A DNA stretch of 64,000 nucleotides from Escherichia coli. GTDB taxonomy: Bacteria > Pseudomonadota > Gammaproteobacteria > Enterobacterales > Enterobacteriaceae. The stretch is taken from the NCBI RefSeq assembly GCF_011045215.1, contig NZ_CP049202.1. The stretch is one strand, 5' to 3'. Both the position numbers and the translations under genes were made by a program. A model generated the notes under the pieces. That model was not told where the DNA came from. It did no database searches and saw only the letters and a program-made list of their open reading frames with translations. Within the stretch, counting starts at the first letter, position 1, and every line of letters begins with the position of its first letter. This document shows positions 1 through 64,000 of this stretch, piece after piece.

Positions 1-243
1 TTTTTCCTGTCCCCTTTTACCTTTCCCGATACCAGCGGAATTCAGGATAAACGTTACTTTCTGATTATTTTTTATCTCTTTGTGTCAAAAGTCATTTCGG
101 ATATCCAGGATAATACCCCTCATTTAACTTAAGAATAAACATGTGTTACTATATCGCTGCGTAACTTTGTTTGAAGTTCATAATAAAAAATCAGGGGTGA
201 ACAGGATTTCCTCCATCACGCGATGGAGGATTTTTTTACTGCT

Positions 244-804
244 CTATTTTTCTTCAAGTACAGCCCTGAGCTCTGCTTTTATCCGGTTCTGGCAACGGAT
301 TTTCTCCAGACGCGCTGCCGCATACGCTTCCTCCTCCTGAGAAATATGCTCCGTCACATACCCTTCCGTGTCATACCGGCAGGCACCGGCTTTCATCGCG
401 CCAAGATAGCTTTCTGAACGGGTGATGGCCTTCAGCGCCCTGCGCAGTTTTTTATGCGAGAGCGGGATATTCCGCTGCGCCACGTCTTCCAGTAACACGT
501 CCCGGATACCGCAGGCCAGAAGCCGGGGTGTGTCACCGTCAAATAATCCCGGCCACCAGGGCTTCAGGGTGTTCACAGCCTCATCCAGTGTGGGCAGGTT
601 CAGATAAATGGACAGCGCCTGTCTGGCCTGCGCTTTTTTTGCCGCCAGCTCTGCTTCCCGGGCCGCTTTCTCGGCCAGTTTCTGCTTTTTCACCTTCCAT
701 TTTGGTGGCGTGGTGACATTGATGATGGTTTTCCGGCTGCGGACAGGCGTCTCTCCTTCTGTTTTCCGCTTCAGTGTCAGTACCGGTCGTTTCTGCTCTG
801 TCAT
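244..804 (-). CDS. finO: FinO fertility-inhibition RNA chaperone (186 aa from internal [11 protein letters not shown]...)
   Basis: Translation matches remembered F FinO over its length; ATG at 804 gives the canonical 186 aa; last gene of the tra region. Confidence 0.9.
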
Positions 805-858
805 GCTGTGTTCTGCCTCTGACGAATCATCCTGTTGCGGCCAAAGATACCACACCCT

Positions 859-1605
859 TTACAGCGCCAGAACGCCCAGTACAACCAGATGACCAGCGTA
901 GAATACCGGGAAAAAATCCCCGGGCCAGAAACGGGGTAATGATTTCCCTGCACAGGACACCAGACCAACGGTCAGTACCGTCATCACAAGGCCGGCTACA
1001 GCCGCCGCATCACTGGCAGCAAGGTTCAGTGCCGGAATAACAACCAGCAGACATGCGACCAGCGCCAAGCGTTCCGCCCTGTCTTCCGCCCGGTACAATC
1101 GGTGACTGACCGCCAGCATCAGCAGCCCGGTAATACCGTAACTGGTGCCGGACAAAAGCAACCACACTGCCAGCAGCAACATGATTCCCACGGAACGCCA
1201 CCCACTGCGTATTTCACACCATGTCAGCACCTGTGCCGCAACTGCAAAGGCAAACAGGATATTCCCCTCATACCAGGGAAAGCCGGCCAGATAATATGCG
1301 AACTGGGCAATCACCGCCCATCCCCACAGCCGGTTAATGGTCACCTGCCGGATATGCGCATGACGGGACAGATTCAGCCCCCACACCAGGGCAAAAAGCG
1401 GAAAGGCTCCTCGACCGGCCAGAAACATCCACGTCTTATCCAGATGCAGAATGCGGTTTGCATGGTCCAGAACCATCAGCACCAGTGCCACCGTTTTGAT
1501 GATATCCCGCTGTCCGGGTGACCAGACCAGCAACGACTGCAACCAGGTATCGGTCCGGGCAGCCAGTGAATCATTACGTGTTGTGTTCGTGTTATCCGTT
1601 GTCAT
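859..1605 (-). CDS. traX: TraX F-pilin N-acetylase (248 aa, polytopic membrane)
   Basis: 248-aa hydrophobic protein directly downstream of traI; size, position and sequence as F TraX; ATG start. Confidence 0.9.
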   Translation of the reverse strand: MTTDNTNTTRNDSLAARTDTWLQSLLVWSPGQRDIIKTVALVLMVLDHANRILHLDKTWMFLAGRGAFPLFALVWGLNLSRHAHIRQVTINRLWGWAVIAQFAYYLAGFPWYEGNILFAFAVAAQVLTWCEIRSGWRSVGIMLLLAVWLLLSGTSYGITGLLMLAVSHRLYRAEDRAERLALVACLLVVIPALNLAASDAAAVAGLVMTVLTVGLVSCAGKSLPRFWPGDFFPVFYAGHLVVLGVLAL

Positions 1606-1624
1606 CAGCGTTTATCTTCCTGTG

Positions 1625-4600
1625 TCAGTCTCCGCCCAGGGTTTTCTCTTTCTGCAGGTCACGAACCATATCCCGCTCCATCTGCTGCAGTCGCTCCTGC
1701 AGCAGATTTTCCCGGGCAACCTCCCGGACCGCTTCCCGCACCCGTTGTGGTTCACGCAGTACACTCTCCGGCAGCGCGGCTTCCCGTTCAGTTATGGCAG
1801 CCCGGTCACGCTCCTGCCCGGCAATCTCCCTGACAGCCTGCTCTGTTTTGCCATCCGGCAGGTCAGGTTTGTTCTCTGCCATTTTACGGACAATTTCATC
1901 TGCGCGACGTTCCGTTTCACGGCGGATGGCCTCTTCAGCCTGCCGCTGTGCCAGTACCTCTGCCGTGACCGGTTCGCCATTTCCGGCCCCCGGCTGGACG
2001 CTGTTGTCCGGAATATCTCCCCACACGCGACCACCGGTGATGGCACCGGGATTCCACGGGCGACCTTCACCGGCAATTCTCACCACCACACCGCTGTCAG
2101 GATTATCACGAGCAATCCGGACGCCATCCTGCATGTTATCAGCCAGCAGACTCTCTCCGTTACGGCTGCCCTGCAGGGCCACGAACTGCGCATCTCCGCT
2201 GCCTTTCACCCGGCCTTCACCGCTGAATCCCCGCAGCCCGTTTCCGTCATCCGTAGTCAGTGGGTTCAGCCAGATACCGGCGGACTTGCCGTTACGGTCA
2301 AAAGCCGGCAGTGCCACATACGGCTGCGGATATTTGCGCCCCGGTGCAATAAACCGTGCAGGACTGTCTCCCCCGGCAAGTCCCGCCTGACGGAGAACGG
2401 CACGCCCTGCCGCCACGTCCCGCAGTTCCCGTGCCGTACTGAACAGTCGCTCTGCATTCATGACCTCCCGGTCAGCTTTCGGCTCCAGCACATCGTGGGC
2501 AGTCCCTTTCTGTACGGCATTGTTGATGGCATCCGTCCAGCCCTGACGGTCATCAGTGTACACCTGCACATGCTGCTTCATACGCGACAGGGCAACGTAG
2601 GCTGACTCAAAGCCGGCCATCTGTTTCCGGCCACCTTCCGTGCCTTCAAGCGCGATGGCAAAGGTTTCACTCGCCCCCTGTGCACCGTGGGCAGTGATGG
2701 CATAGGCCAGGTCAATATGTTGTTCTGCCTGCTCCTGACCGGGGCGAATCACCCGGGTCTGCAGTCCGTCAGAAAGCGTGACACTGTCACCGGAAACCGC
2801 CGTCACCGTCCAGACGCTGTTGGCCACATAGCCGCGCTCCCGGTCACTCTTCGTGAAGCGCATCCGGTCACCGGTCCCCACCCGGATGGTGTCCGGGGTG
2901 TACAGTGTGACACCTTCAGCCACCGCCTCCCGGGGCGAAATCAGCCGCGTGTTACCTTCCGCATCCTGCAGGGTTATCAGCCCGTCACCCTTACTGATAC
3001 CGGCAATCCGGTGATACACATTATCCACCAGGACAAGTGCGTCCCGATGTGTCTCCCAGGTGGAGAGACGACGCAACTCCCCGTCGCGTATATTCGCTGT
3101 GTTCAGGACAGGCACCATGACCTGCTCTTTTCCCAGCTCACCGGCCTTTTCCCGTGCATCATGAATCATGCTGTTCAGTACGCGCCGGTCCTCATTCAGA
3201 TGCGTGACAATCAGCGTCTGCTCCCGTGCTTCCGGCGTCCTGCCGGTATAATCGCGGACAATGGCTTCATACAGTGTCATGGGAATATCCGGAAAAGCCT
3301 CACCTTTCAGCATCGCCTTCTGCTGCGCTTCTGCCAGTTTCGCTTCCTGGCTGTGACTGAACTCCGTCACGGAGTGCTCCGGTACCCATGCGCCCTCCTG
3401 ACGTGGCACCTGAGACGGTTTCACACTCTCAAGCCCGGACAGTGCCCTTTCCACATCCCGGTTAATCAGGCTGTATACCGCCTCCCGCAGCTCCGGCGTC
3501 TGACGCACAATCTCCTTCATGATGGCCACATCGGCAGCACTGCGCGTCTGCTGGAGACGGAAAGGCTGACCGGGCGCGATGGCCTGCAGCTGGTCCGTGT
3601 CACCACTGGCCACGGCACGACCACCACCGGCCGCAATCAGGGCGTATGCCCGTGCCATGTCGGTATTGCCCACCATTGAGCTCTCATCGAGCAGGAACAG
3701 CGTGTTGCTGAAATCCGGCGTTTCTCCGCTGCGCTGCTGCAGCTGCGTGTCATGCAGAAAGGACGCCAGTGTCTGTGCATCCACGCCAGCGCTGCGCATC
3801 TCCCCGACCGCACGGTGCGTGGGCCCCAGCCCCACGACACGGGGACGCTCACTCTCCGGCAGCATGTTCACGGCTGACATCACCGCCCGGAACTGTGTGG
3901 TCTTACCCACACCGGCATAACCCTGCACCACCGTGAAGCGGTCAGAGGTTTCCAGTATCATGCGGGTGGCGGCACGTTGCCCCGACGTCAGTTTCTCCAT
4001 AAGTTCGCCAGGTACTCTCTCCATCAGCGGCGTGACAGCCTCCTTACCTTCGAGAATATGGCGAATAATGCTTTTTTCAGCCTCATATGACGCACGGGAA
4101 ACCAGCAGGTCTGTGCCATAACCTTTTGCCACATCCACATGCAGTAAATCACCGCGTTTTATCTGTGCATCGATTTCCCGCCCCAGGTCAGCAAAACTGG
4201 TTCCTTCTGCAGCAAACGACTTTGCCTCTGTCAGCAGGTCCACATGGCTGAAGGCCAGGTTTTTACTTTCCACCACCGGAAGGGCCAGATGAATGGCCTG
4301 CTGTGCCGGCGTGTGAAGTGCGGACTTCTGATGACTGATAGCGGTTTCCAGCGATGTCTCACCGGCCCGCGCCTTTATCTGCTCAGAAACCACCGTAAAG
4401 GAGGGATGGCGGGCAAGTTTTTCCGCAGTACGGGTTTCATCCAGTGAGGAATACAGCCGGACATCACGACCGCTGCGGGCCAGACCGTTCAGGGTGGCGT
4501 TGTCCATTGCCATCTGTGTGACGGAGGCAAAAACCTTCGCACTGTCGCTGACGGAATGCCCGGGCGTTTCCACCCAGCCGTTCTCCAGCTTCAGTGCCGT

Positions 4601-6895
4601 GAACGGTGAATCAGCCACAGGCAGGGTGGCCGGTTCAGCCCGCCCCGGCACAACAACCGTCATCGCATCTTCACTGACGGATGCCACCTGCAGGCGGTCA
4701 CCGCCGGAGACGCGGAGTCCGGGGATTTGTCCCGTCACCCTCAGACGCTCGCCGTCTGCCACCGGCATTTTTTCCGGCCGGAACAGCGACCAGCTGCTGT
4801 CCAGAGAAGAAATACGCACCACCTGCGTTTCACCCTGCGCATCCCGCAGGGTCAGGCTGTGACTCTGCGCCGTCACCCGGTCTATCACATAGCGGTCATG
4901 ACTGCGTGTCTCCGGGTTCCACTGCTCCATCACCATCCCCGGGCGGTACATATCCCGCAGATAACGGCTCCGGCTGTCCAGCCAGACCGGTGACAGGGCG
5001 GTCATGGTTACTTCCGGGTGTCCGAGCACGCCCTGTGTTTTCAGCTCACTGCGAATGGCCTGTGTCAGTATGGCCTGTTCCCGTACCCCGCTGACCTGTG
5101 CCACGCTCTCTTCTCCGGCTTTCACGCTGGCCGCAAAATCTCCTGCCAGCCGGGCATAGCGGACATTACGGTCCGGTTCACTGATGATGGTGGCCGGTCG
5201 CTGTTCTCCCCCCAGCCAGCGATATGTGTTCACCCCGGCATCCTTCATGGCCATCAGCGCACTGCCTGTACCGGTTCGCTGCCCGCTGTCGGTTATCAGG
5301 ACCTGTACGTTATGACGTGCGGCACCGTCCAGCAGGGTTAACGTCTCTTTCAGGGAGAGTTTTTCGCCCTGGTCAACGATAACAGTACTGCCCGGCGTGA
5401 AGGCCATGCCTTCCAGCAACTGACGACGTCCGGTTATCAGCTCACCGGACAGCCGTTCATCCTGCTTCAGGTTCATCTGCGAGCGACGGTCAGCAGCGAT
5501 AATCTGCACTTCCCGCCCCTGCTCCCGGGCCATCATGACCAGTTCAGCCACCCGCTCACGCTGCCCGGCTGCACCGCCCTGCCCGGACACAATGGCCAGC
5601 GACGGACGGTCCTGTGCCAGAACACTGACCGCATCGCTGTAACCAGCCGTCCGGGGGACACTTTTCTCCGGATGTACGGTCACCCGGTTCTGTTTCATGA
5701 TGTCACGACTGAGTGCCCGGACGGACAGCTCATCGAGCACATGAATTCCTGATGTGAACAGCCCCTTCTCACGGTCGAGGGGGATGAGTTGCTCACGACT
5801 GATGGCCTCATCGATACCGGCGCGTGCCCGTTCAATCACACCATTTTCCGGCGGCAGTATACCGACCGTTCTGGCCAGCACGTCCGTATACGTGAACTGC
5901 ACTTTTCGTTCACTTAATCCGGCAATGGCCTGTGTCACCGCCTGCTGCACATCCGGCCCCTCCAGTGAAACAGCCCCGGGCGCCTGCGTGCGGGTCTCTG
6001 CCCGTTGCTCCGCCGCGTCACGATACGCCCGGATATCGAACCCGGTTTCCTTCAGTGTCTGCATCCACTCGGTCATTTTGATTTCAGGATCGACGTGCTG
6101 TTTGGATTTTCGCGTATCCAGTGCTGCCACATCCCGGGATTTCAGCGAGGCGTCTTCCCCGACGGCCTCCCTGATAGCCTGCGAACGACTGGAAAAGGCC
6201 TCCACCGGTACGCCCGGCATCTCCCACATCCCGTGCTTACCGACCACTTCGGTTTCATAGCCCAGCGCCTCAACCTGCTCTTTCAGCTTTTCCCGGTAGA
6301 GTCTGCCAAAGGCAATCTGATTAGCGTACACATTCTCAATGAACCCTGTTTTTCCCACTTTGTCACTGCTCAGTGTCTTCCACTCGCCGTTATGCTGTGT
6401 AACATTGGCCACCACCGCATGCGTGTGTAACTGTGGTTCCTGATCGCGACTGGTGTCGTGATTAAAAAGCGCCATCACCAGATTACCGGTCAGCACCGTT
6501 TCTGACTGTCCGTCCGTCATAACCCGTGTGGAGGCCAGCGCCTCCACCTGACGGACAGCAAAATCCACGGCCTGGTTATGTGCATCAATAAGACGTTTAT
6601 CACCGCCTAACATGGCCATCACGGAGACACTTTTGGGGGCGGAGAAGGTCAGGTCGTAGCCGGGACGATGCTTATTACTGCCATCCTGCATGCGGCTTAA
6701 ATCCGCTCCGTCCGGCAGCCTGCCCTCCAGAAGACGGGTAAAAACATCCTTATCGACACTGCCCTGCAGCCCCAGCTGTTCAGCCCCCCTGCCGGCCCAG
6801 CGTTCTCCCATGCTGCCCAGCACATAGTAATTATCCTTGTCGGTATAATAGTTACCGGCACTTCCGGCCGATCTGACCTGCGCGATACTCATCAT
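1625..6895 (-). CDS. traI: TraI relaxase/DNA helicase I (1756 aa)
   Basis: 1756 aa as in F TraI; N-terminal relaxase domain and C-terminal helicase region with Walker A (GYAGVGKT); ATG overlaps traD stop. Confidence 0.97.
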   Translation of the reverse strand: MMSIAQVRSAGSAGNYYTDKDNYYVLGSMGERWAGRGAEQLGLQGSVDKDVFTRLLEGRLPDGADLSRMQDGSNKHRPGYDLTFSAPKSVSVMAMLGGDKRLIDAHNQAVDFAVRQVEALASTRVMTDGQSETVLTGNLVMALFNHDTSRDQEPQLHTHAVVANVTQHNGEWKTLSSDKVGKTGFIENVYANQIAFGRLYREKLKEQVEALGYETEVVGKHGMWEMPGVPVEAFSSRSQAIREAVGEDASLKSRDVAALDTRKSKQHVDPEIKMTEWMQTLKETGFDIRAYRDAAEQRAETRTQAPGAVSLEGPDVQQAVTQAIAGLSERKVQFTYTDVLARTVGILPPENGVIERARAGIDEAISREQLIPLDREKGLFTSGIHVLDELSVRALSRDIMKQNRVTVHPEKSVPRTAGYSDAVSVLAQDRPSLAIVSGQGGAAGQRERVAELVMMAREQGREVQIIAADRRSQMNLKQDERLSGELITGRRQLLEGMAFTPGSTVIVDQGEKLSLKETLTLLDGAARHNVQVLITDSGQRTGTGSALMAMKDAGVNTYRWLGGEQRPATIISEPDRNVRYARLAGDFAASVKAGEESVAQVSGVREQAILTQAIRSELKTQGVLGHPEVTMTALSPVWLDSRSRYLRDMYRPGMVMEQWNPETRSHDRYVIDRVTAQSHSLTLRDAQGETQVVRISSLDSSWSLFRPEKMPVADGERLRVTGQIPGLRVSGGDRLQVASVSEDAMTVVVPGRAEPATLPVADSPFTALKLENGWVETPGHSVSDSAKVFASVTQMAMDNATLNGLARSGRDVRLYSSLDETRTAEKLARHPSFTVVSEQIKARAGETSLETAISHQKSALHTPAQQAIHLALPVVESKNLAFSHVDLLTEAKSFAAEGTSFADLGREIDAQIKRGDLLHVDVAKGYGTDLLVSRASYEAEKSIIRHILEGKEAVTPLMERVPGELMEKLTSGQRAATRMILETSDRFTVVQGYAGVGKTTQFRAVMSAVNMLPESERPRVVGLGPTHRAVGEMRSAGVDAQTLASFLHDTQLQQRSGETPDFSNTLFLLDESSMVGNTDMARAYALIAAGGGRAVASGDTDQLQAIAPGQPFRLQQTRSAADVAIMKEIVRQTPELREAVYSLINRDVERALSGLESVKPSQVPRQEGAWVPEHSVTEFSHSQEAKLAEAQQKAMLKGEAFPDIPMTLYEAIVRDYTGRTPEAREQTLIVTHLNEDRRVLNSMIHDAREKAGELGKEQVMVPVLNTANIRDGELRRLSTWETHRDALVLVDNVYHRIAGISKGDGLITLQDAEGNTRLISPREAVAEGVTLYTPDTIRVGTGDRMRFTKSDRERGYVANSVWTVTAVSGDSVTLSDGLQTRVIRPGQEQAEQHIDLAYAITAHGAQGASETFAIALEGTEGGRKQMAGFESAYVALSRMKQHVQVYTDDRQGWTDAINNAVQKGTAHDVLEPKADREVMNAERLFSTARELRDVAAGRAVLRQAGLAGGDSPARFIAPGRKYPQPYVALPAFDRNGKSAGIWLNPLTTDDGNGLRGFSGEGRVKGSGDAQFVALQGSRNGESLLADNMQDGVRIARDNPDSGVVVRIAGEGRPWNPGAITGGRVWGDIPDNSVQPGAGNGEPVTAEVLAQRQAEEAIRRETERRADEIVRKMAENKPDLPDGKTEQAVREIAGQERDRAAITEREAALPESVLREPQRVREAVREVARENLLQERLQQMERDMVRDLQKEKTLGGD

Positions 6896-9048
6896 CAGAA
6901 ATCATCTCCCGGCTCAACATCCTCCCCGCGCTCCCGGTGCACATTAATGTTCACCTCTTCACGACGCTGCATCTGCTGCTGGATGTCCGGATGATTTTCC
7001 TGTTGCCATGCCTCATAAGCGGCCATATCCACTACTTCACCGGATTCACTGATCCCGGGTGGCAGTTGCTGTTCCATCTCTTCTTCCGGTTTCATTTTCA
7101 GCTCCTGCTCGATCCCCCCTGCCGGAACATTCACACCTGCATCTGACTTCTTATCATTGATGACAGAAGACACTGGCTGTTGTGGCTGTTCAGCCTGAAC
7201 CACGTCTTCTCCGGAAACAACCTCCGGGACATCCGGTTCGAAGAGGCTGGCCATCTGGCGACCTTCTGCTTCTCTTGCGGCAAGCACGGCACTCAGGCGA
7301 TTCTCCATTTCCGGATTGATTTCACGCGGAATAAACTCCGGAGCAACCTTCGGACGTTCCTGATATTTCAGTGAGAGTTTTACTGCCGGATACGGTCCGG
7401 GCAGGGTGACATAACAGGTCAGATCCGGCAGAGACTGAATGTCGGAATAACTGACCAGCGTCTGGCGCTCCATATCCTTACCGGTCGATACCCCGTCACG
7501 CACGGGATCAGCACCGTAGGAATACTGCTCGCTGGCTTTCAGGTGCTCTTTCTCACCAATTTCACCGGCAGCGAACTCTGCAATCTTATGGCTGGGAGAA
7601 CGGAAAAAGGCACGGGTGTTCATGACGTCAAACAGCGTGGCAGCCGCTTTCTCACCGTAGATATCTTCCAGCTGGGCATAGGACTGGATACCAAATACAT
7701 AGCAGCCACCAAACTTACGGGCTTCCGGCAGGATCTCCACCAGGTCCGGCAGTTTGTGTAACGTGGGTAACTCATCACAGAAAAACCACACACGACGGCT
7801 ACGGTTTTCTCCCATTGCCAGCAGACCACGAATGGCAATGGACAGCCACATGGAGATCACCGGCTTCAGGGAGGCATGGGTGTCGGCGTTCGACGAGATA
7901 AACAGCCAGCCGTTTTTCTGATCTTCCCGGACACCACGCATCCAGTCACGGATGGTGAAGGGCTCACCGTTATGCTCAATCCCCTGCAGGTAACGGATGG
8001 CTTTCACGTAGTTGGTCAGCACAGCACGGATGGAAATCGCCGTTTTCTCGATTTTCTCTTCCACCAGGTTGGCCGCCGGTGAATTACGCAGGAAGGTACG
8101 CAGTTTTTCGATTTTGATGGAAAGCAGTGTGTCCACCAGTTTGCTGTAACTGCGGTTGGGGTCATTACGCATCAGGTACGCCGCTTCCGCAAAAATGGTA
8201 CGTCCTGAACCCTGCCAGAACGGGTCCTCTTTTGTGCCCATCGGGATCAGCGTGTTCGCGGTATTATCAAAATCCGGCTGTGTCAGGCACTCCTTCCACA
8301 AATCCCAGGCGGCACAGCGGGCATCCAGCGGATTCAGGATTTTATCGATGGAGGGATCATAGTAACTTTTAACAAATTCCCCTGAACGGTCATAAATCAC
8401 CACCATATCTCCACGCTGACGGGCGTAGTTGGCCAGACGACGGATAACTTCCGACTTACCGGCCCCGACCGTGCCGTGCAGACAGAAGTTCTGGATTTCG
8501 GAATCCCGGATAATCGGCAGGTCGCCAATCCGTATATCGGAGTCCTTGCCGTCTTTTTTCAGCATCCGGGCAACGTCTTTCGGGTTCTCCGTCAGCTGAC
8601 GACCACCTGTGACTTCATTTTCGCTCTGTTGTTTACCCTGACGCCCCAGAATCCAGGAGACAACAAAGAAGGTAATCAGGCAAATAACCAGTGCCACAAC
8701 TGTGGCCAGAACGAATGCGGACCATAGCTGCTCTCCGCACCAGATCATATATTTATCATGCAGTACCTGAGCAGCATTCATCCGGAAGGTTTTGCCGTAA
8801 TACTGGATCTCATATACCGGCTGGGACCTGATTAAATCCCGCATGCCTTCCAGCGTGGTACACCACCAGTAAATACAGCCGTTCACAAACGTCTGCCAGC
8901 TTATTTTTACCCATAAAACCAGACCAACGAGTATCCAGAAAAAAATAAACAGGCAGTAAAGCATGATATTGGCGATCTGGCTGAACATGCGGATACGCAT
9001 GGACGCAATCTGACCGCCCTGGGTCATATCCTTTGCGTTAAAACTCAT
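6895..9048 (-). CDS. traD: TraD type IV coupling protein (717 aa)
   Basis: 717 aa; N-terminal TM segments, Walker A (GTVGAGKS), acidic C-terminal tail ending ...EPGDDF as in F TraD. Confidence 0.95.
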
Positions 9049-9098
9049 GATGAAACTCCGGGAAAATCTGGAACAGAGCAGAAAAGGATGATGTGGGA

Positions 9099-9836
9099 TT
9101 AATTCACAGAAACAGACCAGGTGTACCCTGTATGCCGGTGGTGATAACCGCCTGCAGTCCTGCCGGAAGAGACCTTCTTTGTAACAATGTCAGTCAGGCG
9201 CAATACTTCAGACCAGTCACTCCCATGCGGAAACTGGATCTGAATAAAAAGGCGTACCCGTTCACGATGATCCAGAACTGTGTCCGGTTCATAAAGCAGA
9301 CCACTATCAGGAGAAACACGGGACGTTTTATTGATGAGTTCGTATTTATCGGCATGAGACAGTGATGAAAGCGCCCAGGTAATATTTTCGCCCTGATGAC
9401 CATCAATACGACTGTTCCCCGGCGTCCAGGCAATTTCCTGCGCATTCGCCACGATGATCTGTCTCGATACTTCTGCCAGCTTTTTTGAAGTACAGAATAC
9501 CGGTGCCAGCACACACAGGGACAAAAAATTGCAGCTGACCGCTTCCGGTTTAACCGGACTGCTCCCGGATTTTTCAGGAAAAGATATTTTTGTCAGTATT
9601 TCAGTTAATTCCTTATGCCTGAGAGAGTTAATAAAGTGCATGACAAGCATCATGAGAAACAATATAACAATAAGCCCTCCGATAACCACTAAAAGGTCAG
9701 TATCAATATTATTGTTGTACAGATAGTCTTTAGTGGTCGCTGTATTATCCTGTATCACCGGGGGGTATTCAGTTACAGGCTTCTCAGTAAATTGATTATT
9801 CTCACCAACATATTCAGCGATATTGTCTGATGTCAT
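9099..9836 (-). CDS. Hypothetical single-pass membrane protein (245 aa from ATG with GGAG RBS); not part of the canonical F tra set
   Basis: ORF between traT and traD; start chosen at MTSDNIAEY (GGAG ~8 nt upstream); one strong TM helix ([22 protein letters not shown]); no recognisable domain. Confidence 0.55.
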
Positions 9837-10038
9837 AATGACTTTCTCCGGAAGCTTCCGGCTTCGCCGGCAACACTTCACGGTCGCACAAAGAATTTGC
9901 ACAACCGCTCAGTGTTTTCATATTTATTTCGGAAACGCCGGGGAGAAATAAAATTTATTTTATTTCTTTCCGGGGTTGGACAACGAGCAAAGCGAGGCGT
10001 CAGTCAGGAGGCCGGTCAGACCAGCCTCCTGAAGATAA

Positions 10039-10770
10039 TCAGAGAATATTTGCGATTGATTTGGCCAGCTGGTCTTCGAGAACAGGCTTCGCCTCTTCAA
10101 ATTTCAGGTTAACCTTGTTCGCACTGGAGACCACACGGGTCTGGTATTTATGCTGGTTACCTGTTTCAGTACTGGTCTGAATTTTCGCACCTGATGTGCC
10201 CTGACGCAGGGCGGCAACATTATCCGTTGTCACCGTTGCCTTAGTACGCTCTGCAATCTGCACATCCGTGATCATGGTATAGTTCACATCTTCCACCATC
10301 GCATCTGCAGCCATACCCACCAGACCGGCAGCAAGGCCCACACCGAGTGTGGCACCGGCAGAACTGGAATTATATCCGGTGATACCGGCACCTAACGCTG
10401 CACCAACTGCTGCGCCTTCATAACCACGGTTCAGCCATCCCTGAGACTCCCGCAGATCCATCTTATCGGCCTTCAGCACATTCGCCTGAATCCAGTAGTA
10501 GGCTTTATCCGGAGAAGTCACCACCTGATATCCTTTTGCTTTCACAGCATCAGCAATTTTGCCCTGCAGCCCACTCATGTCTTTATCAGACGTGTTTTTG
10601 ATCTGCAGAAATACCGTGCGTTCGCTGGCGGGTTCAAGCCAGATGGTCTCACTCATCTGAGTCTTCACCTCAAGGTTACGCTTCTTGATTGCTGTGCTCA
10701 TCGCACCACACCCTGAAAGGGCCAGAGTGGAACTGACCAGTGCAACCATCATTAGTTTTTTTGTTTTCAT
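10039..10770 (-). CDS. traT: TraT surface-exclusion outer-membrane lipoprotein (243 aa)
   Basis: Lipoprotein signal with lipobox LSGC; sequence matches remembered TraT; ATG start. Confidence 0.93.
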
Positions 10771-10783
10771 CCAAAATATCCTT

Positions 10784-11293
10784 TTAACTAACAGATTCTT
10801 TTTTGAACAGACCTATTACTGAGACTATTGCAGAGAGATTATAACGATTTATATCTATAGTATAAATAAAGGAAAAAATTACAAACAGAGTTATCGATAA
10901 AAAACCAAATAAGAACGTATGGGCGAAGGAAACTATTGAAAAAACAATCACAAACAACAAGATATAAGTTTTGTTCTTATCATACATAAAAGATATAACT
11001 TTCGACTCATCTCTGAATTTTTTAGGGATAGCAAGATACAACATCATTCCATTAGTAATGGCAACAAAAAGGATAAACCCCATTACGCCACTAAAACATA
11101 TATCAAATCCGGCATCTCGGATATCAACTTTATCTGCCAGCAAACGGAGAAATGTCGGCCATAATAAAATCCATAAAAATACATACCCCCCTGGCTTTAT
11201 GACTTGTAATAATGGCGGAATATTAACACCCTCTACAGAGAGTACATCCTTTAGTTTCTGTGTCTCCGTTTTTATATCATAGTGAGTAATCAT
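10784..11293 (-). CDS. traS: TraS-like entry-exclusion inner-membrane protein (169 aa)
   Basis: Very hydrophobic, AT-rich ORF between traG and traT, the position of the allele-variable traS; start ATG overlaps traG stop. Confidence 0.55.
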
Positions 11294-14136
11294 AATGGTC
11301 CCTTCAGTTGATTCTTTTTCTCATCAATCATTTTTTTCACAGTCTCTTCTGATGGCTCAGGTATTATCTTTTGACTTTCTCGCTCTTCATTATATTTATT
11401 ATTCTGAGATAATGCTTCTGTTTTATGGTGATTTTGTAGTTCAGAATACTGTTTTCTTACAATATTTTCCTCGCCTCGGATGCTGTTCTGAGTATCTCCG
11501 ATATTACCTCGATATTCTGTGACCATATTATCAACCTGATGTTTTACATCATCACGGATATTACTGTCCTGCGTTCTTTGATCAATAATGGCCTGATGCC
11601 CCTGATGGTCAGCAATAATATCCTGGCTGCCACCACCCGAAGGTACGCTCTCCATTCCTTTACCAATATCGCCACGGGATTCACGCCAGGCATTATCAAC
11701 ACCAGGCTGTATCTGTTCCTGCACAAAAGACCAGGCCATCGCCCGACGGCGTTCTGCAATCTCCGGCGAACTGGTATTTGTCAGAATAGCTTCGGCATCC
11801 TGCGGTGCGTGTTTCATCACATACTGTGCAAACTGTTGCGACAAATCTTCACTCATCTGCCCACTCATGCTTTCAGTACGGGATGCCATTTCAGCATATT
11901 CATGGCTGCGGGTCATATTCGTCGTGTACTGGTCGTAACTCTGTTTCGCTGAGTTCAGGGCTGCAGACAGCTGGTCCACACGGGAATCGGCATTATTGTC
12001 AGTATGGCTGCCGGACTCACTGACTTTGCGACTGGTAAAGTAATCGCTGGCCTCTTTAAAGTCCTTACTGGCTTTAGCATCGATATCATGTCGAGCATCA
12101 TGGGTAGCCCTGCTGCCACTACTTGCAGAATGTGAATCATCATCCGTTCGATCAAGACTTCCCTTAAATCCGCCTCTGACACCAACTCCACCACCAACCC
12201 CAAGAATTTTAGGTTTAATCCCCCATTCAGCATGAGCATCTGCATATCCGCCATACGAGAACTTAGAACCTGTTGATGCCAGTTCCTGAGTCGCCTGCTC
12301 ATTACTGATATTATGCGCTTTCGCATAGCTTTCCACTGCACTGCGCATACGGCTGGCCATCATGGAGTCCTGTGCGCTCATCGTGCTGTCAGCGCCACCG
12401 GTGACAGAATCACTGCTCCCCCGGTTAGAACCAAACTGACTGAGCGTATTCCAGGCACTGGCAATACTGCTGCTGAACCCATGCAGGGCGCTTTCTGCTC
12501 TGTTCGATGCCTCCCGGGCCATTTCCTGTTGTGCCGCCGCAATCTGACGCGTTGCATTGATACCGACCGGTAAACGGGACATCGCTCCGCTTGCATCCAT
12601 AACCATATTACCGTCACGGGTCTGTGTGGCGGTTGCGCCACTGCCGGTCTGGTACATCATCTGACCAAACGACGTGGTGCTGTTGGTGCTCCAGCTGAAG
12701 CCGTTCACGTTTTCCGTCTGCATGTTGCCGTAGGAGTAATTACCGTCAACCACACTGCCTGCTGCACTGGCCGTCGGACTGATAGATGAAGAGGCGAAGT
12801 GGCTGTACACACTGGAAAAACCTGCGCCAAGGCCTTTTACCATCATCCATGACAACGGGGGTATCATGACAGATATATATCCGGCAGTGGACGCCAGGTC
12901 GGAGTATTTCAGCTGTATCTGAGAGAGTTCAGAGAGCACGACCGGTGCACCATTCTGCTTTGCATAGAATGTCATGGCACTGTTCAGAATGGCATACAGC
13001 AACGGCCAGGTCTGGAACCACATCAGGGCAAACACATAGCCCTTCAGTACAGACAGCGTTAACCTGTTGAAGACCGCCGCCAGTACCAGGAGCGGGAAGA
13101 TACCAATGGTAATGCCCACCAGAATGGTCTGCACCATCGGCAGGTTTCGCATCAGCACATGACCAATGGAGACATGTGCCAGACGCTGTTTCTCCATCGA
13201 CGAGGTCGTGGCCAGACTGACCAGGCTGGCGGTATCACCGTTACGGGCTGCATTACTGGTGATACCCTCTTTCAGGGCATTCATGGTGACGTTCTGGCGC
13301 ATAATATGGCTGGCAGACTGGCTGGAGCCGTAGAAATAACTGTAACTGTCACTCACCAGTTGCCTGAATAACAGGTCCGGGTCCGGTCTGCCGCCAAATA
13401 TCTGCTGGACATAATAATGCCAGGTCTTGCCTCCGGTATTCGTATCAAAATTCAGCTTATCCTTCAGTCCGACGGATGCGTCCTTACAGGACACAAACGG
13501 CTCTGAACTGTGCAGAAAACTGTAATTATTATTCGGCACCTGACGTAAAGGGCTGGGCTGAGAAAAGATTATGGTGTACGGGTCAGAGGAGGCCATCAGG
13601 TCTTCCAGCGTGTATTTGTGATTCAGGTAAATATCACCCAGCACGCAGTTCTGGACGTAGTCCTGAAACAGATTGATGATTTCCGGATTCCGGGACAGAA
13701 AATCGGTGCTTTTCACAATCAGGTTCGCCCCGAACAGCATGCCTGTCTTGCTGTAGGTGGCGCTGTCAGGCTGAGCGAACACCATCTCATAGCCGGCCAC
13801 CATTGCATGCCCGATACGGGTCGTCAGTGAAAGTGGCATCGCCAGTCCGACCGGCACATTATCCACCCGATGGACTTTGACCAGGTCACTGTTATCAATA
13901 ATCTGCACCGACGTGCGGACATTAACCAGCAGGCTGATAAGCACAAACACGGCCACCCAGCCCAGCAAATCCATCACGTTGTGCCGCTGTACCCATATCA
14001 CGGCCACCGCGAGAACAGACAATGTGAGCGCAATTTTTTCAATGGAATCCCACGTCCTGGTTCCCATAAAGGCGGCAATGGCGTTCAGGTTATTCCGCAA
14101 CCATTCACCACCGGCAATCACATAAACTTCATTCAC
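11290..14136 (-). CDS. traG: TraG mating-pair stabilisation / entry-exclusion partner (948 aa)
   Basis: N-terminus MNEVYVIAGGEWL..., N-terminal membrane domain, large periplasmic C-terminal part; track start codon reads as GTG overlapping traH stop. Confidence 0.9.
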   Translation of the reverse strand: MNEVYVIAGGEWLRNNLNAIAAFMGTRTWDSIEKIALTLSVLAVAVIWVQRHNVMDLLGWVAVFVLISLLVNVRTSVQIIDNSDLVKVHRVDNVPVGLAMPLSLTTRIGHAMVAGYEMVFAQPDSATYSKTGMLFGANLIVKSTDFLSRNPEIINLFQDYVQNCVLGDIYLNHKYTLEDLMASSDPYTIIFSQPSPLRQVPNNNYSFLHSSEPFVSCKDASVGLKDKLNFDTNTGGKTWHYYVQQIFGGRPDPDLLFRQLVSDSYSYFYGSSQSASHIMRQNVTMNALKEGITSNAARNGDTASLVSLATTSSMEKQRLAHVSIGHVLMRNLPMVQTILVGITIGIFPLLVLAAVFNRLTLSVLKGYVFALMWFQTWPLLYAILNSAMTFYAKQNGAPVVLSELSQIQLKYSDLASTAGYISVMIPPLSWMMVKGLGAGFSSVYSHFASSSISPTASAAGSVVDGNYSYGNMQTENVNGFSWSTNSTTSFGQMMYQTGSGATATQTRDGNMVMDASGAMSRLPVGINATRQIAAAQQEMAREASNRAESALHGFSSSIASAWNTLSQFGSNRGSSDSVTGGADSTMSAQDSMMASRMRSAVESYAKAHNISNEQATQELASTGSKFSYGGYADAHAEWGIKPKILGVGGGVGVRGGFKGSLDRTDDDSHSASSGSRATHDARHDIDAKASKDFKEASDYFTSRKVSESGSHTDNNADSRVDQLSAALNSAKQSYDQYTTNMTRSHEYAEMASRTESMSGQMSEDLSQQFAQYVMKHAPQDAEAILTNTSSPEIAERRRAMAWSFVQEQIQPGVDNAWRESRGDIGKGMESVPSGGGSQDIIADHQGHQAIIDQRTQDSNIRDDVKHQVDNMVTEYRGNIGDTQNSIRGEENIVRKQYSELQNHHKTEALSQNNKYNEERESQKIIPEPSEETVKKMIDEKKNQLKGPL

Positions 14137-15509
14137 AGCGTGCTCCCTCCGAAGTGATAGTTGTTCTGGTAACGACTGAGCATGCGGGCGGAAAGCTGCT
14201 GACGCATATAGCTCATCTGACGATCGACAACCAGCAGCGCATCCTGCTGTACCTGCACCTGTGACTGAAACGCCGCAATCTGCCGGGTGGCATCATTCAT
14301 GTTGTCGTTAATATGCTCGATAACCGCTTCGTCATAATTTCCCGTGGCCACCATCGCCCGGGCCTGCTGTATCAGCTCCTGAATGTACTGCAGCAGGATG
14401 TCGTAACCGATATAGTCCGTCAGCTGGTAAATCATGCTGTTGGAAACACCGAGCATCTGCGGGTCAACCAGGTATTTGAAGACGGGGATGGTGGTACTGG
14501 AAATAAAGCCTTTTTCCTTGTCATCCAGAGGTGTGTCACTGACCGCCTTGTTCTGAATGCTGGCCAGAAGTTTAGTAATCTGAGACTTCAGTGCATTATC
14601 CCGGCTGATGGTCACCGGTGTGTCAGCCACCACTTTCAGGCATTTATCAGAATCGTTGCAGTGATAAATTTTTGCTGTGCCGCCTTCCATCATGGCCCGG
14701 ATAATTGAGCGGTCAGTGGTTCTGGCCGACAGCGGTGTGATTTCGCCGTTGGGACCAAACACCAGTGAGCCGGTCAGCGTCATCACAAACTCTTTCAGCT
14801 CTTTGTTGCCGTCAAACATTCTGTTTTTGGAAAGCGCATTCCACATGATGTTGATGTTTTTGGTCACCCGCTCCTTATCCTTGTCGCCGGCTTTATCCCT
14901 GACGCTGTCAGATTTCCCGCCAACGGTACATCCCTGCCGGGAAGCCGCCCAGTCAGCAAAAATATTGCTCTCACCGGCAATGTCCTGACAGACTTTCTGC
15001 TGGGACACCTGCGTCCGGGGGAAAAGCCCGCCGATAATCCCCTGTGCAGCCTGGCAGGAACTGAGGTTCATACTGTTAATGTCGCTTGCCATTTTCTGCA
15101 GGAAGTCTTTTGCAGTTTTGATTTCCGGCACCGTTGTCTGCAGGGCAAGGTCAAAAAAGTAACCGGCAGCATTGCTCATAATCTGCTTAACAAAACGCTG
15201 CAACTGCTCACCATTGATGTAACTGAACGAACCGAGATAGGCGTCAATGCCGCCACATCCGGCATTGATATCCGGCAGCGTCATGGAAATCAGCTGAACA
15301 TTTTTGACCTGAGTACGGGCATACAGGGAGCCACCGTAAGCATAGCCGGCGGCCTGCCCCTGCCAGACGCCCGGCTGTGTGGTATTGGAAGCAAACCCCA
15401 GCTTGTTAAAGAACTGATTCATGTCGCTGTTCACATCCGCTGACGCTGCGGGTGTGACCGTCAGTAAAGCGGCACAAAGAACCAGAAGAGGTTTAATGCG
15501 TGGCATCAT
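14133..15509 (-). CDS. traH: TraH pilus assembly protein (458 aa, signal peptide)
   Basis: 458 aa as in F TraH; N-terminal signal peptide; position upstream of traG. Confidence 0.9.
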   Translation of the reverse strand: MMPRIKPLLVLCAALLTVTPAASADVNSDMNQFFNKLGFASNTTQPGVWQGQAAGYAYGGSLYARTQVKNVQLISMTLPDINAGCGGIDAYLGSFSYINGEQLQRFVKQIMSNAAGYFFDLALQTTVPEIKTAKDFLQKMASDINSMNLSSCQAAQGIIGGLFPRTQVSQQKVCQDIAGESNIFADWAASRQGCTVGGKSDSVRDKAGDKDKERVTKNINIMWNALSKNRMFDGNKELKEFVMTLTGSLVFGPNGEITPLSARTTDRSIIRAMMEGGTAKIYHCNDSDKCLKVVADTPVTISRDNALKSQITKLLASIQNKAVSDTPLDDKEKGFISSTTIPVFKYLVDPQMLGVSNSMIYQLTDYIGYDILLQYIQELIQQARAMVATGNYDEAVIEHINDNMNDATRQIAAFQSQVQVQQDALLVVDRQMSYMRQQLSARMLSRYQNNYHFGGSTL

Positions 15510-15918
15510 TCTCGCCCTCCCTTAATTTGTTCTCCCGGCGCATACGGCGTTTCAGCAGGAATATCCGGACACCCCCGAATATTATTTCGCACAACGGCAA
15601 CAGAGAAGCCGCAGCAAGAAAACCAGCTGCAAGCGCATATAACATAATCGGAATGACATACATCAGGATGTTCCACATATAACGAAAATTATTTAATTCC
15701 GGGTCAGCTTTCCACGAATCAATACCGGCACTGAAAAAATCATGCATAACGTTCCTTACAATCAATCCGGCAACAAAGAAAACCACAAAAAGCCAGAAAT
15801 ATTTTTTTGCATTATCACAGCTGCGCTCAATACCCCGCTTAATTTTTCTGATTTTGAATTCCTGATTCTTTTTGTTTTCTTTCATTATAAGTTTCCTCTG
15901 ATATTTCTGATAATTCAT
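15493..15918 (-). CDS. trbF: TrbF-like small membrane protein (start ambiguous; alternative ATG ~15885 with strong RBS)
   Basis: Small hydrophobic ORF immediately upstream of traH, where trbF sits in F. Confidence 0.5.
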   Translation of the reverse strand: MNYQKYQRKLIMKENKKNQEFKIRKIKRGIERSCDNAKKYFWLFVVFFVAGLIVRNVMHDFFSAGIDSWKADPELNNFRYMWNILMYVIPIMLYALAAGFLAAASLLPLCEIIFGGVRIFLLKRRMRRENKLREGENDATH

Positions 15919-16135
15919 TCAGACCGGTCATGCGGCTGTAATATATTTCAGACACCGAAATCCATCCCACAATTGCCCCCACAAAAAACACAACAGAAAC
16001 AGAAAAGGTAAGACACAGCGAAACGACAATTTCTACAGGGCTGGCGGGATAAAAAAGCCCCTGACGGATAAAGGGGATATTCAGGCTGACGATTATTCCT
16101 GTCGCGATGCCGGATATTCCGGCAATGAGTAACAT
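15839..16135 (-). CDS. trbJ: TrbJ-like small membrane protein (98 aa from internal Met; track ORF begins with TTG)
   Basis: Small hydrophobic ORF between trbB and trbF; start taken at MLLIAGISG directly after the trbB stop. Confidence 0.4.
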   Translation of the reverse strand: MLLIAGISGIATGIIVSLNIPFIRQGLFYPASPVEIVVSLCLTFSVSVVFFVGAIVGWISVSEIYYSRMTGLNELSEISEETYNERKQKESGIQNQKN

Positions 16136-16142
16136 CACCTGC

Positions 16143-16688
16143 TTATTTCGCACCTTTTTTCCCTCCGTACATCTGCAGAACGGTATCCATCCGCGCCATA
16201 AAACCAGCGGCATCCGTTGCCCCCTGTAAAAGCGGTAATGCCTCAAGCGTGTTGACGTTGACCAGGAAGGTGGTCGGTGTGGCCACCGGGATATTCGGGA
16301 AGAAGGTCTGCATTACGTCAGGTGGTGCCGGTAATGCCTCCGGAAAAGCCGAATCCCCCTGACCATCCAGGGTGTAGGGAAAAACGGAAAAACCGTACTG
16401 TTGTGCCAGCTGTTTCAGCACCGGGTCAAACTGGTGACAGTAAGGGCAATGTCCCTGCATAAACAGCACCACCTTCCAGTCGGCCAGGTTAACCTGCCTG
16501 CCGTTGCTGAGGCGGAACCAGCGGGGAGCCGTTTTTTCTGTTCTGGCTGACGTACCTGCTGCTGGTTGTGCTGGCTGCGCGGCCATACCCTGCGGATTCC
16601 AGAGTCGTTCAATTTCATCCCGGGTGGAGGCCCGCACACCTGTGGCCATTATCAACAGAATGACCGGCAGTAATTTAGTGAGAGACAT
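16143..16688 (-). CDS. trbB: TrbB periplasmic thioredoxin-like disulfide isomerase (181 aa)
   Basis: Signal peptide plus CPYC thioredoxin-type active-site motif; size and position as F TrbB. Confidence 0.75.
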   Translation of the reverse strand: MSLTKLLPVILLIMATGVRASTRDEIERLWNPQGMAAQPAQPAAGTSARTEKTAPRWFRLSNGRQVNLADWKVVLFMQGHCPYCHQFDPVLKQLAQQYGFSVFPYTLDGQGDSAFPEALPAPPDVMQTFFPNIPVATPTTFLVNVNTLEALPLLQGATDAAGFMARMDTVLQMYGGKKGAK

Positions 16689-16959
16689 GTCCGCCCTCCT
16701 GCTGCCCTTCCATCATGGCCTGTTGCCTGGCTTCCAGTGCCTCACGCTCTTCCCGGCTGACACGTGCAATCCATGCATCCAGCACCTGGTATGCGCCGAA
16801 CAACACAAGGATGGCCGCAATCAACTCCGCCAGAAAAAAAGCCATCCAGGGTTTGCTGTAAACAAGACGGGCGACGATATGAAACCAGACACCCAGGGAA
16901 AATACCCACATTCCCGTAATATCAAGCCGGGGTAAAGAGAATCTGCGTTTACCTATCAT
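16675..16959 (-). CDS. traQ: TraQ pilin chaperone (94 aa)
   Basis: 94-aa membrane protein matching remembered F TraQ. Confidence 0.75.
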   Translation of the reverse strand: MIGKRRFSLPRLDITGMWVFSLGVWFHIVARLVYSKPWMAFFLAELIAAILVLFGAYQVLDAWIARVSREEREALEARQQAMMEGQQEGGHVSH

Positions 16960-17039
16960 GTTAAACTCCGGTTATTATTTACATGAGAGTATTTATGTCT
17001 GTAATATTCGCGTTTGTGTGATATTAATCAGAGGTACAA

Positions 17040-17354
17040 ATGGAAAAGCGATCTTTTAAAGAAAAACTGGAAATAATCAGAAACATAATAAGAGAGTCGT
17101 TACTGGGAAATGCGGCAATTATTGCGCTGATATATGCAGCATCACATTCATTACCGGTCAATGCCTTCCCTGACTATCTTGTAATAAGTTTATTAAGTAT
17201 CGCAGCAGGCATCGTTGTATTATGGTTATTTTCAATTATCTATATTTATTTTTGTGAGCTATTCAGAAGCCACTGGATTGCGGTATGGTTTATCATATGG
17301 TCTTCAGTAATCAACCTCATTATTTTGTATGGTTTTTATGACCGTTTTATATGA
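17040..17354 (+). CDS. artA: ArtA, anti-tra strand small hydrophobic protein (104 aa)
   Basis: 104-aa ORF on the strand opposite the tra operon between traQ and trbA, as for F artA. Confidence 0.55.
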   Translation: MEKRSFKEKLEIIRNIIRESLLGNAAIIALIYAASHSLPVNAFPDYLVISLLSIAAGIVVLWLFSIIYIYFCELFRSHWIAVWFIIWSSVINLIILYGFYDRFI

Positions 17355-17355
17355 C

Positions 17356-17703
17356 TTAGCCTGTCATAAGCCCCCTTATAAAAAACCACATCACTCCGGA
17401 CCATACCGATGACAACATAATACAGATAAATATTCTTCTGAACCTGTCGAAGCTCGTAACGTCCGGTAATGCGGCCGCAACTATTGAAACAACCATTGCT
17501 GCGCCCTGATTCATAATTGCACCACACAGAAACCAGAGACTGGCGGTAAGCACATATAAACACGCAATATTAATAACAAGGAAAACCAGTGAGCTCAGGA
17601 GAAACATTTTCCTGTCATTACGCTCAGAAAAGAAATAACCGGCAATAATGACAAATATTAACAGAACAACACCTGTAAACATTTTCAAATAATCTTCACT
17701 CAT
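17356..17703 (-). CDS. trbA: TrbA small inner-membrane protein (115 aa)
   Basis: 115-aa hydrophobic ORF between traF and traQ, as F trbA. Confidence 0.55.
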   Translation of the reverse strand: MSEDYLKMFTGVVLLIFVIIAGYFFSERNDRKMFLLSSLVFLVINIACLYVLTASLWFLCGAIMNQGAAMVVSIVAAALPDVTSFDRFRRIFICIMLSSVWSGVMWFFIRGLMTG

Positions 17704-17718
17704 AAATCAAATCCGCGA

Positions 17719-18462
17719 TTAAAAATTGGGTTTAAAATCTTCAGAAACGTTCAGGAACTGTTTTGCCAGGTCGTCCTGCGAAATAAAGCCGTATGATAAC
17801 GGGCGAACACTGCCCTGTTTCGGGTCAACCAGCATCATGGCCGGGAAATATTTCACGCCGAGGCGCTGCGCCTGCCCCTGGTCAGTCCGGGAATCCGGCA
17901 ACAGCGGATTAATCACGCCATCCACGGAAACGGGAATAACACTCAGACCATACGTATCCCGGAAGCCATTAATGACCTGCGCCAGCTGCCCGTCGATAGG
18001 GTCCTGACCCCGGTAAAAAAACATGATGCCGTAATGCTCTGCCAGTCTGGCAATAGCCTGTCGCTGCTGCGCCTGGTCTGCCGCCAGCTGGTTCCGGACC
18101 GTGCCGTTGTAATGGCTGTACTGCAGGTTATAGTCCAGTTCGGGATGCGCCAGCATGGCCTTTCTGGCGCTCATGGTGAAAAGCCCGGCCTGCTGAGTCC
18201 AGTAATTCTGCAGCCGGAAATATTTCACAAAATTATCCACGCCGGGATACAGAATGGCTTCGTACAGCGCCCGCTTTGTTGCCGTCTGCAGCGCGGCCAG
18301 TTTCTGCATAATATCCGGCTCCTGACGGGGGGCTGCAGGTACAGGTTTATTTTCTTTTTCCTTTGGACTTATTTTCTCGTTATACCACTGCCAGCCTGCA
18401 TCTTTCCCTGACGCCGGAAAAATAAAGCAGCAGAGTAACAGTGGCAGTAATGCTTTATTCAT
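17719..18462 (-). CDS. traF: TraF periplasmic thioredoxin-fold pilus assembly protein (247 aa from MNKALLPL)
   Basis: Signal peptide; size and position as F TraF; track ORF has a 10-residue in-frame extension. Confidence 0.8.
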   Translation of the reverse strand: MNKALLPLLLCCFIFPASGKDAGWQWYNEKISPKEKENKPVPAAPRQEPDIMQKLAALQTATKRALYEAILYPGVDNFVKYFRLQNYWTQQAGLFTMSARKAMLAHPELDYNLQYSHYNGTVRNQLAADQAQQRQAIARLAEHYGIMFFYRGQDPIDGQLAQVINGFRDTYGLSVIPVSVDGVINPLLPDSRTDQGQAQRLGVKYFPAMMLVDPKQGSVRPLSYGFISQDDLAKQFLNVSEDFKPNF

Positions 18463-18715
18463 CTTCATTCCTTTCATCATTTTTTCTTTCATCAGCTTTC
18501 TGCAGGCCAGTCAGGGCAGAAAAACAAAAATACAGAATAAACAGGAGCACACCGGAGTAAAGGATAACGAAAGCAGCGGCAAGCATCCCGTCTGCCGTGG
18601 TTTCTTTTACCGTATCCCACGACCAGATAATTACCGGGGAAATGACAATCGCTGTAATCAAAAGCCGGATAAGAAAATCAATAAAACGGTTCGACGTGAA
18701 TATGACTTTCATCAT
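18455..18715 (-). CDS. trbE: TrbE small membrane protein (86 aa)
   Basis: 86-aa hydrophobic ORF between traN and traF, as F trbE. Confidence 0.5.
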   Translation of the reverse strand: MMKVIFTSNRFIDFLIRLLITAIVISPVIIWSWDTVKETTADGMLAAAFVILYSGVLLFILYFCFSALTGLQKADERKNDERNEDE

Positions 18716-18738
18716 TTTCCCCGGTTATTTTCCATACC

Positions 18739-20613
18739 TTACAGTCCTGCCTGTTTCAGCTGGTCAGCAATCTGCTCTTTCACTTTCTGCGTCAGAACAC
18801 CACTGTCCGGGATTTTCTGGTTATTCATCAGGTCTTCGTAGAAGTTAGTGAAATCCAGTCTGTCGAACTGAATTTTCTGCAGCTCATCAACCGTAATCCC
18901 CCGACAGTCAGGATGCTTCGCACTGCCAAAACTGATACGCAACTGACCGTTGCGCCCCTGCTGCTGGACTATCTGCGCCAGCTTCGAATCAAACTGACAG
19001 TAGCTGCGTTTTTTCTCCAGACAGACGCCCAGCACTTTCTTCGAACAGAACTCCCCGACGCTGACGGTCAGTTTGTTTGATTTTTCTTTAGCCAGGGCTT
19101 TTTCATCACTGCTGCATTTGGCCAGCCCGATATCCTGTCCCCAGCCGCTGTCCTTACAGCAGTTGCTGTATCCGGCTGCTGCCTTCTTACAAAATTTCGC
19201 CTGACCGGTGAAAGCACGGACATCCACCCCGTTCAGCGCCGCAATATCCTTACCTGCAGCGGCCAGTGCCGCCAGCTGAGAAACAGCTTCGGCAAAATCA
19301 TTACTCTGCCCGCTCTGAGCCTTATCGCATTCGCCATCGAGACAGAAGACGTCTCCCCCACAGAGCATCACTTTCCCGGATGTTTTTGACTCACAGGAGT
19401 ACGTGGCATATTCATGCAGACAGGCACCTTCTTCGGAGTAAAAGGCGCACTGGTGTGACACCAGGGTACAGGCTGGATTGTCGGTGTAGGTCTGACAGGT
19501 TCCCTTGTCTGCTGACTGTGTGACATACGTGTCCCGGTATGCCCAGCAGCTCTGGTACATGCTGTATGACTGACCGTCTTTCACCAGCGTCCTGTTCCCG
19601 CCAGCCTCCGTACATTCTGTTTTTGTCAGTTTCCCCAGCTCCTTGCTGAACGGGCAGCTTTCAGACCAGACAACATACGGGGTGTACGAGGCTTTTTTTA
19701 CCCTGACAACCAGACGCAGCTTCATTGCCGTATGACGTTTGAATTTTGTATTCCCGACCCGGACGGGGTGAGATGACGTAAAAGCCACACCGGCAGTCAG
19801 TGTTTTCTGTACTGGTGTAAATGAGGCATCTGCTGAGTATTTGGCATTCCAGCTCAGTGGGGTTCCCAGTACTGTAATTGTCATAGGTACACTCTTCTGC
19901 AGGTAAGTACGACTCCAGCTGTAATGCGCATCGACAATTTCACCGGTAACGGGAGAGGTAATGGAGACAACATACTGACCATTCACTTCACGTGCAGGTA
20001 GCTGACTCATTTCATACTCCAGCGTCCGGGTTTCCCATGTGGTACTCCCCTGCAGCTCCATACGGGCAGTTCGTGTGCAGTACTGCTCCACCTGTAAATC
20101 CCTCTCACAGGTATAATTCGTGTATTCACTCCGGCTAATCTCCTGCGCACTGCACTGCTGCCCGGTGTTTCCCACAATGCTGTCAGCCCGGTTCACCACA
20201 TCCCTGTCGGTCTGGATAAACGGTGCATCCGGTGAAAGAATGTCTTTCGGCTTGTTCATGAATGACTCTGTGATGGTTTTTCCGGTTTCACCGGTCGCCC
20301 ATTCCGTGGTGCCGTCATTTTTCAGGCCGCCATCCCCGCCGGCAGTCACGCCACCGTAATATTTTGTCTCGTCCGGATTCGCGTTATAGCCGGGGATACT
20401 CTCCTGTGGCTTAAAGCCCTGAATACTGCTGCTTCCCTGTCCTTTGATCTGGTGAGCAAAATCAGAGCCGGCCCGGTAATCACTGTTGCTGTCAGCAAAC
20501 ACAGAAAAGCTCAGGAAAAAAACAATTGCACAAAGATTGCACGGCTTTACGGAATAATTAAAATTCAGAGATCTGAAAAAGGTATTTATCTTTTCTTTCA
20601 TAACCTGAACCAT
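18739..20613 (-). CDS. traN: TraN outer-membrane mating-pair stabilisation protein (Cys-rich; start ambiguous between ATG 20613 and ATG 20601)
   Basis: Signal peptide then mature N-terminus ADSNSDYRAGSDFAHQIKGQG; many conserved Cys residues typical of TraN. Confidence 0.9.
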   Translation of the reverse strand: MVQVMKEKINTFFRSLNFNYSVKPCNLCAIVFFLSFSVFADSNSDYRAGSDFAHQIKGQGSSSIQGFKPQESIPGYNANPDETKYYGGVTAGGDGGLKNDGTTEWATGETGKTITESFMNKPKDILSPDAPFIQTDRDVVNRADSIVGNTGQQCSAQEISRSEYTNYTCERDLQVEQYCTRTARMELQGSTTWETRTLEYEMSQLPAREVNGQYVVSITSPVTGEIVDAHYSWSRTYLQKSVPMTITVLGTPLSWNAKYSADASFTPVQKTLTAGVAFTSSHPVRVGNTKFKRHTAMKLRLVVRVKKASYTPYVVWSESCPFSKELGKLTKTECTEAGGNRTLVKDGQSYSMYQSCWAYRDTYVTQSADKGTCQTYTDNPACTLVSHQCAFYSEEGACLHEYATYSCESKTSGKVMLCGGDVFCLDGECDKAQSGQSNDFAEAVSQLAALAAAGKDIAALNGVDVRAFTGQAKFCKKAAAGYSNCCKDSGWGQDIGLAKCSSDEKALAKEKSNKLTVSVGEFCSKKVLGVCLEKKRSYCQFDSKLAQIVQQQGRNGQLRISFGSAKHPDCRGITVDELQKIQFDRLDFTNFYEDLMNNQKIPDSGVLTQKVKEQIADQLKQAGL

Positions 20614-20629
20614 ACTGGAGAATGAAGTG

Positions 20630-20848
20630 ATGTCATCTCAACTTCAGAACTGTGTTGATTGTGGTAAAGCATTAAGTCGAACAGCCACAACGTGCGGGAA
20701 TTGCAGCTCAACGGACCCTTTTGGAAAAAAACGGCGCAGTGATCGCTTTTACCAGTGGTTTGTAGGGCTGTTTATTACGGCTATTATTATTGCTGGCGGA
20801 TTATGGTACATGGGGCTTCTTGACGTACCGGGATTACTACTCAGATAA
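20630..20848 (+). CDS. Hypothetical small zinc-ribbon protein with C-terminal TM helix (72 aa), antisense to the tra operon
   Basis: ATG at 20630 with GGAG ~10 nt upstream; CxxC...CxxC motif (CVDCGKAL...CGNCSS) and hydrophobic C-terminus; could be a non-coding antisense frame. Confidence 0.35.
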   Translation: MSSQLQNCVDCGKALSRTATTCGNCSSTDPFGKKRRSDRFYQWFVGLFITAIIIAGGLWYMGLLDVPGLLLR

Positions 20849-21217
20849 CGACTTCAGTAACGATATCAGTGTTCTGAAATCGGCACATAACGAGTGACGA
20901 CAATACCGGTTATACCAGTAATGAGGGGTGTCGGGCTGAAGCCTGAAACAGAGCTGAAACTCACTGTTAAAAGCCCCCTTCACCGACCATCCCCATGCCA
21001 GACGTGGTATTGCTGATTCAGCATCCTGCCGCAGTCGCTGCTCAAGAAGGGCAGCCATTTTTACCGGACAGGCAAAGGCAATATAAGGAGGCAGCTTTGT
21101 AACAGGGAAACCATGTCCCTGACAGGAAGCATATGTGCGGAAGCCGTGAATGTTCATCGCGGCCACCAGGGCACGGATCTCCGGATCAATCTGATAATAC
21201 CCGGCAGGTAAAGTCAT
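20837..21217 (-). CDS. Hypothetical protein (126 aa), translationally coupled to trbC; not in canonical F
   Basis: ATG overlaps the trbC stop (ATGA); no recognisable motif. Confidence 0.55.
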   Translation of the reverse strand: MTLPAGYYQIDPEIRALVAAMNIHGFRTYASCQGHGFPVTKLPPYIAFACPVKMAALLEQRLRQDAESAIPRLAWGWSVKGAFNSEFQLCFRLQPDTPHYWYNRYCRHSLCADFRTLISLLKSLSE

Positions 21218-30911: not shown

Positions 30912-31427
30912 TTAATTAATACGTGGTTTTCCCCACGCAGACGGTTTAATAACAAAAAACACACTGGATGGCTGATGATAAACATCCTGATTATCAATAT
31001 AAGGCGCTATCCATAATGCTGCCGTCTGCTCACCCGTTCTTAGCGGACGGGGAGGCGTTACCGGCACAACTGAACTGACCGGAACAACCGTTTTCACTTC
31101 CCGGGCAGCGGTAAACAGCGGGCGTGGCGCCAGCAGTTTCTGCTCCGGAAGTGCCGTCACCGCAGGTCTGCTGCCGGACGGAGTGGTCGCGGTGACGGTC
31201 TGCACCGGCATTGTCCGGAAGTTCCCTTCAGCCAGGCGCGGCAGTGATGCCGCAACCGGCTTTGCTTCTGAGGACTGCTCCAGTTTTTTGGCCTTATCAT
31301 TGGCCTGCTCCATCGTCATACAGGTATCGGATGTGGTGGCGTTACACTCAAATTCCGTACTGGTTCCGGCACAGCCGGAAAGTAATAAGGTCCCCAGCAG
31401 AGGAATAAATAAAGAAATCTGTTTCAT
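30912..31427 (-). CDS. traV: TraV outer-membrane lipoprotein (171 aa)
   Basis: Lipobox LLSGCAG; size and position as F TraV. Confidence 0.85.
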   Translation of the reverse strand: MKQISLFIPLLGTLLLSGCAGTSTEFECNATTSDTCMTMEQANDKAKKLEQSSEAKPVAASLPRLAEGNFRTMPVQTVTATTPSGSRPAVTALPEQKLLAPRPLFTAAREVKTVVPVSSVVPVTPPRPLRTGEQTAALWIAPYIDNQDVYHQPSSVFFVIKPSAWGKPRIN

Positions 31428-31675
31428 TGTCCCTCACCTTTCTCATCGCAGTTCACAAAATCATTCTTCAAATCCCTGACCGTACAGGTTTTTACAATGT
31501 CAGGATTTTCAAAAACCGTACTCCGTGATGATTTATAAACATATGCCACAATGCGTTTCCCACCCGCATCAGGTTCTGGTGCACTGACTTCACATAACGG
31601 AGGTGTTATTCCGGACTCATACAGCACCGGATAATTTATTTTTTTGACGCTGCCATCAGAAACCAGCTTATTCAT
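31424..31675 (-). CDS. trbG: TrbG-like small protein (83 aa)
   Basis: 83-aa ORF immediately upstream of traV, matching F trbG size and position. Confidence 0.45.
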   Translation of the reverse strand: MNKLVSDGSVKKINYPVLYESGITPPLCEVSAPEPDAGGKRIVAYVYKSSRSTVFENPDIVKTCTVRDLKNDFVNCDEKGEGQ

Positions 31676-32078
31676 CGAAGGGGTCCTTATATTTCTGAAT
31701 AATTCTGTCGATTAGTTCTTTCACCGGAACAGATTTTCCGCCACCGGATTGTCCGGCAACCACAATATGCCCCGGAGAAGAAAATAAACTCATCGACATA
31801 CCCTTCTTCATCACACCGACAGCAGCCATATTAAAATTGTCCGGCAATGACTCAGAACCGAATTTCTCCGGTGCAGGAAGGACGATTCTTGTGGCGCAGT
31901 TACTGAGAACAGCATGAATAAAATCATCTGACACGGTTTTACCCGGCACAGAGAGGGCTGTAATAACATTAATATTACGCATGTTCATTTTTATCTCCGT
32001 TGTTTCTGATTGTTCTGTCATCAGGGAAATAAACATGGCATTCCCTGATTTTTCCCGGCAGGGAAGTGTCTTCTGCAA
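31668..32078 (-). CDS. Hypothetical ORF with a P-loop-like GQSGGGKS motif (true start unclear)
   Basis: Walker A-like string in a small ORF between the traP-like gene and trbG; could be a trbD-region frame. Confidence 0.3.
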   Translation of the reverse strand: MQKTLPCREKSGNAMFISLMTEQSETTEIKMNMRNINVITALSVPGKTVSDDFIHAVLSNCATRIVLPAPEKFGSESLPDNFNMAAVGVMKKGMSMSLFSSPGHIVVAGQSGGGKSVPVKELIDRIIQKYKDPFDE

Positions 32079-32220
32079 GAACTTCCTTCAGACGCTCATC
32101 TGCAGTTGCCACCCGGACACATTTCATTTTTCCGGGTCGCATCGGATATTTTCCGGAGATCACCGCCAGCGAGACATACATCAGTGCCAGCGTTGCCCAT
32201 AATGCGGTGAACAGTTGCAT
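31975..32220 (-). CDS. trbD: TrbD-like small hydrophobic protein (candidate)
   Basis: Small hydrophobic ORF between the traP-like gene and trbG; assignment by position only. Confidence 0.3.
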   Translation of the reverse strand: MQLFTALWATLALMYVSLAVISGKYPMRPGKMKCVRVATADERLKEVLAEDTSLPGKIRECHVYFPDDRTIRNNGDKNEHA

Positions 32221-32226
32221 CAGAGA

Positions 32227-32565
32227 CTAGTCAGTCTCCCTGGCATATTCTGCAGCATCCCCCCGGCGAAAACCGCACGTTACAGACGGAGGCATCGCTA
32301 AATCGGAACCAAAACTGTTCGAGCAGTATCGGACCGGATACAGCCCGGCTGGCGTTCTGCCCCTTACAAACTCGATCTCCTGAACCAGCAATTTCCCCGG
32401 TGTGGTGTTGTCCTTCCATAAAACAAACAGAGCCATCAGGGCCATTGTGGCCAGTGGCAGAATGACGGCGTATTTCAGACACCAGAACAGTCCTCGCAGA
32501 ACCCGGGCGACAACATACCGGGCGGCATGGCCCGCCTGACGGGACGACGTATTATTTGCCATCAT
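32227..32565 (-). CDS. traP: TraP-like inner-membrane protein (112 aa)
   Basis: N-terminal TM; immediately downstream of traB, overlapping its stop; shorter than F TraP. Confidence 0.4.
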   Translation of the reverse strand: MMANNTSSRQAGHAARYVVARVLRGLFWCLKYAVILPLATMALMALFVLWKDNTTPGKLLVQEIEFVRGRTPAGLYPVRYCSNSFGSDLAMPPSVTCGFRRGDAAEYARETD

Positions 32566-33979
32566 TGCCCCCTCCCTGACTGCCGGACATAAACTGCTGC
32601 GGATTCAGGTTGCCCAGTTGCTTCAGCATCTGGTCAGTATTAAAGCCGTTAAGATGACTTTCAGCTGATGGCGGAACAGGAACCGGACTTTCCGGATTGT
32701 CTTCTTCCGCTCTGCTCTGCGTGCGTTCCAGCGCCATCTCTTCCACGGTTTTCAGCTGGAAGCCGTCCTGGAACACCACGGTCACTTCGTTGCCCGCACC
32801 AATCGGTATCACCGGGTGATACTGTTCGGCACGTTTGATGTAGTAGTCACTTAGCGTCTGTGCGGCTTTCGATGCGCCGCCACCGATACCCATTTTAAGG
32901 ACATCGCCGACCCCGTAAGCAGCAGTGGCACCCAGCCCGACAGCCGGCTGGGAGGCGCGCTCCATTCCCTGACCGATACCGTCAACAAATCCCGCGCCCC
33001 ATGCCCAGCCGAGGATTTTGCCGTTACGCATCACCACTTCGCCCTTGATACCGTTTTTACCCCGGAAGCTGACATGCCCCTTAATCGGCATATCAATGGT
33101 TTTGCCGTCCTTCAGGCAGCTGATATTGCGGGTGCGTACAATGGCACGCTCACTGGACACATCCCCCCAGGCTTCCAGACCCACAAAACATCCCGTTGCG
33201 TCATACGTCTTGCTGTTCGGCATTTCCACCAGGCCGGTGATACGCAGCTGCATCGGCACCGTGGATTCATTACCGGTGACAGAGGCATTGGCATCAGCCC
33301 CTTCAATCAGCATGGCTTTCGCAAAACTTCCTGACGGAATGTACGGCAGTGATGGTCCCTGTTTTCCCTCATTACGGGTAAACACCTTACGCTGTATCCG
33401 GTTAGGTACCGGCACAGACTGGTACGTCACCTGTGGTGGTGGCGTGACACCATTCCCGGGATAAAACGCCGTCGGCGGTGGAACAGCAACGCTGCCCTGC
33501 GGCGGGAAGGATACGGGGGTGTTTCCTGGCTGTGGTTCGCCTTCCGGGCCGGGCGGTGAGGCAGGCATCTGCGGTACAGGCTCACCGGTCGCCGTGACGG
33601 GATTAGCACCCAGGGCTTTTACCTGCTCTGCCAGGGCGGCATTGTCCTGTCCCAGCTTTTCAATACGACGCTGGTCATCACCGCGCTGTTTGTTCAGAAC
33701 ATCCAGCTCACGACGGATTTCCTCATACTGCTTCTGCATCTGCGCTGCCGTCACCTGCATCTCGGTGGTGGCATGCTGACGCACCTTGTCATCAAAGGTC
33801 GTATCCACCACACCGGTCATATCCGGCACAGGCTCCTGTTCAGCCACGGTTTCACCGTTACCGGACATGTCCACATCAGACAGATACAGTGCCCCACCAA
33901 TCGCGGAGGCTGTACCGACAACCACAATCCCCAGCCACAGGTACTGCTTGCGTTTCACAATGGTATTGATACTGGCCAT
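32552..33979 (-). CDS. traB: TraB (VirB10-like), 475 aa
   Basis: 475 aa as in F; N-terminal TM, coiled coil, Pro-rich linker, conserved C-terminal domain. Confidence 0.9.
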   Translation of the reverse strand: MASINTIVKRKQYLWLGIVVVGTASAIGGALYLSDVDMSGNGETVAEQEPVPDMTGVVDTTFDDKVRQHATTEMQVTAAQMQKQYEEIRRELDVLNKQRGDDQRRIEKLGQDNAALAEQVKALGANPVTATGEPVPQMPASPPGPEGEPQPGNTPVSFPPQGSVAVPPPTAFYPGNGVTPPPQVTYQSVPVPNRIQRKVFTRNEGKQGPSLPYIPSGSFAKAMLIEGADANASVTGNESTVPMQLRITGLVEMPNSKTYDATGCFVGLEAWGDVSSERAIVRTRNISCLKDGKTIDMPIKGHVSFRGKNGIKGEVVMRNGKILGWAWGAGFVDGIGQGMERASQPAVGLGATAAYGVGDVLKMGIGGGASKAAQTLSDYYIKRAEQYHPVIPIGAGNEVTVVFQDGFQLKTVEEMALERTQSRAEEDNPESPVPVPPSAESHLNGFNTDQMLKQLGNLNPQQFMSGSQGGGNDGK

Positions 33980-34707
33980 CAGTTGCCCTCCCCGTCACGG
34001 ATGACATACACATCCATGCGCGCACCTGCCAGTAACTGGCTGGCAGGCTGGCTGAACATCACGGCACGGGTTCCCGGCTGCCAGAAGTCACTTTCCCGGA
34101 TATTCAGGGCAGACAGCGTTTTATTTTCCACGGCAAAGCGGACCATCTTCAGGTGATTCCCCGTCCATACGGCATCTGCCACTGAAGACAGCCCCGCCGG
34201 GGCCTGCAGGGTTTCCTTTGTCACCGGGACCTGATACCAGCCTGCGGGTAATTTTCCGCCACGGACGGCCTGGCTGATGGTCACAAGCAGGGATTCGTAA
34301 GGCGTGGACGTTTCCCACGCACCGGCTTCTTCTCCGGTTCCGCGCAGGTCACTGACCAGCTGAATGGTACGCCCCGCGCCTTCACGGGGAACGGCCTGAA
34401 TGGAAAGATTCAGACCACGTTCTGTTTCCAGAATGAACGTAAAGGGCTTTTTGTTGACGGTGGCAACCACCACACCGCCGGAGGCGGTCTGCTCATTATT
34501 GGTCAGGGCACCATCCAGACTGTTCACGGCGATAATCCGGTCACCGGGAACGGTAAACAGATTCGGGCTGGTATTGCTGATGGCAATACTGGCCTGACCA
34601 CCGTTCACCATTGGCACCACGGTGGGGGCCAGCGTACCGTTTGCGGCCATCACGCTGCAGGAAAAAAACAGGCTGCCGAATATTATTGCCGTATTATTTT
34701 TTCTCAT
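33979..34707 (-). CDS. traK: TraK (VirB9-like secretin-associated), 242 aa
   Basis: 242 aa with signal peptide; stop overlaps traB start. Confidence 0.85.
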
Positions 34708-35260
34708 CGTCTGTTTCCCCGAAATTATCCAGCCAGGTCACCCCGTTTTCCCGCTTCAGAATAAGGATGTAATGTTTGATATCAGTGAAAGGTTTTGAAT
34801 CACCAATCCAGGTTTTAAGCACACCACGAATTTCCACACGGCCATACTGAGGCCAGACACGAACACTGGTCTGGAAAAAGGCTGAGTTCACGTTATCGTT
34901 TTTAATACGCTTCGCTTCTTCAGCCAGAATAACTTTCATCTGGTTCTGTGCGCCCGGACGGATATATTGCAGAAGCGCCTGATGTGAGGCATCGACGGTT
35001 TCTGATGAAACATTCAGGCGGAGGGCAATAAATGACAGCGCCATCTGCTGTAAATAAGAGGCATCTGCACTATTCTGCGACACGGCAAAGGGGGCATTAA
35101 ATGCCATTGGCGTCACGGCAGTGCGTTGCTCATTCTGAAGACGGTAGTTATTCACCCCCTGAATGACGTTAACAGAGAGGCTGAGAACAATAAGCACTGA
35201 CATAAATATAAAGGCGATGGCCATTACACGACTGGTACTTAAACGGGCACCGTGTTCCAT
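34694..35260 (-). CDS. traE: TraE (VirB5/VirB8-like), 188 aa
   Basis: 188 aa with N-terminal TM; position between traL and traK. Confidence 0.85.
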
Positions 35261-35281
35261 ATAACAATCCTGGTATCAGTT

Positions 35282-35593
35282 CTATTTAATCCACTGCCGG
35301 AAACACGAATCGGGAATATTATGAAAAATACCGCGCAGCAGGGCTGTTGGCATATACCAGTAAATCAGGTCACGTAACCAGGAACTGCCCCGCCCCTTTT
35401 TCAGTTTTTTAATCCCGAAATAAACCAGAACCGCTGCACCAATACCGAACAGATATTTCGATGTTGTGATACCCCAGCCAGTACAGATTGCTGCGGGTAT
35501 CAGTTCATCCAGTGGCAGGCCAAAGTAGCGGCTCTGGTTGGTCAGTGTTTCCGGGAAACGATATTTCTTAAGTTTATTCTCGTCTCCCGACAT
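35282..35593 (-). CDS. traL: TraL (VirB3-like), small membrane protein
   Basis: Small hydrophobic ORF directly after traA. Confidence 0.75.
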
Positions 35594-35607
35594 CGTTTTA
35601 TTTCCTG

Positions 35608-35967
35608 TCAGAGGCCAACGACGGCCATACCCACAGCAATAAATACAGAAATGATGGCAAAACCGGCCAGGAACTTGACGTTTTTGGTCATCATGTACAT
35701 GACCGCACCGACCAGAACTTCAGCCAGAACAACCCATTTAACAACACTGGAGTCCTTACCGAAGGTCGCCTTAACCGTGGTGTTACCGCTTGCCATCAGG
35801 TCCTGGCCCTGTGCTGCCATTGCCAGCTGCGGGAAGAACATCATCAGAACAGCAGCCGGGATCACAGCGCGAACCAGGCGAAGCATATTCAGACGAGTGA
35901 ATTTAGAAAAAAACGACTTCTTTTTGACGGGCGCAGAAGCACCCTGAACACTTAAAACGGCGTCCAT
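35608..35967 (-). CDS. traA: TraA propilin (119 aa); predicted mature N-terminus [10 protein letters not shown]...
   Basis: Leader ...FFPQLAMA followed by a mature pilin nearly identical to F pilin apart from the N-terminal residues. Confidence 0.93.
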
Positions 35968-36009
35968 ATGATTCCTCTGTTTAATATTGATAGTAAAAAA
36001 TAAAACTCT

Positions 36010-36225
36010 TTATATATCGTCTATGTCTTCAGCTTCCTCCTTTACTAAAGATGCATTATAAAAGTCGGGAAAACGATTGAGATGATCTTTTAGTCTAATG
36101 AACACCTCATTAGTTTTTGTTCTTCCGCTACGATCCCTGGCTGCTAAAAGTTTCTGATTAGTTGTCTCATCCAGTATTAATAAGACTTTGTTACCTGGTG
36201 CGGCTCTGGTTCTCCCTCTGCTCAC
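36010..36225 (-). CDS. traY: TraY ribbon-helix-helix oriT-binding / PY activator (short, about 71 aa form)
   Basis: Small basic ORF between traJ and traA; RHH-like segment; short form as in R100-type plasmids. Confidence 0.6.
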   Translation of the reverse strand: MSRGRTRAAPGNKVLLILDETTNQKLLAARDRSGRTKTNEVFIRLKDHLNRFPDFYNASLVKEEAEDIDDI

Positions 36226-36360
36226 GTTCCCTCCGCATAATTACTTGAGATAATAAAATATAATCATATAAATCATCTTTAATGAAAACAAAAATAGAGT
36301 AAATTATATTAACAAAAACGGGAACCAATGGTTCCCGCAAAATAACAAAAAGTTAACAGC

Positions 36361-37008
36361 TTATCTTCCCAATATTTCTTTTACTTTAGCATATAAAGGA
36401 AGTATCTTTTCCGTTCTAATCATTTCATCCAACCAGAGATCTCTAGAACTAAATCCATATCGTTTAAATAATTTCATGGTTTTCTTCTTTGATTTAGACA
36501 CAGTGATGTTCATCTTTGCTGATGAATAATGATGGCTAAACCCTATCAGATATGGCTCAATGCCTACATATTCATCAGAGGGTACAATTAATTCATTGGA
36601 GTATTTAGACACAACAAACGATGACAGATTATCATTTGCTACCCAAATAAACCTCCAGATGAAGAAATAGCCGCATGGTGTTATAACACTTTCTATGATC
36701 ACACTCCATAACGTATTATTAAGTAATATGTCATTATTACAATTTACACCATAAATAGAAGAGCATGATTCAATCTCTGCTCTGGATAACTGTAATTTAC
36801 ATTCCAACGTTAAACTATCAAACCATTCATCACATGAATTAAAGGACGATCTGATAAGTTTTTCAAAGCAGTTATTTTCCTTAATAAAAGAACCATCCTC
36901 GAAGCGGATACATACAGGATATTTTAAAAACGAAATAGCCTCTCCAAGACTATGAGGGAAATGCAATTGACTGATGAGTGCTCTTTCTCTACGATCCATC
37001 GCACACAT
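36361..37008 (-). CDS. traJ: TraJ-type activator of the tra operon (about 215 aa from ATG with GGAGG RBS)
   Basis: AT-rich ORF between traM and traY; strong RBS at the chosen ATG; the upstream in-frame extension contains the FinP-target hairpin; identity by position, sequence is divergent. Confidence 0.6.
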
Positions 37009-37085
37009 AGGAACCTCCGTTAAGGATTCTATGGACAGTCGATGCAGGGAGTGGCTGCTCCCTGCATCGGCGATTTTCAGTTTCA
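37005..37085 (+). ncRNA. finP: FinP antisense RNA (approximate), complementary to the traJ leader
   Basis: Perfect 12-bp stem / 6-nt loop hairpin (~37040..37069) immediately upstream of the traJ RBS, where FinP is encoded in F-like plasmids. Confidence 0.4.
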
Positions 37086-37198
37086 ATTTTTAACGTGGCA
37101 TTAACCACGTAATCAATATACTAATTATTCTGATTATTGTCATCAGTTCGAACCATAAAAAACTCTGATATTTGAACAAAGTCAAAATTTATTTCCCT

Positions 37199-37582
37199 TT
37201 ATTCATCATCATTTTTTGGAAAGAACCTTTCCATCTCAACCGACACCTTCTCTCTGATATCTTCAACCATATTGGCATATTCAAACTTCGGGTTTCCGGA
37301 AACATGAGGGCTAAGAGACTCAATACCTAAAATCTTTGCCACTGTTGACTGCGTTTTTACAACACATTCAAGAAGAAGTTTATTAAACTCTGCCTGATTA
37401 AATGCTGATTCTTTTCGTTCCATCTGCGCTTCATAAACTCGCAATCCTAACTCAAGCAACATAGAGGCAATACTTGAATAACTAACATCTTTCTCTTTTG
37501 CTCCCTCTGCTCGCCTCTGCACAGCAATAGCATTTATTTTTTCAGACACATGGTCATTAACATAAACCTGAATTTTGGCCAT
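37199..37582 (-). CDS. traM: TraM relaxosome accessory protein (127 aa)
   Basis: Translation matches remembered TraM (MAKIQVYVNDHV...), 127 aa. Confidence 0.92.
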   Translation of the reverse strand: MAKIQVYVNDHVSEKINAIAVQRRAEGAKEKDVSYSSIASMLLELGLRVYEAQMERKESAFNQAEFNKLLLECVVKTQSTVAKILGIESLSPHVSGNPKFEYANMVEDIREKVSVEMERFFPKNDDE

Positions 37583-37900
37583 AACACACCTTATTTATCT
37601 TCCTAAACAAACAATATGTTTTCGTGCTCTCTATTCTTCACCTTACGACGAATCGCCATTAGATTCATCATACTAAAATTACGATTCACTATACGAATCA
37701 GCAATCATCAAATGACGAATCTAATATAGATTCACGCGCCAAGTAAATAGATGTTTTCAAAAAAATAGTCATTACTGAATCATTGACAATTCGTGATAGA
37801 TTCACTATCGAATCTATCACGAATCCCTGCAATATAATTCAAAATTATATAATATAAATACACTTCATTAATTACATGATTTAAAACACAAATCAGCAAA
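37583..37900. promoter_or_regulatory. traM promoter region with TraM binding-site-like (sbm) inverted repeats
   Basis: AT-rich region with repeated GATTCACTAT / CGAATC motifs in inverted orientation between traM and the nic site. Confidence 0.5.
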
Positions 37901-38000
37901 AACTTGTTTTTGCGTGGGGTGTGGTGCTTTTGGTGGTGAGAACCACCAACCTGTTGAGCCTTTTTGTGGAGTGGGTTAAATTATTTACGGATAAAGTCAC
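37900..38000 (+). other. oriT core; F-type nic site in GCGTGGGGTGT/GGTGCT (nick at about 37922/37923), plus-strand is the transferred strand
   Basis: Sequence TTTTTGCGTGGGGTGTGGTGCTTTTGGTGGTGAGAACCACCAACCTGTTGAGCC matches the F oriT nic region as remembered, including the GGTGGTGAGAACCACC inverted repeat. Confidence 0.8.
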
Positions 38001-38013
38001 CAGAGGTGGAAAA

Positions 38014-38523
38014 ATGAAAAAATGGATGTTAGCCATCTGCCTGATGTTTATAAATGAGATCTGCCATGCCAATGATTGCTTTGATCTTTCAGGCCGGGAT
38101 TACAAAATAGATCCTGATTTACTGAGAGCAATATCATGGAAAGAATCCCGTTACCGGGTTAATGCCATCGGTATTAATCCGGTAACGGGATATGGCAGCG
38201 GACTGATGCAGGTAGATTCCCAGCATTTTAACGAACTGGCCCGCTATGGAATTAATCCGGAACATCTGACAACAGATCCCTGCATGAACATTTATACCGG
38301 TGCTTATTATCTGGCAATAGCCTTTAAAAAATGGGGCGTCTCCTGGGAGGCCGTTGGTGCATACAATGCCGGATTCAGGAAGACCGAACGCCAGAACCAG
38401 AGACGTCTTGCCTACGCATCAGATGTTTACCGGATTTATACCGGGATAAAAAGCAGTAAAGGTATCCGGATTCCGGCCACGAAGAAATCACTTCCGGAAA
38501 TTAACAGCGTGCAGAACAATTAA
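38014..38523 (+). CDS. orf169 / gene X-type lytic transglycosylase (169 aa, signal peptide)
   Basis: Signal peptide and lytic-transglycosylase-like core; first leading-region gene beside oriT as in F; ATG with GAGGTGG RBS. Confidence 0.85.
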
Positions 38524-38768
38524 TCTTACAGACATTGTCAGATACCGGTTATGCCGCAAAAGCGGCATGGAAGGCCACACACAAAAATATCATATGAGTG
38601 ACAATACTGACTGGCCGAAGCCCCGCGAAGCGGGAACCCATCTTATATATACCCGGTAACTGCGCAGCCTCCTGCCAGACCATTTTTCGCGGGCACAATA
38701 TTTACAGACAACCGGAAAGCCAGTTGATGAAATTGAGGTATATCAGACGACACAGCGATGCCGAAGAA

Positions 38769-38821
38769 TGATAATATAAGTAAAGCCCCGAAAATTTTTC
38801 GGGGCTTTACTTATATTATCA
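38769..38821. terminator. Perfect 26-bp inverted repeat with 1-nt spacer; GC stem flanked by A/T runs, probable bidirectional terminator between convergent genes
   Basis: TGATAATATAAGTAAAGCCCCGAAAA-T-TTTTCGGGGCTTTACTTATATTATCA read directly from the sequence. Confidence 0.6.
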
Positions 38822-38941
38822 TGACTTCCACTTTCTGAACTGTTCGGCAATCACCCATAACGCCTTGTTGATTCTTATATCACCATCAATACCTGTAATG
38901 GCTCTTGTCCTAGTATTTTTCCCGGAGGCACTTTGCCCCGA

Positions 38942-39640
38942 TCATCCACCTTTTATCATATTCTCCTGAACCCGCTGCCAGGTTGTCCAGAGATCGTTCT
39001 GTTTATCCTCCCAACGATGGGGAGTAATTATCTGTTCAGGCGTCACTGGCGTTTTATTTTCATCTTCATACCTGACCATCAGTGCAGCTCTGCTAAATAA
39101 ATGTTGCTCGTCACTGTTAAGATGAATTTCTTTCATCGCCTCCATATTATCAGTGACCTTATCAAAGATACCGAGTACTTCATACGCTCCCTCGATAACC
39201 TGCTCGACAATATCACCTTTATGTGGAACGCGGATTTCGCCAAAATTATTTCCGCACACCAGGCCATTTGTGCAGACAAAACGAAAAATTCCGGGGATCA
39301 TCTGATAACTGGATGAACCATCATGTGAATTAAGCAGGATAATTTCAGGAACTTCCTGCCCGTTAATATGCCCTTCCCTGCGAAGACGTAACATATGTTT
39401 ACTGTATTCGCGACGTCCCAAATCACGAACCCGACTCTGACAGGCAAAGAATGGCTGGAAACCTTCATCACGTAACTTATTGATGATATTGATTGTTGGA
39501 ATATACGTATAACGTTCACTCCGGGACTCATGTTTATCACCGGAAAATACCGAAGGCACGAACTGCATTAATTCATCATCCGTTAAAGGACGTTCACGGC
39601 GGATGGAATTATACCGACCAAAACGGGAAGCTAATCGCAT
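38942..39640 (-). CDS. DUF932-family leading-region protein (orf273-like), possibly C-terminally truncated
   Basis: MRLASRFGRYNSIRRERPLTDDELMQF... resembles the conserved DUF932 protein next to orf169 in F-like leading regions; ATG at 39640 with AGGAG RBS; appears shorter than remembered homologues. Confidence 0.5.
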   Translation of the reverse strand: MRLASRFGRYNSIRRERPLTDDELMQFVPSVFSGDKHESRSERYTYIPTINIINKLRDEGFQPFFACQSRVRDLGRREYSKHMLRLRREGHINGQEVPEIILLNSHDGSSSYQMIPGIFRFVCTNGLVCGNNFGEIRVPHKGDIVEQVIEGAYEVLGIFDKVTDNMEAMKEIHLNSDEQHLFSRAALMVRYEDENKTPVTPEQIITPHRWEDKQNDLWTTWQRVQENMIKGG

Positions 39641-39758
39641 AACAGCTACTCCTTTATGAAAGAATAAATTTAATAAAAAATTTTTCCGCTTAATATCATC
39701 CCTCCTGGTCACCATTAACAAGATTGCAACAATCAGGAGGAATATTCATCACATCCAG

Positions 39759-40045
39759 TCAGCAGATCGCCCGGATATCGAGGCCGGCACGCTTAATCTG
39801 ACGCAGGAACTGTTTGAAGTGATCGGCTTCCGCAATGTTGATATGGCGGAACTGCGTATCCACACCCCGGCTGAGCGCGTAGCTATAGCTGAAGGCCATC
39901 TTTTCCGGGTGGCTTTTGCGATATTTTTTCAGCTCAGTCAGGCTGCTGAATTCTAGGACGTCCCACTCTTCCCCGGTGTTTTTTTCTTCCCGGCAACAAG
40001 AAGCGTGTACGACGCGGTGTTAACGTGGATATTTCGGGTACTCAT
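39759..40045 (-). pseudogene. Hypothetical leading-region gene (about 95 aa) interrupted by a frameshift at an A7 homopolymer
   Basis: ATG at 40045 with AGAGGAG RBS; reading frame breaks at GGGAAGAAAAAAACACC and resumes in another frame through to a stop; span is not a multiple of three. Confidence 0.4.
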
Positions 40046-40057
40046 CCTGCTTTCTCC

Positions 40058-40620
40058 TCTCTCTGGTTTTCAGCCCCCATCATCTTTTGAGTTTCGGGAG
40101 CCGCGGTTTTGACGTTTTGCGGGGACCTGCCTTTTGTTCCCTCCGGTATTCACCATCATCTTTTTGAGAACCTTCGCCGCAAGGGGCATCACTGCCACGG
40201 CCGGAAACGACTGTCCGGGGGCAGACCGCAAAAGTTTTTGCCTGCTTCTGGGCAAAAACTTTTGCGGGATGTGCATTTCACCCCTGGACTGGCGGAGACG
40301 GTTGTGGCTGTATCAGCCCCCGGCGACAGGGGATTAAACAGGTGAATGGCACCGGACAGAACAACGGGCAGGGACCCGCCGCAGCGACGTGAAGCGCGGT
40401 TTGCGAAACGGCGTTGCCCCTTACATCCCGGCGGCCTTTTGCCGGGATGCCGGGAGCGCAGGCCACGGCGCGACAGAGGCGGCGCGACCGGAACGGTCGC
40501 TGCAAGCCCGGGGTTTCGCGTCAGGGATGGAAGCCCGCCAGGGCGGAGACAGCTTCGCTGGCTCCGTTCACGACAGCCCGCCCCGCCAGGGGGACGCCCG
40601 GAAAAGGCATAAGCAGGAGA
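40058..40620. repeat. Frpo/ssi-like GC-rich structured element, copy 1 of a roughly 0.55-kb direct repeat
   Basis: Near-identical sequence recurs at ~45456..46000; contains internal inverted repeats (CCGCAAAAGTTTTTGCC...GGCAAAAACTTTTGCGG); lies upstream of a minus-strand leading gene. Confidence 0.55.
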
Positions 40621-40943
40621 ACAACAAAACAGACAATAATCAGGGCAGCAGTAATCAGAGTCAGAACAGGAGGAAAAAGAGAATAATCAAAGGGAAGGTG
40701 ATGTGATTTCTGACAGGTCATAAACAGAGAAGGCGGGGGAAAAGAACGGGCGCCGCAGGCGCACGTTCATCCCCGTTCCCGGAGGGAAACGGCCTTCCTG
40801 GCAGTCTGGTTGTTCATGCCCGTACAATGCCAGCAAGGAGAAAGGGGCCACCGGCGAACCAGCAGCCCCTTTATAAAGGCGCTTCAGTGCAGTCAGACCA
40901 GCATCAGCCCTGAAAAGGCGGGCCTGCGCCCGCCTCCAGGTTG

Positions 40944-41102
40944 CTACTTACCGGATTCGTAAGCCATGAAAGCCGCCACCTCCCTGTATCCGTCTCTGTA
41001 ACGAATCTCGCACAGCGATTTTCGTGTCAGATAAGTGAATATCAACAGTGTGAGACACACGATCAACACACACCAGACAAGAGAGCTGCGTGGTAGTTTC
41101 AT
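40944..41102 (-). CDS. hok: Hok-family membrane toxin (52 aa), flmA/hok type
   Basis: [52 protein letters not shown] is near-identical to Hok. Confidence 0.9.
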
Positions 41103-41160
41103 GGCCTTCTTCTCCTTGCGCAAAGCGCGGTAAGAGGCTATCCTGATGTTGTCTAAGCAT
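40948..41160 (-). CDS. mok: Mok-type overlapping reading frame (modulator of killing)
   Basis: 70-aa ORF overlapping hok in a different frame, as in hok/mok/sok loci. Confidence 0.5.
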
Positions 41161-41210
41161 GCAGGGGCCTCGTGGGTTAATGAAAAATTAACTACGGGGC
41201 TTTTGTCCTT
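41130..41210 (+). ncRNA. sok: Sok-type antisense RNA (approximate placement only)
   Basis: Inferred from the conserved hok/sok architecture; not resolved directly from sequence. Confidence 0.3.
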
Positions 41211-41376
41211 CTGCCACACAACACGGCAACAAACCACCTTCACGTCATGAGGCAGAAAGCCTCAAGCGCCGGGCACATCATAGCCCATATCCCTGCACGC
41301 TGACCACACTCACTTTTCCTGAAAATAATCCGCTCATTCAGGCTGTTTACGGGTAATCTGTGTGATTGTTGCCGCA

Positions 41377-42096
41377 TCACGCTGCCTCCCGGAGTTTGTT
41401 CGGCACCATCCACCGCTCCATCTCACGGACAGCGTGACCGGCCTCTCTTGCTGCAAGACTGGCTTCCGCAATAACCTGCCAGAACGGCATATCCTGCCAC
41501 TGCCAGCGTTCCATTCCGGACAGTGACGGAAAACGCTCGCCCCACTGCCAGAACAGGGTTTCCAGGTCATGCTCTGCCACCCGGTCACTCCAGCGTGCAT
41601 GCCAGCTTCCGACTGTTTCCGGCGAATGGAATGCCAGTTCGATTTCAGCCTGAGCGACCAGCTCCTGGTACGCACGGGCTTTCTGCTCTGCCTCCCGTGC
41701 CTGCTGGCGGCTGTACTTCTGCATGACCAGCGCGGATTTATGGCGACTGCGCTCCCTGACACGAAACCGCACCGACGGAAACAACCGCTCTGCTGCATCA
41801 CCGGGAAGGGGAAGGAGGCAGACCTCGCCCTGTATTTCAATCAGCACATCGATGACATACAGCCACTGAAGACGGTTGCCGTGCAGTTCTTCTGCGGTCA
41901 GGGACGGCATGAAAAATCGCAGGTCAGACAGCGATATCCTGCGGCTTCCGTTCAGACAGCGGAAAAACGCCCCCGCATACGGATATTCCGCCAGCGTGTT
42001 ACCCTGATGGCGGCGTTTTTCTGTCTCCGCCACCGCCCGCCATGCGGCCTGTTGCTCTGTGCTGAGCGGAACCAGTGCCTGTGAACGTACGCTCAT
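41377..42096 (-). CDS. psiA: PsiA (239 aa)
   Basis: 239 aa directly downstream of psiB; sequence as remembered for F PsiA. Confidence 0.9.
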
Positions 42097-42530
42097 ACCT
42101 GACCTCCTTCCGCCATCAGGATATGGATGATGTCGTTAACGCTGTACCCTTGCGTATCCAGTGACGCCGCCAGTGCCAGTGAATGGCTGACGGCTTCCGG
42201 TGCAAACCGCCGCTGTACCTGAACCACCGCAAACGGCTCACCACCGGCATTCACCAGAACCAGCACCCAGACCTGAGAGACATCGCCCGGTGAACATAAC
42301 GCCAGGTGAAAACGTTCGTGGGCAGGCGTGAAACGGACCTGGACGGGGAAAAAGCCGCCAAACTCGCTGCCGTACTCGCCGTTCATCGTCCAGTTATCCG
42401 GCGCATCCAGCTCCCGCATCACGGCGTGAGTCAGCTCACGGCGTTCATCACTTCCGGCAGCCCGGATATCTTCATATTCCTGTGCGTTCATGGTCTGTAA
42501 TACATTCAGGGTCAGTTCAGTTTTCATCAC
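42093..42530 (-). CDS. psiB: PsiB, plasmid SOS inhibition protein (145 aa)
   Basis: [33 protein letters not shown]... matches PsiB. Confidence 0.9.
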
Positions 42531-42581
42531 GGTATCTCCCTTGCTGCCGCCCCGTCTCCGGCGGGGCGGTGTGGTTGTTCA

Positions 42582-44540
42582 TCAGGCGGCATCAGCCAGG
42601 TTATCGGTGCGTTCAGTGGCATCCGTCTGTGGGCGTGGTGCACACATCCAGCCAGGCACCCAGCGGTTGTCTTTCATGTGGAACTCTGCATGTTCAGCCG
42701 CATCGCCTTTCTTCATCTTCTCCGCGTCCCGTGCAGCACCGGACAGTCCTGCCTCATTCAGGGCTGCGATAATCTGCGGCTTTTTCAGGTGTCCGAAGAA
42801 GTTTGCTTTTGTCGGCTGCCACCAGTCGCGCATGTGAAAGCCGATGGCGCTTTCCAGCGAATCCAGCGGACTGCGTGACGTGTGACCATACTCACGGGTC
42901 TGAACACCGTGGATGCTGCACGCAGTGCAGAAACTGAGCAGGGACAACAGCACCTCCTGACTGAGTGACAGGAACGTCGCCATGTCCCGTGACCATCCCT
43001 CCGGTAACAGGGCCGCAAGACGGGCTTTTTCTGCCATCATCGCCATGAACGCGGCACCTTCCTTCCCTGACGGCGCATCGCTGGTCAGCGAATAATGTTT
43101 ACATTCCAGGCTGATTTGTGCTGGTTTACTGTACGCTCCGCTGCCAAACACATTCAGGCAGAGCGTCCATGCCAGCAGTGCCAGAGATTTGTCCGGTTGC
43201 TGCATGAGTGCTGTCTGGACTGCCAGCGTGCGTTCGGAAGACATTTTCGTCAGCAGTGGCAGACTGATTTCCTCCACTGATGCTTTCTCCTGCACCTGTT
43301 CCGTGCGGTCAGCGTCATCAGTCGCGTCATCTTCACTGCGCAACTGCACACCACGCTGGACACATACGTTTCCATAACGCCAGGACACCACCACGCCACT
43401 TCCGGCACGCATCTCCGGCGTCCACGCCCTGACCTTCGCCATGCAGTCAATCAGCTTCATTTCTGCTTCCAGCAGGTCGGATTCCTCACACTGATTTTCC
43501 AGCGCGTCGTAACGTGCCATCAGTTCGTTCAGGCGTTCTTCTTCCGCCTCCGTCAGCACAGCTTCCGGCTCCGGCAGACTGCGGTATGTTCCGGCATCCT
43601 CACGGCAGAAACCGACAGGCTCCATACGTCCAGCACACCATTCCCAGCCTTCGGCTTCCCGAAGGTGTTCAGCAACAGCCTGGAGTTTTTCCAGCAGGGC
43701 GGCATCGAGCGCCACGCAGTCCACATAGCCACCCTCGTTGTCGCTGAACAAATCGGTGCGCAGTTCATCTGGCGAGAAGGCATCAGCCCCCACGAAGCGG
43801 AATTTACTGTTCCCCGCCACCACCACTTCACTTTCGGTCACCAGACGACGAATGGTCTGTACTTCCGGTTTTCCGCCCCATCCCGACTGACAGGCAGCTT
43901 CAAACACCTGTACCTGACGTGCGGTGTCGTTCTCCAGCGCCAGCGCCTGACAGTGCTCTGTGGTGATGCGGTCTTCTGCCAGCGCATCGAGGATGACAGG
44001 CGCAAGGTCAGCCAGTTTCAGCATTCGCTGAACGTGGCGGGGTGAATAGCCCAGCAAATCACCGATTTGTGCAGGTGTTTTGCCTTCCTGCGCCATTGCG
44101 CGGAATCCGGCAATCTGTTCGGCAGGGTGCATATCCCGACGATGACCGTTTTCAGTCATTGATGCGGCAGTCGCCAGTTCCTGCGGAATGACCTTCACAC
44201 GGACAGGCCAGTCAGCCGGAATGATGCCACGCTCTGCCAGCATGTTGAGTGCTGCCAGTCGGCGACCACCTGCGGCGACACCGTGGCGGTCACCTGGCAG
44301 GGCATGAACAACCAGATTCTGTAACAGGCCGACACCTTTAATGGAGTCCGCCAGTTCGCTGACGGACTCCGCAGAATACGGCACCGTGCGCACATTCAGC
44401 GGTGACTTAATCAGTGAGGACAGCGGCACGCTCACTTCCTCCGTCTGCGCCAGCAGGGCAGACAGGGCAGTCTCCTGCTCTTTTGACGGTTTACGGCTGG
44501 ATTTACGCTCCGTTTTTGTCTTAGACTCTGTAACTGACAT
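42582..44540 (-). CDS. ParB/Srx-like nuclease-domain protein (652 aa), conserved leading-region protein
   Basis: N-terminal ParB-like motif region (LNVRTVPYSAESVSELADSIKGVGLLQNLVV...GGRRLAAL); large C-terminal domain. Confidence 0.8.
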   Translation of the reverse strand: MSVTESKTKTERKSSRKPSKEQETALSALLAQTEEVSVPLSSLIKSPLNVRTVPYSAESVSELADSIKGVGLLQNLVVHALPGDRHGVAAGGRRLAALNMLAERGIIPADWPVRVKVIPQELATAASMTENGHRRDMHPAEQIAGFRAMAQEGKTPAQIGDLLGYSPRHVQRMLKLADLAPVILDALAEDRITTEHCQALALENDTARQVQVFEAACQSGWGGKPEVQTIRRLVTESEVVVAGNSKFRFVGADAFSPDELRTDLFSDNEGGYVDCVALDAALLEKLQAVAEHLREAEGWEWCAGRMEPVGFCREDAGTYRSLPEPEAVLTEAEEERLNELMARYDALENQCEESDLLEAEMKLIDCMAKVRAWTPEMRAGSGVVVSWRYGNVCVQRGVQLRSEDDATDDADRTEQVQEKASVEEISLPLLTKMSSERTLAVQTALMQQPDKSLALLAWTLCLNVFGSGAYSKPAQISLECKHYSLTSDAPSGKEGAAFMAMMAEKARLAALLPEGWSRDMATFLSLSQEVLLSLLSFCTACSIHGVQTREYGHTSRSPLDSLESAIGFHMRDWWQPTKANFFGHLKKPQIIAALNEAGLSGAARDAEKMKKGDAAEHAEFHMKDNRWVPGWMCAPRPQTDATERTDNLADAA

Positions 44541-44603
44541 ATATTTCTCCTTTGACCGGGATGGTTGTATGTCTGCCGGACGCGTTCCCGTCCGGCACCT
44601 CTC

Positions 44604-45439
<836 letters not shown>

Positions 45440-45455
45440 GATGTGTCTCCTTCTG

Positions 45456-46000
45456 TTGATGTTTTCAGCCCCCATCATCTTTTGAGTTTCAGGAGCCGCG
45501 GTTTGACGTTTTGCGGGGACCTGCCTTTTGTTCCCTCCGGTATTCACCATCACCTTTTTGAGAACCTTCGCCGCAAGGGGCATCACTGCCACGGCCGGAA
45601 ACGACTGTCCGGGGGCAGACCGCAAAAGTTTTTGCCTGCTTCTGGGCAAAAACTTTTGCGGGATGTGCATTTCACCCCTGGACTGGCGGAGACGGTTGTG
45701 GCTGTATCAGCCCCCGGCGACAGGGGATTAAACAGGTGAATGGCACCGGACAGAACAACGGGCAGGGCCCCGCCGCAACGACGGAGAGCGCGTGCGCGAA
45801 ACGGCGTTGCCCCTTACATCCCGGCGGCCTTTTGTCGGGATGCCGGGAGCGCAGGCCACGGCGCGACAGAGGCGGCGCGACCGGAACGGTCGCTGCAAGC
45901 CAGGGTTTCGCGTCAGGGATAGAAGCCCGCCAGGGCGGAGACAGCTCCGCTGGCTCCGTTCACGACAGCCCGCCCCGCCCCGCCAGGGGGACGCCCGGAA
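45456..46000. repeat. Frpo/ssi-like GC-rich structured element, copy 2 (direct repeat of ~40058..40620), immediately upstream of ssb
   Basis: Near-identical to copy 1 by eye with scattered substitutions and small indels. Confidence 0.55.
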
Positions 46001-46019
46001 AAGCCATAAACAGGAGAGG

Positions 46020-46075
46020 AACGGAAAGAAGAGGAAGAGGAAAAAGAAAAAGAAGAAGAAGAAGAAGAAGAAGAA
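46020..46075. repeat. Purine-rich microsatellite (GAA/AGA)n adjoining repeat copy 2
   Basis: GGAAGAGGAAAAAGAAAAAGAAGAAGAAGAAGAAGAAGAACAA read directly; absent from copy 1. Confidence 0.7.
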
Positions 46076-46252
46076 CAATAACAAGCACGGTAACCACAGA
46101 AAAATAACATCAGAAAAAAACATTCCGGACACATCACAAACAGGAAGGGTAACGGGCGACGCGTCAGCGTGGCCCGCTTCCCTTCCGGCAGGCGTCAGCC
46201 TGCCAGGGGTTTTCGCGCGGGCTGACAGGCGGCCTCCACCGCCTGCCCTGTA

Positions 46253-46444
46253 TCACCTGTTTCTGCTGCCCTGAAGGATGTACTGACCGCCGAGGAATAC
46301 AGCCTGCTGATTCGCCACAAAATCGCAGATTTCATCAACAATCTGCGCCGTGGTGAGCGGTTTCTGCCCCATTTCACGACGTCGTGCATTAATCACAGCT
46401 TTGTAATTACGCAGAATTTCGCGGGTTTCCGTGCTGATATTCAT
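46253..46444 (-). CDS. Hypothetical small leading-region protein (63 aa)
   Basis: ATG with GGGGAG RBS; start overlaps the stop of the upstream 139-aa ORF. Confidence 0.4.
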   Translation of the reverse strand: MNISTETREILRNYKAVINARRREMGQKPLTTAQIVDEICDFVANQQAVFLGGQYILQGSRNR

Positions 46445-46863
46445 TACCCGTTCTCCCCGTCCAGCGCCTGACGCATCACCCGCATAATCTCACGTTCTTC
46501 CCTGACAAATGCGTCACCGTCGCCCCCGTTCTCGCTCCCGACAGCATGGAGGCGATAAATTTCACTACCAGCCATCACCATCACTTTTTCCAGCAGCACC
46601 GCAGGGACTGTTACAAGACGGTTTACGCGCTTTTCCTCCATCAGTTCATTGACAATATCGGAAACAACTCTGTCACATGCGCCATATACAAAAGCATCGT
46701 CCAGCCGCTGCATGACGGTTTCCAGCTCATCGTCTGTCAGACTCCAGTCCTGGGCTATGTGACGCACATCCCCACGGGTCAGCACCACGGCAAAAACGCA
46801 TTCACTGTCCGGCACGTCTGTATCCAGTACATCGCGAATGATTTCTTTAACAGTACAGTACAT
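46444..46863 (-). CDS. Hypothetical leading-region protein (139 aa), apparent paralogue of the ORF at 48567..49034
   Basis: Acidic protein; shares a ...RxVTVPAxLLxxV... segment with the 155-aa ORF. Confidence 0.5.
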   Translation of the reverse strand: MYCTVKEIIRDVLDTDVPDSECVFAVVLTRGDVRHIAQDWSLTDDELETVMQRLDDAFVYGACDRVVSDIVNELMEEKRVNRLVTVPAVLLEKVMVMAGSEIYRLHAVGSENGGDGDAFVREEREIMRVMRQALDGENG

Positions 46864-46909
46864 GTTCTCGTCTCCTTTACAGGGGCGGCATTGCCGCCCC
46901 GTCCGTTAA

Positions 46910-47335
46910 TCAGTCCAGTGCCGCGTAAATCGCGTTGCATTCAGGGTGAAATTCGATGTGACGCCACAACTGCGCATCACGCATCCGGTAAAGCTGAGTC
47001 AGCCCCGCATCACCGCTGTCGTGGTACAGCCACAACTGACGGTTAATCACAAGGGAAGTCAGAATGACACCTGCGGCATCAGCACTCACAGTACGGTCAA
47101 ACCAGTTTGCACCGTTCACCATGTGGAAACGGTCGCCATCCGGCATCATGTAACCGCCACCGTCCGGCAGGCGGATGAAGTGCCAGAATCCGCCTTCATA
47201 TTCCGGCATCATTTTTTTCGCCAGCGCGTATACAGACGCTTCGGCATACAGAAAATCCTGGCCAAACAGGTAAGGCAGAAAAGACAGACGGTCGCACTCT
47301 TCAACGTTCAGAGTGACAGATTTCGCATATTGCAT
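46910..47335 (-). CDS. klcA: KlcA/ArdB-family antirestriction protein (141 aa)
   Basis: Size and conserved-looking segments ([13 protein letters not shown]...[20 protein letters not shown]...[15 protein letters not shown]) recalled from ArdB/KlcA-type proteins. Confidence 0.65.
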
Positions 47336-47751
47336 GATGTTTTCCTCCGTTGTTCACATATTCCGCGACACCGGGCGGTGCCGTGCCTCCATAAAAGCCG
47401 GGCGATAAGGCGGGGATGCAGGGGCGCAAGGGAAGCCGCAGCCTGACGCACACGGCTGACGGGAGTTGGAGGGTGAGACCGCGAAATCTGAGCGGGTGAA
47501 CGACCGGAAAATCACGGCAGACGGGAAGAAAGGACCGGGTGACCGCAGCGGCAAAGCGTACCCTTGCATCCCTGCCAGCCCGGCTAAGATGGAGGCACGG
47601 CACAGCCCGCACACGACGCTGAGGCCACATAACTGAAAAACCACAAGGCCATGCCCTGCATGGCCGGGTAAAGCGGAGCCGGCGGCGACTTCCTTTGTGC
47701 TCTGTCCGGGGACCGGCAGGAAAAAGGCGGGGATTTACCCCGCCAACGTCA

Positions 47752-48522
47752 TCATTTCCGGATTTTTGCCAGGGCATCCGCCATGCTGCGGATTTCGGCC
47801 CGGGCTTCCCGGACCACCTCCCGCAGAACACCACGGTCAAACCAGCGGCGGGGCGGTTCATCCGGTATACGCAGCACATCGCAGGCCAGCCCACTGGACA
47901 GGATATGCTCAATACAATCGCTGACCAGGTACATTTCCACCGACGAAAAACGTGCTCCCCGGTTCACGATGGCATCGAGCACCACGGGCAGGTTTTCGTC
48001 ATCTTCATCGAGCCAGCAGGGGTGATCGCTTTCCTTCACAACCAGACGAAAGCGGCGCGTCTGGCGGGTCAGCAACGTCTGACCGGTGGTGGTCAGCGCC
48101 GCCCGGATACGCCGCGCATCGTCTGCCACCTGGTAACAGATGCTTCGTATTGCATCGCGCACCGCCGCAAGTACAGCCCTGATTTCGTCTTCTGCCAGCC
48201 ACTCACCGGCATACGGGAAAGACACCTGCGTTCCGTCTGCCGGAAGTACCGGCAGCGACTGCCACTGACTGCCGGACAGAACAAGTTCCGCCCCGGTTCC
48301 GGTCAGTTTCTGAATGGCAGAGGCCAGGTGCGGCGGCAGTACGCCGCCGTGACGGTTGATAAGTAACGTCGCCAGCCGGGGCGTATCCAGCCGCACGTAA
48401 ATGCTGATCCAGCCCGGATGGTTCGGATTTCGCTGGTCAACATCCGTCTCTTCCGGCCAGCCCTGCGCCAGCAGCAGGTTACGGGCGTGGCGACAAATCA
48501 GTGCATTCAGCGTTTCGTTCAT
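47752..48522 (-). CDS. Hypothetical leading-region protein (256 aa)
   Basis: Long ORF with plausible coding character; no recognised motif. Confidence 0.5.
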
Positions 48523-48566
48523 GATTCATGGTCTCCCTGAATCGCCGCCCGCAGGCGGCGATAACA

Positions 48567-49034
48567 TCAGTCGTTTTCGCGTGTGTTGTTTTTCAGCAGG
48601 GCGCGGGCCTGATTAACCACCGCCAGTCGGCGGGTGACGCATTCCGGGACGACGAGGCCGTTATCACGGGCGGCCCACTCACGTTTCCACAGTGCCTGTT
48701 CAGCGGTCTGAATCAGGGACGCCAGCAGTTCAGCAGGGACGGTCACCTGGCGGTTTTCGCTCACGTTGCTGATAATCTCCATCACCGCGGCGGAAGAAAT
48801 ACCGGATTCAGTCCTCTGGTCTTCCGGGATGTCCTCCATGCGCGCCAGGACGGTCCTGATTTCATGATCGGTCAGAGAAATTTCCATACCGTCAGCCAGT
48901 GCCTGAATCTCTTCCGGAGACCAGATAACCAGCATCAGCGGCGTGTCTCCCGGATACTTTGCTGCCAGCTCCCGGCAGAGCGTTTCGCATGTTCCGTACA
49001 TTCTCGTCTCCTTCTCAATCTTTAAAGCACGCAT
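48567..49034 (-). CDS. Hypothetical leading-region protein (155 aa), paralogue-like to 46444..46863
   Basis: See the 139-aa ORF; acidic. Confidence 0.5.
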   Translation of the reverse strand: MRALKIEKETRMYGTCETLCRELAAKYPGDTPLMLVIWSPEEIQALADGMEISLTDHEIRTVLARMEDIPEDQRTESGISSAAVMEIISNVSENRQVTVPAELLASLIQTAEQALWKREWAARDNGLVVPECVTRRLAVVNQARALLKNNTREND

Positions 49035-49236
49035 CCAGTTCCAGAATTTCGGTATATGCCTCCATCAGGAGGCGGTTTGCGCGAAACAACGTCTGACGCA
49101 CCAGACGTTCCGGCAGGGTGTCAGCATTAAAGCTGTACCGCCGCTCCATCTCATTCATGGTTGTACGCAGGTCGCACATGGCATTGGCCACCTCCGCCAC
49201 TTCGGCGCGAAGTTTTTCGTGTCCGGCATAGTTCAT
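49015..49236 (-). CDS. Hypothetical small protein (73 aa)
   Basis: ORF directly downstream of the methyltransferase gene. Confidence 0.4.
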   Translation of the reverse strand: MNYAGHEKLRAEVAEVANAMCDLRTTMNEMERRYSFNADTLPERLVRQTLFRANRLLMEAYTEILELDACFKD

Positions 49237-49920
49237 TTACGCAGCCTCCGGCATAAACCAGTCATCATTCGCGGCCCCCTGCTGCATGGCCCGTTGCACG
49301 GCGGCAAGGCGTTGCTGCCCGGCACGGTGATACTGCTCAAGCAGCTCGATACCGATATACCGGCGTCCGGACTGGAGGGCGGCGACGCAGGTTGAGCCGC
49401 TGCCTGCAAACGGGTCCAGCACAATTGCGTTCGGGTGTGTGAAGCTCTCAATCAGCGGTTGCAGGCTGGTAACGGGCTTTTCCGTCGGGTGATGGCGATT
49501 GCCCGAATATTTCCAGCCCAGCACGTCCGGCGGCGGGTTTTGTGGCAGACGTGGACGGCCTTTTGCCAGGATGTAGGCGCATTCGTGGCGATAGCCCACA
49601 TATGCGGCCTTCGATGTGTAGTTTTTGGTGAAGACCAGGTGACCAACAACGCTGAATCCCGCATTTTTCCAGGCGGCAATAAAGCGATCGACGCGGTTCC
49701 AGCCATAGAAGCTCACCATTAACGCGTCTTTTTTCAGCACGCGGTACATCTCATTACAGGCCGGTTGCAGCCATTCATCGGTTTTATCTCCGGCGATGGT
49801 GCGCCCGGAACGGTCACGAAAACCGACGAGATATGGCGGGTCAGTTAATATGAAATCAATGGCGTTATCAGGGATACGCGTCATAACATCGATGCAGTTA
49901 CCAAGAACAAAACGGGACAT
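49237..49920 (-). CDS. Orphan N6-adenine (DPPY-motif) DNA methyltransferase (227 aa)
   Basis: DPPY motif (ILTDPPYLVGF), ParB-N/MTase-like layout; no adjacent restriction endonuclease gene recognised. Confidence 0.85.
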   Translation of the reverse strand: MSRFVLGNCIDVMTRIPDNAIDFILTDPPYLVGFRDRSGRTIAGDKTDEWLQPACNEMYRVLKKDALMVSFYGWNRVDRFIAAWKNAGFSVVGHLVFTKNYTSKAAYVGYRHECAYILAKGRPRLPQNPPPDVLGWKYSGNRHHPTEKPVTSLQPLIESFTHPNAIVLDPFAGSGSTCVAALQSGRRYIGIELLEQYHRAGQQRLAAVQRAMQQGAANDDWFMPEAA

Positions 49921-50267
49921 AATAACGCTCCTTCTCTTACAGAGGGCACCGGGAGGGCACCCCTGTGGTGCCCGTTCCCCGCTGCCTGTGGGCTGTTCAC
50001 CGCGTCCGGTAACGGGTCAGGCCGACCGTGGAATATCGCAGCCGTCGTCTTTTTGACGGCGAGAATATGCCGCGAAAGCGGCTTGAAGGGCGTTCATCAG
50101 AAAAGGGCGACAGGCTGGCGTACACTGTCACCGGTACCAGCCGGGAGCAGTAAAAGCGCCCGTCCCGTGCCCGCCGGACGCGGGACACTGACCACAGGCA
50201 GCGTTCCTGCCGCGCCGCGTCAGCCGGCGCAGTAAAAAGAGGAGCACGGCGACATCCTTTGTCGGAA

Positions 50268-50300
50268 AAGAAACGGGCGGTTGCCCGCCCGTCTCCGTCA
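50268..50300 (-). terminator. Rho-independent terminator-like hairpin after the 308-aa gene
   Basis: On the minus strand, GGGCGGGCAACCGCCCG stem-loop followed by a T-rich run. Confidence 0.5.
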
Positions 50301-50304
50301 TACT

Positions 50305-51231
50305 TCATCCGCCATAATGCGCCACATTGTCGACTATCCACGCAGGTCCGGTGACTTCCGGCAGCTCATCGTCATCTGTCGGGGAAGAGCATTCCAGTTC
50401 CCCCCACAGCACATCAACGAGCTCTCCGCGCTCATACAACTGCCAGCCACAGAAATTGCAGCCCTGTTCGGCGTACCAGTGCTCCAGCGTGCAGCCGAAA
50501 CGGCGGCTTAATTCTGCAACAACGTTGCTTTCCGGCTGACACCACGGCGTGTCGAAATCCACCTGAATGAAGTTGTCTCCCTGACGGCTGATATTCACCT
50601 CATACCTCACAGGCCACTTCACGCCATACTGTTCCGTATACCAGTGATACGCAGAAGGAACACCGTTCAGAACACCACCGTTAAAGCCATTCACTTCAAC
50701 ATCCAGGCGGGTGGGCAGAACCGTCAGCAGGTCAAACGGCATGGTTTTTTCCGGCAGTACATTGTCACACAGACGGTTCCACCACACCGATACATCCTCG
50801 TTACTCCAGAAGCCACACCAGTCACCTCTTTTGGCGGTGAAATGCACGGTGATGGTTTCTCTGACCTCATCCGGTAATCCTTCCCAGCGACGCTGGCCAG
50901 TACCACTCTGCAGCCAGAGTTCATGCAGCATCAGGCAGTTTTGCTCATCCAGCAGTACACCGTCCTGCAGGTATGTCAGCCAGCGGGTGAACGCGATATT
51001 CTCCGGCGATACAACACCACGTCCGGCAGCCGTCAGTCCGGGGCACGGTTCAAACTGCACATCTTCAGTGGTCTGCAGAAGTCCGGCACTTCCGGCCAGA
51101 AATAGCTGAATACCTTCATTTGTGGCGCGGCGATAAAGCGGTATGACTGCACCGCTGGCCAGTCGTTTAATCTCAGCGATCTGTGCCGGTTCACCAGAAA
51201 AATACATACGATTCGAGCACCAGTTTAGCAT
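50305..51231 (-). CDS. Hypothetical conserved leading-region protein (308 aa from ATG with AGGAG RBS)
   Basis: Long ORF; the track start is GTG but the internal ATG at 51231 has a strong RBS. Confidence 0.55.
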   Translation of the reverse strand: MLNWCSNRMYFSGEPAQIAEIKRLASGAVIPLYRRATNEGIQLFLAGSAGLLQTTEDVQFEPCPGLTAAGRGVVSPENIAFTRWLTYLQDGVLLDEQNCLMLHELWLQSGTGQRRWEGLPDEVRETITVHFTAKRGDWCGFWSNEDVSVWWNRLCDNVLPEKTMPFDLLTVLPTRLDVEVNGFNGGVLNGVPSAYHWYTEQYGVKWPVRYEVNISRQGDNFIQVDFDTPWCQPESNVVAELSRRFGCTLEHWYAEQGCNFCGWQLYERGELVDVLWGELECSSPTDDDELPEVTGPAWIVDNVAHYGG

Positions 51232-51583
51232 GGGAATTCTCCTCTCACATGCGGCCTCCATCAGGCCGTGCCGCACCTGTAACCGGGCGACCGCATACGA
51301 ATGCAGGTGCGGCCCCGAAGCCGCAGCGCGTGGAGGAGGAACGACGAAACGTGACCGGGTGAGGAGGCCTGCGACAGCGACACACTTGCATCGGATGCAG
51401 CCCGGTTAACGTGCCGGCACGGCCTGGGTAACCAGGTATTTTGTCCACAGAACCGTGCACAAAATGCTGTGGATAAGCTGGACACAACAGTCCACAGCAG
51501 GCATACAGCCACACTCTCAGAGAATTGAGCGTTTTTTAGTCACAATAATGACATTTGACTGTGTGTGGATTCAGTTATTAGAA

Positions 51584-51603
51584 TACTGTATATACATACA
51601 GCA
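51584..51603. promoter_or_regulatory. LexA (SOS) box upstream of impC
   Basis: TACTGTATATACATACAGCA fits the CTGT-N8-ACAG LexA consensus; about 20 nt upstream of the impC start. Confidence 0.65.
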
Positions 51604-51624
51604 AAAGAAAAGGGAGATGAGAAC

Positions 51625-51873
51625 ATGATCCGCATTGAAATTCTTTTCGACCACCAGAGCACAAAAAACCTCAAATCAGGCACACTTCAGGCGCTACAGA
51701 ATGAAATCGAACAACGTCTGAAACCACACTACCCGGAAATCTGGCTACGTATAGACCAGGGCAGCGCCCCGTCTGTATCTGTCACTGGAGCCCGCAACGA
51801 CAAGGATAAAGAACGTATCCAGTCTCTGCTGGAAGAAATCTGGCAGGACGACAGCTGGCTGCCCGCAGCATGA
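51625..51873 (+). CDS. impC: ImpC-like small protein (82 aa), first gene of an impCAB-type operon
   Basis: 82-aa ORF with GGGAG RBS preceding a umuD-like gene, as in plasmid impCAB operons. Confidence 0.65.
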   Translation: MIRIEILFDHQSTKNLKSGTLQALQNEIEQRLKPHYPEIWLRIDQGSAPSVSVTGARNDKDKERIQSLLEEIWQDDSWLPAA

Positions 51874-52307
51874 GTACCGTTTATCACCGTCCGGCTGACC
51901 CTTCAGGCGATGACAGTTACGTGCGACCGTTGTTTGCCGATCGTTGCCAGGCCGGTTTTCCTTCGCCTGCCACTGATTATGCTGAGCAGGAACTGGATCT
52001 GAACAGCTATTGCATCAGCAGACCTGCAGCCACCTTCTTTCTGCGCGCCAGCGGTGAATCGATGAACCAGTCTGGCGTGCAGAATGGTGATCTGCTGGTA
52101 GTGGACAGGGCCGAAAAACCACAACACGGGGACATCGTTATCGCTGAGATCGACGGTGAGTTCACCGTCAAACGACTGCTGTTGCGCCCACGCCCGGCAC
52201 TGGAGCCGGTTTCAGACAGCCCGGAGTTCCGCACACTGTATCCGGAAAACATCTGTATTTTTGGTATTGTCACTCACGTGATACACAGGACGCGGGAGTT
52301 ACGCTGA
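51870..52307 (+). CDS. impA: ImpA/UmuD/MucA-like LexA-type S24 peptidase (145 aa)
   Basis: Ser/Lys dyad context (SGESM...KRLLL), 145 aa; start overlaps the impC stop. Confidence 0.85.
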   Translation: MSTVYHRPADPSGDDSYVRPLFADRCQAGFPSPATDYAEQELDLNSYCISRPAATFFLRASGESMNQSGVQNGDLLVVDRAEKPQHGDIVIAEIDGEFTVKRLLLRPRPALEPVSDSPEFRTLYPENICIFGIVTHVIHRTRELR

Positions 52308-53577
52308 TGTTTGCACTGGCTGATATCAACAGTTTCTACGCCTCATGTGAAAAAGTTTTCCGCCCGAACCTTCGCAACGAACCGGTCATCGTACTCAGCA
52401 ATAACGATGGCTGTGTGATCGCGCGCAGCCCGGAGGCAAAAGCCCTTGGCATCAGAATGGGGCAGCTCTGGTTTCAGGTGAGACAAATGCGCCTGGAGAA
52501 GAAAATACATGTATTTTCCAGCAATTATGCGCTGTACCACAGCATGAGCCAACGGGTTATGGCTGTTCTGGAGTCGCTTTCTCCCGCAGTTGAGCCCTAC
52601 TCAATTGATGAAATGTTCATTGATTTGCGGGGGATAAATCATTGCATCTCTCCGGAGGTTTTTGGTCATCAGCTCAGGGAACAGGTAAAGAGCTGGACAG
52701 GACTCACCATGGGGGTGGGCATTGCGCCTACAAAAACGCTGGCTAAAAGTGCACAGTGGGCAACAAAGCAATGGCCACAGTTTTCCGGTGTGGTCGCGCT
52801 GACGGCAGAAAACCGTAATCGGAGCTTGAAGCTACTGGGGCTGCAGCCAGTTGGTGAGGTCTGGGGAGTAGGACGCAAACTGACGGAAAAGCTGAATGCG
52901 CTGGGTATTAACACAGCACTGCAACTGGCGCAGGCTAACACGGCATTCATCCGGAAAAACTTCAGCGTCATTCTTGAGCGTACGGTACGCGAACTCAACG
53001 GCGAGTCCAGCATATCCCTGGAAGAAGCACCACCGGCAAAACAGCAGATTGTCTGTAGTCGCAGTTTTGGTGAACGAATCACAGACAAAGATGCCATGCA
53101 CCAGGCTGTTGTTCAGTATGCAGAGCGGGCCGCAGAGAAACTACGTGGGGAGCGTCAGTATTGTCGGCAGGTGACGACATTTGTACGGACATCCCCCTTT
53201 GCAGTAAAAGAACCCTGTTACAGCAATGCCGCTGTGGAAAAGCTTTCATTGCCACACAGGACAGCCGGGACATTATTGCCGCCGCATGCAGAGCCTTAAA
53301 CCATGTCTGGCGTGAAGGGTACCGCTATATGAAGGCAGGAGTCATGCTGGCTGATTTCACACCATCGGGTATAGCGCAGCCGGGATTATTTGATGAAATC
53401 CAGCCCCGTAAAAACAGTGAAAAGTTAATGAAAACACTCGATGAACTGAACCAGTCGGGAAAAGGGAAAGTGTGGTTTGCGGGGCGAGGAACCGCCCCTG
53501 AATGGCAAATGAAACGGGAAATGCTATCGCCTTCGTATACAACACAATGGACTGAGATCCCCATTGCTTCATTCTGA
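52307..53577 (+). pseudogene. impB: ImpB/UmuC/MucB-like Y-family polymerase, disrupted by an apparent 1-nt frameshift near 53253..53257
   Basis: N-terminal part (MFALADINSFYASCEKVFRP...) is in one frame to 53299; the conserved C-terminal part (...TQDSRDIIAAA...YTTQWTEIP) is in another frame to 53577; together about 423 codons. Confidence 0.8.
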
Positions 53578-53581
53578 TATA

Positions 53582-54010
53582 TCAGAATAATTTTTTCATT
53601 TTAAGACGCACATCATTCATTGCCTCCTGCACCGAATCAGTAGCAGAAGGAGGCATTTTTTCAACAGATTGCGAAGCACCGAGTTCAGTCAACACAGCTC
53701 TGATATCGGCCTGAGAAGGCTTCCATCCAGTCGTCTGACTGAGTAAGGTTACAACCTGATCTGCTGAAAACTCCTCGCTCAAAATGGCTGTCAGCAATAC
53801 AGGCAGGCGAGGATCAAGTTGGTGTAACGCCATTCCAGAAATAAATGCATTCCGGAACAGCTCACCACGCTCAGAACGCGGAACGGACTCTATCGCTTCC
53901 AAAGTTTGAAAGTCTGCAGCTTTTTCCGGATGCAGATAAAGTGTGTATTTTTTCCTTTTCCGTTCATCGTCCACAATATTACTCCTCTTTGAAAGCCGCG
54001 ATAGCTTCAA
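53582..54010 (-). CDS. parR: ParR/StbB-like centromere-binding protein (start codon reads as TTG in the track; true start uncertain)
   Basis: Small protein downstream of the parM-like gene with similarity to R1 ParR (...LDSIPRSERGELFRNAFISGMALHQ...). Confidence 0.65.
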   Translation of the reverse strand: MKLSRLSKRSNIVDDERKRKKYTLYLHPEKAADFQTLEAIESVPRSERGELFRNAFISGMALHQLDPRLPVLLTAILSEEFSADQVVTLLSQTTGWKPSQADIRAVLTELGASQSVEKMPPSATDSVQEAMNDVRLKMKKLF

Positions 54011-54950
54011 CCAGTGCTGTCTGTGGCGACTCCATCATCACTACTTTTTGCCCAAGATGGTGCCATGCCGTTTTTATCGAATCATAGATCAACGGGGCCC
54101 CACCACCGACAACATAAACACGATTCACATGATGGAAATCACCGAGCTCATTGACTACTTGCTCCCCCAAACTGGCAATAGCCCCCTCAATGGTATTAAG
54201 GACCAGATCAGTTTTTGTTTCGTCATTTATAACCTGCCGAACAAAGTCCGGGTCATTACGACGTTTAATCAATTCATCTGCAACGAGGAAACTGGTATCA
54301 CTGGATGCCATGCGCAATGCACTCATTGCAGCTTTCGTAACTGAAGACACACCAATGCCAGAATTACCATGAATGGCACTTACAGAGTCAAATTGACCAA
54401 CGATAACACCAACATCAAGCGTAGTGCCGCCAATATCAACTACCAGCGATTTTTCGAACTGACCAACTTTATCCACGACCAGACGAGAAAACACAGCTGG
54501 CAATGATTCAGGCATCACATCAACGTGTTCAATGGTGAAAACATCGCCTTTATTAAGACGAATCGGCCTCATTAAATTCTCAATTTTACGCTGAATGTTG
54601 AGTTCATTTTTTTGACACTCTTTCGTATAGAACTCACTGATAGGCAAAGTCACAGTCAATGATACAGGCTGAGGCGCTAATCCACTATTCAGTAAAGCGT
54701 GATGCACAGCTAACAGGTTAACATCCGTATATTGATACTCAATATGAGTCGTAAGAATAGATTGGTTGCTAACTTCATCATACGTGTATTTTTTACCATC
54801 CAGTTCATAGTTAAATGTCTGGCGAATTCCTAACCCGTCAACCTTCCATCCATGACGAAATGAGTTTTGCGACAACGACTTACAGATTTTTCCATTATCA
54901 TTCCATGCCAACTTGATTGTTGTTGAACCATCATCGCAGTATACGTTCAT
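53979..54950 (-). CDS. parM: ParM/StbA actin-like segregation ATPase (323 aa)
   Basis: Actin-fold phosphate motifs (DDGSTTIKL ... VDIGGTTLD ... VVGGGA) and R1 ParM-like sequence. Confidence 0.85.
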   Translation of the reverse strand: MNVYCDDGSTTIKLAWNDNGKICKSLSQNSFRHGWKVDGLGIRQTFNYELDGKKYTYDEVSNQSILTTHIEYQYTDVNLLAVHHALLNSGLAPQPVSLTVTLPISEFYTKECQKNELNIQRKIENLMRPIRLNKGDVFTIEHVDVMPESLPAVFSRLVVDKVGQFEKSLVVDIGGTTLDVGVIVGQFDSVSAIHGNSGIGVSSVTKAAMSALRMASSDTSFLVADELIKRRNDPDFVRQVINDETKTDLVLNTIEGAIASLGEQVVNELGDFHHVNRVYVVGGGAPLIYDSIKTAWHHLGQKVVMMESPQTALVEAIAAFKEE

Positions 54951-55178
54951 CTATAGCCCCTTAAATACTCAATCTGAGTAAATCATTGTTTCTAGTTGCA
55001 AGGTAATACTCAATTTGAGCACTATCATAGTTATGAAATCACAAAACACAAGTATTATTTATTACATCACATAACGCACTTCATATTTCACACTTCATAA
55101 ATATGAACACATATTGACACCTCAGGTTACCGTGTCAAAATATCATCATACTTCACATATCACATTTATGAGGTTGCA
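54951..55178. promoter_or_regulatory. parC-like centromere/promoter region with short iterated repeats between divergent partition operons
   Basis: AT-rich; repeated ATACTCAAT(C/T)TGAG and TTCACA(C/T)TTCATA-like motifs. Confidence 0.45.
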
Positions 55179-55823
55179 ATGATTACTGTAGTTGGTGGGA
55201 ACAAAGGTGGTTCAGGGAAAACTACCATTGCATCAAACCTGGCTATTGCTCTCGCAAATAAAGGAAGGGAAGTCTGCCTGTTAAACGGAGATCTACAACG
55301 AACAGCCGCAAAACATCATGCGGAACGAGAAGCTGCAGGACTGTTACCAGCAATAACCCTTGTTGAGAAATTTGATAACCTGACACAAACACTACAGGCT
55401 CTGAATGAAAAGTTCGATGATGTAATAGTGGATGTCGCAGGAAGAAACTCAAAGGAATTCATAACGAGTGGAGTTGTCGCACATCAAATAATTGCGCCAC
55501 TACAGTGTTCTCAACCAGATCTGGATACTCTTACAGAACTAGAACAACAGATAGACGCAATGCGTAACCTTAACCCGGAACTTAAGGTTTATTGTTTACA
55601 AAGTATGGCAACAACCAATCCGGTTTTGAGGGGAAATGAGAGAAAAGAATTCCTTGAATATCTTGAAGAATTCCCAACAATTCAAGTCCTTGATTCAGTT
55701 ATTTGTTTCAGAAAAGTCTATCGCGATTGCATGAGCAACGGCACCGGTGTAGTAGAAACGAACAATACAGCAGCCAAAGCAGAAATTGAACATTTAATGA
55801 ATGAGGTATTTGGCCCATGGTGA
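55179..55823 (+). CDS. parA: Small ParA/ParF-type Walker ATPase (214 aa)
   Basis: Deviant Walker A GGNKGGSGKTT at the N-terminus; 214 aa. Confidence 0.85.
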   Translation: MITVVGGNKGGSGKTTIASNLAIALANKGREVCLLNGDLQRTAAKHHAEREAAGLLPAITLVEKFDNLTQTLQALNEKFDDVIVDVAGRNSKEFITSGVVAHQIIAPLQCSQPDLDTLTELEQQIDAMRNLNPELKVYCLQSMATTNPVLRGNERKEFLEYLEEFPTIQVLDSVICFRKVYRDCMSNGTGVVETNNTAAKAEIEHLMNEVFGPW

Positions 55824-56092
55824 AGAAACCCAGCCAGCAAGCATTAAACAGAGCTGCAGTTACGGTAGAACAAGCAGAGGCTCTGGCTCAGCGCCTTGCG
55901 GATAAACCATACGGCGCGCCGGAAAAACCCGAACCAGAAAAACAATGTCGGACGACAATCTCTCTTGGTGAAAGCATGCTTGTCACAATAGAAGATCTGG
56001 CATTGAGGAATAAACGCAATGGTAAAGATCCAAAAAATGTAAGTGCCATCGTCAGAGTAGCCCTTGAGCAATACTTAAAAACACTAACGTAA
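55817..56092 (+). CDS. Small ParG/ParB-like RHH centromere-binding partner (91 aa)
   Basis: Small protein overlapping the parA stop; C-terminal RHH-like segment. Confidence 0.55.
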   Translation: MVKKPSQQALNRAAVTVEQAEALAQRLADKPYGAPEKPEPEKQCRTTISLGESMLVTIEDLALRNKRNGKDPKNVSAIVRVALEQYLKTLT

Positions 56093-56229
56093 TAATCAAT
56101 AAGTTATTACTTATGAAATCACACTTGTGAATTCATACTTTTTAAGCACCCTTGCATACAAGAGATCACATATTGCAGTGGTCTCTTTTTTTACAGAATA
56201 AATCACAATTCATAATTATGATTTATGAA

Positions 56230-57039
56230 TTATGCGTGTCTGTTTTTCAGCATTGTGACCGCATCGGACTCAGGCATCGAAAACTGCACCCGGTGCCGTG
56301 CAGCCACATCCAGCGCAAACACCTTCGTGTAGACCTCCGTTGAGCTGATGGACTTATGCCCCATCAGGCTCTGCAGGACCTTCAGTGGTATACCGGCATA
56401 CAGCATGTGCATCGCATGGGAATGGCGGAACGTATGTGGCGTGACCGGGACAGAGAACGTCACACCGTCAGTAGCAGCGGCGGCAACCGCCTCCCCAATC
56501 CAGGTCCTGACCGTTCTGTCCGTCACTTCCCAGATCCGCACTTTCTCTGTCCTGCCTGTTCGTTTATTACGCCGTTCCAGAGGAATTTTCAGTGTTGCCA
56601 CCATCGTCTGCAGCTGACTGACGTACCAGGAGTCGGAGAGCGGAACCAGCCGGTGAGTCTGCTGTCCGGCAGGCGTTCTTCCTGCCGTCCTGGCGGCTTT
56701 TTCGGTCCGCTGCTTCAGAGTGGCCAGCTGCACAAACGGATACGGAGGCGCAAGCGAAAAATCCCCCCGCGTCAGCGCCAGTGCTTCATTAATGCGCGCA
56801 CCGGTGTTCCACAGTGTGGCCAGCAGCATCTTGCGGCGCAGATCCGGGACGTAATGGAGCAGGGCACTCACTTCCGGAGCCAGCAGATATTTCGGCAGTT
56901 CATCATGAACCATCGACATCTGGCGAAGTGCCAGAGCTGCCGGATAATCAATGACAACAGGAAGTTGTGGAGACTGTCCGGCAGAATACACTGCCGGTAC
57001 CCTGGCTGCAGACTGGCTGTGTATAACGGAGCCTGACAT
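56230..57039 (-). CDS. resD: ResD-type tyrosine site-specific recombinase (269 aa)
   Basis: C-terminal tyrosine-recombinase motifs (HTFRHSHA...LMGHKSISSTEVYT); directly downstream of ccdB as in F. Confidence 0.85.
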   Translation of the reverse strand: MSGSVIHSQSAARVPAVYSAGQSPQLPVVIDYPAALALRQMSMVHDELPKYLLAPEVSALLHYVPDLRRKMLLATLWNTGARINEALALTRGDFSLAPPYPFVQLATLKQRTEKAARTAGRTPAGQQTHRLVPLSDSWYVSQLQTMVATLKIPLERRNKRTGRTEKVRIWEVTDRTVRTWIGEAVAAAATDGVTFSVPVTPHTFRHSHAMHMLYAGIPLKVLQSLMGHKSISSTEVYTKVFALDVAARHRVQFSMPESDAVTMLKNRHA

Positions 57040-57565
<526 letters not shown>

Positions 57566-58118
57566 AGCACACCTCTTTTTGACATACTTCGGGTATGCAT
57601 ATAAGTATATATTATTATGATGCAAAAATCAGCGCGTAAATACACATACTGTTATCTTATTTTTAGTAAACCTTATTTATTTTACCTTGCGTTATGTTAA
57701 CCAATAAAAATCAAAATCTGACTTATAAAAACAAACCGTAATTATCGCATTCCCGTTTCTGTCAGATCCGACTTTCATGAATATCACAACTTTCCGGAAG
57801 TGTACCACGCTGAGAAAATCATCATATCACTGTTTTCCGCCCCTGCGCGGCGCATCACAGGTCAGGGAGATGACACAACATATAGTGTCATTAGCAGCTG
57901 AATTCAGAACTACATGTTGTGCTGATGGGAAGATGGCGCTGTGCGGCGGGAGAGGAAGATCCGTGACCAGGAGTTTTCGGATCTTCCTGAAGAAAAAGAA
58001 AGATTAATGCCTCTATGTCATCAATTAAAATAGATTACTGTCCAAAATGCATTAATGCTTTTTTTTGATTACAATATCTTGGCACTGTTGCATAAAAGAC
58101 AGAAATCACTCACGGCAC

Positions 58119-61100
58119 TCAGACGTGATTAAACATAGCTATGACAGGATCTGTCATCTCTGCATCCAGCTCCCAGAGATGGGTCATAATACTTTTAAGC
58201 GGATCATCTGCATCTTCCCGGCAGAACGTGCAGAACATCGTATCATCAGGATAACGGAACAGACGTAAACGGCCAAAAGATGAATTCCGTACCAGTAATG
58301 AGTAATTATCCTGACAGTCCGGAACGAAATATATTGTACAGTTGCCAATCATATATTGAAGAACATGTGGCTGATATCCCTTTTCTGGTTTACTTACTCT
58401 TTTTATGCCAAGTTCATTATGTTTATCAGTGCAATATTCAAGTTCGTATAATTTCCTGGAAAAACAATCACCATACACAATGAGAGTGCAATCTTCTTCT
58501 TTTTTCATAAAAATTTTTACTTTATGAAAAAGTTCATCCAGATTGCCTATATCCTCACTCAACTGACCGCGATTAATAAAGAGTTTCCGGTGAACTGTAT
58601 TAAGTATGTTGTCTGCAATTGTTGTTGAGGGAAAAAATGTCGGATCAATTGTGCGTCCAAGTTTCTTTGCCACACTTTCCTTATCAATGCCAATATTAAT
58701 CCATTGTTTTTCCCAGCGTTCTGAAATTCCAGTATCAGGTGTAAACTCAAACAGAGAAAGAAGATGATCTTTCTTAATATCATCAACAACATTCTGAGAG
58801 ATGTTCATATCAATTCTTCTGAAAAGATCGATGTCTGCTTCTGCCTTTATAATATCTGACTTAATACTTTCTTCAAAAGCGGATATGTACATGTCCAGCG
58901 TTCTGTTAAAGAATACAACTCGCGTAGCATACTCCTCCGATGTCTTCAGAAAGTTTTCTGCTACTTCTGTTGTGCTTTTTGTCAGAGATTTCAGCGTATA
59001 AACAATATTTTTTTTATCAGAAAATGAAAAAATCCCTTCACCGATTGCAGTAACCACTTTCTGGCTGATACGTTGTTCAGATACAGACAGCATTACCGCT
59101 ATATCAGCAAATGCAGGGTATAGTGTGTTTAAATCATCAACACTACTCATATAAATCCGCCCGGAAATAACCGGGCCTTTGTTGTTTCTGGTGAGCCTCT
59201 CCACCATATGAGACAAACGTGAAAACCAGTTACTGTGCTCGTCTGCATGGCAGAAAGTGAGACGTAATATAACATCAATAATATCAGTCTGACCTACTAT
59301 TGCCGAAGGTAGTGTATTATATGCACCAGTTGGGGCGACCAGTGAAGGAGACAGTAACCGTTTGATGACAGTGAGCAAATTGACATTTTTTTGTTGTCCC
59401 AGATACCTCACCATATAAGCTGACAGGAACAGGCGGAGATCAGTCATCACATTACGCATTGTCAGGGATAATGCGGCTTTTTCGTTATACGATGCCCCCC
59501 TCAATATGCAGGACTGACAGTTGTCTGAAACAGAGTGCAATAAAAAATCTGGCGTAAGAAAAAGGCTGTGCCACAGATATTCTTCGTGATAATGATTATG
59601 AAACTGCCCCTGATTAAGCCACAGCATAAACATATCAGTACTCAGATCAGTGGCATCAATATCATCAGATGTTATTGCCGTAATAAGCATTTCCATAGAG
59701 CGAAACAAATGTGATACAAGGGCCTCAGTATAGCCAGCAGTATCAACATTATTCTTAAACGTCAGACGCAACCACATATGCCAGCTTTCCCACTCGCCGA
59801 TAAAATGTTGCAGCATTGCAACATAACGTTGCTTCTGGTTCACTGATAACGCCTTGTTTCCAACATTCCAGTCAATCAGTATCTGCCAGATATCACACTG
59901 GGACTGAAGAGCCTGTTGCAACTCTCCGGTTCTGTCTTCTCCCCGATACCGGTAAAAAGACTGAGGAAGATGTATGATCTTTCGAAAATACGTAGATGTG
60001 GTATCCAGTGTTTTCACCACTTCTTCTGCAAGACGGTAGAAATCATTATGAAAAGACTGGCTTAAACTTTGTGGAAAAAATGAAATGGATACATCATCAA
60101 TATAATTTTTATCACCATACTGGAAACATCTTTTCAGTGTAATAAAGGTCGAAACAAGTCTGTCTGCAGCTTCCTCAAACGCCCCCAGATTTCGTTCATC
60201 CAGAGCATCATAAATTTCCCCATAAAAACCTCTGGTGAAATTTAAAAAATTTGTTTTTTCCCATTTGCTTCCACGGATAAAACAGAGCTTAAACAGCTTC
60301 TCCCAGATAGCATTATATCTGATACCGGTTGTAGCCAGAATAACCACTTCGCTGTTATGTATCCCCCACCCAGGTAAGACTCTGATTCTTGCAGGTCCCG
60401 TTCCGACAGGTTTTAATCTCCTGAGGAGAAACAATAATGGAAGTGTATAGATATCTCTCACACATTCATCCATTTTAAGTTTTAACTTCAGAAGATCAGA
60501 CTTTTCCTTCTCCGGAGAATCATAAACATCAACAGAGACATTCAGCCGTCCCATTTGGTTAATATATCTCCCAGGAAGAGCCAACCAGTTTTTTACCATT
60601 GCTGTTCTGATATGTTGCGCCACGACTTTTGAAATAAAATACTTAAGCATAATTCGATCACGCCGGCGATCATCCAGAACATTCAGGCTCTGAATAAAAA
60701 ACCAGATAGACAAACCAATATTCATGATCATCCAGATTATTGCCACTACAACAAGGCAAATATCAAGGTATTTATCCCCCCGGGCAGACAAAAGTTCACT
60801 CACCAGAATAAATGCAGCAAGGGAAAGACCGCTCAGACCTGCAAACATGTATCCTGAGTAAAGCTGATAGGCCGACTGGATATGCTCACGTGTCGATTTT
60901 TTCTGAAAAAGGACGCTGATCAGACCGACAACTAATGGAAATACAATACCAATGATGGTTAATTGTCCACCCAGCAGATCTGAGAGTCCATCTGGAAGCT
61001 TTTCAATCCCCTTAAAATACTGCCTGCCAAATGGAGCCAAGACCGGCCTCAGATACAAACCAGCAAGTACAATCATTATTGCACCAACCCAGAGAATCAA

Positions 61101-61250
61101 CATAGCCCGCCCATAGTATGTCGAGCACCAGGCCAGCAGGCGCTCAAAAACATTCCAGCGGTATTTTCGATATTCAGAATTCATACGTAAATTATGTCTG
61201 AGCTCACGATCAACAAGACTGTTCACGCTTTTAAACAGTTTACTCAACAT
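58119..61250 (-). CDS. Hypothetical large protein (1043 aa): four N-terminal TM helices plus a ~850-aa soluble region with Cys-rich C-terminus; function unknown
   Basis: Single long ORF, AT-rich by eye; hydrophobic helices at about residues 50-190; no Walker A or other motif I recognise. Confidence 0.7.
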   Translation of the reverse strand: MLSKLFKSVNSLVDRELRHNLRMNSEYRKYRWNVFERLLAWCSTYYGRAMLILWVGAIMIVLAGLYLRPVLAPFGRQYFKGIEKLPDGLSDLLGGQLTIIGIVFPLVVGLISVLFQKKSTREHIQSAYQLYSGYMFAGLSGLSLAAFILVSELLSARGDKYLDICLVVVAIIWMIMNIGLSIWFFIQSLNVLDDRRRDRIMLKYFISKVVAQHIRTAMVKNWLALPGRYINQMGRLNVSVDVYDSPEKEKSDLLKLKLKMDECVRDIYTLPLLFLLRRLKPVGTGPARIRVLPGWGIHNSEVVILATTGIRYNAIWEKLFKLCFIRGSKWEKTNFLNFTRGFYGEIYDALDERNLGAFEEAADRLVSTFITLKRCFQYGDKNYIDDVSISFFPQSLSQSFHNDFYRLAEEVVKTLDTTSTYFRKIIHLPQSFYRYRGEDRTGELQQALQSQCDIWQILIDWNVGNKALSVNQKQRYVAMLQHFIGEWESWHMWLRLTFKNNVDTAGYTEALVSHLFRSMEMLITAITSDDIDATDLSTDMFMLWLNQGQFHNHYHEEYLWHSLFLTPDFLLHSVSDNCQSCILRGASYNEKAALSLTMRNVMTDLRLFLSAYMVRYLGQQKNVNLLTVIKRLLSPSLVAPTGAYNTLPSAIVGQTDIIDVILRLTFCHADEHSNWFSRLSHMVERLTRNNKGPVISGRIYMSSVDDLNTLYPAFADIAVMLSVSEQRISQKVVTAIGEGIFSFSDKKNIVYTLKSLTKSTTEVAENFLKTSEEYATRVVFFNRTLDMYISAFEESIKSDIIKAEADIDLFRRIDMNISQNVVDDIKKDHLLSLFEFTPDTGISERWEKQWINIGIDKESVAKKLGRTIDPTFFPSTTIADNILNTVHRKLFINRGQLSEDIGNLDELFHKVKIFMKKEEDCTLIVYGDCFSRKLYELEYCTDKHNELGIKRVSKPEKGYQPHVLQYMIGNCTIYFVPDCQDNYSLLVRNSSFGRLRLFRYPDDTMFCTFCREDADDPLKSIMTHLWELDAEMTDPVIAMFNHV

Positions 61251-61929
61251 AAGTAACCTTCATAACCGGATTTATCCTCTGATTTCACTGCCAGAATGAT
61301 ACGTTGATTTACCTATTTTTATAACTGTGAATCAAGCTCAGCTCAGTTCCAGACTCCGACAAGCCAGACAGATATTGATTCCAGACTTTGTTATAAGATA
61401 TTGACTAGCTCACTCTTAAGAACTAATTTTAAAATTTTGTTGATAACATCTTTCAGCCTCTCTGGTTTTCTAGGCCCAAGCCAGCAACGTCAGCCCCCAC
61501 AGCTCCTAAGCTCCTATAGTTGGATTAATATGAGCGAAGCTGTCGAACTAGCGTTACCGGACGAAGAAGTTCTTCTGTTCAGGACCGCAAAGACATGGAA
61601 ACGATGTTAGGCTCTTATTGTGTTAACCACGAAATTAATCCAGCATCGTTGTCCGGCAACCTCTGTTCCAACTTTTCCCTGTCATGCTGGATCAGGTGTC
61701 TTAGCTGAGCCACTGTTACTGGTACTGTCCACCTCCACCGCATAACAGGCCGAAGCCACAACATTCATAGAAAATGTTGTTTTTTATCTCCCTTCTCGCC
61801 GCCTCTGTCAAAGCCAAGGGTCATGTACAGGCAATAAAGAACCTTTAGGGGAATGTCACGAACGGTGCAAAAATGGTTCTTCCGCAACTTGGGGGAAGGA
61901 AAGAAAAAGGATCTAAGCTGTTTTAAGTT

Positions 61930-63050
61930 ATGGGTAACGCAATGCACTCTCTTAAGACACTTCTACAGTTACCTTGCAGATGGCAATGCAGTCGACAAAT
62001 AATTAGCTCTGACGGTATAACCCTCCATCTCCGCGGAAAACGCAAAACAGCACAATGCCCTGAATGCTTTAAGCGTAGCGATTCTGTTCATAGTTGTCGC
62101 CGGCTGGATACAGCATCTACCCTGTGCAGGCCAGACGCTATGGCTTGTATTTTCCGTCCGCCACTAGTACTGCCGTAACCCAGCTTGTTCACGTAAAATT
62201 TTTGCCGAGTCGCTTGCTCCCTTCGCCGGTTCACACCAGCAGTCTTCACTGGCATTACAAAATTTGCAACGTCAACTGGGATTAATAGCCGGAGGTGAGG
62301 CCGGAAAACGAGCAGCAACGGCAGTGGGTCTCCGTTGCAGTGCAGATACTCTTCTTCGCAGGGTTATCAATACCCCGGAGACGAGACTGTCAGGCGCGCT
62401 CCATGTCAGTATTAATGAGTGGAGGTGGCCATCGGGGCCACCGTTACGGTACGTTAATTGTCAATCTTGATACTCACCGTCCCCTCGCCCTGCTTCCCGG
62501 CCGTGAGCAGTGTACACTGGCCACCAGGTTCAGAAAATATCCGGAAATACAGGTTGTCTCGCGTGATCGTAGTGGAGTCTATGCGACAGCAGCATGTGAG
62601 GGTGCACCTCAGGCCAGGCAGGTGGCTGATCGATGGCATCTGCTAAATAATATTGACGATGCGCCTGAACGAATGATGTACAGACATATACCTCTGATAC
62701 TCTTGTTGCCCCAAAGAAATCACCTGAGCCATAACTGCCTGTGCCTGCAGCATCGCTCCGTTGTCCGGAATGCCTTAAACAGCAAACCAGCAAAAAACGG
62801 CATCAGCGTTGGACAAAGGTTATGGCCCTGCATAACAAGGGATGTAGTTTCAGGGAAATATCCCGTATTACAAGCCTGCCGCGTGTGACAGTCAGTCGCT
62901 GGGTGCGTTCAGGAACATTCCCTGAAATGTCAACCATGCCTCCAAAGCGAGGGCTTCTGGCCTCATTTAGAGAGTGGTTAAAAGAGCAACGAGAAAGTGG
63001 TAATTATAACGCCAGCCGGATATGGCGGCCCGGGGTTTACAGGCAGTGAA
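61930..63050 (+). mobile_element. Decayed ISL3-family-like transposase gene (multiple frameshifts), IS remnant
   Basis: Fragments in three frames: N-terminal zinc-finger-like CPECFKRSDSVHSCRRLD, central ...VSINEW... and DRWHLL (cf. ISL3 DRFH motif), then an HTH-like segment. Confidence 0.45.

Positions 63051-64000: not shown

What the first reader, a model, noticed from the sequence alone, without database searches (positions are those of the whole stretch)
39759..40045. Leading-region gene interrupted at an A7 homopolymer directly downstream of Frpo-like copy 1
A gene with an excellent RBS and ATG loses frame at GAAGAAAAAAACACC and continues in another frame to a stop, so a one-base tract-length change would restore a ~95-aa protein. 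This is either a sequencing error, gene decay, or a slippage-controlled early gene.
Basis: seen in the sequence. Interest (0 to 1): 0.35.

Follow-up and report, generated by a model that had tools for sequence, protein, structure and literature searches.

The report
Frameshifted ygeA pseudogene on F-like plasmid
This is a broken copy of ygeA, the first gene switched on when an F-type plasmid enters a new cell: one A has been lost from a run of eight, the same lesion recurs in about 5-6% of related plasmids, and it is already flagged as a pseudogene in public annotations, so the finding is real but ordinary.

Summary
On the minus strand an AGGAG ribosome-binding site and ATG (40045) open a gene that goes out of frame at an A7 run (T7 on +, 39979-39985). 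It stops after 30 codons, and the -1 frame continues to TGA at 39759.

The gene is ygeA (yubO, orf95) of the F plasmid, the first gene behind the single-stranded promoter Frpo1. F has A8 and an intact 95-aa protein. Apart from the lost A, the window differs from F by one synonymous base within the gene.

It is not a sequencing error. The closest public plasmids (99.3-99.4% identical) carry the same A7, as does pO103, and NCBI annotates the gene there as 'frameshifted'. The truncated products are indexed in about 2,300 blocks of the assembly collection.

Among 2,573 plasmid records, 1,634 match A8 exactly, 140 match A7 and about 8 match A9. One-base slips occur on at least 14 haplotype backgrounds, so the run is a recurrent mutational hotspot. 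The run is not conserved, which argues against a designed switch.

The next gene, ygeB (DUF932), carries a nonsense mutation here. In my sample all seven independent ygeB lesions sit on frameshifted-ygeA backgrounds, and none on about 55 intact ones. Verdict: genuine gene decay, low novelty.

The parts
39759..40045 (-). ygeA (yubO / orf95) pseudogene: 287 nt instead of 288, homologous over its full length to the F plasmid gene
   Evidence: Alignment with F, F128, pRmtB1 and pECSF1. F translation is 95 aa. UniProt name YubO. ygeA lies downstream of Frpo1 in F.
39979..39985 (-). A7 run (T7 on the + strand). The intact F-type allele has A8 (AAG AAA AAA AAC = K K K N). This is the site of the 1-bp deletion.
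39953..40045 (-). Residual N-terminal reading frame of 30 codons plus TAG. It keeps only residues 1-22 of YgeA and lacks the conserved domain.
39954..39954 (-). Private G-to-A change (CTG to CTA, synonymous in the original frame). It creates the TAG that ends the shifted frame; relatives read on to a TGA 5 codons later.
39759..39899 (-). Residual C-terminal frame (46 aa from an internal ATG), corresponding to residues 50-95 of YgeA.
   Evidence: The same 46-aa product is called on 301 contigs.
40054..40058 (-). Shine-Dalgarno AGGAG, 8 nt upstream of the ATG.
   Evidence: Read from the sequence.
40108..40587 (+). Frpo1-like single-stranded-DNA promoter region. It is a direct repeat of 45502-45979 (Frpo2-like, 96-98% identity, 5.39 kb away). 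The + strand, which I infer to be the transferred strand, forms a long hairpin.
   Evidence: Frpo1 lies upstream of ygeA/ygeB and Frpo2 is about 5 kb away in F.
38819..39640 (-). ygeB (DUF932, orf273 homologue), second gene of the operon. It is 822 nt with no indels but has TTA-to-TGA at codon 233 (38942-38944), giving 232 aa instead of 273.
   Evidence: The same gene is flagged 'internal stop' in the closest relatives.

Best explanation
The locus is ygeA (also called yubO or orf95). It is the first gene of the two-gene operon ygeA-ygeB that the single-stranded-DNA promoter Frpo1 transcribes when an F-like plasmid enters a recipient. In this plasmid ygeA is a genuine, inherited loss-of-function allele. 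One A has been lost from a coding A8 run (AAG AAA AAA AAC). Ribosomes therefore leave the frame after Lys22 and stop at codon 31, and the conserved 70-residue C-terminal domain (EEWDV...ADHFKQF...) is not made.

The run is a replication-slippage hotspot, so the same kind of one-base slip has arisen many times in F-like plasmids and is present in about 5-6% of sequenced copies.

Shown: the lesion, its inheritance, its recurrence, and the nonsense mutation in the neighbouring ygeB. Inferred: once ygeA is dead, ygeB loses its selective value or becomes harmful, so it decays secondarily. In this plasmid the whole Frpo1 operon is therefore non-functional, while the tra operon and the Frpo2 operon (ParB-like gene, psiB, psiA) have full-length reading frames.
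For: 1. Identity. The gene is 99.7% identical to F ygeA over 288 nt, with the same neighbours (Frpo-like repeat, DUF932 gene, SLT gene X, traM).

2. Not an error. The closest public plasmids, NZ_CP159135.1 and NZ_CP076260.1 (99.3-99.4%), have the same A7, and PGAP labels the gene 'frameshifted'. pO103 has it too. The truncated products are indexed in 1,828 and 453 blocks of the assembly collection, against 21,635 and 16,012 for the two commonest intact proteins. Long tra reading frames are open, including one of 1,756 aa that I take to be traI.

3. Frequency. Exact-match counts in 2,573 plasmid records are A8 1,634, A7 140 and A9 about 8-13. In RefSeq E. coli genomes 87 of 2,492 records have A7.

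4. Recurrence. There are three molecularly distinct one-base-deletion alleles (GAAG-A7, GAGG-A7, GAGGG-A6) plus A9. They sit on at least 14 haplotype clusters, some 1-4 SNPs from intact alleles.

5. Decay. Changes private to frameshifted alleles hit conserved YgeA residues (V30I, A74V, R82C, K40*), whereas changes private to intact alleles are mostly synonymous.

6. ygeB. There are seven independent ygeB lesions: stops at codons 183, 221, 225 and 233, a 4-bp deletion, a 1-bp deletion and a truncation. All are on frameshifted-ygeA backgrounds (13 of 38 loci). None occurs in 24 intact-ygeA loci or in about 31 further plasmid rows (Fisher p = 2e-6 on raw loci). Within the window's own clade ygeB has 9 variable sites: 3 nonsense, 6 non-synonymous and 0 synonymous (P of 3 or more nonsense = 0.006).

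7. Agreement with experiment in F. Deleting ygeA drops conjugation to 3.9% against 92.6% for wild type, deleting Frpo1 plus ygeAB gives 32.7%, and deletion of ygeB alone could not be made (PMC9849209).
Against: About two thirds of the frameshifted copies I sampled still have an intact ygeB. The link to ygeB is therefore not obligatory, and at the level of haplotype clusters it is only suggestive (4 of 14 against 0 of 9).

My sample is enriched for frameshifted copies and is not phylogenetically corrected. Some sporadic A7 or A9 records in long-read assemblies may be base-calling errors: L010, L013 and L061 clearly are low-quality assemblies.

Apart from the lost A, the window's ygeA carries only one further change, so the lesion may be young. 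A low level of rescue by RNA-polymerase or ribosome slippage on A7 cannot be excluded from sequence alone. If ygeA is as important as the F experiments suggest, its loss from apparently transfer-proficient plasmids is unexpected.
Confidence: 0.85

Rival explanations
1. Sequencing or assembly error: the real plasmid has A8, and the A7 is a homopolymer miscall in this record.
For: Homopolymer undercalls are common in long-read and 454 assemblies. Two loci I fetched (L010, L013) are riddled with such deletions, and L061 probably is too. A7 outnumbers A9 by about ten to one, the direction expected for undercalling.
Against: The same A7 is present in the closest relatives, which come from China and Nigeria, in pO103, and in many NCBI draft assemblies. 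The window differs from its relatives by only two other 1-bp indels in 6 kb. It has 24 A7 runs and its long tra reading frames are open. The neighbouring gene is hit by a base substitution, not an indel.
Confidence: 0.04
2. Slippage-controlled early gene. Either the A run is a phase-variable (contingency) switch, or the A7 allele is decoded through transcriptional slippage or -1 ribosomal frameshifting, so that YgeA is still made at a tuned level.
For: A7, A8 and A9 all occur on one and the same haplotype cluster, and frameshifted and intact alleles can differ by 1-4 SNPs in 1.3-1.6 kb, so the run does switch repeatedly. The frame needed is -1, which adding one A to the mRNA or a -1 slip on AAA AAA would supply. 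One contig carries a compensating +1 insertion 36 nt upstream that restores the frame. Most frameshifted copies have no further damage in ygeA.
Against: The run is not conserved. The second commonest allele reads A6-T-A (KKKY) and another reads GGG-A7 (REKN), and distant homologues vary in this segment. About 94% of copies are in frame. Eight A is short for a mononucleotide contingency tract, and seven A is short for efficient RNA-polymerase slippage (my own knowledge). G AAA AAA is not a canonical X XXY YYZ slippery site. Frameshifted lineages show damage at conserved residues, including a stop in the old frame (K40*), and lose ygeB. Lys-Lys-Lys-Asn encoded with the preferred AAA codon gives such a run by chance.
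Confidence: 0.07
3. The short products are the genuine proteins here: either the 30-aa N-terminal peptide or the 46-aa C-terminal fragment is a functional shorter form of YgeA.
For: Gene callers annotate the 46-aa and 65-aa C-terminal fragments on hundreds to over a thousand contigs.
Against: The 46-aa frame has no recognisable ribosome-binding context of its own. It lacks the invariant EEWDV-EF-L-LKK half of the domain and, in the predicted structure, two of the four strands. In the window the 65-aa form would need a CTG start that has been mutated to CTA. The N-terminal 22 residues are the least conserved part of the family. PGAP treats the locus as a pseudogene.
Confidence: 0.03

Closest known systems
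ygeA (yubO, orf95) of the E. coli F plasmid, NC_002483.1 64032-64319, WP_000107542.1
   Same: Apart from the lost A there is one synonymous base difference within the gene. Same position behind Frpo1 and ahead of ygeB (DUF932), gene X (SLT), oriT and traM. Same ribosome-binding site and start. In F the gene is expressed transiently from single-stranded DNA on entry, and its deletion lowers conjugation about 24-fold (PMC9849209).
   Different: F has A8 and an intact 95-codon frame. The window has A7 and makes at most 22 native residues.
Annotated pseudogenes in NZ_CP159135.1 (ABU963_RS00265), NZ_CP076260.1 (A7A20_RS23410) and pO103 NC_013354.1 (ECO103_RS28400)
   Same: Identical GAAG-A7 frameshift, labelled 'hypothetical protein, frameshifted'. 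The adjacent DUF932 gene is also a pseudogene.
   Different: The ygeB lesion differs. The window has only the stop at codon 233, NZ_CP076260.1 only the stop at 221, NZ_CP159135.1 both, and pO103 a 4-bp deletion. The window alone has the CTA change that shortens the shifted frame to 30 codons.
Mononucleotide-repeat contingency loci of Haemophilus, Neisseria, Campylobacter and Helicobacter (my own knowledge of the literature)
   Same: On/off state set by one-base slips in a coding homopolymer. Both lengthened and shortened alleles are found among close relatives.
   Different: The run is short (8). It is not conserved across alleles and is explained by codon choice for Lys-Lys-Lys-Asn. Off alleles accumulate secondary damage rather than switching back.
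Rescue of poly(A) frameshifts by transcriptional slippage, as in Buchnera genes and Thermus dnaX (my own knowledge of the literature)
   Same: A frameshift inside an A run that adding one A to the transcript would correct.
   Different: Those cases use runs of about 9 or more A. Here the run is 7, and nothing in the sequence data points to maintained function.

Membership tests
F-plasmid ygeA / yubO / orf95 gene | Sequence homology over the whole gene | tested here: met
   287 of 288 positions align with F ygeA, with one substitution and one deleted A. The restored translation equals WP_000107542.1.
F-plasmid ygeA / yubO / orf95 gene | Position: first gene downstream of Frpo1, followed by ygeB (DUF932), then gene X (SLT), oriT and traM | tested here: met
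   Frpo-like repeat at 40108-40587, DUF932 gene at 38819-39640, SLT gene at 37921-38523, and a 127-aa frame at 37199-37582 matching the traM position.
F-plasmid ygeA / yubO / orf95 gene | Uninterrupted reading frame of about 95 codons encoding the conserved C-terminal domain | tested here: not met
   The frame is lost after codon 22, with a stop at codon 31. The locus is therefore a pseudogene of this gene, not a functional member.
F-plasmid ygeA / yubO / orf95 gene | Transient expression from single-stranded DNA on entry into the recipient | not testable with these tools
   Only the hairpin-forming potential of the upstream element could be checked.
Frameshift pseudogene (gene decay) | Intact orthologues exist and are the majority state | tested here: met
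   1,634 exact A8 records against 140 A7. Intact products are indexed in about 37,600 blocks against about 2,300 for truncated ones.
Frameshift pseudogene (gene decay) | The lesion is real, meaning it is present in independent assemblies | tested here: met
Frameshift pseudogene (gene decay) | Relaxed constraint or further damage after the lesion | tested here: inconclusive
   Changes private to frameshifted alleles include V30I, A74V, R82C and K40*, against mostly synonymous changes on intact alleles. The numbers are small, and the window itself has only one extra, synonymous change.
Phase-variable contingency locus | Repeat-length variation among very close relatives, in both directions | tested here: met
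   A7 and A9 occur in one haplotype cluster. A7, A9 and intact A8 occur in another.
Phase-variable contingency locus | Repeat tract maintained by selection across alleles and homologues | tested here: not met
   The A6-T-A and GGG-A7 alleles are common, and distant homologues vary at this segment.
Phase-variable contingency locus | Reversible switching at high rate within one strain | not testable with these tools
   Needs fluctuation tests or deep sequencing of one culture.
Programmed -1 ribosomal frameshift or transcriptional slippage site | Canonical slippery heptamer X XXY YYZ in the zero frame, or a run of about 9 or more A/T | tested here: not met
   The zero frame reads AAG AAA AAA ACA, so the heptamer would be G AAA AAA, and the run is 7.
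Programmed -1 ribosomal frameshift or transcriptional slippage site | The two-frame arrangement is conserved in homologues | tested here: not met
   About 94% of copies and all distant homologues are single-frame.
Programmed -1 ribosomal frameshift or transcriptional slippage site | Downstream stimulatory RNA structure | not tested
   Not examined, because the other two criteria already failed.

The most novel reading that the evidence does not exclude
The A run in ygeA is a functional slippage site. Either polymerase or ribosome slippage on A7 still yields a small amount of full-length YgeA, or frequent A8/A7/A9 switching acts as a population-level on/off switch. In this way F-like plasmids would tune the YgeA:YgeB ratio at entry, and the repeated loss of ygeB in 'off' lineages would reveal a toxin/antidote-like dependence between the two proteins of the Frpo1 operon.
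Probability: 0.07. Interest if true: 0.6.

Novelty: already known. Interest (0 to 1): 0.27.

Why it matters
Taken alone, this is an ordinary, already annotated pseudogene.

Its context gives it some value. ygeA and ygeB are uncharacterised, yet in F they are the leading-region genes whose loss most reduces conjugation (PMC9849209). Public sequences show three things:

- About 5-6% of F-like plasmids carry a dead ygeA, created again and again at one A run.
- Many of these plasmids keep what looks like a complete transfer operon.
- In my sample ygeB is inactivated only where ygeA is already dead.

This is the pattern expected if the value or harmlessness of one protein depends on the other. It matches the odd genetics reported for F, where the double deletion is milder than deleting ygeA alone and ygeB could not be deleted alone. 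It offers a cheap natural-variation route to the function of this operon. It also warns that leading-region gene content cannot be read from annotation alone.

Tried and rejected
1. Family assignment of YgeA. Pfam, NCBIfam and PHROGs gave nothing; the only Pfam hit had E = 0.2. PADLOC was not run. Some database entries call partial copies 'DUF905', but the Pfam scan did not support that.

3. Source of the window. No record in the plasmid or E. coli genome collections is identical; the best match is 99.4%.

4. Unbiased list of truncated YgeB proteins. A homology search failed to provide one, because truncated forms are hidden inside the large 90%-identity clusters.

5. Literature. DUF932 has no characterised plasmid function in the papers held. 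I found no paper mentioning natural ygeA frameshifts.

6. General decay of the leading region. I rejected this: psiA (239 aa), psiB, the ParB-like gene and the tra genes have full-length reading frames in the window. The 'frameshifted' psiA flag in relatives appears without any indel relative to the window and is probably an annotation matter.

7. Excluded loci. L010, L013 and L061 were left out as low-quality assemblies with many homopolymer deletions.

Full report
**What is in the sequence**

The gene lies on the minus strand. An AGGAG at 40054-40058 sits 8 nt before ATG 40043-40045. Frame 0 reads MSTRNIHVNTASYTLLVAGKKK, passes through GAAG-AAAAAAA-CACC, and stops at TAG 39953-39955 after 30 codons. 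The run is exactly seven A, which is T7 on the + strand at 39979-39985. The -1 frame is open across the run and reads ...EEKNTGEEWDVLEFSSLTELKKYRKSHPEKMAFSYSYALSRGVDTQFRHINIAEADHFKQFLRQIKRAGLDIRAIC, ending at TGA 39759-39761. A7 runs are not rare in the window: there are 24, against 8.7 expected from shuffles. The signal is the frame break, not the run.

**Identity of the gene**

A search of 72,556 plasmid records found the 401-nt segment in 3,233 records, almost all conjugative F-type plasmids of Escherichia, Salmonella, Klebsiella and Shigella. In F (NC_002483.1 64032-64319) and F128 the same segment is an intact 288-nt gene encoding the 95-aa 'hypothetical protein' WP_000107542.1. UniProt calls this protein YubO. 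The alignment shows one difference that matters: F, F128 and pRmtB1 have eight A, while the window has seven.

In recent work on F the gene is called ygeA (PMC9849209). According to that paper:

- It is the first gene downstream of the single-stranded-DNA promoter Frpo1, followed by ygeB.
- It is produced transiently while the incoming plasmid is still single-stranded, and this depends on Frpo1.
- Deleting it lowers the transconjugant frequency to 3.9%, against 92.6% for wild type.
- Deleting Frpo1 gives 25%, and deleting Frpo1 with ygeAB gives 32.7%.
- ygeB alone could not be deleted.

In the window the upstream element 40108-40587 is repeated at 45502-45979 (96-98% identity, 5.39 kb away). 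This matches the Frpo1/Frpo2 pair described for F. The + strand folds into a long hairpin (-94.6 kcal/mol, z = -8). I infer the + strand to be the transferred strand, because it runs 5' to 3' from the oriT side into the leading region and is the template of these genes.

The protein has no Pfam, NCBIfam or PHROG family. Its homologues are confined to Enterobacterales plasmids, with identities from 51% to 99%. The conserved part is the C-terminal roughly 70 residues (EEWDV-EF-L-LKK...ADHFKQF-R-I), and the N-terminal segment is variable. The predicted fold (pLDDT 78) has no informative structural neighbour. The frameshift removes the whole conserved domain.

**Error or real?**

The allele is real, for three reasons.

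- The closest public plasmids are NZ_CP159135.1 (China) and NZ_CP076260.1 (Nigeria), 99.3-99.4% identical over 6 kb. Both carry the same A7, and NCBI's pipeline labels the gene 'hypothetical protein, frameshifted'. pO103 of E. coli O103:H2 strain 12009 has it as well.
- Over those 6 kb the window differs from its relatives mainly by substitutions and by only two other 1-bp indels. Its long tra reading frames are open.
- The truncated products that gene callers make from frameshifted copies are indexed in 1,828 blocks (65 aa) and 453 blocks (46 aa) of the assembly collection. Most contigs shown for them are NCBI draft assemblies. The two commonest intact proteins are indexed in 21,635 and 16,012 blocks. 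That is about 5.7% frameshifted.

Exact-match counting with 91-93-nt probes in the plasmid collection gave A8 1,634, A7 140 and A9 about 8-13, out of 2,573 records. In complete RefSeq E. coli genomes 87 of 2,492 records have A7.

**A recurrent hotspot, not a designed switch**

I aligned 65 fetched loci over the Frpo1-ygeA-ygeB segment. There are three different one-base-deletion alleles: GAAG-A7 (as in the window), GAGG-A7 and GAGGG-A6. In addition there is the A9 insertion allele. Frameshifted alleles fall into at least 14 haplotype clusters at a 6-SNP threshold. Some are 1-4 SNPs from intact alleles, and one cluster holds both A7 and A9. The run therefore slips repeatedly.

The run is not conserved, however. 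The second commonest intact allele reads AAG AAA AAA TAC (A6), another reads AGG GAA AAA AAC, and distant homologues vary in this segment. Lys-Lys-Lys-Asn with the preferred AAA codon gives such a run without any selection for it. The zero frame offers no canonical slippery heptamer, and seven A is short for efficient transcriptional slippage (my own knowledge).

Changes private to frameshifted alleles hit conserved residues (V30I, A74V, R82C) and include a stop in the old frame (K40*). Changes private to intact alleles are mostly synonymous (small numbers). One contig carries a compensating +1 insertion 36 nt upstream that restores the frame. This is a single case, in a lineage whose ygeB is already broken.

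**The neighbouring gene**

ygeB (DUF932, 38819-39640) has no indel in the window but carries TTA-to-TGA at codon 233. The same gene is broken differently in related plasmids:

- TGG-to-TAG at codon 221 (L006, L007, L019, L026)
- CAG-to-TAG at codon 225 (pSTEC1018_5, L001)
- a 4-bp deletion (pO103 type)
- a 1-bp deletion (a JGI metagenome contig, L016)
- a truncation (L023)
- a stop at codon 183 (E. albertii pEA32_1)

All seven independent lesions are on frameshifted-ygeA backgrounds: 13 of 38 good-quality frameshifted loci. None occurs in 24 intact-ygeA loci or in about 31 further full-length rows of an evenly spaced sample of plasmid hits (Fisher p = 2e-6 on raw loci). By haplotype cluster the contrast is only 4 of 14 against 0 of 9.

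Within the window's own clade every member has the frameshift, while ygeB is intact in two members (L025, L028) and hit by three different stops in the others. The frameshift therefore came first. The nine variable ygeB sites in that clade are 3 nonsense, 6 non-synonymous and 0 synonymous. The probability of three or more nonsense changes by chance is 0.006.

Many other frameshifted lineages keep ygeB intact. These include all six A9 plasmids, and many lie only a few SNPs from intact alleles.

**Interpretation**

Shown: a genuine, inherited, recurrent one-base deletion has inactivated ygeA, and ygeB is also inactivated in this plasmid.

Inferred: selection on ygeB depends on ygeA. Either the two proteins work together, so that ygeB is useless once ygeA is lost. 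Or one protein is harmful without the other, so that ygeB loss is tolerated or favoured only after ygeA loss. Both versions agree with the F experiments, in which each single deletion behaved worse than the double deletion.

Premature termination in ygeA might also lower ygeB expression through polarity. That is speculation.

The rest of the plasmid does not look decayed. psiA, psiB, the ParB-like gene and the tra genes have full-length reading frames.

**Verdict**

This is an ordinary, already annotated frameshift pseudogene of a known but uncharacterised gene. The by-products are of modest interest and would need a full, phylogeny-aware survey and simple genetics to confirm. These are the hotspot behaviour of the A run, its roughly 6% frequency in F-like plasmids, and the confinement of ygeB lesions to ygeA-null backgrounds.

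Noticed in passing
window 38942-38944 (within ygeB, 38819-39640, minus strand): The DUF932 gene ygeB has a TTA-to-TGA nonsense mutation at codon 233. Close relatives carry different stops at codons 221 and 225, so three independent stops fall within 13 codons and remove only the last 40-52 residues.
   Followed up: yes
window 38943 and 38979, compared with L006, L007 and L025: All four combinations of the two ygeB stop alleles (codon 221 TAG or TGG, codon 233 TGA or TTA) occur among plasmids that differ by 6 SNPs or fewer. This implies recombination between them or recurrent mutation.
   Followed up: partly
window 40108-40587 and 45502-45979: A direct repeat of about 480 nt (96-98% identity) 5.39 kb apart, corresponding to Frpo1 and Frpo2. 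It brackets the hok-type toxin, psiA, psiB and the ParB-like gene.
   Followed up: partly
window 40070-40276, minus strand: A 68-aa reading frame lies between the hairpin-forming Frpo1 region and ygeA, partly overlapping the hairpin. Public records annotate it as 'hypothetical protein' (for example WP_040101106.1). It has no Pfam family and may be a spurious call.
   Followed up: partly
L049 737-1024 (Logan SRR29869000, protein P0065): A pO103-type copy with the A7 frameshift also has a +1 A insertion (GTTAAC to GTTAAAC) 36 nt upstream. This restores the frame, giving a 95-aa protein with 15 altered residues. Its ygeB still has the 4-bp deletion.
   Followed up: yes
L039-L048 (protein P0034): The second most common intact ygeA allele reads AAG AAA AAA TAC (Asn23 to Tyr). 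This shortens the run to six A, so it should be less prone to slippage. No frameshifted copy of this allele was seen in my sample.
   Followed up: partly
window 37151 and 37758 (oriT / traM side): The only other indels between the window and its closest relatives are two 1-bp differences. One of them is in an A run (A7 here, A8 in the relatives) in the non-coding region between traM and gene X.
   Followed up: no
L006 4837-5599 and L007 4837-5599 (psiA); window 41377-42096: PGAP flags psiA as 'frameshifted' in the closest relatives. The window has a full 239-aa psiA frame and no indel relative to those relatives, and psiA is missing from the PLSDB gene table of F itself. This is probably an annotation artefact.
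   Followed up: partly
L060 (E. albertii pEA32_1, NZ_CP117601.1): This is the most decayed copy seen. It has the A7 frameshift plus a stop at old-frame codon 40 of ygeA, and a stop at codon 183 of ygeB.
   Followed up: yes

Follow-up and report, generated by a model that had tools for sequence, protein, structure and literature searches.

The two direct repeats carried by the window (the whole 64,000-nt stretch of DNA that was analysed) are very probably Frpo1 and Frpo2, the class 1 (ssp1a/ssp1b, ssiD-type) single-stranded DNA (ssDNA) promoters of an F-like plasmid, as judged from their sequence and setting. Both copies align end to end with the reference ssiD/Frpo sequence (D90178, taken from supplement 4 of PMC11541004), at 95.2% identity for copy A and 93.2% for copy B, and they occupy the positions and orientations of F Frpo1 and Frpo2, which bears out the preliminary description of this DNA, where the repeats were read as Frpo/ssi single-strand promoters and a comparison with the F Frpo sequence was proposed. 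The element, its mechanism, its duplication in F and the possibility of a deletion between the copies have all been published (PMC9849209, PMC11541004, PMC12672017). Our additions are the mosaic structure of copy B, natural deletion derivatives that retain a chimeric repeat, and the defective ygeA and ygeB genes that lie behind an intact Frpo1; they extend published ideas (PMC9849209, PMC3817090) and may interest plasmid specialists. The features discussed are collected in Table 1.

Table 1. Coordinates of the repeats, the neighbouring genes and related elements (window positions unless an accession is given)
Feature	Position	Strand	Basis or remark
F-type oriT nic-site motif GGGGTGTGGTGCTTTT	37916-37931	+	Exact match, found once
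ssiE homologue (F D90180)	38518-38706	+	97.9%; between SLT gene and ygeB
ygeB (DUF932) orthologue, second gene downstream of copy A	38819-39640	-	Nonsense codon
ygeA orthologue, first gene downstream of copy A	39759-40045	-	Frameshifted; alignment with F
Repeat copy A, whole Frpo1-bearing intergenic module	40066-40625	+	Repeat search, alignment
'MHIPQKF...' ORF, 68 aa, inside hairpin arms	40070-40276	-	Spurious
Copy A ssiD/Frpo homologue (D90178)	40074-40423	+	Full length, 95.2%
Rival 5'-arm promoter candidate, TTGAGA-17-CATCAC	40164-40192	+	8/12 consensus match
Candidate promoter, 3' arm of hairpin A, TGGACT-17-CTGTAT	40285-40313	+	Pairing probabilities; inferred
Distal part of repeat beyond ssiD	40424-40625	+	70.8% GC
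Rest of block between copies (hok/sok to DUF905)	40944-44837	-	
sok (with hok, in block between copies)	41100-41271		Rfam
psiA	41377-42096	-	NCBIfam PsiA
psiB	42093-42527	-	NCBIfam PsiB
ParB-like gene	42582-44540	-	NCBIfam ParB
DUF905 gene (in block between copies)	44604-44837	-	Annotation of related plasmids
Plasmid ssb, first gene downstream of copy B	44900-45439	-	NCBIfam NF010292, 378 bits
Repeat copy B, whole Frpo2-position module upstream of ssb	45461-46022	+	Repeat search, alignment
Copy B ssiD/Frpo homologue (D90178)	45469-45816	+	Full length, 93.2%; also forms the hairpin of copy A
Copy B equivalent of 3'-arm candidate	45679-45707	+	By equivalence
Class 2 ssDNA promoter hairpin (ssp2/'Frpo3')	~47365-47699	+	96.3% to F 56371-56750
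Deletion junctions	NZ_CP038792.1 5001-6303; CP057797.1 3001-4303		Natural IncF plasmids; single chimeric repeat between ygeA and DUF1380/antirestriction

Extent and composition of the repeat

The preliminary description had claimed a near-identical direct repeat of ~0.55 kb, and pairwise alignment shows it to be real: in a global alignment, copies A and B are identical in 542 of 566 columns (95.8%), and gaps occupy 10 positions. The repeat is ~560 nt long and its copies lie 5.39 kb apart; a repeat search of the window returned collinear blocks that are 96-98% identical, with start-to-start spacings of 5392-5397 nt. When the copies were aligned with their flanks using MAFFT, similarity set in abruptly at 40066/45461 and decayed after ~40625/46022, placing the left ends within ~8 nt of where they had first been drawn and the right end of copy B at 46022 rather than 46000. 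A sensitive blastn search of the 64-kb window found no third copy, and an Rfam scan of positions 30000-55000 returned no match above the gathering score in either repeat. The characterization of the copies as GC-rich, with strong internal inverted repeats, is also accurate, as they have G+C contents of 62.5% and 63.0%, as compared to 50.3% for the window, and form stable folds. Each copy indeed lies immediately upstream of a minus-strand gene, copy A of the frameshifted ygeA orthologue and copy B of ssb; the copies end ~20 nt from the respective start codons (40045 and 45439), and a GGAG-type ribosome-binding site is located between each copy and the downstream start codon.

The part of the repeat that extends beyond ssiD folds marginally better than shuffled sequence (z -2.3), and the evidence that this modelled fold is selected is weak. 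At least 5000 plasmid records match this distal part, in many cases over its first 102 nt only, and stretches of it fall inside the ColIb-P9 ssi definitions and Samuel's candidates. The high G+C content, the many hairpins and the lack of an assigned role for the distal 200 nt might suggest that the element terminates transcription or acts as an insulator, or that it is simply inert intergenic DNA that has been duplicated, and a terminator-like site is located just outside the repeat (40762-40750, - strand). However, the sole terminator-like site inside the repeat (40380-40367, - strand) has a weak 5-pair stem, and chance alone would give 1.6 such sites in 1.1 kb, not far from the three found. 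The full-length match to a characterised promoter and the covariation described below argue against inertness, and published F data already demonstrate initiation; we therefore consider a terminator or inert segment very improbable.

Plasmid context and the transferred strand

The Rfam scan of positions 30000-55000 detected the traJ 5'UTR together with FinP at 37002-37110, as well as sok. These matches identify an F-like plasmid of the IncF group. Positions 37879-51514 are collinear with F (NC_002483 66201-52569) at 94.7% identity over 13.7 kb, and the closest relative found, pSTEC005 (NZ_CP041438.1), is near-identical to the window (99.7% over 15.9 kb). In pSTEC005 psiA and umuC are frameshifted (4035-4797 and 15003-16273), whereas psiA is intact in the window, so the two plasmids differ in their sets of leading-region lesions.

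The F TraI protein nicks the strand that bears the nic motif, and this strand is then transferred in the 5' to 3' direction. As the F-type motif in the window lies on the + strand, the + strand is the transferred strand (T-strand) and higher coordinates enter the recipient first. Copies A and B are positioned 2.1 and 7.5 kb downstream of the motif, respectively, and the genes downstream of both copies are all on the - strand, such that the T-strand is their template.

Relationship to Frpo1, Frpo2 and other ssDNA promoters

The F plasmid carries a pair of these elements, Frpo1 and Frpo2, that are 92% identical and ~5 kb apart (Couturier 2023, PMC9849209). Copy A is the positional orthologue of F Frpo1 (also called Frpo, ssiD or ssp1a; D90178; NC_002483 ~63656-64003), and the whole module is 96.0% identical over 568 nt to its positional equivalent in F (63453-64019), which is situated upstream of ygeA and ygeB. 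The two share their flanks (ygeA downstream, hok/flm upstream), strand and hairpin, and differ by a small number of substitutions that affect the apical stem and the bubble; they also differ in what lies behind them, as ygeA is frameshifted and ygeB contains a nonsense codon in the plasmid studied here. The positional equivalent of copy B is F Frpo2 (ssp1b; NC_002483 ~58065-58629), which is located upstream of ssb, but copy B is only 89.2% identical to F Frpo2 as compared to 92.9% to F Frpo1, and its core contains Frpo1 alleles. When Frpo1 or Frpo2 is deleted from F, ygeA, ssb and yfjA are no longer expressed early in transconjugants (PMC9849209), and zygotic induction of the downstream genes has been demonstrated by microscopy and RNA-seq (PMC9849209, PMC12672017). 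An anti-CRISPR gene driven by Frpo is active only when it is on the T-strand in the leading region (Samuel 2024, PMC11541004), and the start sites of class 1 promoters have been mapped by 5'RACE (Wen 2025, PMC12672017). The class 1 and ssp1a/ssp1b names follow later work (PMC12672017; bioRxiv 2026.01.09.698686).

More distant relatives are found in the IncI1 plasmids ColIb-P9/pESBL, which have three class 1 copies each (ssi1-ssi3). These resemble copies A and B in their hairpin architecture, which is maintained by compensatory changes, in a conserved GTCCGGGGG...CCCCTGGAC stem and an A/T-rich apical stem, and in their location upstream of leading genes. They are only ~75-77% identical to the repeat over a ~110-nt core, and their outer arms are not alignable by BLAST.

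A second type of hairpin is present in the window at ~47365-47699 and corresponds, by sequence comparison, to the published class 2 (ssp2, 'Frpo3') ssDNA promoter. It is 82.8% identical to Samuel's 'Frpo prime 4', has arms at 47372-47403 and 47578-47609 (-93.2 kcal/mol, z -4.2), and is located upstream of an antirestriction (ArdB/KlcA-like) ORF at 46910-47335 (- strand). It resembles the repeats in forming a long hairpin on the T-strand of the same leading region, but lacks sequence similarity to them, and its 3' arm bears an obvious -10-like box, TAAGAT. Replication-roadblock activity has been reported for class 2 and not for class 1 (bioRxiv 2026.01.09.698686). A class 2 or class 3 identity (ssp2 and ssp3, the hairpins upstream of ardB/klcA and of methylase genes, respectively) was rejected for the repeats themselves, as the class 2 type sequence (Frpo' 4) matches only 47365-47699. 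An identity with ssiE, the second ssi sequence of the F leading region, was rejected because ssiE maps to a separate site.

A conserved hairpin forms on the transferred strand

Folding the + strand as ssDNA, a check that had been proposed along with the promoter reading, yielded a very stable long hairpin. The predicted energies are -161.3 kcal/mol (z -8.8) for copy A and -154.7 kcal/mol (z -7.1) for a 570-nt fold of copy B. The 380-nt core of copy A alone folds at -107.1 kcal/mol (z -9.3) and is predicted to form a single long imperfect hairpin of ~340 nt (~40073-40412) that is capped by an apical loop at 40243-40250. The - strand is ~19 kcal/mol less stable than the whole + strand copy (-142.5 against -161.3 kcal/mol; z -5.5 for the - strand), as would be expected were the functional strand to tolerate G-T pairs; that it nevertheless folds well is not surprising, as the complement of a hairpin must do so.

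To follow the hairpin across relatives, an alignment of 10 homologues was used that comprised the two window copies, F Frpo1, F Frpo2, ColIb-P9 ssi1-3, a Serratia element and two elements from insect metagenomes. RNAalifold recovered the same hairpin from this alignment, with 64 consensus pairs, and 93.4% of the cells are paired across the 10 homologues. Compensatory changes are seen at 19 pairs, as compared to 3-8 when the partners are slid by 1-3 columns, and the covariation score of 0.281 (at most 0.093 for the comparison) was reached by none of 500 shuffles. The compensatory pairs and the covariation score indicate that selection maintains the hairpin, as modelled, in IncF and IncI elements and in more distant ones.

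Candidate promoter elements within the hairpin

A consensus scan of positions 39700-40800 found no conventional duplex sigma-70 promoter, which would fit an element that is active only as ssDNA. Two candidate arrangements are located around a mismatch bubble in which residues 40187-40193 lie opposite residues 40308-40315. In the first, on the 3' arm of hairpin A, the TGGACT hexamer (40285-40290) is fully paired in the predicted fold (probability ~1.0) and is followed by a 17-nt paired spacer helix, whereas the CTGTAT hexamer (40308-40313) is partly unpaired because it falls within the bubble. The TGGAC sequence of the first hexamer is kept in all 10 homologues, and 7 of the 11 pairs in the spacer helix are compensatory, accounting for 7 of the 19 such pairs in the hairpin. 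The class 2 hairpin, as read from its sequence, has the same geometry, with its TAAGAT box on the 3' arm. Two features count against this candidate: its -10 hexamer lacks the usual A at position 2, and in F Frpo2 the alignment places 20 nt between TGGACA and the bubble, as compared to 17 nt here. The second arrangement, on the 5' arm, matches the consensus at 8 of 12 positions, but its -35 hexamer is mostly unpaired in the predicted fold. The hexamers of both candidates are weak, as the best linear matches on the T-strand reach 8/12, neither candidate is near consensus and none passes the consensus scan. On balance, we modestly favour the 3'-arm arrangement (TGGACT, 17-nt helix and CTGTAT in the bubble) as the candidate promoter. 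The two candidates point in opposite directions within the hairpin; a promoter on the 3' arm would face the hairpin base and use the 5' arm as its template, and with either arrangement the net transcript would run toward lower coordinates, into ygeA or ssb.

Proposed mechanism and the role of priming

The Frpo homology of copies A and B, their position and strand, the hairpin and its covariation are direct observations on this DNA, and provide the basis for the following model. During conjugation, the + strand would enter the recipient 5' to 3' from the nick at ~37925. While still single-stranded, each copy would fold into the ~340-nt imperfect hairpin, whose stem would mimic duplex promoter DNA, allowing the host sigma-70 RNA polymerase to bind it and to transcribe the + strand template toward lower coordinates. 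Copy B would then drive ssb, the DUF905 gene (yfjA), the ParB-like gene (yfjB), psiB and psiA, while copy A would drive ygeA and ygeB. The same transcripts could prime synthesis of the complementary strand, and once that strand is made the hairpin would be lost and the promoters switched off. As a by-product, the similarity of the two copies would allow gene conversion between them and loss of the intervening block. For these particular copies, RNA polymerase recruitment, zygotic induction, priming and switch-off are proposed by analogy with F and ColIb-P9, for which transcription from the ssDNA form has been documented in vitro and in vivo (PMC9849209, PMC12672017, PMC7690428); in vivo use as a primer has also been reported (bioRxiv 2026.01.09.698686).

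A rival reading is that the hairpins are mainly ssi signals, at which RNA polymerase lays down the primer for complementary-strand DNA synthesis, with gene expression being secondary. D90178 was itself first isolated as ssiD, a priming signal, and in the summary of Masai and Arai's work given in PMC7690428, the RNA remains paired to the DNA and serves DNA polymerase III as a primer. Moreover, transcription-dependent early conversion has been reported near ssp1/Frpo (bioRxiv 2026.01.09.698686), and copy A is well conserved in this plasmid even though ygeA and ygeB are defective. However, priming and promoter roles are not mutually exclusive, and a start codon with a ribosome-binding site follows each copy at a distance of ~20 nt. 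A mainly priming function is thus possible, but we hold it tentatively and retain the ssDNA promoter as the preferred reading.

Genes adjacent to the copies

Both genes behind Frpo1 appear to be defective in this plasmid. The ygeA orthologue has a run of seven A residues where F has eight, producing a -1 frameshift; the A7 allele is shared with pSTEC005, in which the gene is annotated as a 'frameshifted' pseudogene, and it may reflect a genuine lesion, a run that is prone to slippage, or a sequencing error in the homopolymer. In the ygeB orthologue, a TTA to TGA change at codon 233 (38942-38944) removes the last 41 residues; this codon specifies Leu in F, pSTEC005 and NZ_CP061340.1. With both genes defective, any role of copy A in expression is of no practical consequence in this plasmid. 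It is somewhat curious that both should be inactivated while Frpo1 is intact, given that the genes behind Frpo1 were those that mattered for the conjugation frequency of F (PMC9849209).

The repeat also contains the start of an open reading frame that encodes 68 residues within the hairpin arms of copy A; in copy B, its ATG runs in frame into ssb to produce a 256-aa ORF (44900-45670, - strand). PGAP annotates the 68-aa ORF as a hypothetical protein (WP_040101106.1), and in some GenBank records it is labelled as a single-stranded DNA-binding protein or 'ssb', which could be taken to mean that the repeat encodes a small protein. The ORF, however, has no NCBIfam match, its frame stops after 12 codons in F Frpo2, and its location in the hairpin arms means that its apparent conservation is explained by DNA structure. 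A coding function is extremely unlikely, and the ORF was rejected as an annotation artefact, in agreement with the initial view that the identical ORF starts in the two copies are spurious.

Occurrence and significance

A 563-nt query matched at least 5000 PLSDB plasmids (from Escherichia, Klebsiella, Salmonella and Shigella), and the element is present in 3759 of 5426 complete E. coli genomes (about 70%), at a median of three places per genome. The published descriptions of the Frpo element include that of Masai and Arai (1997). A survey put the number of Frpo homologues at 13,089, from 6,006 conjugative elements (Samuel 2024, PMC11541004). Promoters of this type allow SOS-inhibition, ssDNA-binding and anti-defence genes to be expressed in the first minutes after entry into a host, and this early expression bears on the spread of resistance plasmids. 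The locus described here is a textbook instance that involves no new principle, and can serve as a positive control for recognising such elements from raw sequence.

Recombination between the copies

F Frpo1 and Frpo2 differ at 120 alignment columns, which were used as informative sites to trace the ancestry of the window copies. Copy A carries Frpo1-type alleles apart from a short distal patch of the Frpo2 type, whereas copy B has Frpo2 alleles in its ssb-proximal flank and distal end and Frpo1 alleles throughout the hairpin core. Such mosaic alleles are the signature of gene conversion, and explain why copies A and B are 95.8% identical in this plasmid as compared to 92% for the F pair. Copy B is thus a gene-conversion mosaic, in which a conversion tract would have overwritten the Frpo2 hairpin with the Frpo1 version. 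With a query containing ssb and the hairpin, both types of ssb-linked core were often recovered from E. coli plasmids, at identities of ~96-97% and ~91%, respectively. Separate searches of E. coli genomes with Frpo1- and Frpo2-type cores gave no clean counts per type, as megablast catches both.

It had also been suggested that the repeats could delete or invert the intervening hok/psiAB/ParB-like block. Deletion is seen in natural plasmids, whereas inversion was rejected on principle, since the repeats are direct and would give deletion or duplication. A query representing the deletion junction was built from ygeA, the repeat and the sequence upstream of copy B; plasmid records match it without interruption over 1303 nt, with an identity of 96-97%. 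The junction is present in 86 of the 5000 best PLSDB records and in 63 records (62 genomes) out of the 5467 that matched among complete E. coli genomes. In pDW54_1 and pRHB14-C22_2 the order is traM-SLT-ygeB-ygeA-repeat-DUF1380-antirestriction, and hok, psiA, psiB, the ParB-like gene, the DUF905 gene and ssb are all absent. The single repeat of these two plasmids is a chimera that has the alleles of Frpo1 toward ygeA and those of Frpo2 at the opposite end, the pattern that homologous recombination should produce. If this interpretation is correct, a crossover between the copies has removed the ssb-psiAB-hok block from ~1-2% of sequenced relatives. A possible deletion between the copies in F was raised by Couturier (PMC9849209), and in IncI plasmids a hybrid Frpo repeat marks a 9.7-kb indel (Venturini 2013, PMC3817090); the natural deletion derivatives are accordingly a confirmation of a published idea, not a discovery.

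These observations could be taken further, to suggest that the repeats are kept chiefly as portable homology for the gain, loss and exchange of leading-region cassettes, with promoter activity being incidental. The mosaic of copy B, with its Frpo2-type flanks and Frpo1-type core at every informative site, would agree with this, as would the junction counts in PLSDB and E. coli with their chimeric 1...1/2...2 repeat, the hybrid repeat at the IncI indel, and the third copy in NZ_CP061340.1, which bounds a methyltransferase/DUF3560 cassette. Recombination is, however, automatic for any 0.5-kb repeat, and the compensatory changes, the strand bias and the fixed position beside start codons argue for selection on the folded T-strand, not on homology. 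We therefore regard maintenance chiefly as homology as unlikely, and selection on the ssDNA promoter hairpin remains the preferred reading. A more speculative proposal, for which we claim limited confidence, is that Frpo modules are a small multigene family that undergoes concerted evolution and supplies the recombination joints of the leading region, with Frpo1 being kept for a use other than expression. Were this the case, the intact copy A that accompanies the dead ygeA and ygeB genes would suggest that Frpo1 is kept for another purpose, for instance to prime the complementary strand or to homogenise the other copy.

Two further plasmids illustrate the variety of rearrangements at the repeat. 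In the NDM-4 plasmid NZ_CP095651.1 (7460-10015), a group II intron (ltrA) is inserted at repeat position ~459, and the ssb-psiAB-hok block is also absent; many other plasmids match the repeat only up to position ~459, the site of this intron. NZ_CP061340.1 contains a third class 1 copy (17680-18222, ~91%) that is located 3.3 kb beyond copy B, and the cassette that it bounds encodes a SAM-dependent methyltransferase, a DUF3560 protein and a small ORF, and is absent from the window.

What the first reader, a model, noticed from the sequence alone, without database searches (positions are those of the whole stretch)
46253..51231. Block of uncharacterised leading-region ORFs flanked by known anti-defence genes
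Between ssb and the imp operon lie a KlcA/ArdB-like antirestriction gene, an orphan DPPY adenine methyltransferase, and at least six ORFs of unknown function (63, 139, 256, 155, 73 and 308 aa), all transcribed toward oriT from the strand that enters the recipient first. Early-entry leading-region genes are known to be enriched for anti-restriction, anti-SOS and other anti-defence functions, so these unknowns are candidate anti-defence factors. The 139-aa and 155-aa proteins look like diverged paralogues.
Basis: partly seen in the sequence, partly recalled or inferred. Interest (0 to 1): 0.5.

Follow-up and report, generated by a model that had tools for sequence, protein, structure and literature searches.

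The report
Known F-plasmid early-entry anti-restriction gene block
This is the well-known, highly conserved stretch of F- and I-type conjugative plasmids that enters a new cell early and is switched on from single-stranded DNA; it holds two proven anti-restriction genes and six small genes that are real but still have no known function.

Summary
Window 46253-51231 is the oriT-distal part of an F-type leading region. It is 99.9% identical to other E. coli plasmids, and at least 5000 plasmid records carry it at 90% identity or more, including F, pESBL and pMS7163B.

All eight genes lie on the - strand, so the transferred (+) strand is their template. All are under purifying selection (omega 0.03-0.46).

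Anatomy:
- A class-3 single-stranded-DNA promoter hairpin (ssp3, 49980-50203) precedes the M.EcoGIX orthologue (94% identical), YubE (73 aa), DUF1380 (more likely 144 aa than 155) and the 256-aa YchA/YfdA protein, followed by a terminator.
- The class-2 hairpin (ssp2, 47372-47609) precedes ArdB/KlcA, DUF1380 (139 aa) and the 63-aa gene.
- The DUF1281 gene is a separate unit behind a further ssp2-like hairpin.

The 139-aa and 155-aa proteins are true paralogues.

The anti-defence idea is already published (Samuel 2024), as are the early induction of these operons (Wen 2025) and the role of ssp2 (Fraikin 2026). Only the post-ArdB DUF1380 has indirect experimental support, from pMS7163B gene 910. 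The 256-aa protein gives a confident model with no known fold relative, and its relatives almost always lie just upstream of ArdB or ArdA.

Verdict: already known and moderately interesting. The individual functions remain open.

The parts
37914..37930 (+). oriT nic-site sequence (context). It defines the + strand as the transferred strand.
   Evidence: Exact match to the F nic sequence GTGGGGTGTGGTGCTTT, recalled from memory. FinP/traJ 5'UTR at 37002-37110.
45461..46022 (+). Class-1 single-stranded-DNA promoter region (Frpo2/ssp1b-like) upstream of ssb. It is the second copy of a 560-nt direct repeat whose first copy is at 40066-40625.
   Evidence: Direct repeat, 96-98% identical. Strong ssDNA fold, z -7.9. 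Its position upstream of ssb matches Frpo2 in F (PMC12672017).
46253..46444 (-). 63-aa basic protein (YffA/AreA family), last gene of the ArdB operon.
   Evidence: omega 0.03-0.07. No Pfam, PDB or PHROG match. A 60%-identical homologue directly follows ArdB in L016.
46444..46863 (-). DUF1380 paralogue a (139 aa; yfeC/YubJ/YcjA). Orthologue of pMS7163B_00910.
   Evidence: BLASTP to the paralogue, E 1e-9. RefSeq annotation 'DUF1380 family protein'. 82% identical to gene 910, which shows an ardB-like donor-specific conjugation defect.
46910..47335 (-). ArdB/KlcA antirestriction protein (141 aa).
   Evidence: phrog_10132 'anti-restriction protein', E 4e-19. 94% identical to F YfgB.
47372..47609 (+). 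ssp2, the class-2 ssDNA promoter hairpin on the T strand. It carries TTGCAT (47564-47569), a 15-nt spacer and TAAGAT (47585-47590) on the distal arm, with TAAGAT opposite a mismatch.
   Evidence: Inverted repeat I1. ssDNA fold -105.8 kcal/mol, z -4.9. 94% column identity across six plasmids. A variant with both arms changed still folds, z -5.7. Aligns to the pESBL klcA upstream region, where a TSS was mapped. Reported as a replication roadblock in F.
47726..47744 (-). Intrinsic-terminator-like stem-loop ending the methyltransferase operon.
   Evidence: GGCGGGGTAAATCCCCGCC followed by TTTTTCC, directly after the 256-aa stop codon.
47752..48522 (-). 256-aa protein (YchA/YubG/NgrC; 'yfdA' in I-type plasmids, 'yffB' in F).
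48567..49001 (-). DUF1380 paralogue b (yfcB/YubF/YcgB), probably 144 aa. The maximal ORF extends to 49034 (155 aa).
   Evidence: PF07128, E 9e-55, residues 12-147. AAGGAG Shine-Dalgarno sequence before ATG 49001. 93% identical to pMS7163B_00940.
49015..49236 (-). 73-aa YubE-family protein (yfcA).
   Evidence: phrog_4830. PF27407 YubE is recorded on homologues. omega 0.09-0.17. Its start codon abuts the methyltransferase stop codon.
49237..49920 (-). Orphan DPPY N6-adenine methyltransferase, orthologue of the single-strand-specific M.EcoGIX.
   Evidence: NF010253, 495 bits. 94% identical to the pESBL-EA11 methylase. No endonuclease gene adjacent.
49980..50203 (+). ssp3, the class-3 ssDNA promoter hairpin on the T strand.
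   Evidence: Inverted repeat I2. Fold -110.4 kcal/mol, z -7.9. 97% column identity. Aligns to the pESBL M.EcoGIX upstream region (TSS reported in PMC12672017).
50264..50290 (-). Terminator-like stem-loop after the DUF1281 gene.
   Evidence: GGGCGG-GCAA-CCGCCC followed by GTTTCTTTTCC, read directly from the sequence. The scan did not list it.
50305..51231 (-). DUF1281/Api92-like protein (308 aa; yfaB/YubB/YccB).
   Evidence: PF06924 and PF18406. PDB 2IJR 'hypothetical protein api92', E 1e-50. omega 0.26-0.46.
51262..51425 (+). Candidate additional class-2-like ssDNA promoter hairpin upstream of the DUF1281 gene. It carries TTGCAT (51386-51391), a 15-nt spacer and TAACGT (51407-51412).
   Evidence: ssDNA fold z -3.6. 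Local similarity to the ssp2 distal arm. Almost invariant over about 300 nt in six plasmids. Not named in the text of the papers read.

Best explanation
The region is the oriT-distal half of the F/I-type plasmid leading region. It is an early-entry establishment module made of transcription units that are silent as duplex DNA and fire only while the incoming T strand (+ strand here) is single-stranded.

Each unit is headed by a long hairpin on the T strand that rebuilds a promoter:
- Unit 1: ssp3, then the M.EcoGIX-type single-strand-specific adenine methyltransferase, YubE (73 aa), DUF1380b (144 aa) and YchA/YfdA (256 aa), followed by a terminator.
- Unit 2: ssp2, then ArdB/KlcA, DUF1380a (139 aa) and YffA (63 aa).
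- Unit 3 (inferred): an ssp2-like hairpin, then DUF1281 (308 aa) and a terminator.

Shown elsewhere for near-identical orthologues:
- The two operons are induced in transconjugants within minutes.
- The methyltransferase protects against type II restriction.
- ArdB protects against type I restriction.
- ssp2 also stalls complementary-strand synthesis until UvrD resolves it, which prolongs expression.

Inferred here: the six unknown proteins are co-expressed accessory factors of this anti-restriction and establishment programme.
- DUF1380a most likely contributes to evasion of type I (EcoKI) restriction together with ArdB.
- The conserved, tightly spaced (abutting or 13 nt apart) methyltransferase-YubE-DUF1380b trio suggests that YubE and DUF1380b act with or modulate the methyltransferase.
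- YchA/YfdA has a well-predicted fold with no known relative and a fixed position just upstream of ArdB or ArdA. It is the best candidate for a new anti-restriction or establishment factor.
For: Identity and spread:
- 99.9% identical to other plasmids, and at least 5000 plasmid records at 90% identity or more.
- The same block occurs in F, pESBL-EA11 and pMS7163B.

Orientation:
- The nic sequence is on the + strand, and all genes are on the - strand.

Hairpins:
- Inverted repeats and strong ssDNA folds.
- The intergenic DNA is more conserved than synonymous sites in the flanking genes.
- A variant ssp2 with both arms changed keeps the hairpin.
- The hairpins align to the pESBL elements, whose TSSs were mapped by 5' RACE, and the operons are reported as zygotically induced in pESBL and F (PMC12672017).
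- No sigma-70-type duplex promoter was found on the - strand in 45400-51600, and there is a terminator after the 256-aa gene.

Function of the known parts:
- M.EcoGIX (PMC7736820).
- Deleting ssp2 lowers F transfer 21-fold to undetectable levels into non-isogenic E. coli, 36-fold against EcoGIII and 5-fold against EcoKI (bioRxiv 10.64898/2026.01.09.698686).

Unknown ORFs:
- All are under purifying selection.
- pMS7163B_00910, a DUF1380a orthologue at 82% identity, has TraDIS log2FC -2.35. A defined mutant is defective only from an hsdRMS-null donor, like ardB.
- ArdB followed by DUF1380 is conserved in diverged plasmids L009 and L015.
- Methyltransferase-YubE-DUF1380 is conserved in L015, L016 and L017.
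- The YfdA family sits just upstream of ArdB or ArdA at 23-43% identity wherever the downstream genes are visible; L015 has one 111-aa ORF between.
Against: - In pMS7163B, the 63-aa gene (log2FC +0.50), DUF1281 (+0.27) and M.EcoGIX (+0.64) had no conjugation phenotype in a TOP10 to J53 cross. An unmarked deletion of the YubE gene transferred like wild type.
- The 910::Cm phenotype was not complemented. It could reflect effects of the cassette on ardB mRNA or on the downstream 63-aa gene.
- ArdB works without DUF1380. Cloned R64 ArdB is active, and purified ArdB inhibits BlihIA in vitro (PMC12429846). ArdB is not followed by DUF1380 in L013 or L016.
- M.EcoGIX expressed alone methylates in vivo (PMC7736820).
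- A neighbouring leading-region protein, the ParB-like YfjB/HerB, acts on host transcription rather than on defence (PMC13370423). This shows that leading-region genes are not all anti-defence.
Confidence: 0.7

Rival explanations
1. The unknown ORFs are early establishment factors that do not target defence systems. They might modulate host physiology, SOS, replication or strand conversion, or plasmid copy-up, as the neighbouring ParB-like HerB, PsiB and SSB do.
For: - HerB (YfjB), a conserved leading-region protein 2 kb away (42582-44540), reprograms host transcription and lowers acquisition cost (PMC13370423).
- cis-overexpression of 930/940 (940 is DUF1380b) makes pMS7163B carriers lose competitions and blocks conjugation. 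This indicates an activity that affects host or plasmid physiology.
- No conjugation phenotype for the 63-aa and DUF1281 genes in an EcoKI+ recipient.
- No similarity to known anti-defence proteins.
Against: - These genes are tightly and repeatedly linked to methyltransferase, ArdB and ArdA genes across diverged plasmids.
- Gene 910 shows a donor-specific defect that parallels ardB.
Confidence: 0.25
2. The DUF1380 paralogues, and perhaps YubE, have no target of their own. They are dedicated partners, chaperones or regulators of the adjacent effector: DUF1380a for ArdB, and YubE with DUF1380b for the single-strand methyltransferase.
For: - There is one paralogue in each effector operon, with near-identical ribosome-binding regions.
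- The methyltransferase stop codon abuts the YubE start codon, and the YubE stop lies 13 nt before the DUF1380b start.
- The trio and the ArdB-DUF1380 pair are conserved in diverged plasmids.
- Gene 910 has the same phenotype as ardB.
- KlcA/ArdB acted against EcoKI in vivo but not in vitro (PMC2836571, title).
- M.EcoGIX activity was lost on purification (PMC7736820, section heading).
Against: - ArdB alone is active when cloned, and inhibits BlihIA in vitro.
- M.EcoGIX alone methylates in vivo.
- ArdB occurs without DUF1380 in L013 and L016, and in other plasmid groups.
- No interaction data exist.
Confidence: 0.2
3. The small ORFs are non-functional passengers or mis-called ORFs in a region that is conserved for its DNA structures.
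For: One annotated ORF here (49997-50308) does look spurious, with omega about 1 on top of the ssp3 hairpin. Several of the other ORFs have no lab phenotype.
Against: - All eight genes have omega 0.03-0.46, with dS up to 0.9 and no disruptions in five diverged plasmids.
- Homologues at 23-60% identity keep their length and synteny.
- The genes have Shine-Dalgarno sequences.
Confidence: 0.03

Closest known systems
F plasmid leading region, ssp3 and ssp2 operons (yffB, yfgB etc.; NC_002483 53.8-57.8 kb)
   Same: Same genes in the same order and orientation. Gene identities are 80-97% at the nucleotide level, ArdB is 94% identical, and the ssp2 and ssp3 hairpins are conserved.
   Different: In the table used here, F has no annotated DUF1281 gene and no imp operon next to the block. 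This plasmid does. These are allelic differences only.
pESBL-EA11 (IncI1) M.EcoGIX and klcA operons with class 3 and class 2 ssDNA promoters (Wen et al. 2025; Fomenkov et al. 2020)
   Same: Identical architecture: DUF1281, methylase, 73 aa, DUF1380, about 258 aa, ArdB, DUF1380, 63 aa, ssb. The methyltransferase is 94% identical and the promoter regions align closely.
   Different: The conjugation backbone differs (MOBP/MPF_I versus MOBF/MPF_F here). pESBL has an extra ORF between the 63-aa gene and ssb.
pMS7163B (IncB/O/K/Z) genes 900-960 (Phan-type TraDIS study, PMC10286972)
   Same: Orthologous block. Gene 910 is DUF1380a (82% identical), 940 is DUF1380b (93%), 950 is YubE, 900 is the 63-aa gene, 010 is DUF1281 and 920 is ardB.
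   Different: In pMS7163B the 256-aa gene is truncated to a remnant. Here it is intact.
Classical anti-restriction proteins (ArdA, Ocr, ArdB/KlcA) and anti-CRISPRs
   Same: Same genomic niche and expression logic. Several of the unknowns are small and acidic: pI 4.4-5.1 for both DUF1380 proteins, DUF1281 and YubE.

Membership tests
Conjugative-plasmid leading region (F-type) | Lies directly 3' of nic on the transferred strand, so it is the first DNA to enter the recipient | tested here: met
   The F nic sequence matches exactly at 37914-37930 on the + strand. The block lies 8.3-13.3 kb downstream on that strand. traM, FinP and traJ lie on the other side. The nic sequence itself was recalled from memory.
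Conjugative-plasmid leading region (F-type) | Hallmark genes ssb, psiB, hok/sok and a ParB-like gene, all with the T strand as template | tested here: met
   ssb, DUF905, the ParB-like gene, psiB, hok and DUF932 are all on the - strand. sok RNA at 41100-41271.
Class 2 / class 3 single-stranded-DNA promoters (Wen et al. 2025) | Long stem-loop on the T strand upstream of the operon, homologous to the pESBL/F elements | tested here: met
   Fold z-scores -4.9 and -7.9. Close alignment to the pESBL upstream regions and to F.
Class 2 / class 3 single-stranded-DNA promoters (Wen et al. 2025) | Transcription starts from the hairpin only in single-stranded form, in transconjugants | not testable with these tools
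   Reported for the pESBL and F orthologues by RNA-seq and 5' RACE. Not measured for this plasmid.
M.EcoGIX-type single-strand-specific orphan methyltransferase | Beta-class N6-adenine methyltransferase with a DPPY motif, close orthology to M.EcoGIX, and no partner endonuclease | tested here: met
   DPPY at residues 27-30. NF010253, 495 bits. 94% identical to the pESBL-EA11 methylase. No nuclease ORF adjacent.
M.EcoGIX-type single-strand-specific orphan methyltransferase | m6A at SAY on single strands only | not testable with these tools
   Known for M.EcoGIX (PMC7736820).
ArdB/KlcA antirestriction family (PF03230) | Sequence membership | tested here: met
   phrog_10132 'anti-restriction protein', E 4e-19. 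94% identical to F YfgB, which is reported as 93% identical to R64 ArdB.
DUF1380 (PF07128) | Profile match for both paralogues | tested here: met
   Paralogue b: PF07128, E 9e-55. Paralogue a: phrog_9024, E 5.6e-4, BLASTP to b E 1e-9, and RefSeq annotation 'DUF1380 family protein'. Pfam was not run directly on paralogue a.
DUF1281 / Api92-like | PF06924 plus the PF18406 ferredoxin-like C-terminal domain | tested here: met
   E 5e-49 and 1e-14. PDB 2IJR, E 1e-50. Function unknown.
YubE (PF27407) | Profile match of the 73-aa protein | tested here: inconclusive
   The local Pfam library gave no match. PF27407 is recorded on fused or orthologous 73-aa proteins in the same position. phrog_4830, E 3e-34.
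Known anti-defence protein families (ArdA, Ocr, Acr, DarA etc.) for the six unknown ORFs | Detectable sequence or fold similarity to a characterised inhibitor | tested here: not met
Known anti-defence protein families for the six unknown ORFs | Rescue of transfer or plaquing against a defined defence system | not testable with these tools
   The only indirect published data are for the DUF1380a orthologue.

The most novel reading that the evidence does not exclude
The block encodes uncharacterised anti-restriction components.
- DUF1380a may be a functional partner of ArdB that is needed at native expression levels to defeat EcoKI-type enzymes.
- YubE and DUF1380b may tune or target the single-strand methyltransferase.
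- YchA/YfdA, whose fold has no known relative and which sits upstream of ArdB or ArdA across Enterobacterales plasmids, may be a new inhibitor of a restriction-like defence.
- A third ssp2-like hairpin at 51262-51425, not named in the papers read, may make the DUF1281 gene a further zygotically induced unit.
Probability: 0.2. Interest if true: 0.6.

Novelty: already known. Interest (0 to 1): 0.3.

Why it matters
These genes sit on thousands of F- and I-type resistance and virulence plasmids, and they are among the first genes expressed when such a plasmid enters a new cell. Two members of the block already explain how the plasmids escape type I and type II restriction. What the six conserved unknowns do is an open question that recent papers state explicitly. 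Answering it could reveal new inhibitors of bacterial immunity and new targets for blocking plasmid spread. This window adds no new element to that picture. The analysis does narrow the question to specific, testable pairs: ArdB with DUF1380a, the methyltransferase with YubE and DUF1380b, and YchA/YfdA next to ArdA or ArdB.

Tried and rejected
Searches that gave nothing informative:
- NCBIfam, PHROGs, Pfam, PADLOC and PDB sequence searches of the unknown ORFs gave only 'unknown function' families or nothing.
- A deep search of the 256-aa protein against 1.84 billion representatives found only 178 relatives, all of the same family.

Ideas considered and rejected:
- Fusion proteins such as 256 aa with DUF1380, YubE with DUF1380, or 256 aa with SSB appear in the protein database. 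I treated them as read-through or mis-called neighbours rather than Rosetta-stone evidence, because they are rare singletons joining adjacent genes.
- Covariation counting on the hairpins gave few compensatory pairs, because the sequences are nearly identical and the variable ssp2 segment is misaligned by indels. Folding the variant separately was more informative.
- I rejected the 49997-50308 ORF as a gene.

Literature:
- Searches by gene names (yub*, yf**) and for DUF1380 found no functional study.
- The supplements of Wen et al. are not held, so I could not compare the exact TSS positions.

Full report
**What is there**

Window 46253-51231 carries eight - strand genes:
- a 63-aa gene (46253-46444)
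- a 139-aa gene (46444-46863)
- KlcA/ArdB, 141 aa (46910-47335)
- a 256-aa gene (47752-48522)
- a 155-aa maximal ORF (48567-49034)
- a 73-aa gene (49015-49236)
- a 227-aa DPPY methyltransferase (49237-49920)
- a 308-aa gene (50305-51231)

ssb lies just below the block and the imp operon just above it. The stretch is 99.9% identical to other E. coli plasmids. At least 5000 records in the plasmid collection hold it at 90% identity or more, in Escherichia, Klebsiella, Salmonella and Shigella. The same block is present in F itself, in the IncI1 plasmid pESBL-EA11, in the IncB/O/K/Z plasmid pMS7163B, and in IncI-gamma/K, IncI1/B/O and IncFII plasmids.

**Orientation**

The F nic-site sequence (recalled from memory) matches exactly at 37914-37930 on the + strand. 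Rfam places FinP and the traJ 5' UTR at 37002-37110 and sok at 41100-41271. The best-matching plasmid is MOBF/MPF_F. The + strand is therefore the transferred strand and enters 5' first from nic toward higher coordinates. The block lies 8-13 kb from nic, and the - strand genes use the incoming strand as template.

**Are the ORFs genes?**

I computed Nei-Gojobori dN/dS against five diverged copies: F, pS83-1, a second IncF plasmid, a Shigella IncI1/B/O plasmid and a Klebsiella IncFII plasmid. All eight genes give omega 0.03-0.46, with dS up to about 0.9 and no stop codon or frameshift. The 63-aa gene is the most constrained (omega 0.03-0.07).

A ninth ORF that RefSeq annotates as 'hypothetical protein' (49997-50308) has omega 0.65-1.8 and dS of only 0.02-0.04. 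It is conserved as DNA rather than as protein, and it lies on a hairpin described below.

The '155-aa' protein probably starts at ATG 49001, giving 144 aa:
- An AAGGAG sits 7 nt upstream.
- The Pfam and PHROG matches begin at residue 12.
- Most database homologues are 144 aa.
- The 139-aa paralogue has almost the same ribosome-binding region, AAGGAGACGAGAA(C)ATG.

**Paralogy**

The 139-aa and 155/144-aa proteins align at 28% identity over 120 residues, E 1e-9. The longer one is PF07128 DUF1380, E 9e-55. Both hit phrog_9024, and both are annotated DUF1380 in RefSeq.

**The known parts**

The methyltransferase matches NF010253. It is 94% identical to the pESBL-EA11 methylase, which is M.EcoGIX. 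M.EcoGIX is a single-strand-specific m6A enzyme (motif SAY) that protects the entering plasmid from type II restriction in an orientation-dependent way (PMC7736820).

The 141-aa protein is ArdB/KlcA (phrog_10132, E 4e-19). It is 94% identical to F YfgB, which is reported as 93% identical to R64 ArdB.

The 308-aa protein is DUF1281 plus DUF1281_C. It has a solved structural-genomics relative of unknown function, 2IJR Api92, E 1e-50.

The 73-aa protein belongs to the family that a newer Pfam release calls YubE (PF27407), according to the precomputed domains on homologues. The local Pfam library has no match for it.

**Non-coding anatomy**

The intergenic DNA carries long inverted repeats at 47372-47609 and 49980-50203. 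Taken as single-stranded + strand DNA, these regions fold far better than shuffled controls: -105.8 kcal/mol with z -4.9, and -110.4 kcal/mol with z -7.9. They are 94% and 97% conserved across six plasmids, which is more than the synonymous sites of the flanking genes. They also align closely to the regions upstream of klcA and M.EcoGIX in pESBL.

Wen et al. 2025 (PMC12672017) mapped transcription starts in those pESBL regions by 5' RACE. They classed the two elements as class 2 and class 3 single-stranded-DNA promoters, and showed that the two operons are induced early in transconjugants of both pESBL and F.

In ssp2, the distal arm carries TTGCAT (47564-47569), a 15-nt spacer and TAAGAT (47585-47590), with TAAGAT facing a three-base mismatch. 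A natural variant in which both arms are replaced still forms the equivalent hairpin (z -5.7).

Other non-coding features:
- A 560-nt direct repeat (40066-40625 and 45461-46022, 96-98% identical) sits where Frpo1 and Frpo2 (ssp1a and ssp1b) lie in F.
- A terminator-like stem-loop follows the 256-aa gene (47726-47744).
- Another follows the DUF1281 gene (about 50264-50290, read).
- The duplex promoter scan found no sigma-70-type promoter on the - strand anywhere in 45400-51600.

The block is therefore two operons plus one single-gene unit, as set out in the parts list.

**A possible extra promoter**

The 164-nt hairpin at 51262-51425, just upstream of the DUF1281 gene, folds well (z -3.6) and is almost invariant over about 300 nt in six plasmids. 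It shares with the ssp2 distal arm the string CTTGCATC...CAGCCCGG(C/T)TAA..GGCACGGC, with the same 15-nt spacing between TTGCAT and a TAnnnT hexamer. The text of the two ssDNA-promoter papers I read names only ssp1a, ssp1b, ssp2 and ssp3. This is a candidate only, not a demonstrated promoter.

**What is known about the region's function**

- Samuel et al. 2024 (PMC11541004) list these families among the largest leading-region-enriched families. They are family 6 (AreA/YffA), 7 (DUF1380, YcgB/YubF), 8 (methyltransferase), 9 (KlcA), 10 (YchA/YubG), 11 (YfcA), 14 (YcgC/YcjA/YubJ) and 27 (DUF1281). The authors call the unannotated ones probable anti-defence genes.
- Fraikin et al. 2026 show that F ssp2 is also a roadblock to complementary-strand synthesis that UvrD resolves. 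Deleting it cuts transfer 21-fold to undetectable levels into non-isogenic E. coli, 36-fold against EcoGIII and 5-fold against EcoKI. They state that the roles of individual leading genes remain to be defined.

**Evidence on the unknown ORFs**

Sequence and structure searches were uninformative:
- NCBIfam, PHROGs, Pfam, PADLOC and PDB sequence searches give no functional match.
- The 256-aa protein has only 178 relatives among 1.84 billion representative proteins.
- With a 17-sequence alignment reaching down to 24% identity, AlphaFold2 gives a confident alpha/beta model of the 256-aa protein (pLDDT 90.7, pTM 0.83).

Gene neighbourhoods of diverged homologues of the 256-aa protein (23-43% identity) are informative:

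| Locus | Gene order |
|---|---|
| L009/L010 | DUF1281, 156 aa, homologue, ArdB, DUF1380 (hhalign probability 98.4%) |
| L011 | 156 aa, homologue, ArdA |
| L013 | UmuDC, DUF1281, homologue, ArdB, ArdA |
| L015 | methyltransferase, YubE, DUF1380, two tandem homologues, 111 aa, ArdB, DUF1380 |
| L016 | methyltransferase, YubE, DUF1380, homologue, ArdB, 63-aa homologue (60% identical) |
| L017 | methyltransferase, YubE, DUF1380, homologue |

Three associations are conserved well beyond the near-identical F/I block. The methyltransferase-YubE-DUF1380 trio recurs. ArdB is often followed by DUF1380 and/or the 63-aa gene. The 256-aa family sits just upstream of an antirestriction gene wherever the downstream genes are visible, with one 111-aa ORF between in L015.

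The strongest functional lead comes from the TraDIS study of pMS7163B (PMC10286972). Its supplementary table gives coordinates that I mapped onto the RefSeq record:

| pMS7163B gene | Equivalent here | log2FC | Note |
|---|---|---|---|
| 910 | DUF1380 after ardB (82% identical to the 139-aa protein) | -2.35 (FDR 2e-99) | TOP10 (hsdRMS-null) donor to J53 (EcoKI+) recipient |
| 950 | YubE | -4.24 | traced by the authors to the cassette promoter over-expressing 930/940; the unmarked deletion was wild type |
| 940 | DUF1380b (93% identical) | -1.67 | cis-overexpression of 930/940 made carriers lose competitions |
| 900 | 63-aa gene | +0.50 | no phenotype |
| 010 | DUF1281 | +0.27 | no phenotype |

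A defined 910::Cm mutant, like ardB::Cm, lowered conjugation only from the TOP10 donor and not from MG1655. The authors explain this pattern for ardB as EcoKI restriction of unmodified DNA, and they leave gene 910 unexplained.

**Interpretation**

The anatomy and regulation are well supported, by orthology to experimentally studied plasmids. For the unknown ORFs, the best-supported reading is that they are co-expressed accessory factors of an early anti-restriction and establishment programme. DUF1380a probably contributes to type I evasion.

Caveats:
- The 910 phenotype was not complemented and could be a cassette effect.
- ArdB works without DUF1380. Purified R64 ArdB inhibits BlihIA (PMC12429846), and ArdB lacks a DUF1380 neighbour in L013 and L016.
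- Earlier work found KlcA/ArdB active against EcoKI in vivo but not in vitro (PMC2836571), which leaves room for a helper.
- Leading-region proteins need not be anti-defence. The adjacent ParB-like YfjB/HerB reprograms host transcription (PMC13370423).

**Verdict**

The element itself is already known and ubiquitous. Its remaining interest lies in the unsolved functions of six conserved early-entry proteins, for which this analysis offers specific tests.

Noticed in passing
window 51262-51425: A hairpin upstream of the DUF1281 gene resembles the ssp2 class-2 single-strand promoter: TTGCAT, a 15-nt spacer and TAACGT, with a shared CAGCCCGG..GGCACGGC arm. It is almost invariant in six plasmids. 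The ssDNA-promoter papers I read do not name it.
   Followed up: partly
window 49997-50308: RefSeq annotates a 103-aa 'hypothetical protein' here. It overlies the ssp3 hairpin and has omega about 1 with very low dS, so it is probably not a gene.
   Followed up: yes
window 48567-49034: The DUF1380b gene is annotated with different starts in different records (144, 155, 172 or 184 aa). The ATG at 49001 with an AAGGAG Shine-Dalgarno sequence (144 aa) fits best.
   Followed up: yes
window 52307-53577: The impB/umuC homologue appears split into a 330-aa ORF (52307-53299) and an overlapping 138-aa ORF (53161-53577) that holds the C-terminal part. This suggests a frameshifted pseudogene. The plasmid tables for the closest relatives list umuD but no umuC.
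   Followed up: partly
window 46026-46075: An (AAG)n microsatellite of about 16.7 copies lies between the Frpo2-like repeat and the 63-aa gene, on the T strand.
   Followed up: no
window 40066-40625 and 45461-46022: A 560-nt direct repeat, 96-98% identical, sits at the positions of Frpo1/ssp1a (upstream of the DUF932 gene) and Frpo2/ssp1b (upstream of ssb).
   Followed up: partly
window 42582-44540: The 652-aa ParB-like gene next to psiB is the YfjB family, recently renamed HerB and reported as a host-transcription reprogrammer (PMC13370423).
   Followed up: partly
L009 6443-6913; L011 3608-4078: In diverged plasmids, a conserved 156-aa protein (49% identical between the two loci) precedes the homologue of the 256-aa protein. 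Its C-terminal half weakly resembles the N-terminal 55 residues of DUF1380 (hhalign E 2e-4, probability 46%).
   Followed up: partly
L015 6799-8789: One diverged 116-kb contig carries two tandem copies of the 256-aa family (267 and 262 aa) between the methyltransferase-YubE-DUF1380 trio and ArdB.
   Followed up: no
L008 27665-27808 (pMS7163B): The 256-aa gene is reduced to a remnant in pMS7163B, so it is dispensable for that plasmid's transfer in the laboratory.
   Followed up: no

Follow-up and report, generated by a model that had tools for sequence, protein, structure and literature searches.

A hairpin upstream of klcA/ardB in the leading region of an F-like plasmid is very probably a copy of the class 2 single-stranded DNA promoter

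The window, by which we mean the whole stretch of 64,000 nucleotides that was analysed (Escherichia coli, contig NZ_CP049202.1), is an F-like conjugative plasmid. Its tra operon lies on the minus strand and includes an open reading frame (ORF) of the size of traI (1625–6895), and an F-type nic motif, GGGTGT/GGTGCTTTT (the slash marks the nick), which we take to be the nick sequence of F itself, occupies positions 37917–37931 of the plus strand. To the right of nic, the genes of the leading region (psiA, psiB, a ParB-like gene, ssb, a DUF1380 gene, klcA/ardB, a gene encoding a 256-aa protein, a further DUF1380 gene, a DNA methylase gene and a DUF1281 gene) are all encoded by the minus strand. 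Given a nic motif on the plus strand and leading-region genes exclusively on the minus strand, it is the plus strand that is transferred and that is the template for klcA and for the other leading genes. Close to nic there is also a perfect palindrome with 27-nt arms and a 1-nt centre (ATGATAATATAAGTAAAGCCCCGAAAA / TTTTCGGGGCTTTACTTATATTATCAT; 38768–38822); it sits between two convergent ORFs, at 37921–38523 (plus strand) and 38942–39721 (minus strand), the former in the position of F's SLT-domain transglycosylase gene beside oriT, and it looks like a bidirectional terminator.

The element of interest lies between two genes of this leading region. On its left, the anti-restriction gene klcA/ardB (46910–47335, minus strand) encodes a product that matches the Pfam family Antirestrict (PF03230; E = 9e-26), and is the orthologue of yfgB of F, with 94% identity between the two proteins. 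On its right, the gene for the 256-aa protein (47752–48522, minus strand) is by position the orthologue of yffB of F and is the last gene of the upstream operon; the two proteins are 93% identical, and the 256-aa protein has no match in either Pfam or NCBIfam. The spacer between the klcA start at 47335 and the stop of the 256-aa gene at 47752 comprises 416 nt, and is 63% G+C. Just after that stop, a strong intrinsic-terminator-like hairpin on the minus strand (47726–47744; GGCGGGG-TAAAT-CCCCGCC, followed by TTTTT) is the end of the upstream operon. A second, weaker terminator-like hairpin, also on the minus strand (47647–47665), separates the first from a much longer stem-loop. Taken together, these positions define the order of elements in the spacer as operon end, single-stranded DNA (ssDNA) promoter and klcA operon.

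The long stem-loop is an imperfect structure of ~238 nt on the plus strand (47372–47609). An earlier note, made from the letters of this DNA alone, had described nested inverted repeats in the spacer and predicted from them a stem-loop on single-stranded DNA; a repeat search found both repeats again, where that note had placed them. The arms of the outer repeat (47372–47403 and 47578–47609) are 32 nt in length, 88% complementary and 174 nt apart; those of the inner repeat (47409–47424 and 47561–47576) are 16 nt in length, and again 88% complementary. The presence of the inner repeat thus stands as described, and only its register has to be corrected: it pairs GGCGGGGATGCAGGGG (47409–47424) with CCCTTGCATCCCTGCC (47561–47576), some 8 nt off the GCAGGGGCGCAAGGG quoted originally, and this shifted register is preferred because it is adopted in the minimum-energy fold and is backed by covariation. 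When folded as ssDNA, the plus strand of the whole 416-nt spacer yields −105.8 kcal/mol (z = −4.88). The hairpin itself (47360–47625) yields −74.3 kcal/mol (z = −6.41), and none of 200 dinucleotide shuffles is as stable; the plus strand therefore has the stable structure that had been predicted for it.

From the base upwards, the fold consists of helices of 5 and 15 bp, a 3 × 3 internal loop, a helix of 8 bp, a 5 × 1 internal loop, helices of 16 and 3 bp, and an irregular top; the basal stem thus amounts to ~47 bp, interrupted by two internal loops, and G+C makes up 66% of the class 2 stem. The 5' arm (47372–47427) contributes the segments 47372–47376, 47378–47392, 47396–47403, 47409–47424 and 47425–47427, and contains the motif GCCGTG (47380–47385), whereas the 3' arm of the helix map (47556–47609) contains G.CACGGC (47594–47601); both motifs are invariant in the family alignment discussed below. 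The irregular apical part (47428–47555) carries two further invariant motifs, AAGCCGCAG (47433–47441) and CGGGTGA (47536–47542), and a second copy of the latter also lies within the hairpin top (47493–47499).

A family was assembled with an nhmmer profile and MAFFT, giving 19 sequences (alignment A2) from F-like, I-complex, Erwinia, Citrobacter, Enterobacter and Yersinia plasmids, together with a metagenome. The profile found multiple copies, in the window, F, pESBL, an IncK2/Z plasmid, Erwinia persicina, Citrobacter amalonaticus, Enterobacter cloacae and Yersinia ruckeri. The locus-derived copies all have the same orientation, and each abuts the start codon of a minus-strand gene, which encodes KlcA/ArdB, ArdA, a methylase, a DUF1281 protein or a hypothetical protein. 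An apical stretch of ~74 nt is missing from the short members of the family. Relative to these, the E. coli klcA/ardA-type copies have ~50–74 extra nucleotides in the hairpin top (47445–47520 in the window; columns ~123–174 of A2), and this additional stretch holds more GGGTGA repeats (GGAGGGTGAGACCGC, GAGCGGGTGAACG).

The RNAalifold consensus for the 19 sequences has 38 pairs, of which 18 show compensatory changes. The proportion of paired cells is 95.6%, as against 35–40% when the partners are slid by 1–3 columns, and the covariation score is 0.340, as against no more than 0.067 in the slid controls. None of 500 shuffles reaches a score of 0.340, and on four of five measures none reaches the observed values; the 19 sequences are related, so these counts are not to be read as probabilities. 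The apical pair AAGCCGCAG / CGGGTGA behaves differently from its neighbours: it is strictly invariant and shows no covariation. Lying ~55–61 nt upstream of the predicted transcription start, it may be a sequence-specific contact, for example for the RNA polymerase alpha subunit or for a roadblock factor, rather than a plain stem. As a general marker of ssDNA promoters, neither CGGGTGA nor the looser ACVGGTGA is of use: both occur 22 times in the window, mostly inside tra genes, and the idea of a motif common to the different promoter classes was dropped, these motifs being unspecific.

The conserved positions include what appear to be the elements of a promoter, rebuilt within the stem. Both boxes are presented by the 3' arm: a −35-like hexamer, TTGCAT (47564–47569, plus strand), lies inside the 16-bp helix, its TTG being invariant or nearly so in the family (A2 positions T228, T229, which is nearly invariant, and G230), and a −10-like hexamer, TAAGAT (47585–47590, plus strand), follows it, with TAnnnT invariant across the family (A2 positions T249, A250 and T254). 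We infer that these are the exact −35 and −10 hexamers, that the 3' arm acts as the non-template strand, and that the 5' arm, which would be read towards klcA, acts as the template. Within the −10 hexamer, A-A-G (47586–47588) faces A-A-A (47393–47395) in the 3 × 3 internal loop. The positions −11, −10 and −9 are unpaired in, respectively, 15, 18 and 14 of the 19 family members, whereas the flanking helices are ~98% paired; the family thus retains a pre-melted −10 element in which the critical A at −11 is free.

Transcription would start at T47384 of the template arm, which pairs with A47597 of the non-template arm, 7 nt after the −10 hexamer; the corresponding column pair, 59:283, is T:A in all 19 sequences. 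The predicted 5' untranslated leader of klcA (47336–47383, minus strand) would then be ~49 nt in length, counting the start base, and includes a Shine–Dalgarno sequence, GGAGG (47344–47348), 8 nt before the klcA ATG. The two boxes are separated by 15 nt along the non-template arm and by 19 nt along the template arm, and the IncK2/Z copies show the reverse (20 and 15 nt). The mean is ~17 nt; the 15-nt non-template spacer is short for sigma-70, and the value of ~17 arises only when it is averaged with the 19 nt on the template side, where the loop is asymmetric.

A conventional duplex promoter for klcA was set aside: a scan for the sigma-70 consensus found none in the spacer. Moreover, once the DNA is a duplex, the strand truly complementary to the template arm reads TTTTAT rather than TAAGAT, and the TTGCAT/TAAGAT pair would face away from klcA. 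With TTTTAT in place of TAAGAT, and no consensus promoter in the duplex, there is probably a simple reason why activity should be restricted to ssDNA.

Comparison with other plasmids indicates that an element of this kind is already known. The spacer aligns end-to-end with the yffB–yfgB spacer of F (NC_002483.1, 56342–56754), with a mean column identity of 97% (95.4% by blastn), from which it differs by point differences and two 1-nt indels. Across its full 416 nt it shares 95.4% identity with the stretch directly upstream of klcA in pESBL-EA11 (56958–57370), and it shares 93.8% with a stretch upstream of ardA in pESBL. The flanking genes, being orthologous to yffB and yfgB, preserve the synteny with F, and the position is likewise the same: in the leading region, directly upstream of klcA/ardB, and with the transferred strand as the template. 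At least 5,000 plasmid records contain the spacer, mostly with 95–99% identity; the plasmids that carry it are from Escherichia, Klebsiella, Salmonella and Shigella.

Several recent studies bear on these orthologues. Working with the IncI plasmid pESBL, Wen et al. (2025, NAR; PMC12672017) searched for hairpins without recourse to homology, and used 5'RACE on donor-depleted transconjugants to locate six transcription starts. They distinguish class 1 (Frpo/ssi1-3), class 2 (the klcA and ardA elements, which are mutually similar) and class 3 (methylase); the class 2 promoters were induced in transconjugants (zygotic induction), and conservation of classes 2 and 3 in F was also noted (PMC12672017). 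Published accounts of the pESBL and F orthologues report a transcription start within the hairpin, and activity from ssDNA with silence of the duplex. The F copy between yffB and yfgB, termed ssp2, drives the ArdB homologue: its deletion is reported to abolish production of this protein, with ssp3 partly substituting (bioRxiv 10.64898/2026.01.09.698686). Additionally, the ssp2 stem-loop stalls complementary-strand synthesis until it is resolved by UvrD, the stalled 3' end lying at the end of the stem (bioRxiv 10.64898/2026.01.09.698686); by homology, the corresponding roadblock end in the window would be near 47609–47610. The same element was found independently and named Frpo3 (bioRxiv 10.1101/2025.04.03.647016).

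The hairpin is therefore very probably one of the class 2 ssDNA promoters known from conjugative plasmids of enterobacteria, including F-like and I-complex plasmids (ssp2/Frpo3 in F, and the klcA promoter of pESBL). The hairpin is real and was correctly read in the first place; it is also already known, and so is not a new discovery. The suggestion of an independent ssDNA promoter upstream of the klcA-like gene is borne out in so far as the spacer is orthologous to the published class 2 element; promoter activity at this locus is attributed from the papers on these ~95%-identical orthologues, and, by the same orthology, klcA/ardB is the gene that the element would drive.

The earlier note had left open whether the site might serve for priming instead. 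Of the rival explanations, the least improbable is that the hairpin acts chiefly as a single-strand initiation (ssi) signal that primes or regulates complementary-strand synthesis in the recipient, klcA being transcribed from elsewhere. Frpo-type elements were indeed discovered in their role as ssi signals, with transcripts capable of priming DNA synthesis (PMC7690428; bioRxiv 10.64898/2026.01.09.698686); moreover, the F orthologue does influence complementary-strand synthesis (bioRxiv 10.64898/2026.01.09.698686). However, the reported effect of ssp2 is one of stalling, the early conversion events being attributed to the ssp1/Frpo promoters, and the reported loss of the ArdB homologue on deletion of ssp2 ties the element to expression of the gene. 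Additionally, the invariant TTG/TAnnnT spacing, and the presence of a start codon at every locus-derived copy, fit a promoter. We consider a primarily initiating role improbable; of the original alternatives, the promoter is retained, and published accounts of ssp2 give its second activity as a block to complementary-strand synthesis and not as priming.

Still less probable is an explanation at the level of RNA, according to which the structure would act in an mRNA reading through from the upstream operon, as a terminator, a processing site or a translational regulator of klcA. The minus strand likewise gives a stable fold (−96.1 kcal/mol, z = −5.2), and there are terminator-like hairpins close by on that strand. 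However, the pattern of pairing across the family points to the other strand: G.T pairs, which the mRNA would carry as A.C mismatches, occupy 26 cells, as against 3 cells for A.C (a test that is biased, as the consensus was derived by folding the plus strand), and in each of the 19 sequences DNA parameters give the plus strand a more stable fold than its complement. The excess of G.T pairs and the greater stability of the plus strand argue that the fold has been selected on the transferred strand and not on the mRNA, with the same proviso regarding the origin of the consensus. Furthermore, the conserved TAnnnT and TTG are on the plus strand, little read-through is to be expected past the two terminators between the upstream gene and the hairpin, and a search of 46800–48000 against Rfam, on both strands, returned no match at E ≤ 1.

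There is scarcely any prospect that the interval is simply coding. A 203-aa open frame on the minus strand (47301–47912) spans the spacer, in both the window and F one of the sense frames runs through the spacer without a stop, and a hypothetical protein is annotated over the spacer in some database records. However, the frame overlaps both neighbouring genes, passes through the two terminator-like hairpins, and its translation has no match in Pfam or NCBIfam; the two 1-nt indels relative to F shift it for ~236 nt, and in the homologues of the spacer from the IncK2/Z, Citrobacter and Erwinia plasmids, stops interrupt every sense frame. Long open frames are likely to arise here by chance because the spacer is 63% G+C, a composition that by itself favours them. 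The ORF is thus not a gene, in agreement with the opinion originally expressed, and the 'hypothetical protein' calls over such hairpins in some records are probably spurious. Equally negligible is a functionless, MITE-like remnant of a mobile element with terminal inverted repeats, as although there are dispersed copies, two to three per plasmid, with inverted-repeat ends, the locus-derived copies all face the same way with respect to the transferred strand, each beside a start codon, compensatory changes maintain pairing along the whole stem and not at its ends alone, the internal promoter-like motifs are invariant, and no target-site duplications were noticed in those sequences that were read.

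Returning to the class 2 ssDNA promoter, the following sequence of events may be proposed, for which the fold, the selection on the plus strand, the conserved hexamers with their bubble and the orthology derive from the present analysis. During conjugation, the plus strand would enter the recipient 5'-first from the nick at ~37922/37923, and ~9.5 kb later the segment 47372–47609 would be exposed. This would fold back on itself to give the ~47-bp basal stem with its two internal loops and irregular top, such that the stem mimics a duplex promoter: the 3' arm would present TTGCAT as the −35 element and, 15 nt further on, TAAGAT as the −10 element, with the middle of the latter, including the key A at −11, held in the mismatch bubble and, hence, already melted. 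Host sigma-70 RNA polymerase would then bind and use the 5' arm as its template, starting near T47384; here, the precise hexamers, the start site and the choice of template arm are our predictions. Transcription would leave the stem and proceed into klcA/ardB and the genes behind it, such that the anti-restriction protein would be made before the plasmid becomes double-stranded. Once the complementary strand had been made, there would be no hairpin, and with TTTTAT as the complement of the template arm, the promoter would be gone. Finally, a stall at the base of the stem until UvrD unwinds it, as described for F, would lengthen the single-stranded window; this roadblock, like the promoter activity and the zygotic induction, is taken from the published work.

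The significance of such an element is that it allows the plasmid to produce an anti-restriction protein within minutes of its arrival, ahead of its conversion to the double-stranded form; the class 2 element also holds the leading region single-stranded for longer (bioRxiv 10.64898/2026.01.09.698686). With at least 5,000 database plasmids carrying it, the element is relevant to the spread of resistance plasmids. The recognition of a published class of regulatory DNA from the sequence alone serves, moreover, as a positive control.

Counting both Frpo repeats, the leading region of the window has five hairpin elements that fall into three sequence classes. The class 1, Frpo-type elements are direct repeats of ~560 nt, at 40066–40625 and 45461–46022, with a mutual identity of ~96–98% and 89–93% identity to Frpo1 and Frpo2 of F. 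Immediately beyond the right end of the second repeat, the transferred strand has a purine-only tract with (GAA)9 (~46008–46076), which gives rise to spurious poly-Lys and poly-Phe ORFs there. Like class 2, the Frpo/ssi1-3 elements (Masai & Arai 1997; Frpo1 and Frpo2 of F, ssi1-3 of ColIb-P9) lie in the leading region in the same orientation, and their hairpin, too, forms on the transferred strand, where it reconstitutes −35 and −10 boxes for the RNA polymerase of the host. However, there is no detectable sequence similarity between the two classes and their composition differs; as had been noted at the outset, the class 2 hairpin is unlike the two Frpo-like repeats, with no match to them either by blastn (word size 7) or with the family nhmmer profile. 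The two classes also differ in their reported effects on DNA synthesis, which class 1 transcripts prime and ssp2 blocks. The class 2 element would thus work like Frpo, yet is no sequence member of the Frpo family.

A further long hairpin at 49921–50304 (arms 49980–50009 and 50174–50203; ssDNA fold z = −7.92) is directly upstream of the DNA methylase gene (49237–49920), is 96.8% identical to the sequence upstream of the methylase gene of F, and corresponds by its position to the published class 3 promoter, ssp3. Over this hairpin too, there is a RefSeq-derived 'hypothetical protein' (L001:11662-11973; in F, L002:4785-5090) that is probably spurious. Class 3 (ssp3, upstream of the M.EcoGIX-type methyltransferase) resembles class 2 in being a hairpin promoter of the same leading region that is unrelated in sequence to the others; it differs from class 2 in that sequence, and has a reported strength that is similar, with no roadblock activity.

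The remaining element is a shorter hairpin of class 2 type (51243–51458) that abuts the DUF1281 ORF (50305–51276). It keeps the invariant motifs and has TTGCAT-15-TAACGT, and its fold is only modestly above chance (z = −2.09). Both F (L002:3617-3854; there, DUF1281 is broken up into two ORFs) and pESBL (L009:3242-3469) have this DUF1281-upstream copy as well, and it is not among the four ssDNA promoters of F or the six of pESBL in the available part of the published descriptions. The leading region may, therefore, have one ssDNA-driven unit more than the four (F) or six (pESBL) described. The joint proposition that there is an unreported third class 2 paralogue, that of DUF1281, acting as an extra ssDNA-driven unit, and that AAGCCGCAG/CGGGTGA is a protein contact, is a tentative one, and rather unlikely to hold in both its parts. 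The promoter modules have also been shuffled between genes across plasmids: in Erwinia and Citrobacter plasmids (L004:12005-12241 and L005:11132-11348), the methylase gene is preceded by a hairpin of class 2 type and not of class 3, and the IncK2/Z plasmid has two class 3 copies (L003:16597-16973 and 17906-18278), one before the methylase gene and one before DUF1281.

The RNA-polymerase-dependent single-strand origins of ssoA type, from rolling-circle plasmids, offer an analogy: there too, a folded single strand is recognized by host RNA polymerase, the product being a short primer for lagging-strand synthesis, with no protein-coding operon driven. The ssoA-type origins have no sequence relation to class 2. 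The analogy is also mentioned in PMC7690428. Closer relatives were listed by Samuel et al. (2024; PMC11541004), who give a metagenomic homologue as candidate Frpo' 4 (supplementary file 4) and two more distant homologues as Frpo* 1 and Frpo* 3; in that paper, all three are computational candidates only. These sequences, from an insect-gut metagenome contig (OFEI01000013.1), align with the class 2 element over the whole hairpin and have the same invariant motifs; being diverged, they supply compensatory changes, for example from C:G to A:T in the basal helix. The closest of all are the class 2 elements of F and pESBL themselves, which the element in the window resembles in sequence, in flanking genes, in strand relative to oriT and in forming a long stem-loop, and there is nothing functional that sets the window copy apart from that of F.

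Follow-up and report, generated by a model that had tools for sequence, protein, structure and literature searches.

A plasmid-borne impCAB operon of Escherichia coli with a polymerase pseudogene, the product of a one-base deletion common to hundreds of related plasmids

Does the umuDC-like locus at positions 51584–53577 (+ strand) of this E. coli plasmid sequence still encode a mutagenesis system with a working polymerase? The question was raised by an original prediction, made from the sequence of a stretch of 64,000 nucleotides (64 kb, referred to here as the window), which described an impC-like gene, a UmuD-like S24 peptidase gene and a UmuC-like polymerase gene with a broken reading frame. 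Pfam and NCBIfam profile matches agree with these gene identities, and the LexA box, impC, impA and impB were all located within the interval, which begins with the LexA box (first base 51584) and ends with the impB stop codon (last base 53577), with the three genes co-directional on the + strand (ORF list for window positions 51300–54200). The locus is a plasmid-borne impCAB operon, umuDC-like and LexA-controlled, and it is the plasmid equivalent of dinI together with umuDC (DNA polymerase V). It belongs to the impCAB operons by descent, and what it lacks as a functional operon is the complete polymerase reading frame. The features of the locus are as follows:

51555–51584, + strand: sigma-70-like promoter of the imp operon (consensus scan, 10/12 matches).
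51557–51576, − strand: weak second site resembling a LexA box, AACTGAATCCACACACAGTC, which overlaps the −35 hexamer and the spacer (direct read).
51584–51603, + strand: strong LexA box, TACTGTATATACATACAGCA, with two mismatches to TACTG(TA)5CAGTA.
51625–51873, + strand: impC, open, encoding a DinI-like protein of 82 aa (Pfam DinI, E = 1.5e-18, residues 19–79).
51870–52307, + strand: impA, open, encoding a predicted UmuD-like S24 self-cleaving peptidase of 145 aa (Peptidase_S24, E = 1.3e-23).
52307–53299, + strand: 5′ part of the impB pseudogene, frame A, 330 aa (Pfam IMS, IMS_HHH and the first half of IMS_C).
53252–53253, + strand: inactivating 1-bp deletion, CCC to CC (alignments with intact alleles).
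53252–53577, + strand: 3′ part of the impB pseudogene in the −1 frame, beginning TQDSRDII (IMS_C 64–107; DUF4113, E = 6.9e-21).

We refer to ImpC as DinI-like rather than as DinI because, while matching the Pfam DinI family as E. coli DinI does, it scores 41.8 bits against the NCBIfam DinI equivalog cutoff of 111. ImpA scores 140.8 bits with the NCBIfam profile for the Pol V autoproteolytic subunit (cutoff 110); the ATG of its gene overlaps the impC stop (ATGA), and its translation includes a putative Ala–Gly cleavage site in CQAGFPSPA along with what would be the serine (in GESM) and the lysine (in TVKRL) of such a peptidase. NCBIfam places ImpA in the UmuD subfamily and ImpB in the UmuC subfamily, alongside the products of the chromosomal umuDC of E. 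coli and the plasmid genes mucAB and samAB. These operons and dinI are LexA-regulated like the imp operon; in contrast to umuDC and mucAB, a DinI-like gene comes first in the operon here, and unlike in umuDC, mucAB and samAB, the polymerase subunit is a pseudogene.

The same impC–impA–impB order, with the same overlapping start and stop codons, is found in the impCAB operons of IncI1 plasmids (TP110, ColIb-P9/R64-type, pTF2 and pS13) and of the Shigella flexneri virulence plasmid, and in these, as in the window, a DUF1281/yfaB gene precedes the operon and partition genes of the parM/stbB type follow it. Nucleotide identity between the window and intact impCAB alleles is approximately 98–99%. 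On IncI1 TP110 and the Shigella virulence plasmid, the operon reportedly raises UV survival and induced mutagenesis (Lodwick et al. 1990; Runyen-Janecky et al. 1999; both as cited in PMC12211044). The plasmid represented by the window differs from these in its replicon, being an F-type conjugative plasmid (MOBF/MPF_F, IncFIB/FII-like) and not IncI1, the type in which impCAB was first described. Its closest relative is pWY517IncF (NZ_CP076260; MOBF, MPF_F, IncFIB/FII), in which impB is 100% identical over 1271 bases and which differs from the window between 51500 and 53650 at two impC sites, R10H and a synonymous change at L41; R10H is found in the window alone among the aligned loci. In pWY517IncF the tra operon is followed by traM, the oriT region, the leading region (with an SLT gene, hok, psiA, psiB, a ParB-like gene, ssb, an antirestriction gene and a methylase), DUF1281, impCAB on the opposite strand and stbB/parM. 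The imp operon thus adjoins the leading region of an F-type plasmid, and the window has open reading frames for both psiA and psiB.

The operon is preceded by a putative promoter with a −35 hexamer TTGACT (51555–51560), an 18-nt spacer and a −10 hexamer TAGAAT (51579–51584), and the strong LexA box begins at the final base of the −10 hexamer and covers the likely start region. This is the placement relative to LexA boxes that would be expected of an SOS-repressed promoter, and it may function as one. The near-consensus box that had been predicted ahead of impC was confirmed, with TACTGTATATACATACAGCA being the sole LexA match in the 64 kb at three or fewer mismatches and none of 100 shuffles giving any such match. 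It should be noted that only the full 20-mer is significant; the bare CTGT-N8-ACAG core was rejected as evidence because it is not above chance (two found versus 0.95 expected). Both LexA boxes are identical to those of pTF2 impCAB, where the same strong 20-mer lies at −21 with a heterology index of 1.60 and the second site, the same as AACTGAATCCACACACAGTC, has a heterology index of 13.49 (PMC12211044, Table 1), and in an SOS-hyperinduced strain carrying pTF2, ImpC was up 21-fold and ImpA up 9-fold (PMC12211044). We infer LexA control here because the box is identical to this experimentally supported site, and as the LexA-repressed promoter looks intact, DNA damage should still induce transcription of the operon.

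The ATG of impB overlaps the impA stop codon, and the gene then reads normally as far as the lesion. A one-base change of frame had been predicted near 53253–53257, with alignment to intact impB proposed as a check, and when the gene was aligned with the intact impB alleles of the Shigella STLE3 plasmid and pS13, a single-base deletion was mapped within a few bases of this, in a CCC run at 53252–53253. Here TGCCCACA has become TGCCACA with the loss of one C, at codon 316 of the 424-codon intact ImpB; the window impB also differs from intact alleles by D21N, P54L, I173S and R191K. Frame A has 314 native residues, after which 16 out-of-frame residues lead to a stop, while frame B is open from 53161 to 53577 and encodes what remains of the little finger, a QPGLF stretch resembling a clamp motif and the C-terminal domain DUF4113. 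The NCBIfam UmuC profile of 422 positions is accordingly split over two frames, with frame A covering positions 1–317 and frame B 310–421, whereas an intact relative covers 1–421 in a single piece, and a complete UmuC-subfamily reading frame is absent from the window. A sequence search of the PDB yielded no UmuC structure, with Pol IV proteins as the nearest solved homologues, and for this reason the domain boundaries were taken from a Pol IV alignment and Pfam. The QPGLF stretch, at residues 358–362, is presumably the counterpart of the UmuC β-clamp-binding pentapeptide, judging by its position and form.

With one C of the CCC run gone, translation of impB would run 16 codons out of frame and then stop, and the truncated ImpB would be without the end of the little finger, the putative β-clamp motif and the UmuC-specific C-terminal domain. 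A protein missing these parts is predicted to be inactive, and the plasmid would therefore not encode a working Pol V-type translesion polymerase, while the DinI-like ImpC and UmuD-like ImpA could still be made. We also considered whether the 3′ fragment might be expressed separately as part of a split polymerase and rejected this, as frame B starts with only a TTG (53161) and the next Met is well past the junction; no ribosome-binding site for the fragment was evident in the sequence.

The deletion allele is widespread. A 61-mer spanning the deletion and identical to the window is present in 275 of the 3465 PLSDB records holding this segment, and in 301 of the 2845 E. coli replicons holding it among complete RefSeq genomes, so that the allele accounts for approximately 8–10% of plasmids with the impB segment (the operon as a whole was matched by megablast in 3810 PLSDB records). 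These plasmids have IncFIA, FIB, FIC or FII replicons and come from humans, cattle, sheep, goats, pigs and wastewater, with Nigeria, Mali, USA, Japan, China, Korea and Switzerland as source countries. None of the closest PLSDB relatives (99.5–99.9% identity) has an annotated polymerase protein, and the RefSeq/PGAP label for impB in near-identical records is “umuC, frameshifted”; among the IncF plasmids labelled in this way, pWY517IncF, JE86-ST05_p1 and the 2014C-4135 plasmid have the same allele and deletion position, and some PGAP-annotated relatives carry extra lesions which the window does not have. SNPs at 53164, 53246 and 53526 are linked to the deletion and co-segregate with it (13 aligned sequences). 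Single-base indels are the commonest assembly error, but that the frameshift is an error of sequencing or assembly hiding an intact impB is hardly credible at all and can be excluded because the same deletion-bearing allele recurs in these hundreds of records from many laboratories and platforms, in a C run just three long, and is linked with particular SNPs and with a clade that shows neutral substitutions and further lesions. With hundreds of independent assemblies agreeing, restoration of a single frame by resequencing, which the original prediction had named as a result that would refute it, is effectively excluded.

The decay of the allele can be followed in an operon alignment of 12 deletion-allele loci (the window, L004–L009 and L014–L018) and six intact loci (L010–L013, L002 and L003). 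The same 1-bp deletion was found in 12/12 loci of the deletion class, and five further independent impB-disabling events have occurred among the 11 relatives of the window. The additional lesions in the deletion class are:

L005: further 5-bp deletion in impB.
L007: further 1-bp deletion in impB.
L016: Q180* nonsense codon in impB.
L015 and L017: IS21 truncates the 3′ part of impB.
L018: impC and impA missing, together with the 5′ part of impB.
L009: internal stop in impA.

Private changes in impB number 26 nonsynonymous to 6 synonymous in the deletion clade and 3 to 9 in the intact alleles (Fisher p = 0.0009), counts which come from 18 loci picked partly by similarity rank, which describe allele patterns rather than tree-inferred events, and which are possibly inflated by recombination or assembly errors in some records. 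The difference was retained without the singletons of the two most divergent loci (16:3 in the deletion clade, p = 0.002). The neutral expectation for impB is 77% nonsynonymous, which the deletion clade fits (26/32, p = 0.68) and from which the intact alleles depart (3/12, p = 0.0002). Past the junction, both indels and nonsynonymous changes have built up, and for the subclade of the window the four substitutions listed above are accompanied by zero synonymous changes in impB. This pattern suggests that impB in the deletion clade evolves neutrally and that the intact alleles are under purifying selection. The impCAB operon is also broadly conserved in I-complex plasmids, with dN/dS indicating negative selection on the genes analysed (PMC10286972). 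The claim of the original prediction that the catalytic subunit is inactive is thus supported by a deletion fixed in a widespread lineage, the PGAP pseudogene call, neutral evolution and secondary lesions.

The companion claim that impC and impA remain intact holds for the window in the sense that both reading frames are open, but for impA it does not extend to selection in the lineage. Private changes in impA were 11 nonsynonymous to 2 synonymous in the deletion clade versus 0 to 3 in the intact alleles (Fisher p = 0.018), and constraint on the gene appears relaxed; the subclade of the window carries A68S, and impA is open in 10/12 deletion-clade loci, with the other two being the internal stop in L009 and the loss in L018. 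For impC the corresponding counts were 6:4 and 0:2 (Fisher not significant), and the gene is open in 11/12 deletion-clade loci; it is frameshifted in L013 even though impB is intact there. In this small sample, impC, impA and impB have similar numbers of disruptive events per kilobase. The simplest interpretation is that the entire operon is apparently in decay in the deletion lineage and that the window represents an early stage.

Could the frameshift nevertheless be bypassed, by programmed −1 frameshifting or transcriptional slippage, to give full-length ImpB at a perhaps reduced and regulated level? The −1 frame is open from 53161, and a −1 slip anywhere in the 139-nt zone at 53161–53299 would restore the frame. 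This zone includes weak tetramers where both frames are open (C_CCC at 53194, A_AAA at 53206 and A_AAG at 53239, the last counting in favour of slippage), and since overexpression of impCAB is toxic (PMC10286972), a reduced level might be beneficial. However, scans of impB found neither an in-frame X_XXY_YYZ slippery heptamer nor any homopolymer of at least six bases, the clade has a neutral ratio of nonsynonymous to synonymous changes on either side of the deletion, and members of the clade have extra frameshifts, a nonsense codon or IS truncation of the 3′ part, which would be intolerable if the product mattered. We therefore consider programmed frameshifting to be very unlikely, given the lack of a recoding signal, the neutral evolution and the downstream lesions, although rare spontaneous −1 slippage at A_AAG 53239 may produce trace amounts of full-length ImpB with four residues altered.

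A different proposal would accept the loss of the polymerase and have the LexA-controlled impC (and perhaps impA) kept for its own use, for example as a DinI-like modulator of the RecA filament that tempers the SOS response on plasmid entry alongside psiB. The open reading frames of impC and impA in most of the clade, the window included, are in keeping with this, as are the conservation of the promoter and both LexA boxes across the deletion clade in the operon alignment, the location of the operon next to a leading region with ssb, psiB, psiA and an antirestriction gene, and an impC ratio (6:4) that is not clearly neutral. Set against these are the relaxed constraint on impA, the similar rates of disruption per kilobase, which fit decay of the whole operon with the short genes hit less often, and the frameshifted impC of L013 beside an intact impB. 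In pTF2, moreover, deleting impC, impA or impB caused no significant change in conjugation frequency (PMC12211044). On this evidence we regard a retained module as rather unlikely, and from their being open in the window it should not be assumed that impA, and possibly impC, are functional.

The alternative that fares best concerns not whether impB was lost but why, and proposes that its loss was positively selected as relief from toxicity or mutational load, in place of neutral decay of a gene redundant with chromosomal umuDC. Induced impCAB expression results in a severe growth defect in E. coli (PMC10286972), and impB has been inactivated in several independent ways, which include the frameshift and partial matches to impB in roughly 1300 PLSDB records that have no more of the gene (mostly a fragment at query positions 750–1217, with others ending at 1022 or 670); the frequency reached by the deletion allele among segment-bearing plasmids also points in this direction. 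Against this, the majority of full-length copies are intact and subject to purifying selection (see also PMC10286972), the allele may simply owe its spread to a successful plasmid backbone on which it hitch-hiked, and the present data do not separate selection from drift. Selected loss is thus possible, though on balance we doubt it. The paired suggestion that impC (perhaps with impA) is kept as an SOS modulator damping RecA and complementing PsiB, or else that the loss of impB was itself selected, is speculative and quite improbable.

Our preferred reading is one of simple decay. The impB of the window is a genuine pseudogene that was inactivated by a one-base deletion common to hundreds of related plasmids, and the operon is very probably an early-stage relic with a dead polymerase, the allele having been fixed in an IncF lineage with later drift. 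The deletion would be an old mutation in what is now a globally spread IncF plasmid lineage, and since then impB, and apparently impA too, would have drifted without selection. We note that impCAB is an already known system and that the frameshifted pseudogene is already annotated in public records; a full-text literature search found papers on impCAB function, regulation and toxicity and no paper describing the IncF impB frameshift allele.

The impB pseudogene leaves the understanding of Pol V-type systems unchanged, and its immediate value is for annotation, as an impCAB or umuDC match on an IncF plasmid is not to be taken as a working mutagenesis system. Dead impB alleles also bear on claims that plasmid error-prone polymerases speed the evolution of resistance. 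Finally, purifying selection on intact impB versus neutral decay after the frameshift provides a tidy example of gene loss in a mobile element.

In an intact-impB plasmid (NZ_OY754359.1) a 1-bp deletion in impC, aligned to window position 51663, leaves a shortened DinI-like ORF of 168 nt, and as this lies beside intact impA and impB genes, the comparison of sequences shows that impC can be lost independently of the polymerase. A lesion in impA was found in a plasmid carrying the impB deletion (NZ_CP051689.1), where a 3-bp deletion is accompanied by a dense cluster of substitutions over ~20 bases (aligned to window 51912–51932) which creates an internal stop; the pattern resembles the outcome of a patch replacement or a small rearrangement, not of point mutations that arose one by one.

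Some 1300 PLSDB records have only partial impB matches, the commonest being a fragment at query positions 750–1217 (approximately window 53056–53523) which made up most of the sampled ranking, and no gene is annotated beneath it in the PLSDB gene table, which is itself incomplete. The remnant in NZ_LR130556.1 has kept the CCC run that is reduced to CC in the window, yet carries T at 53246, and it is therefore a related allele that was inactivated separately. A few hundred bases downstream of this remnant are an IS1 element and iutA.

Variation was also noted in the imp promoter, as another plasmid with the impB deletion (NZ_CP065616.1) has a G to T change at aligned window position 51581 that converts the −10 hexamer from TAGAAT to the consensus TATAAT. 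The intergenic spacer that separates impC from the DUF1281 gene also contains a pair of DnaA boxes ~110–140 bp upstream of the promoter (51441–51476), identified by sequence match:

51441–51449, plus strand, DnaA box with one mismatch, TTGTCCACA
51468–51476, minus strand, perfect DnaA box, TTATCCACA

Matches with no more than one mismatch are somewhat enriched across the whole window (25 found vs 14.8 expected).

Finally, in pWY517IncF (NZ_CP076260.1), the nearest relative of the window plasmid, psiA and traP are frameshifted and a DUF932 gene has an internal stop, whereas psiA (239 aa) and psiB (145 aa) are both open in the window (41377–42530). The decay of leading-region genes thus differs among near-identical plasmids.

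What the first reader, a model, noticed from the sequence alone, without database searches (positions are those of the whole stretch)
53582..56092. Divergent double partition locus sharing one iteron-bearing control region
A ParM/ParR-type actin-like system on the minus strand and a small ParA Walker ATPase plus RHH partner on the plus strand are transcribed divergently from a ~230-bp AT-rich region containing short iterated repeats. This composite arrangement is known from plasmid pB171; its presence next to ccdAB-resD in an F-like conjugative backbone indicates mosaic stability functions.
Basis: partly seen in the sequence, partly recalled or inferred. Interest (0 to 1): 0.4.

Follow-up and report, generated by a model that had tools for sequence, protein, structure and literature searches.

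The report
pB171-type double plasmid partition locus
This stretch is the well-studied "double par" cassette first described on E. coli plasmid pB171: two back-to-back plasmid-segregation machines sharing one control region. It is intact here and common in E. coli plasmids, so it is ordinary.

Summary
Window 53582-56235 holds parR-parM on the minus strand (type II, actin-like) and parA-parB on the plus strand (type Ib, Walker ATPase plus small RHH-like protein). They diverge from a 228-bp region of 32% GC (parC1).

ParR is 130/130 identical to PDB 2JD3, the crystallised pB171 ParR. The exact ParA sequence is the UniRef100 entry Q0H055, which a 2026 paper uses as its pB171 ParA reference.

parC1 carries two sets of repeats:
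- Two exact copies of AATACTCAAT, 41 bp apart, upstream of parM. [quoted passage not shown]
- 17 unspaced 7-bp units (NNTCAYA, both orientations) that flank the parA promoter.

It has two 5-heptad clusters around a terminator.

All four ORFs are intact and catalytic motifs are present. The locus occurs at 97.5-100% identity in 981 PLSDB plasmids and in 734 of 5,426 complete E. coli genomes.

Verdict: already known, low interest. The only loose end is that the terminator and distal heptad cluster persist in about 535 plasmids that lack both par systems.

The parts
53582..53974 (-). parR (stbB), 130 aa. Centromere-binding adaptor of par1. Starts at GTG, with a GAGGAG Shine-Dalgarno inside the end of parM.
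   Evidence: 130/130 identical to PDB 2JD3 'STBB PROTEIN', which is pB171 ParR according to PMC3074162. Pfam Plasmid_stab_B at E 1e-29. The exact sequence is seen on at least 1000 contigs.
53979..54950 (-). parM (stbA), 323 aa. Actin-like ATPase of par1.
   Evidence: Matches R1 ParM structures (1MWK and others) at E 3.8e-76 over residues 2-295. DDGST, DxGGTTLD, GGGA and MPES are conserved in that alignment. Pfam StbA_N at 2.6e-64 plus the ParM C-terminal domain at 6.4e-44.
54951..55178 (.). parC1: 228-bp shared intergenic control region and centromere, GC 0.316.
   Evidence: The literature describes a single regulatory region shared by par1 and par2 (PMC6519299).
54964..54978 (.). ParR repeat proximal to parM: AATACTCAATCTGAG. 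The exact 10-bp core AATACTCAAT lies at 54964-54973.
   Evidence: Direct-repeat family D9. The 10-mer occurs only twice in the window. Invariant in 4 related loci. [quoted passage not shown]
55005..55019 (.). ParR repeat distal to parM: AATACTCAATTTGAG. It contains the palindrome CTCAA-A-TTGAG and lies 41 bp from the first copy.
55023..55113 (.). ParB heptad array A: 13 unspaced 7-bp units (NNTCAYA or its inverse). 8 are exact, 4 have one mismatch and 1 is degenerate. The array ends at the -35 of the parA promoter.
   Evidence: Register analysis; enrichment against shuffles. Among relatives, substitutions concentrate on the Y position (6 of 21) and spare the fixed core (2 of 84), Fisher p 0.0007.
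55114..55141 (+). Promoter-like site for parAB (P2): TTGACA, 16-nt spacer, CAAAAT with an upstream TG.
   Evidence: 10 of 12 consensus match, the best in the region. This is a consensus match only; the transcription start was not tested.
55144..55171 (.). ParB heptad array B: 4 exact units (3 direct, 1 inverted) between the -10 and the parA ribosome-binding site.
   Evidence: positions 55146, 55153, 55160, 55167.
55179..55823 (+). parA, 214 aa. Small type Ib ParA/MinD-like ATPase. It has a deviant Walker A (G6-G-N-K9-G-G-S-G-K14-T-T), D38 (A') and a Walker B (D81-V-I-V-D85).
   Evidence: PDB hits to ParF 4DZZ at E 1e-7 and to ParA, MinD and Soj structures. NCBIfam ParA_partition 117 bits, below the curated cutoff of 180. 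Pfam CbiA, ParA and MipZ. The exact sequence is UniRef100 Q0H055, the pB171 ParA reference used in PMC13245405.
55817..56092 (+). parB, 91 aa. Small centromere-binding protein with a flexible N-terminal half and a C-terminal RHH-like domain (about residues 45-90). Its ATG overlaps the end of parA (ATGGTGA).
   Evidence: Pfam RHH_1 at E 0.0038 covering model positions 1-38 of 39. A profile of 4 relatives hits CopG 1B01 over the whole chain at E 0.039. The AF2 model has an extended segment followed by helices 52-68 and 75-90, with pLDDT about 83. PMC2441792 classes pB171 ParB with the RHH proteins ParG and omega.
56103..56137 (.). parC2, proximal cluster: 5 unspaced heptads (4 exact, in alternating orientation).
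   Evidence: Downstream arrays are also present in the stand-alone par2 relatives on Aeromonas and Klebsiella plasmids. [quoted passage not shown]
56160..56192 (+). Intrinsic-terminator-like hairpin (10-bp stem) followed by a T-run. Probable end of the parAB transcript.
56201..56235 (.). parC2, distal cluster: 5 unspaced heptads (2 direct, 3 inverted; a near-palindrome) overlapping the integrase stop codon (56230-56232).
   Evidence: inverted repeat I7. One whole heptad is missing in L009. Caveat: this cluster and the terminator also occur in plasmids without par.

Best explanation
This is an intact copy of the pB171-type double partition locus.

par1 (type II). ParR dimers bind the two AATACTCAAT repeats upstream of parM. 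The ParR-DNA complex captures the ends of ATP-ParM actin-like filaments. Insertional growth of the filaments pushes sister plasmids apart.

par2 (type Ib). Dimers of the small ParB coat arrays of unspaced 7-bp units (NNTCAYA, in either orientation) in parC1 and in parC2 downstream of parB. Nucleoid-bound ParA-ATP dimers are stimulated to hydrolyse ATP by the ParB-DNA complex. Plasmids then follow the receding ParA gradient and become evenly spaced over the nucleoid.

Regulation. Both sets of sites overlap or abut the two divergent promoters, so ParR and ParB also repress transcription. In pB171, ParB has been reported to affect the non-cognate par1 operon as well.

Shown here: gene identities, intact motifs, the repeat architecture and its statistical support, the conservation pattern, and prevalence.

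Inferred from identity to the studied pB171 proteins and from the literature: DNA binding, filament and gradient dynamics, repression, and plasmid stabilisation.
For: - ParR is 130/130 identical to the crystallised pB171 ParR (PMC3074162).
- The exact ParA sequence is UniRef100 Q0H055, the pB171 ParA reference in PMC13245405.
- ParM matches R1 ParM at E 4e-76 with nucleotide-binding motifs conserved.
- ParA has the deviant Walker A and related motifs.
- ParB gives RHH signals.
- Two exact 10-bp direct repeats lie upstream of parM, unique in the window and invariant in relatives. This matches the published description (PMC9426499).
- There are 17 heptads in parC1 and 10 in parC2; none of 2000 shuffles reaches the observed TCAYA counts.
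- Substitutions among relatives fall on the degenerate Y position (6 of 21) and spare the fixed core (2 of 84).
- A stand-alone par2 relative from Aeromonas (ParA 82%, ParB 70%) has the same TCAYA units upstream and downstream. A Klebsiella relative (ParA 58%, ParB 44%) has 8-bp units in both places.
- Changes in parM, parA and parB among relatives are mostly synonymous.
- The whole locus is kept as a unit in 981 plasmids and 734 of 5,426 complete E. coli genomes.
Against: - Nothing in the sequence argues against this reading.
- The pB171 nucleotide record and the primary papers were not available, so parC1 and parC2 could not be aligned base by base to the mapped binding sites.
- My count of 17 heptads in parC1 agrees with what I remember of the published count, but I could not verify that.
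- No minus-strand promoter for parMR reached the scan threshold. The best candidate by eye is TTGAGT, 17-nt spacer, AACAAT (8 of 12).
- The RHH assignment for ParB is statistically weak by my own tests, and the fold search was empty.
- parR shows as many nonsynonymous as synonymous changes, on very small counts.
- The distal parC2 cluster also occurs without par genes.
Confidence: 0.95

Rival explanations
1. Only one of the two systems is a working segregation machine here. The other survives as a regulatory or decaying passenger: for example, ParB acting only as a repressor, or ParMR inactive.
For: parR shows 4 nonsynonymous against 2-3 synonymous codon changes versus relatives, on very small numbers. 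PMC11950199 reports incomplete ParA- and ParM-type operons on another virulence plasmid, so decay does occur in this family. No promoter for parMR reached the scan threshold.
Against: All four ORFs are full length. The exact protein sequences are each seen on at least 1000 contigs. ParR is identical to the functional, crystallised protein. ATPase motifs are intact in both NTPases. Changes in parM, parA and parB are mostly synonymous. At megablast sensitivity the two halves are essentially never found apart in 72,556 plasmids.
Confidence: 0.04
2. The AT-rich repeat region is a replication origin with iterons for a Rep protein, or a generic AT-rich spacer. On this view it is not a centromere and operator.
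For: The region is AT-rich with short, closely spaced repeats.
Against: No rep gene adjoins the region. The same 7-bp unit recurs downstream of parB. It also recurs around parAB in a stand-alone relative on an unrelated Aeromonas replicon. The repeat unit changes together with ParB divergence in the Klebsiella relative. Variation respects the TCAYA core. The literature assigns these arrays to ParB and ParR (PMC7602700, PMC9426499).
Confidence: 0.01
3. The distal heptad cluster and terminator (56154-56235) are not part of par2. They belong to the 3' flank of the integrase (resD-like) module. The true parC2 would then be only the proximal cluster, 56103-56137.
For: About 535 PLSDB plasmids with no par1 or par2 keep just this roughly 70-nt piece at 93-96% identity, next to the same kind of integrase and downstream of cmi. 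Homology starts at about 56154. The cluster is a near-palindrome that overlaps the integrase stop codon (inverted repeat I7).
Against: Its units are the same NNTCAYA heptads in the same unspaced register as parC1. Relatives differ by loss of exactly one heptad and by a Y-position change. The hairpin has a T-run only on the plus strand, which fits termination of parAB and not of the integrase gene. A remnant of par2 left after replacement by the colicin module explains the data equally well.
Confidence: 0.2

Closest known systems
par1/par2 double partition locus of E. coli EPEC plasmid pB171 (Ebersbach & Gerdes 2001; Ringgaard et al. 2007)
   Same: The gene order, orientation and sizes agree: ParR 130 aa, ParM 323 aa, ParA 214 aa, ParB 91 aa. 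ParR is 100% identical to the crystallised pB171 ParR. The ParA sequence is the reference accession used for pB171 ParA (PMC13245405). There are two 10-bp ParR repeats upstream of parM, ParB arrays upstream and downstream of the operon, and one shared control region (PMC9426499, PMC7602700, PMC6519299).
   Different: No difference was detected. The host replicon here is a conjugative F-type plasmid with a full tra region. From my own knowledge, pB171 is the EPEC adherence-factor plasmid. Nucleotide identity to pB171 itself could not be measured because the record was not available.
parMRC (stbAB) of plasmids R1/R100, the type II paradigm
   Same: An actin-like ParM (E 4e-76 to R1 ParM structures, motifs conserved), a ParR adaptor encoded downstream, and a centromere of direct repeats upstream of parM that overlaps the promoter.
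   Different: R1 ParR binds 11-bp repeats (at least two are needed, PMC9426499); here there are two 10-bp repeats. The R1 locus stands alone (PMC2762410); here the centromere region is shared with a type Ib system.
delta/omega-parS of pSM19035 (type Ib, Firmicutes)
   Same: A small ParA with a small protein that has a flexible N-terminal tail. The centromeres double as operators and are made of unspaced 7-bp heptads in direct and inverted orientation, at several sites. The omega heptad WATCACW (PMC2441792) is matched exactly by three units here (AATCACA at 55037, 56117 and 56201).
   Different: There is no detectable sequence similarity between this ParB and omega (no PDB hit at E up to 10). 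The motif here tolerates TCATA. omega also regulates copy number and a toxin-antitoxin operon.
parFGH of TP228 and the par locus of IncI plasmid pESBL (type Ib, Enterobacteria)
   Same: ParA resembles ParF (4DZZ, E 1e-7 over the full length). [quoted passage not shown]
   Different: parH is a single array of about 100 bp made of degenerate tetramer boxes (PMC3130281). pESBL uses octamer repeats. Neither is paired with a ParMR system.
Other plasmids with two partition systems: Shigella pINV (ParAB and StbAB) and R27
   Same: A type I and a type II system (pINV), or two partition modules (R27), on one large enterobacterial plasmid.
   Different: On pINV the two loci lie about 90 kb apart, so direct cross-talk is unlikely (PMC6519299). 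Here they are adjacent and share the centromere and operator region.

Membership tests
pB171-type double par locus | parMR and parAB operons adjacent, divergently oriented, separated by one shared intergenic region | tested here: met
   parM starts at 54950 (minus strand) and parA at 55179 (plus strand), 228 bp apart.
pB171-type double par locus | ParR is the pB171 ParR protein | tested here: met
   130/130 identical to PDB 2JD3, which PMC3074162 names as pB171 ParR.
pB171-type double par locus | ParA is the pB171 ParA protein | tested here: met
   The exact sequence carries the UniRef100 representative Q0H055, the accession given for pB171 ParA in PMC13245405. This link is indirect, through a database label.
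pB171-type double par locus | Two 10-bp direct repeats for ParR upstream of parM | tested here: met
   AATACTCAAT at 54964 and 55005. These are the only exact copies in 64 kb. The feature is as stated in PMC9426499.
pB171-type double par locus | ParB repeat arrays both upstream (parC1) and downstream (parC2) of parAB | tested here: met
   12 and 9 exact TCAYA cores in 7-bp register; none of 2000 shuffles reaches these counts. The feature is as stated in PMC7602700.
pB171-type double par locus | Each locus stabilises a low-copy replicon, and ParB cross-regulates par1 | not testable with these tools
   This needs plasmid-loss and reporter assays. It is known for pB171 only from the literature (PMC11950199 citing Ringgaard 2007).
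Type II (ParMRC) partition system | Actin-fold ATPase with the phosphate-1, phosphate-2 and adenosine motifs | tested here: met
   DDGST, DIGGTTLD and GGGA align with R1 ParM. Pfam StbA_N and the ParM C-terminal domain.
Type II (ParMRC) partition system | Promoter of parMR embedded in the centromere repeats (autoregulation) | tested here: inconclusive
   No minus-strand promoter reached 9 of 12 in the scan. By eye, TTGAGT, 17-nt spacer, AACAAT (8 of 12) lies between the two repeats.
Type Ib ParABS (small ParA with RHH ParB) | Small ParA without an N-terminal HTH domain, with deviant Walker A xKGGxxK[ST] | tested here: met
   214 aa, N-K9-GGSG-K14-TT starting at residue 8. Full-length similarity to ParF. 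The NCBIfam ParA_partition model scores 117 bits, below its curated cutoff of 180, so it does not qualify as that specific equivalog.
Type Ib ParABS (small ParA with RHH ParB) | Centromere-binding protein with a ribbon-helix-helix fold | tested here: inconclusive
   Pfam RHH_1 at E 0.0038. Profile against CopG at E 0.039. The AF2 model shows an extended segment followed by two helices, pLDDT about 83. Foldseek found no match. The literature classes pB171 ParB as RHH (PMC2441792).
omega/parS-type heptad centromere (pSM19035) | Unspaced 7-bp repeats in direct and inverted orientation at promoter regions | tested here: met
   Arrays of 13, 4, 5 and 5 units in register, in both orientations, abutting the -35 and the -10.
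omega/parS-type heptad centromere (pSM19035) | Binding protein homologous to omega | tested here: not met
   No hit to omega chains in PDB sequence searches at E up to 1 (single sequence) or up to 10 (4-sequence profile). The locus resembles this system in how it works but is not a member.

The most novel reading that the evidence does not exclude
The terminator and distal heptad cluster (56154-56235) survive at 93-96% identity in about 535 plasmids that lack par1 and par2, next to the same kind of integrase. They might be a functional orphan centromere rather than a dead remnant. If so, those plasmids could be partitioned in trans by ParA and ParB from a co-resident pB171-type plasmid, or made incompatible with it.
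Probability: 0.08. Interest if true: 0.4.

Novelty: already known. Interest (0 to 1): 0.08.

Why it matters
As a discovery it matters little. The cassette has been a textbook model for type Ib and type II plasmid segregation since 2001, and this copy is canonical.

It has practical value for annotation. Public records label these genes 'AAA family ATPase', 'division plane positioning ATPase MipZ', 'CopG family transcriptional regulator' or 'hypothetical protein'. The two centromeres are not annotated at all, although the locus sits in about 13.5% of complete E. coli genomes.

Knowing that this plasmid carries both systems next to ccdAB helps explain its stable inheritance. It also predicts partition-based incompatibility with other plasmids that carry the same cassette.

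Tried and rejected
- pB171 record. Fetching it (AB024946, NC_002142) failed; it is not in the collections.
- Primary papers. Ebersbach & Gerdes 2001, Ringgaard 2007 (two papers), Ringgaard 2009 and Sengupta & Austin 2011 are not held. Published site descriptions are therefore taken second-hand from papers that cite them.
- NCBIfam. No family for ParR or ParB, and only sub-threshold hits for ParA and ParM.
- ParB structure. The single-sequence AlphaFold model was poor (pLDDT 58). A 4-sequence alignment raised the C-terminal half to about 83. Foldseek against the PDB then found nothing (best E 2.6). This is plausible for a monomer model of an obligate-dimer RHH, but the result is uninformative.
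- Direct PDB sequence search with ParB. Only chance hits.
- Replication-iteron reading of the repeats. Rejected; see the rival explanations.
- XerC/D or dif-like reading of the distal palindrome. Considered by eye. It matches only about 5 of 11 and 7 of 11 positions in the arms, which the heptad motif itself explains, so I did not pursue it.
- Locus L008 (CP031286.1). All four par ORFs are broken by frameshifts, and nothing is annotated under the match in that record. I treated this as assembly error. Removing L008 drops only two variable columns, neither in a heptad core, so the substitution result stands.
Full report
**1. What is in the sequence**

- Minus strand: a 323-aa ORF (53979-54950) is followed after 4 nt by a 130-aa ORF (53582-53974). 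The second ORF starts at GTG, 8 nt downstream of GAGGAG. The 142-aa version in the ORF list is only the mechanical extension to an upstream TTG.
- Plus strand: a 214-aa ORF (55179-55823) is followed by a 91-aa ORF (55817-56092). The ATG of the second overlaps the end of the first (ATGGTGA).
- The two operons diverge from a 228-bp spacer (54951-55178) with GC 0.316, against 0.503 for the window.

**2. Identity of the four proteins**

- ParR. The 130-aa protein is identical at all 130 residues to PDB 2JD3, 'StbB protein'. PMC3074162 names that entry as pB171 ParR. It also matches Pfam Plasmid_stab_B at E 1e-29.
- ParM. The 323-aa protein matches the R1 ParM structures at E 3.8e-76. The actin-fold nucleotide-binding motifs DDGST, DxGGTTLD, GGGA and MPES are conserved. 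It carries Pfam StbA_N and the ParM C-terminal domain.
- ParA. The 214-aa protein is a small ParA/MinD-type ATPase.
  - It has a deviant Walker A (N-K9-GGSG-K14-TT), D38, and a Walker B DVIVD.
  - It is similar over its full length to ParF of TP228 (4DZZ, E 1e-7) and to MinD, Soj and MipZ.
  - The NCBIfam ParA_partition model scores 117 bits, under its curated cutoff of 180.
  - Its exact sequence is the UniRef100 entry Q0H055, which PMC13245405 lists as pB171 ParA.
- ParB. The 91-aa protein gives weak but consistent ribbon-helix-helix signals.
  - Pfam RHH_1 scores E 0.0038 over the whole model.
  - A profile of four relatives hits CopG over its whole chain at E 0.039.
  - An AlphaFold model built from those four sequences has an extended segment followed by helices 52-68 and 75-90, with pLDDT about 83.
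  - Foldseek found nothing.
  - PMC2441792 groups pB171 ParB with the RHH proteins ParG and omega.

All four exact sequences are in the public protein collection, each on at least 1000 contigs.

**3. The repeats**

Two unrelated sets of repeats share the spacer.

*ParR repeats.* Next to parM lie two 15-nt direct repeats, AATACTCAAT[C/T]TGAG, at 54964 and 55005, 41 bp apart. Their 10-bp core occurs nowhere else in the 64-kb window. [quoted passage not shown]

*ParB heptads.* The rest of the spacer is filled with a 7-bp unit, NNTCAYA, in direct or inverted orientation and without spacing.
- Thirteen contiguous units (55023-55113) end exactly at a TTGACA hexamer.
- That hexamer, with a 16-nt spacer and TG-CAAAAT, is the best promoter-like site in the region.
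- Four more units (55144-55171) lie between that -10 and the parA ribosome-binding site.
- The TCAYA core occurs 12 times here. Shuffles give a mean of 3.4 and a maximum of 9, and none of 2000 reaches 12.

- There are five units at 56103-56137, a plus-strand terminator hairpin at 56160-56187 with a T-run, and five units at 56201-56235.
- That is 9 exact cores against a shuffle mean of 1.7, and none of 2000 shuffles reaches 9.
- A di-heptad pattern is found only in these two regions in the whole window.
- This second array matches the parC2 centromere of pB171. [quoted passage not shown]

**4. Comparative support**

*Conservation among close relatives.* I compared four related copies at 97.5-99.5% identity.
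- The non-coding parC regions vary more (8-11% of columns) than the genes (1-4%).
- The variation is structured: 6 of 21 Y positions of the TCAYA cores vary, always C-T or G-A and so preserving the motif.
- Only 2 of 84 fixed core positions vary, against 20 of 266 positions elsewhere. Y against fixed core gives Fisher p 0.0007.
- No change falls in the ParR repeats.
- One relative of good assembly quality (L009) lacks exactly one heptad from the distal cluster.
- Changes in parM, parA and parB are mostly synonymous. parR is undecided on very small counts.

*Stand-alone par2 relatives.* More distant relatives of par2 stand alone, with no ParM or ParR within 3 kb.

| Plasmid | ParA identity | ParB identity | Repeats around parAB |
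|---|---|---|---|
| Aeromonas salmonicida pAsmB | 82% | 70% | TCAYA units at 7-bp spacing upstream, 14-bp spacing downstream |
| Klebsiella pneumoniae (OW969683.1) | 58% | 44% | 8-bp units upstream (AAATGATA, 7 copies) and downstream |
| Rahnella aceris pRAHAQ02 | 42% | not detected by tblastn | TCAYA arrays absent (1 core each side); not examined for other repeats |

So the dual centromere belongs to par2, and its repeat unit drifts as ParB diverges. The ParMR type also stands alone, on R1/R100-like plasmids (PMC2762410). This supports the view of a composite built from two lineages.

**5. Prevalence and context**

- The whole locus is present at 80% coverage or more and 97.5-100% identity in 981 of 72,556 PLSDB plasmids.
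- It is present in 734 of 5,426 complete E. coli genomes, almost always on plasmids.
- ParA copies at 95% identity or more number about 987 plasmids. Close copies of par2 are therefore essentially always in the double locus.
- The window is collinear with an F-type conjugative plasmid: traX/traI through traM, the leading region, umuDC, par, integrase, ccdBA.
- The same umuC-par-integrase block also sits on an IncK2/Z plasmid and on the 323-kb Salmonella Infantis megaplasmid.
- GC falls from 0.52-0.54 in umuDC to 0.36-0.47 across the locus, then rises to 0.54-0.60 in the integrase.

'Mosaic' is a fair description, but the arrangement is the common one for this cassette.

**6. How it most likely works**

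By identity with the studied system, the mechanism is as follows.
- ParR on its two repeats captures ATP-ParM filament ends, and filament growth pushes sister plasmids apart.
- ParB dimers coat the heptad arrays of parC1 and parC2.
- The ParB-DNA complexes stimulate ATP hydrolysis by nucleoid-bound ParA. Plasmids follow the receding ParA and become evenly spaced (PMC4270457, PMC9662831).
- The heptads abut the -35 and cover the stretch between the -10 and the ribosome-binding site, so ParB binding should repress parAB.
- The ParR repeats flank the only plausible parMR promoter.
- Cross-regulation between the divergent operons is reported for pB171 (PMC11950199, PMC6519299).

These functional steps are inferred, not shown here.

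**7. One loose end**

Homology to plasmids that lack both par systems begins at about window 56154. The parAB terminator and the distal heptad cluster are kept at 93-96% identity between cmi and the integrase in about 535 plasmids, for example pCREC-544_1 and pO26_1.
- The piece may be a remnant left when a colicin module replaced par. The plus-strand-only T-run fits that reading.
- It may instead belong to the integrase flank and not be a ParB site.
- Less likely, it may be an orphan centromere usable in trans.

**8. Verdict**

It should be extended by parC2 and corrected for the parR start codon. The feature is already known, canonical and common, so interest is low.

Noticed in passing
window 52307-53577: umuC (the Y-family polymerase gene next to parR) is split into two frames (330-aa and 138-aa ORFs). 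RefSeq marks the same gene as 'frameshifted' in the near-identical plasmid pWY517IncF, while relatives on other plasmids carry an intact Y-family polymerase gene.
   Followed up: partly
window 56154-56235; L002 about 4001-4073; L003 about 4001-4070: The parAB terminator and the distal heptad cluster are conserved (93-96%) in about 535 plasmids that have neither par1 nor par2. There they lie between the colicin M immunity gene and the same kind of integrase.
   Followed up: partly
window 56200-56206 versus L009 (NZ_CP141242.1): A relative lacks exactly one 7-bp unit (AATCACA) of the distal parC2 cluster. This is the kind of unit-sized indel expected of a repeat array.
   Followed up: no
L009 (NZ_CP141242.1, IncK2/Z) and L010 (NZ_CP016407.1, 323-kb Salmonella Infantis plasmid): The block umuC, parRM, parAB, integrase is also found on plasmids with I-type mating-pair formation, not only on F-type backbones. 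It seems to move as a unit.
   Followed up: no
window 55037, 56117, 56201: Three heptads read AATCACA. This is an exact match to the WATCACW heptad bound by the omega protein of the Gram-positive plasmid pSM19035, although ParB and omega show no detectable sequence similarity.
   Followed up: partly
window 58119-61250 (minus strand): A 1043-aa ORF of low GC (about 0.39) next to ccdAB has no match in PADLOC or NCBIfam. The near-identical plasmid annotates a shorter 'hypothetical protein' there.
   Followed up: partly
window 37002-37110, 41100-41271, 13311-13396: Rfam gathering-score hits: FinP with the traJ 5' UTR, the sok antitoxin RNA, and the antisense-to-traG RNA. These are standard F-plasmid RNAs.
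   Followed up: no
L008 (CP031286.1, E. fergusonii p80_40A): All four par ORFs are broken by frameshifts, and nothing is annotated under the match (35 features in the whole 80-kb record). This looks like an uncorrected assembly rather than biological decay.
   Followed up: partly
L006 (OW969683.1) 2880-2990 and 3905-3970: A Klebsiella par2 relative uses 8-bp units (AAATGATA, 7 copies upstream; TGATTTTA-type downstream) instead of 7-bp units. Its ParB gene (3639-3914) is not annotated in the record.
   Followed up: partly
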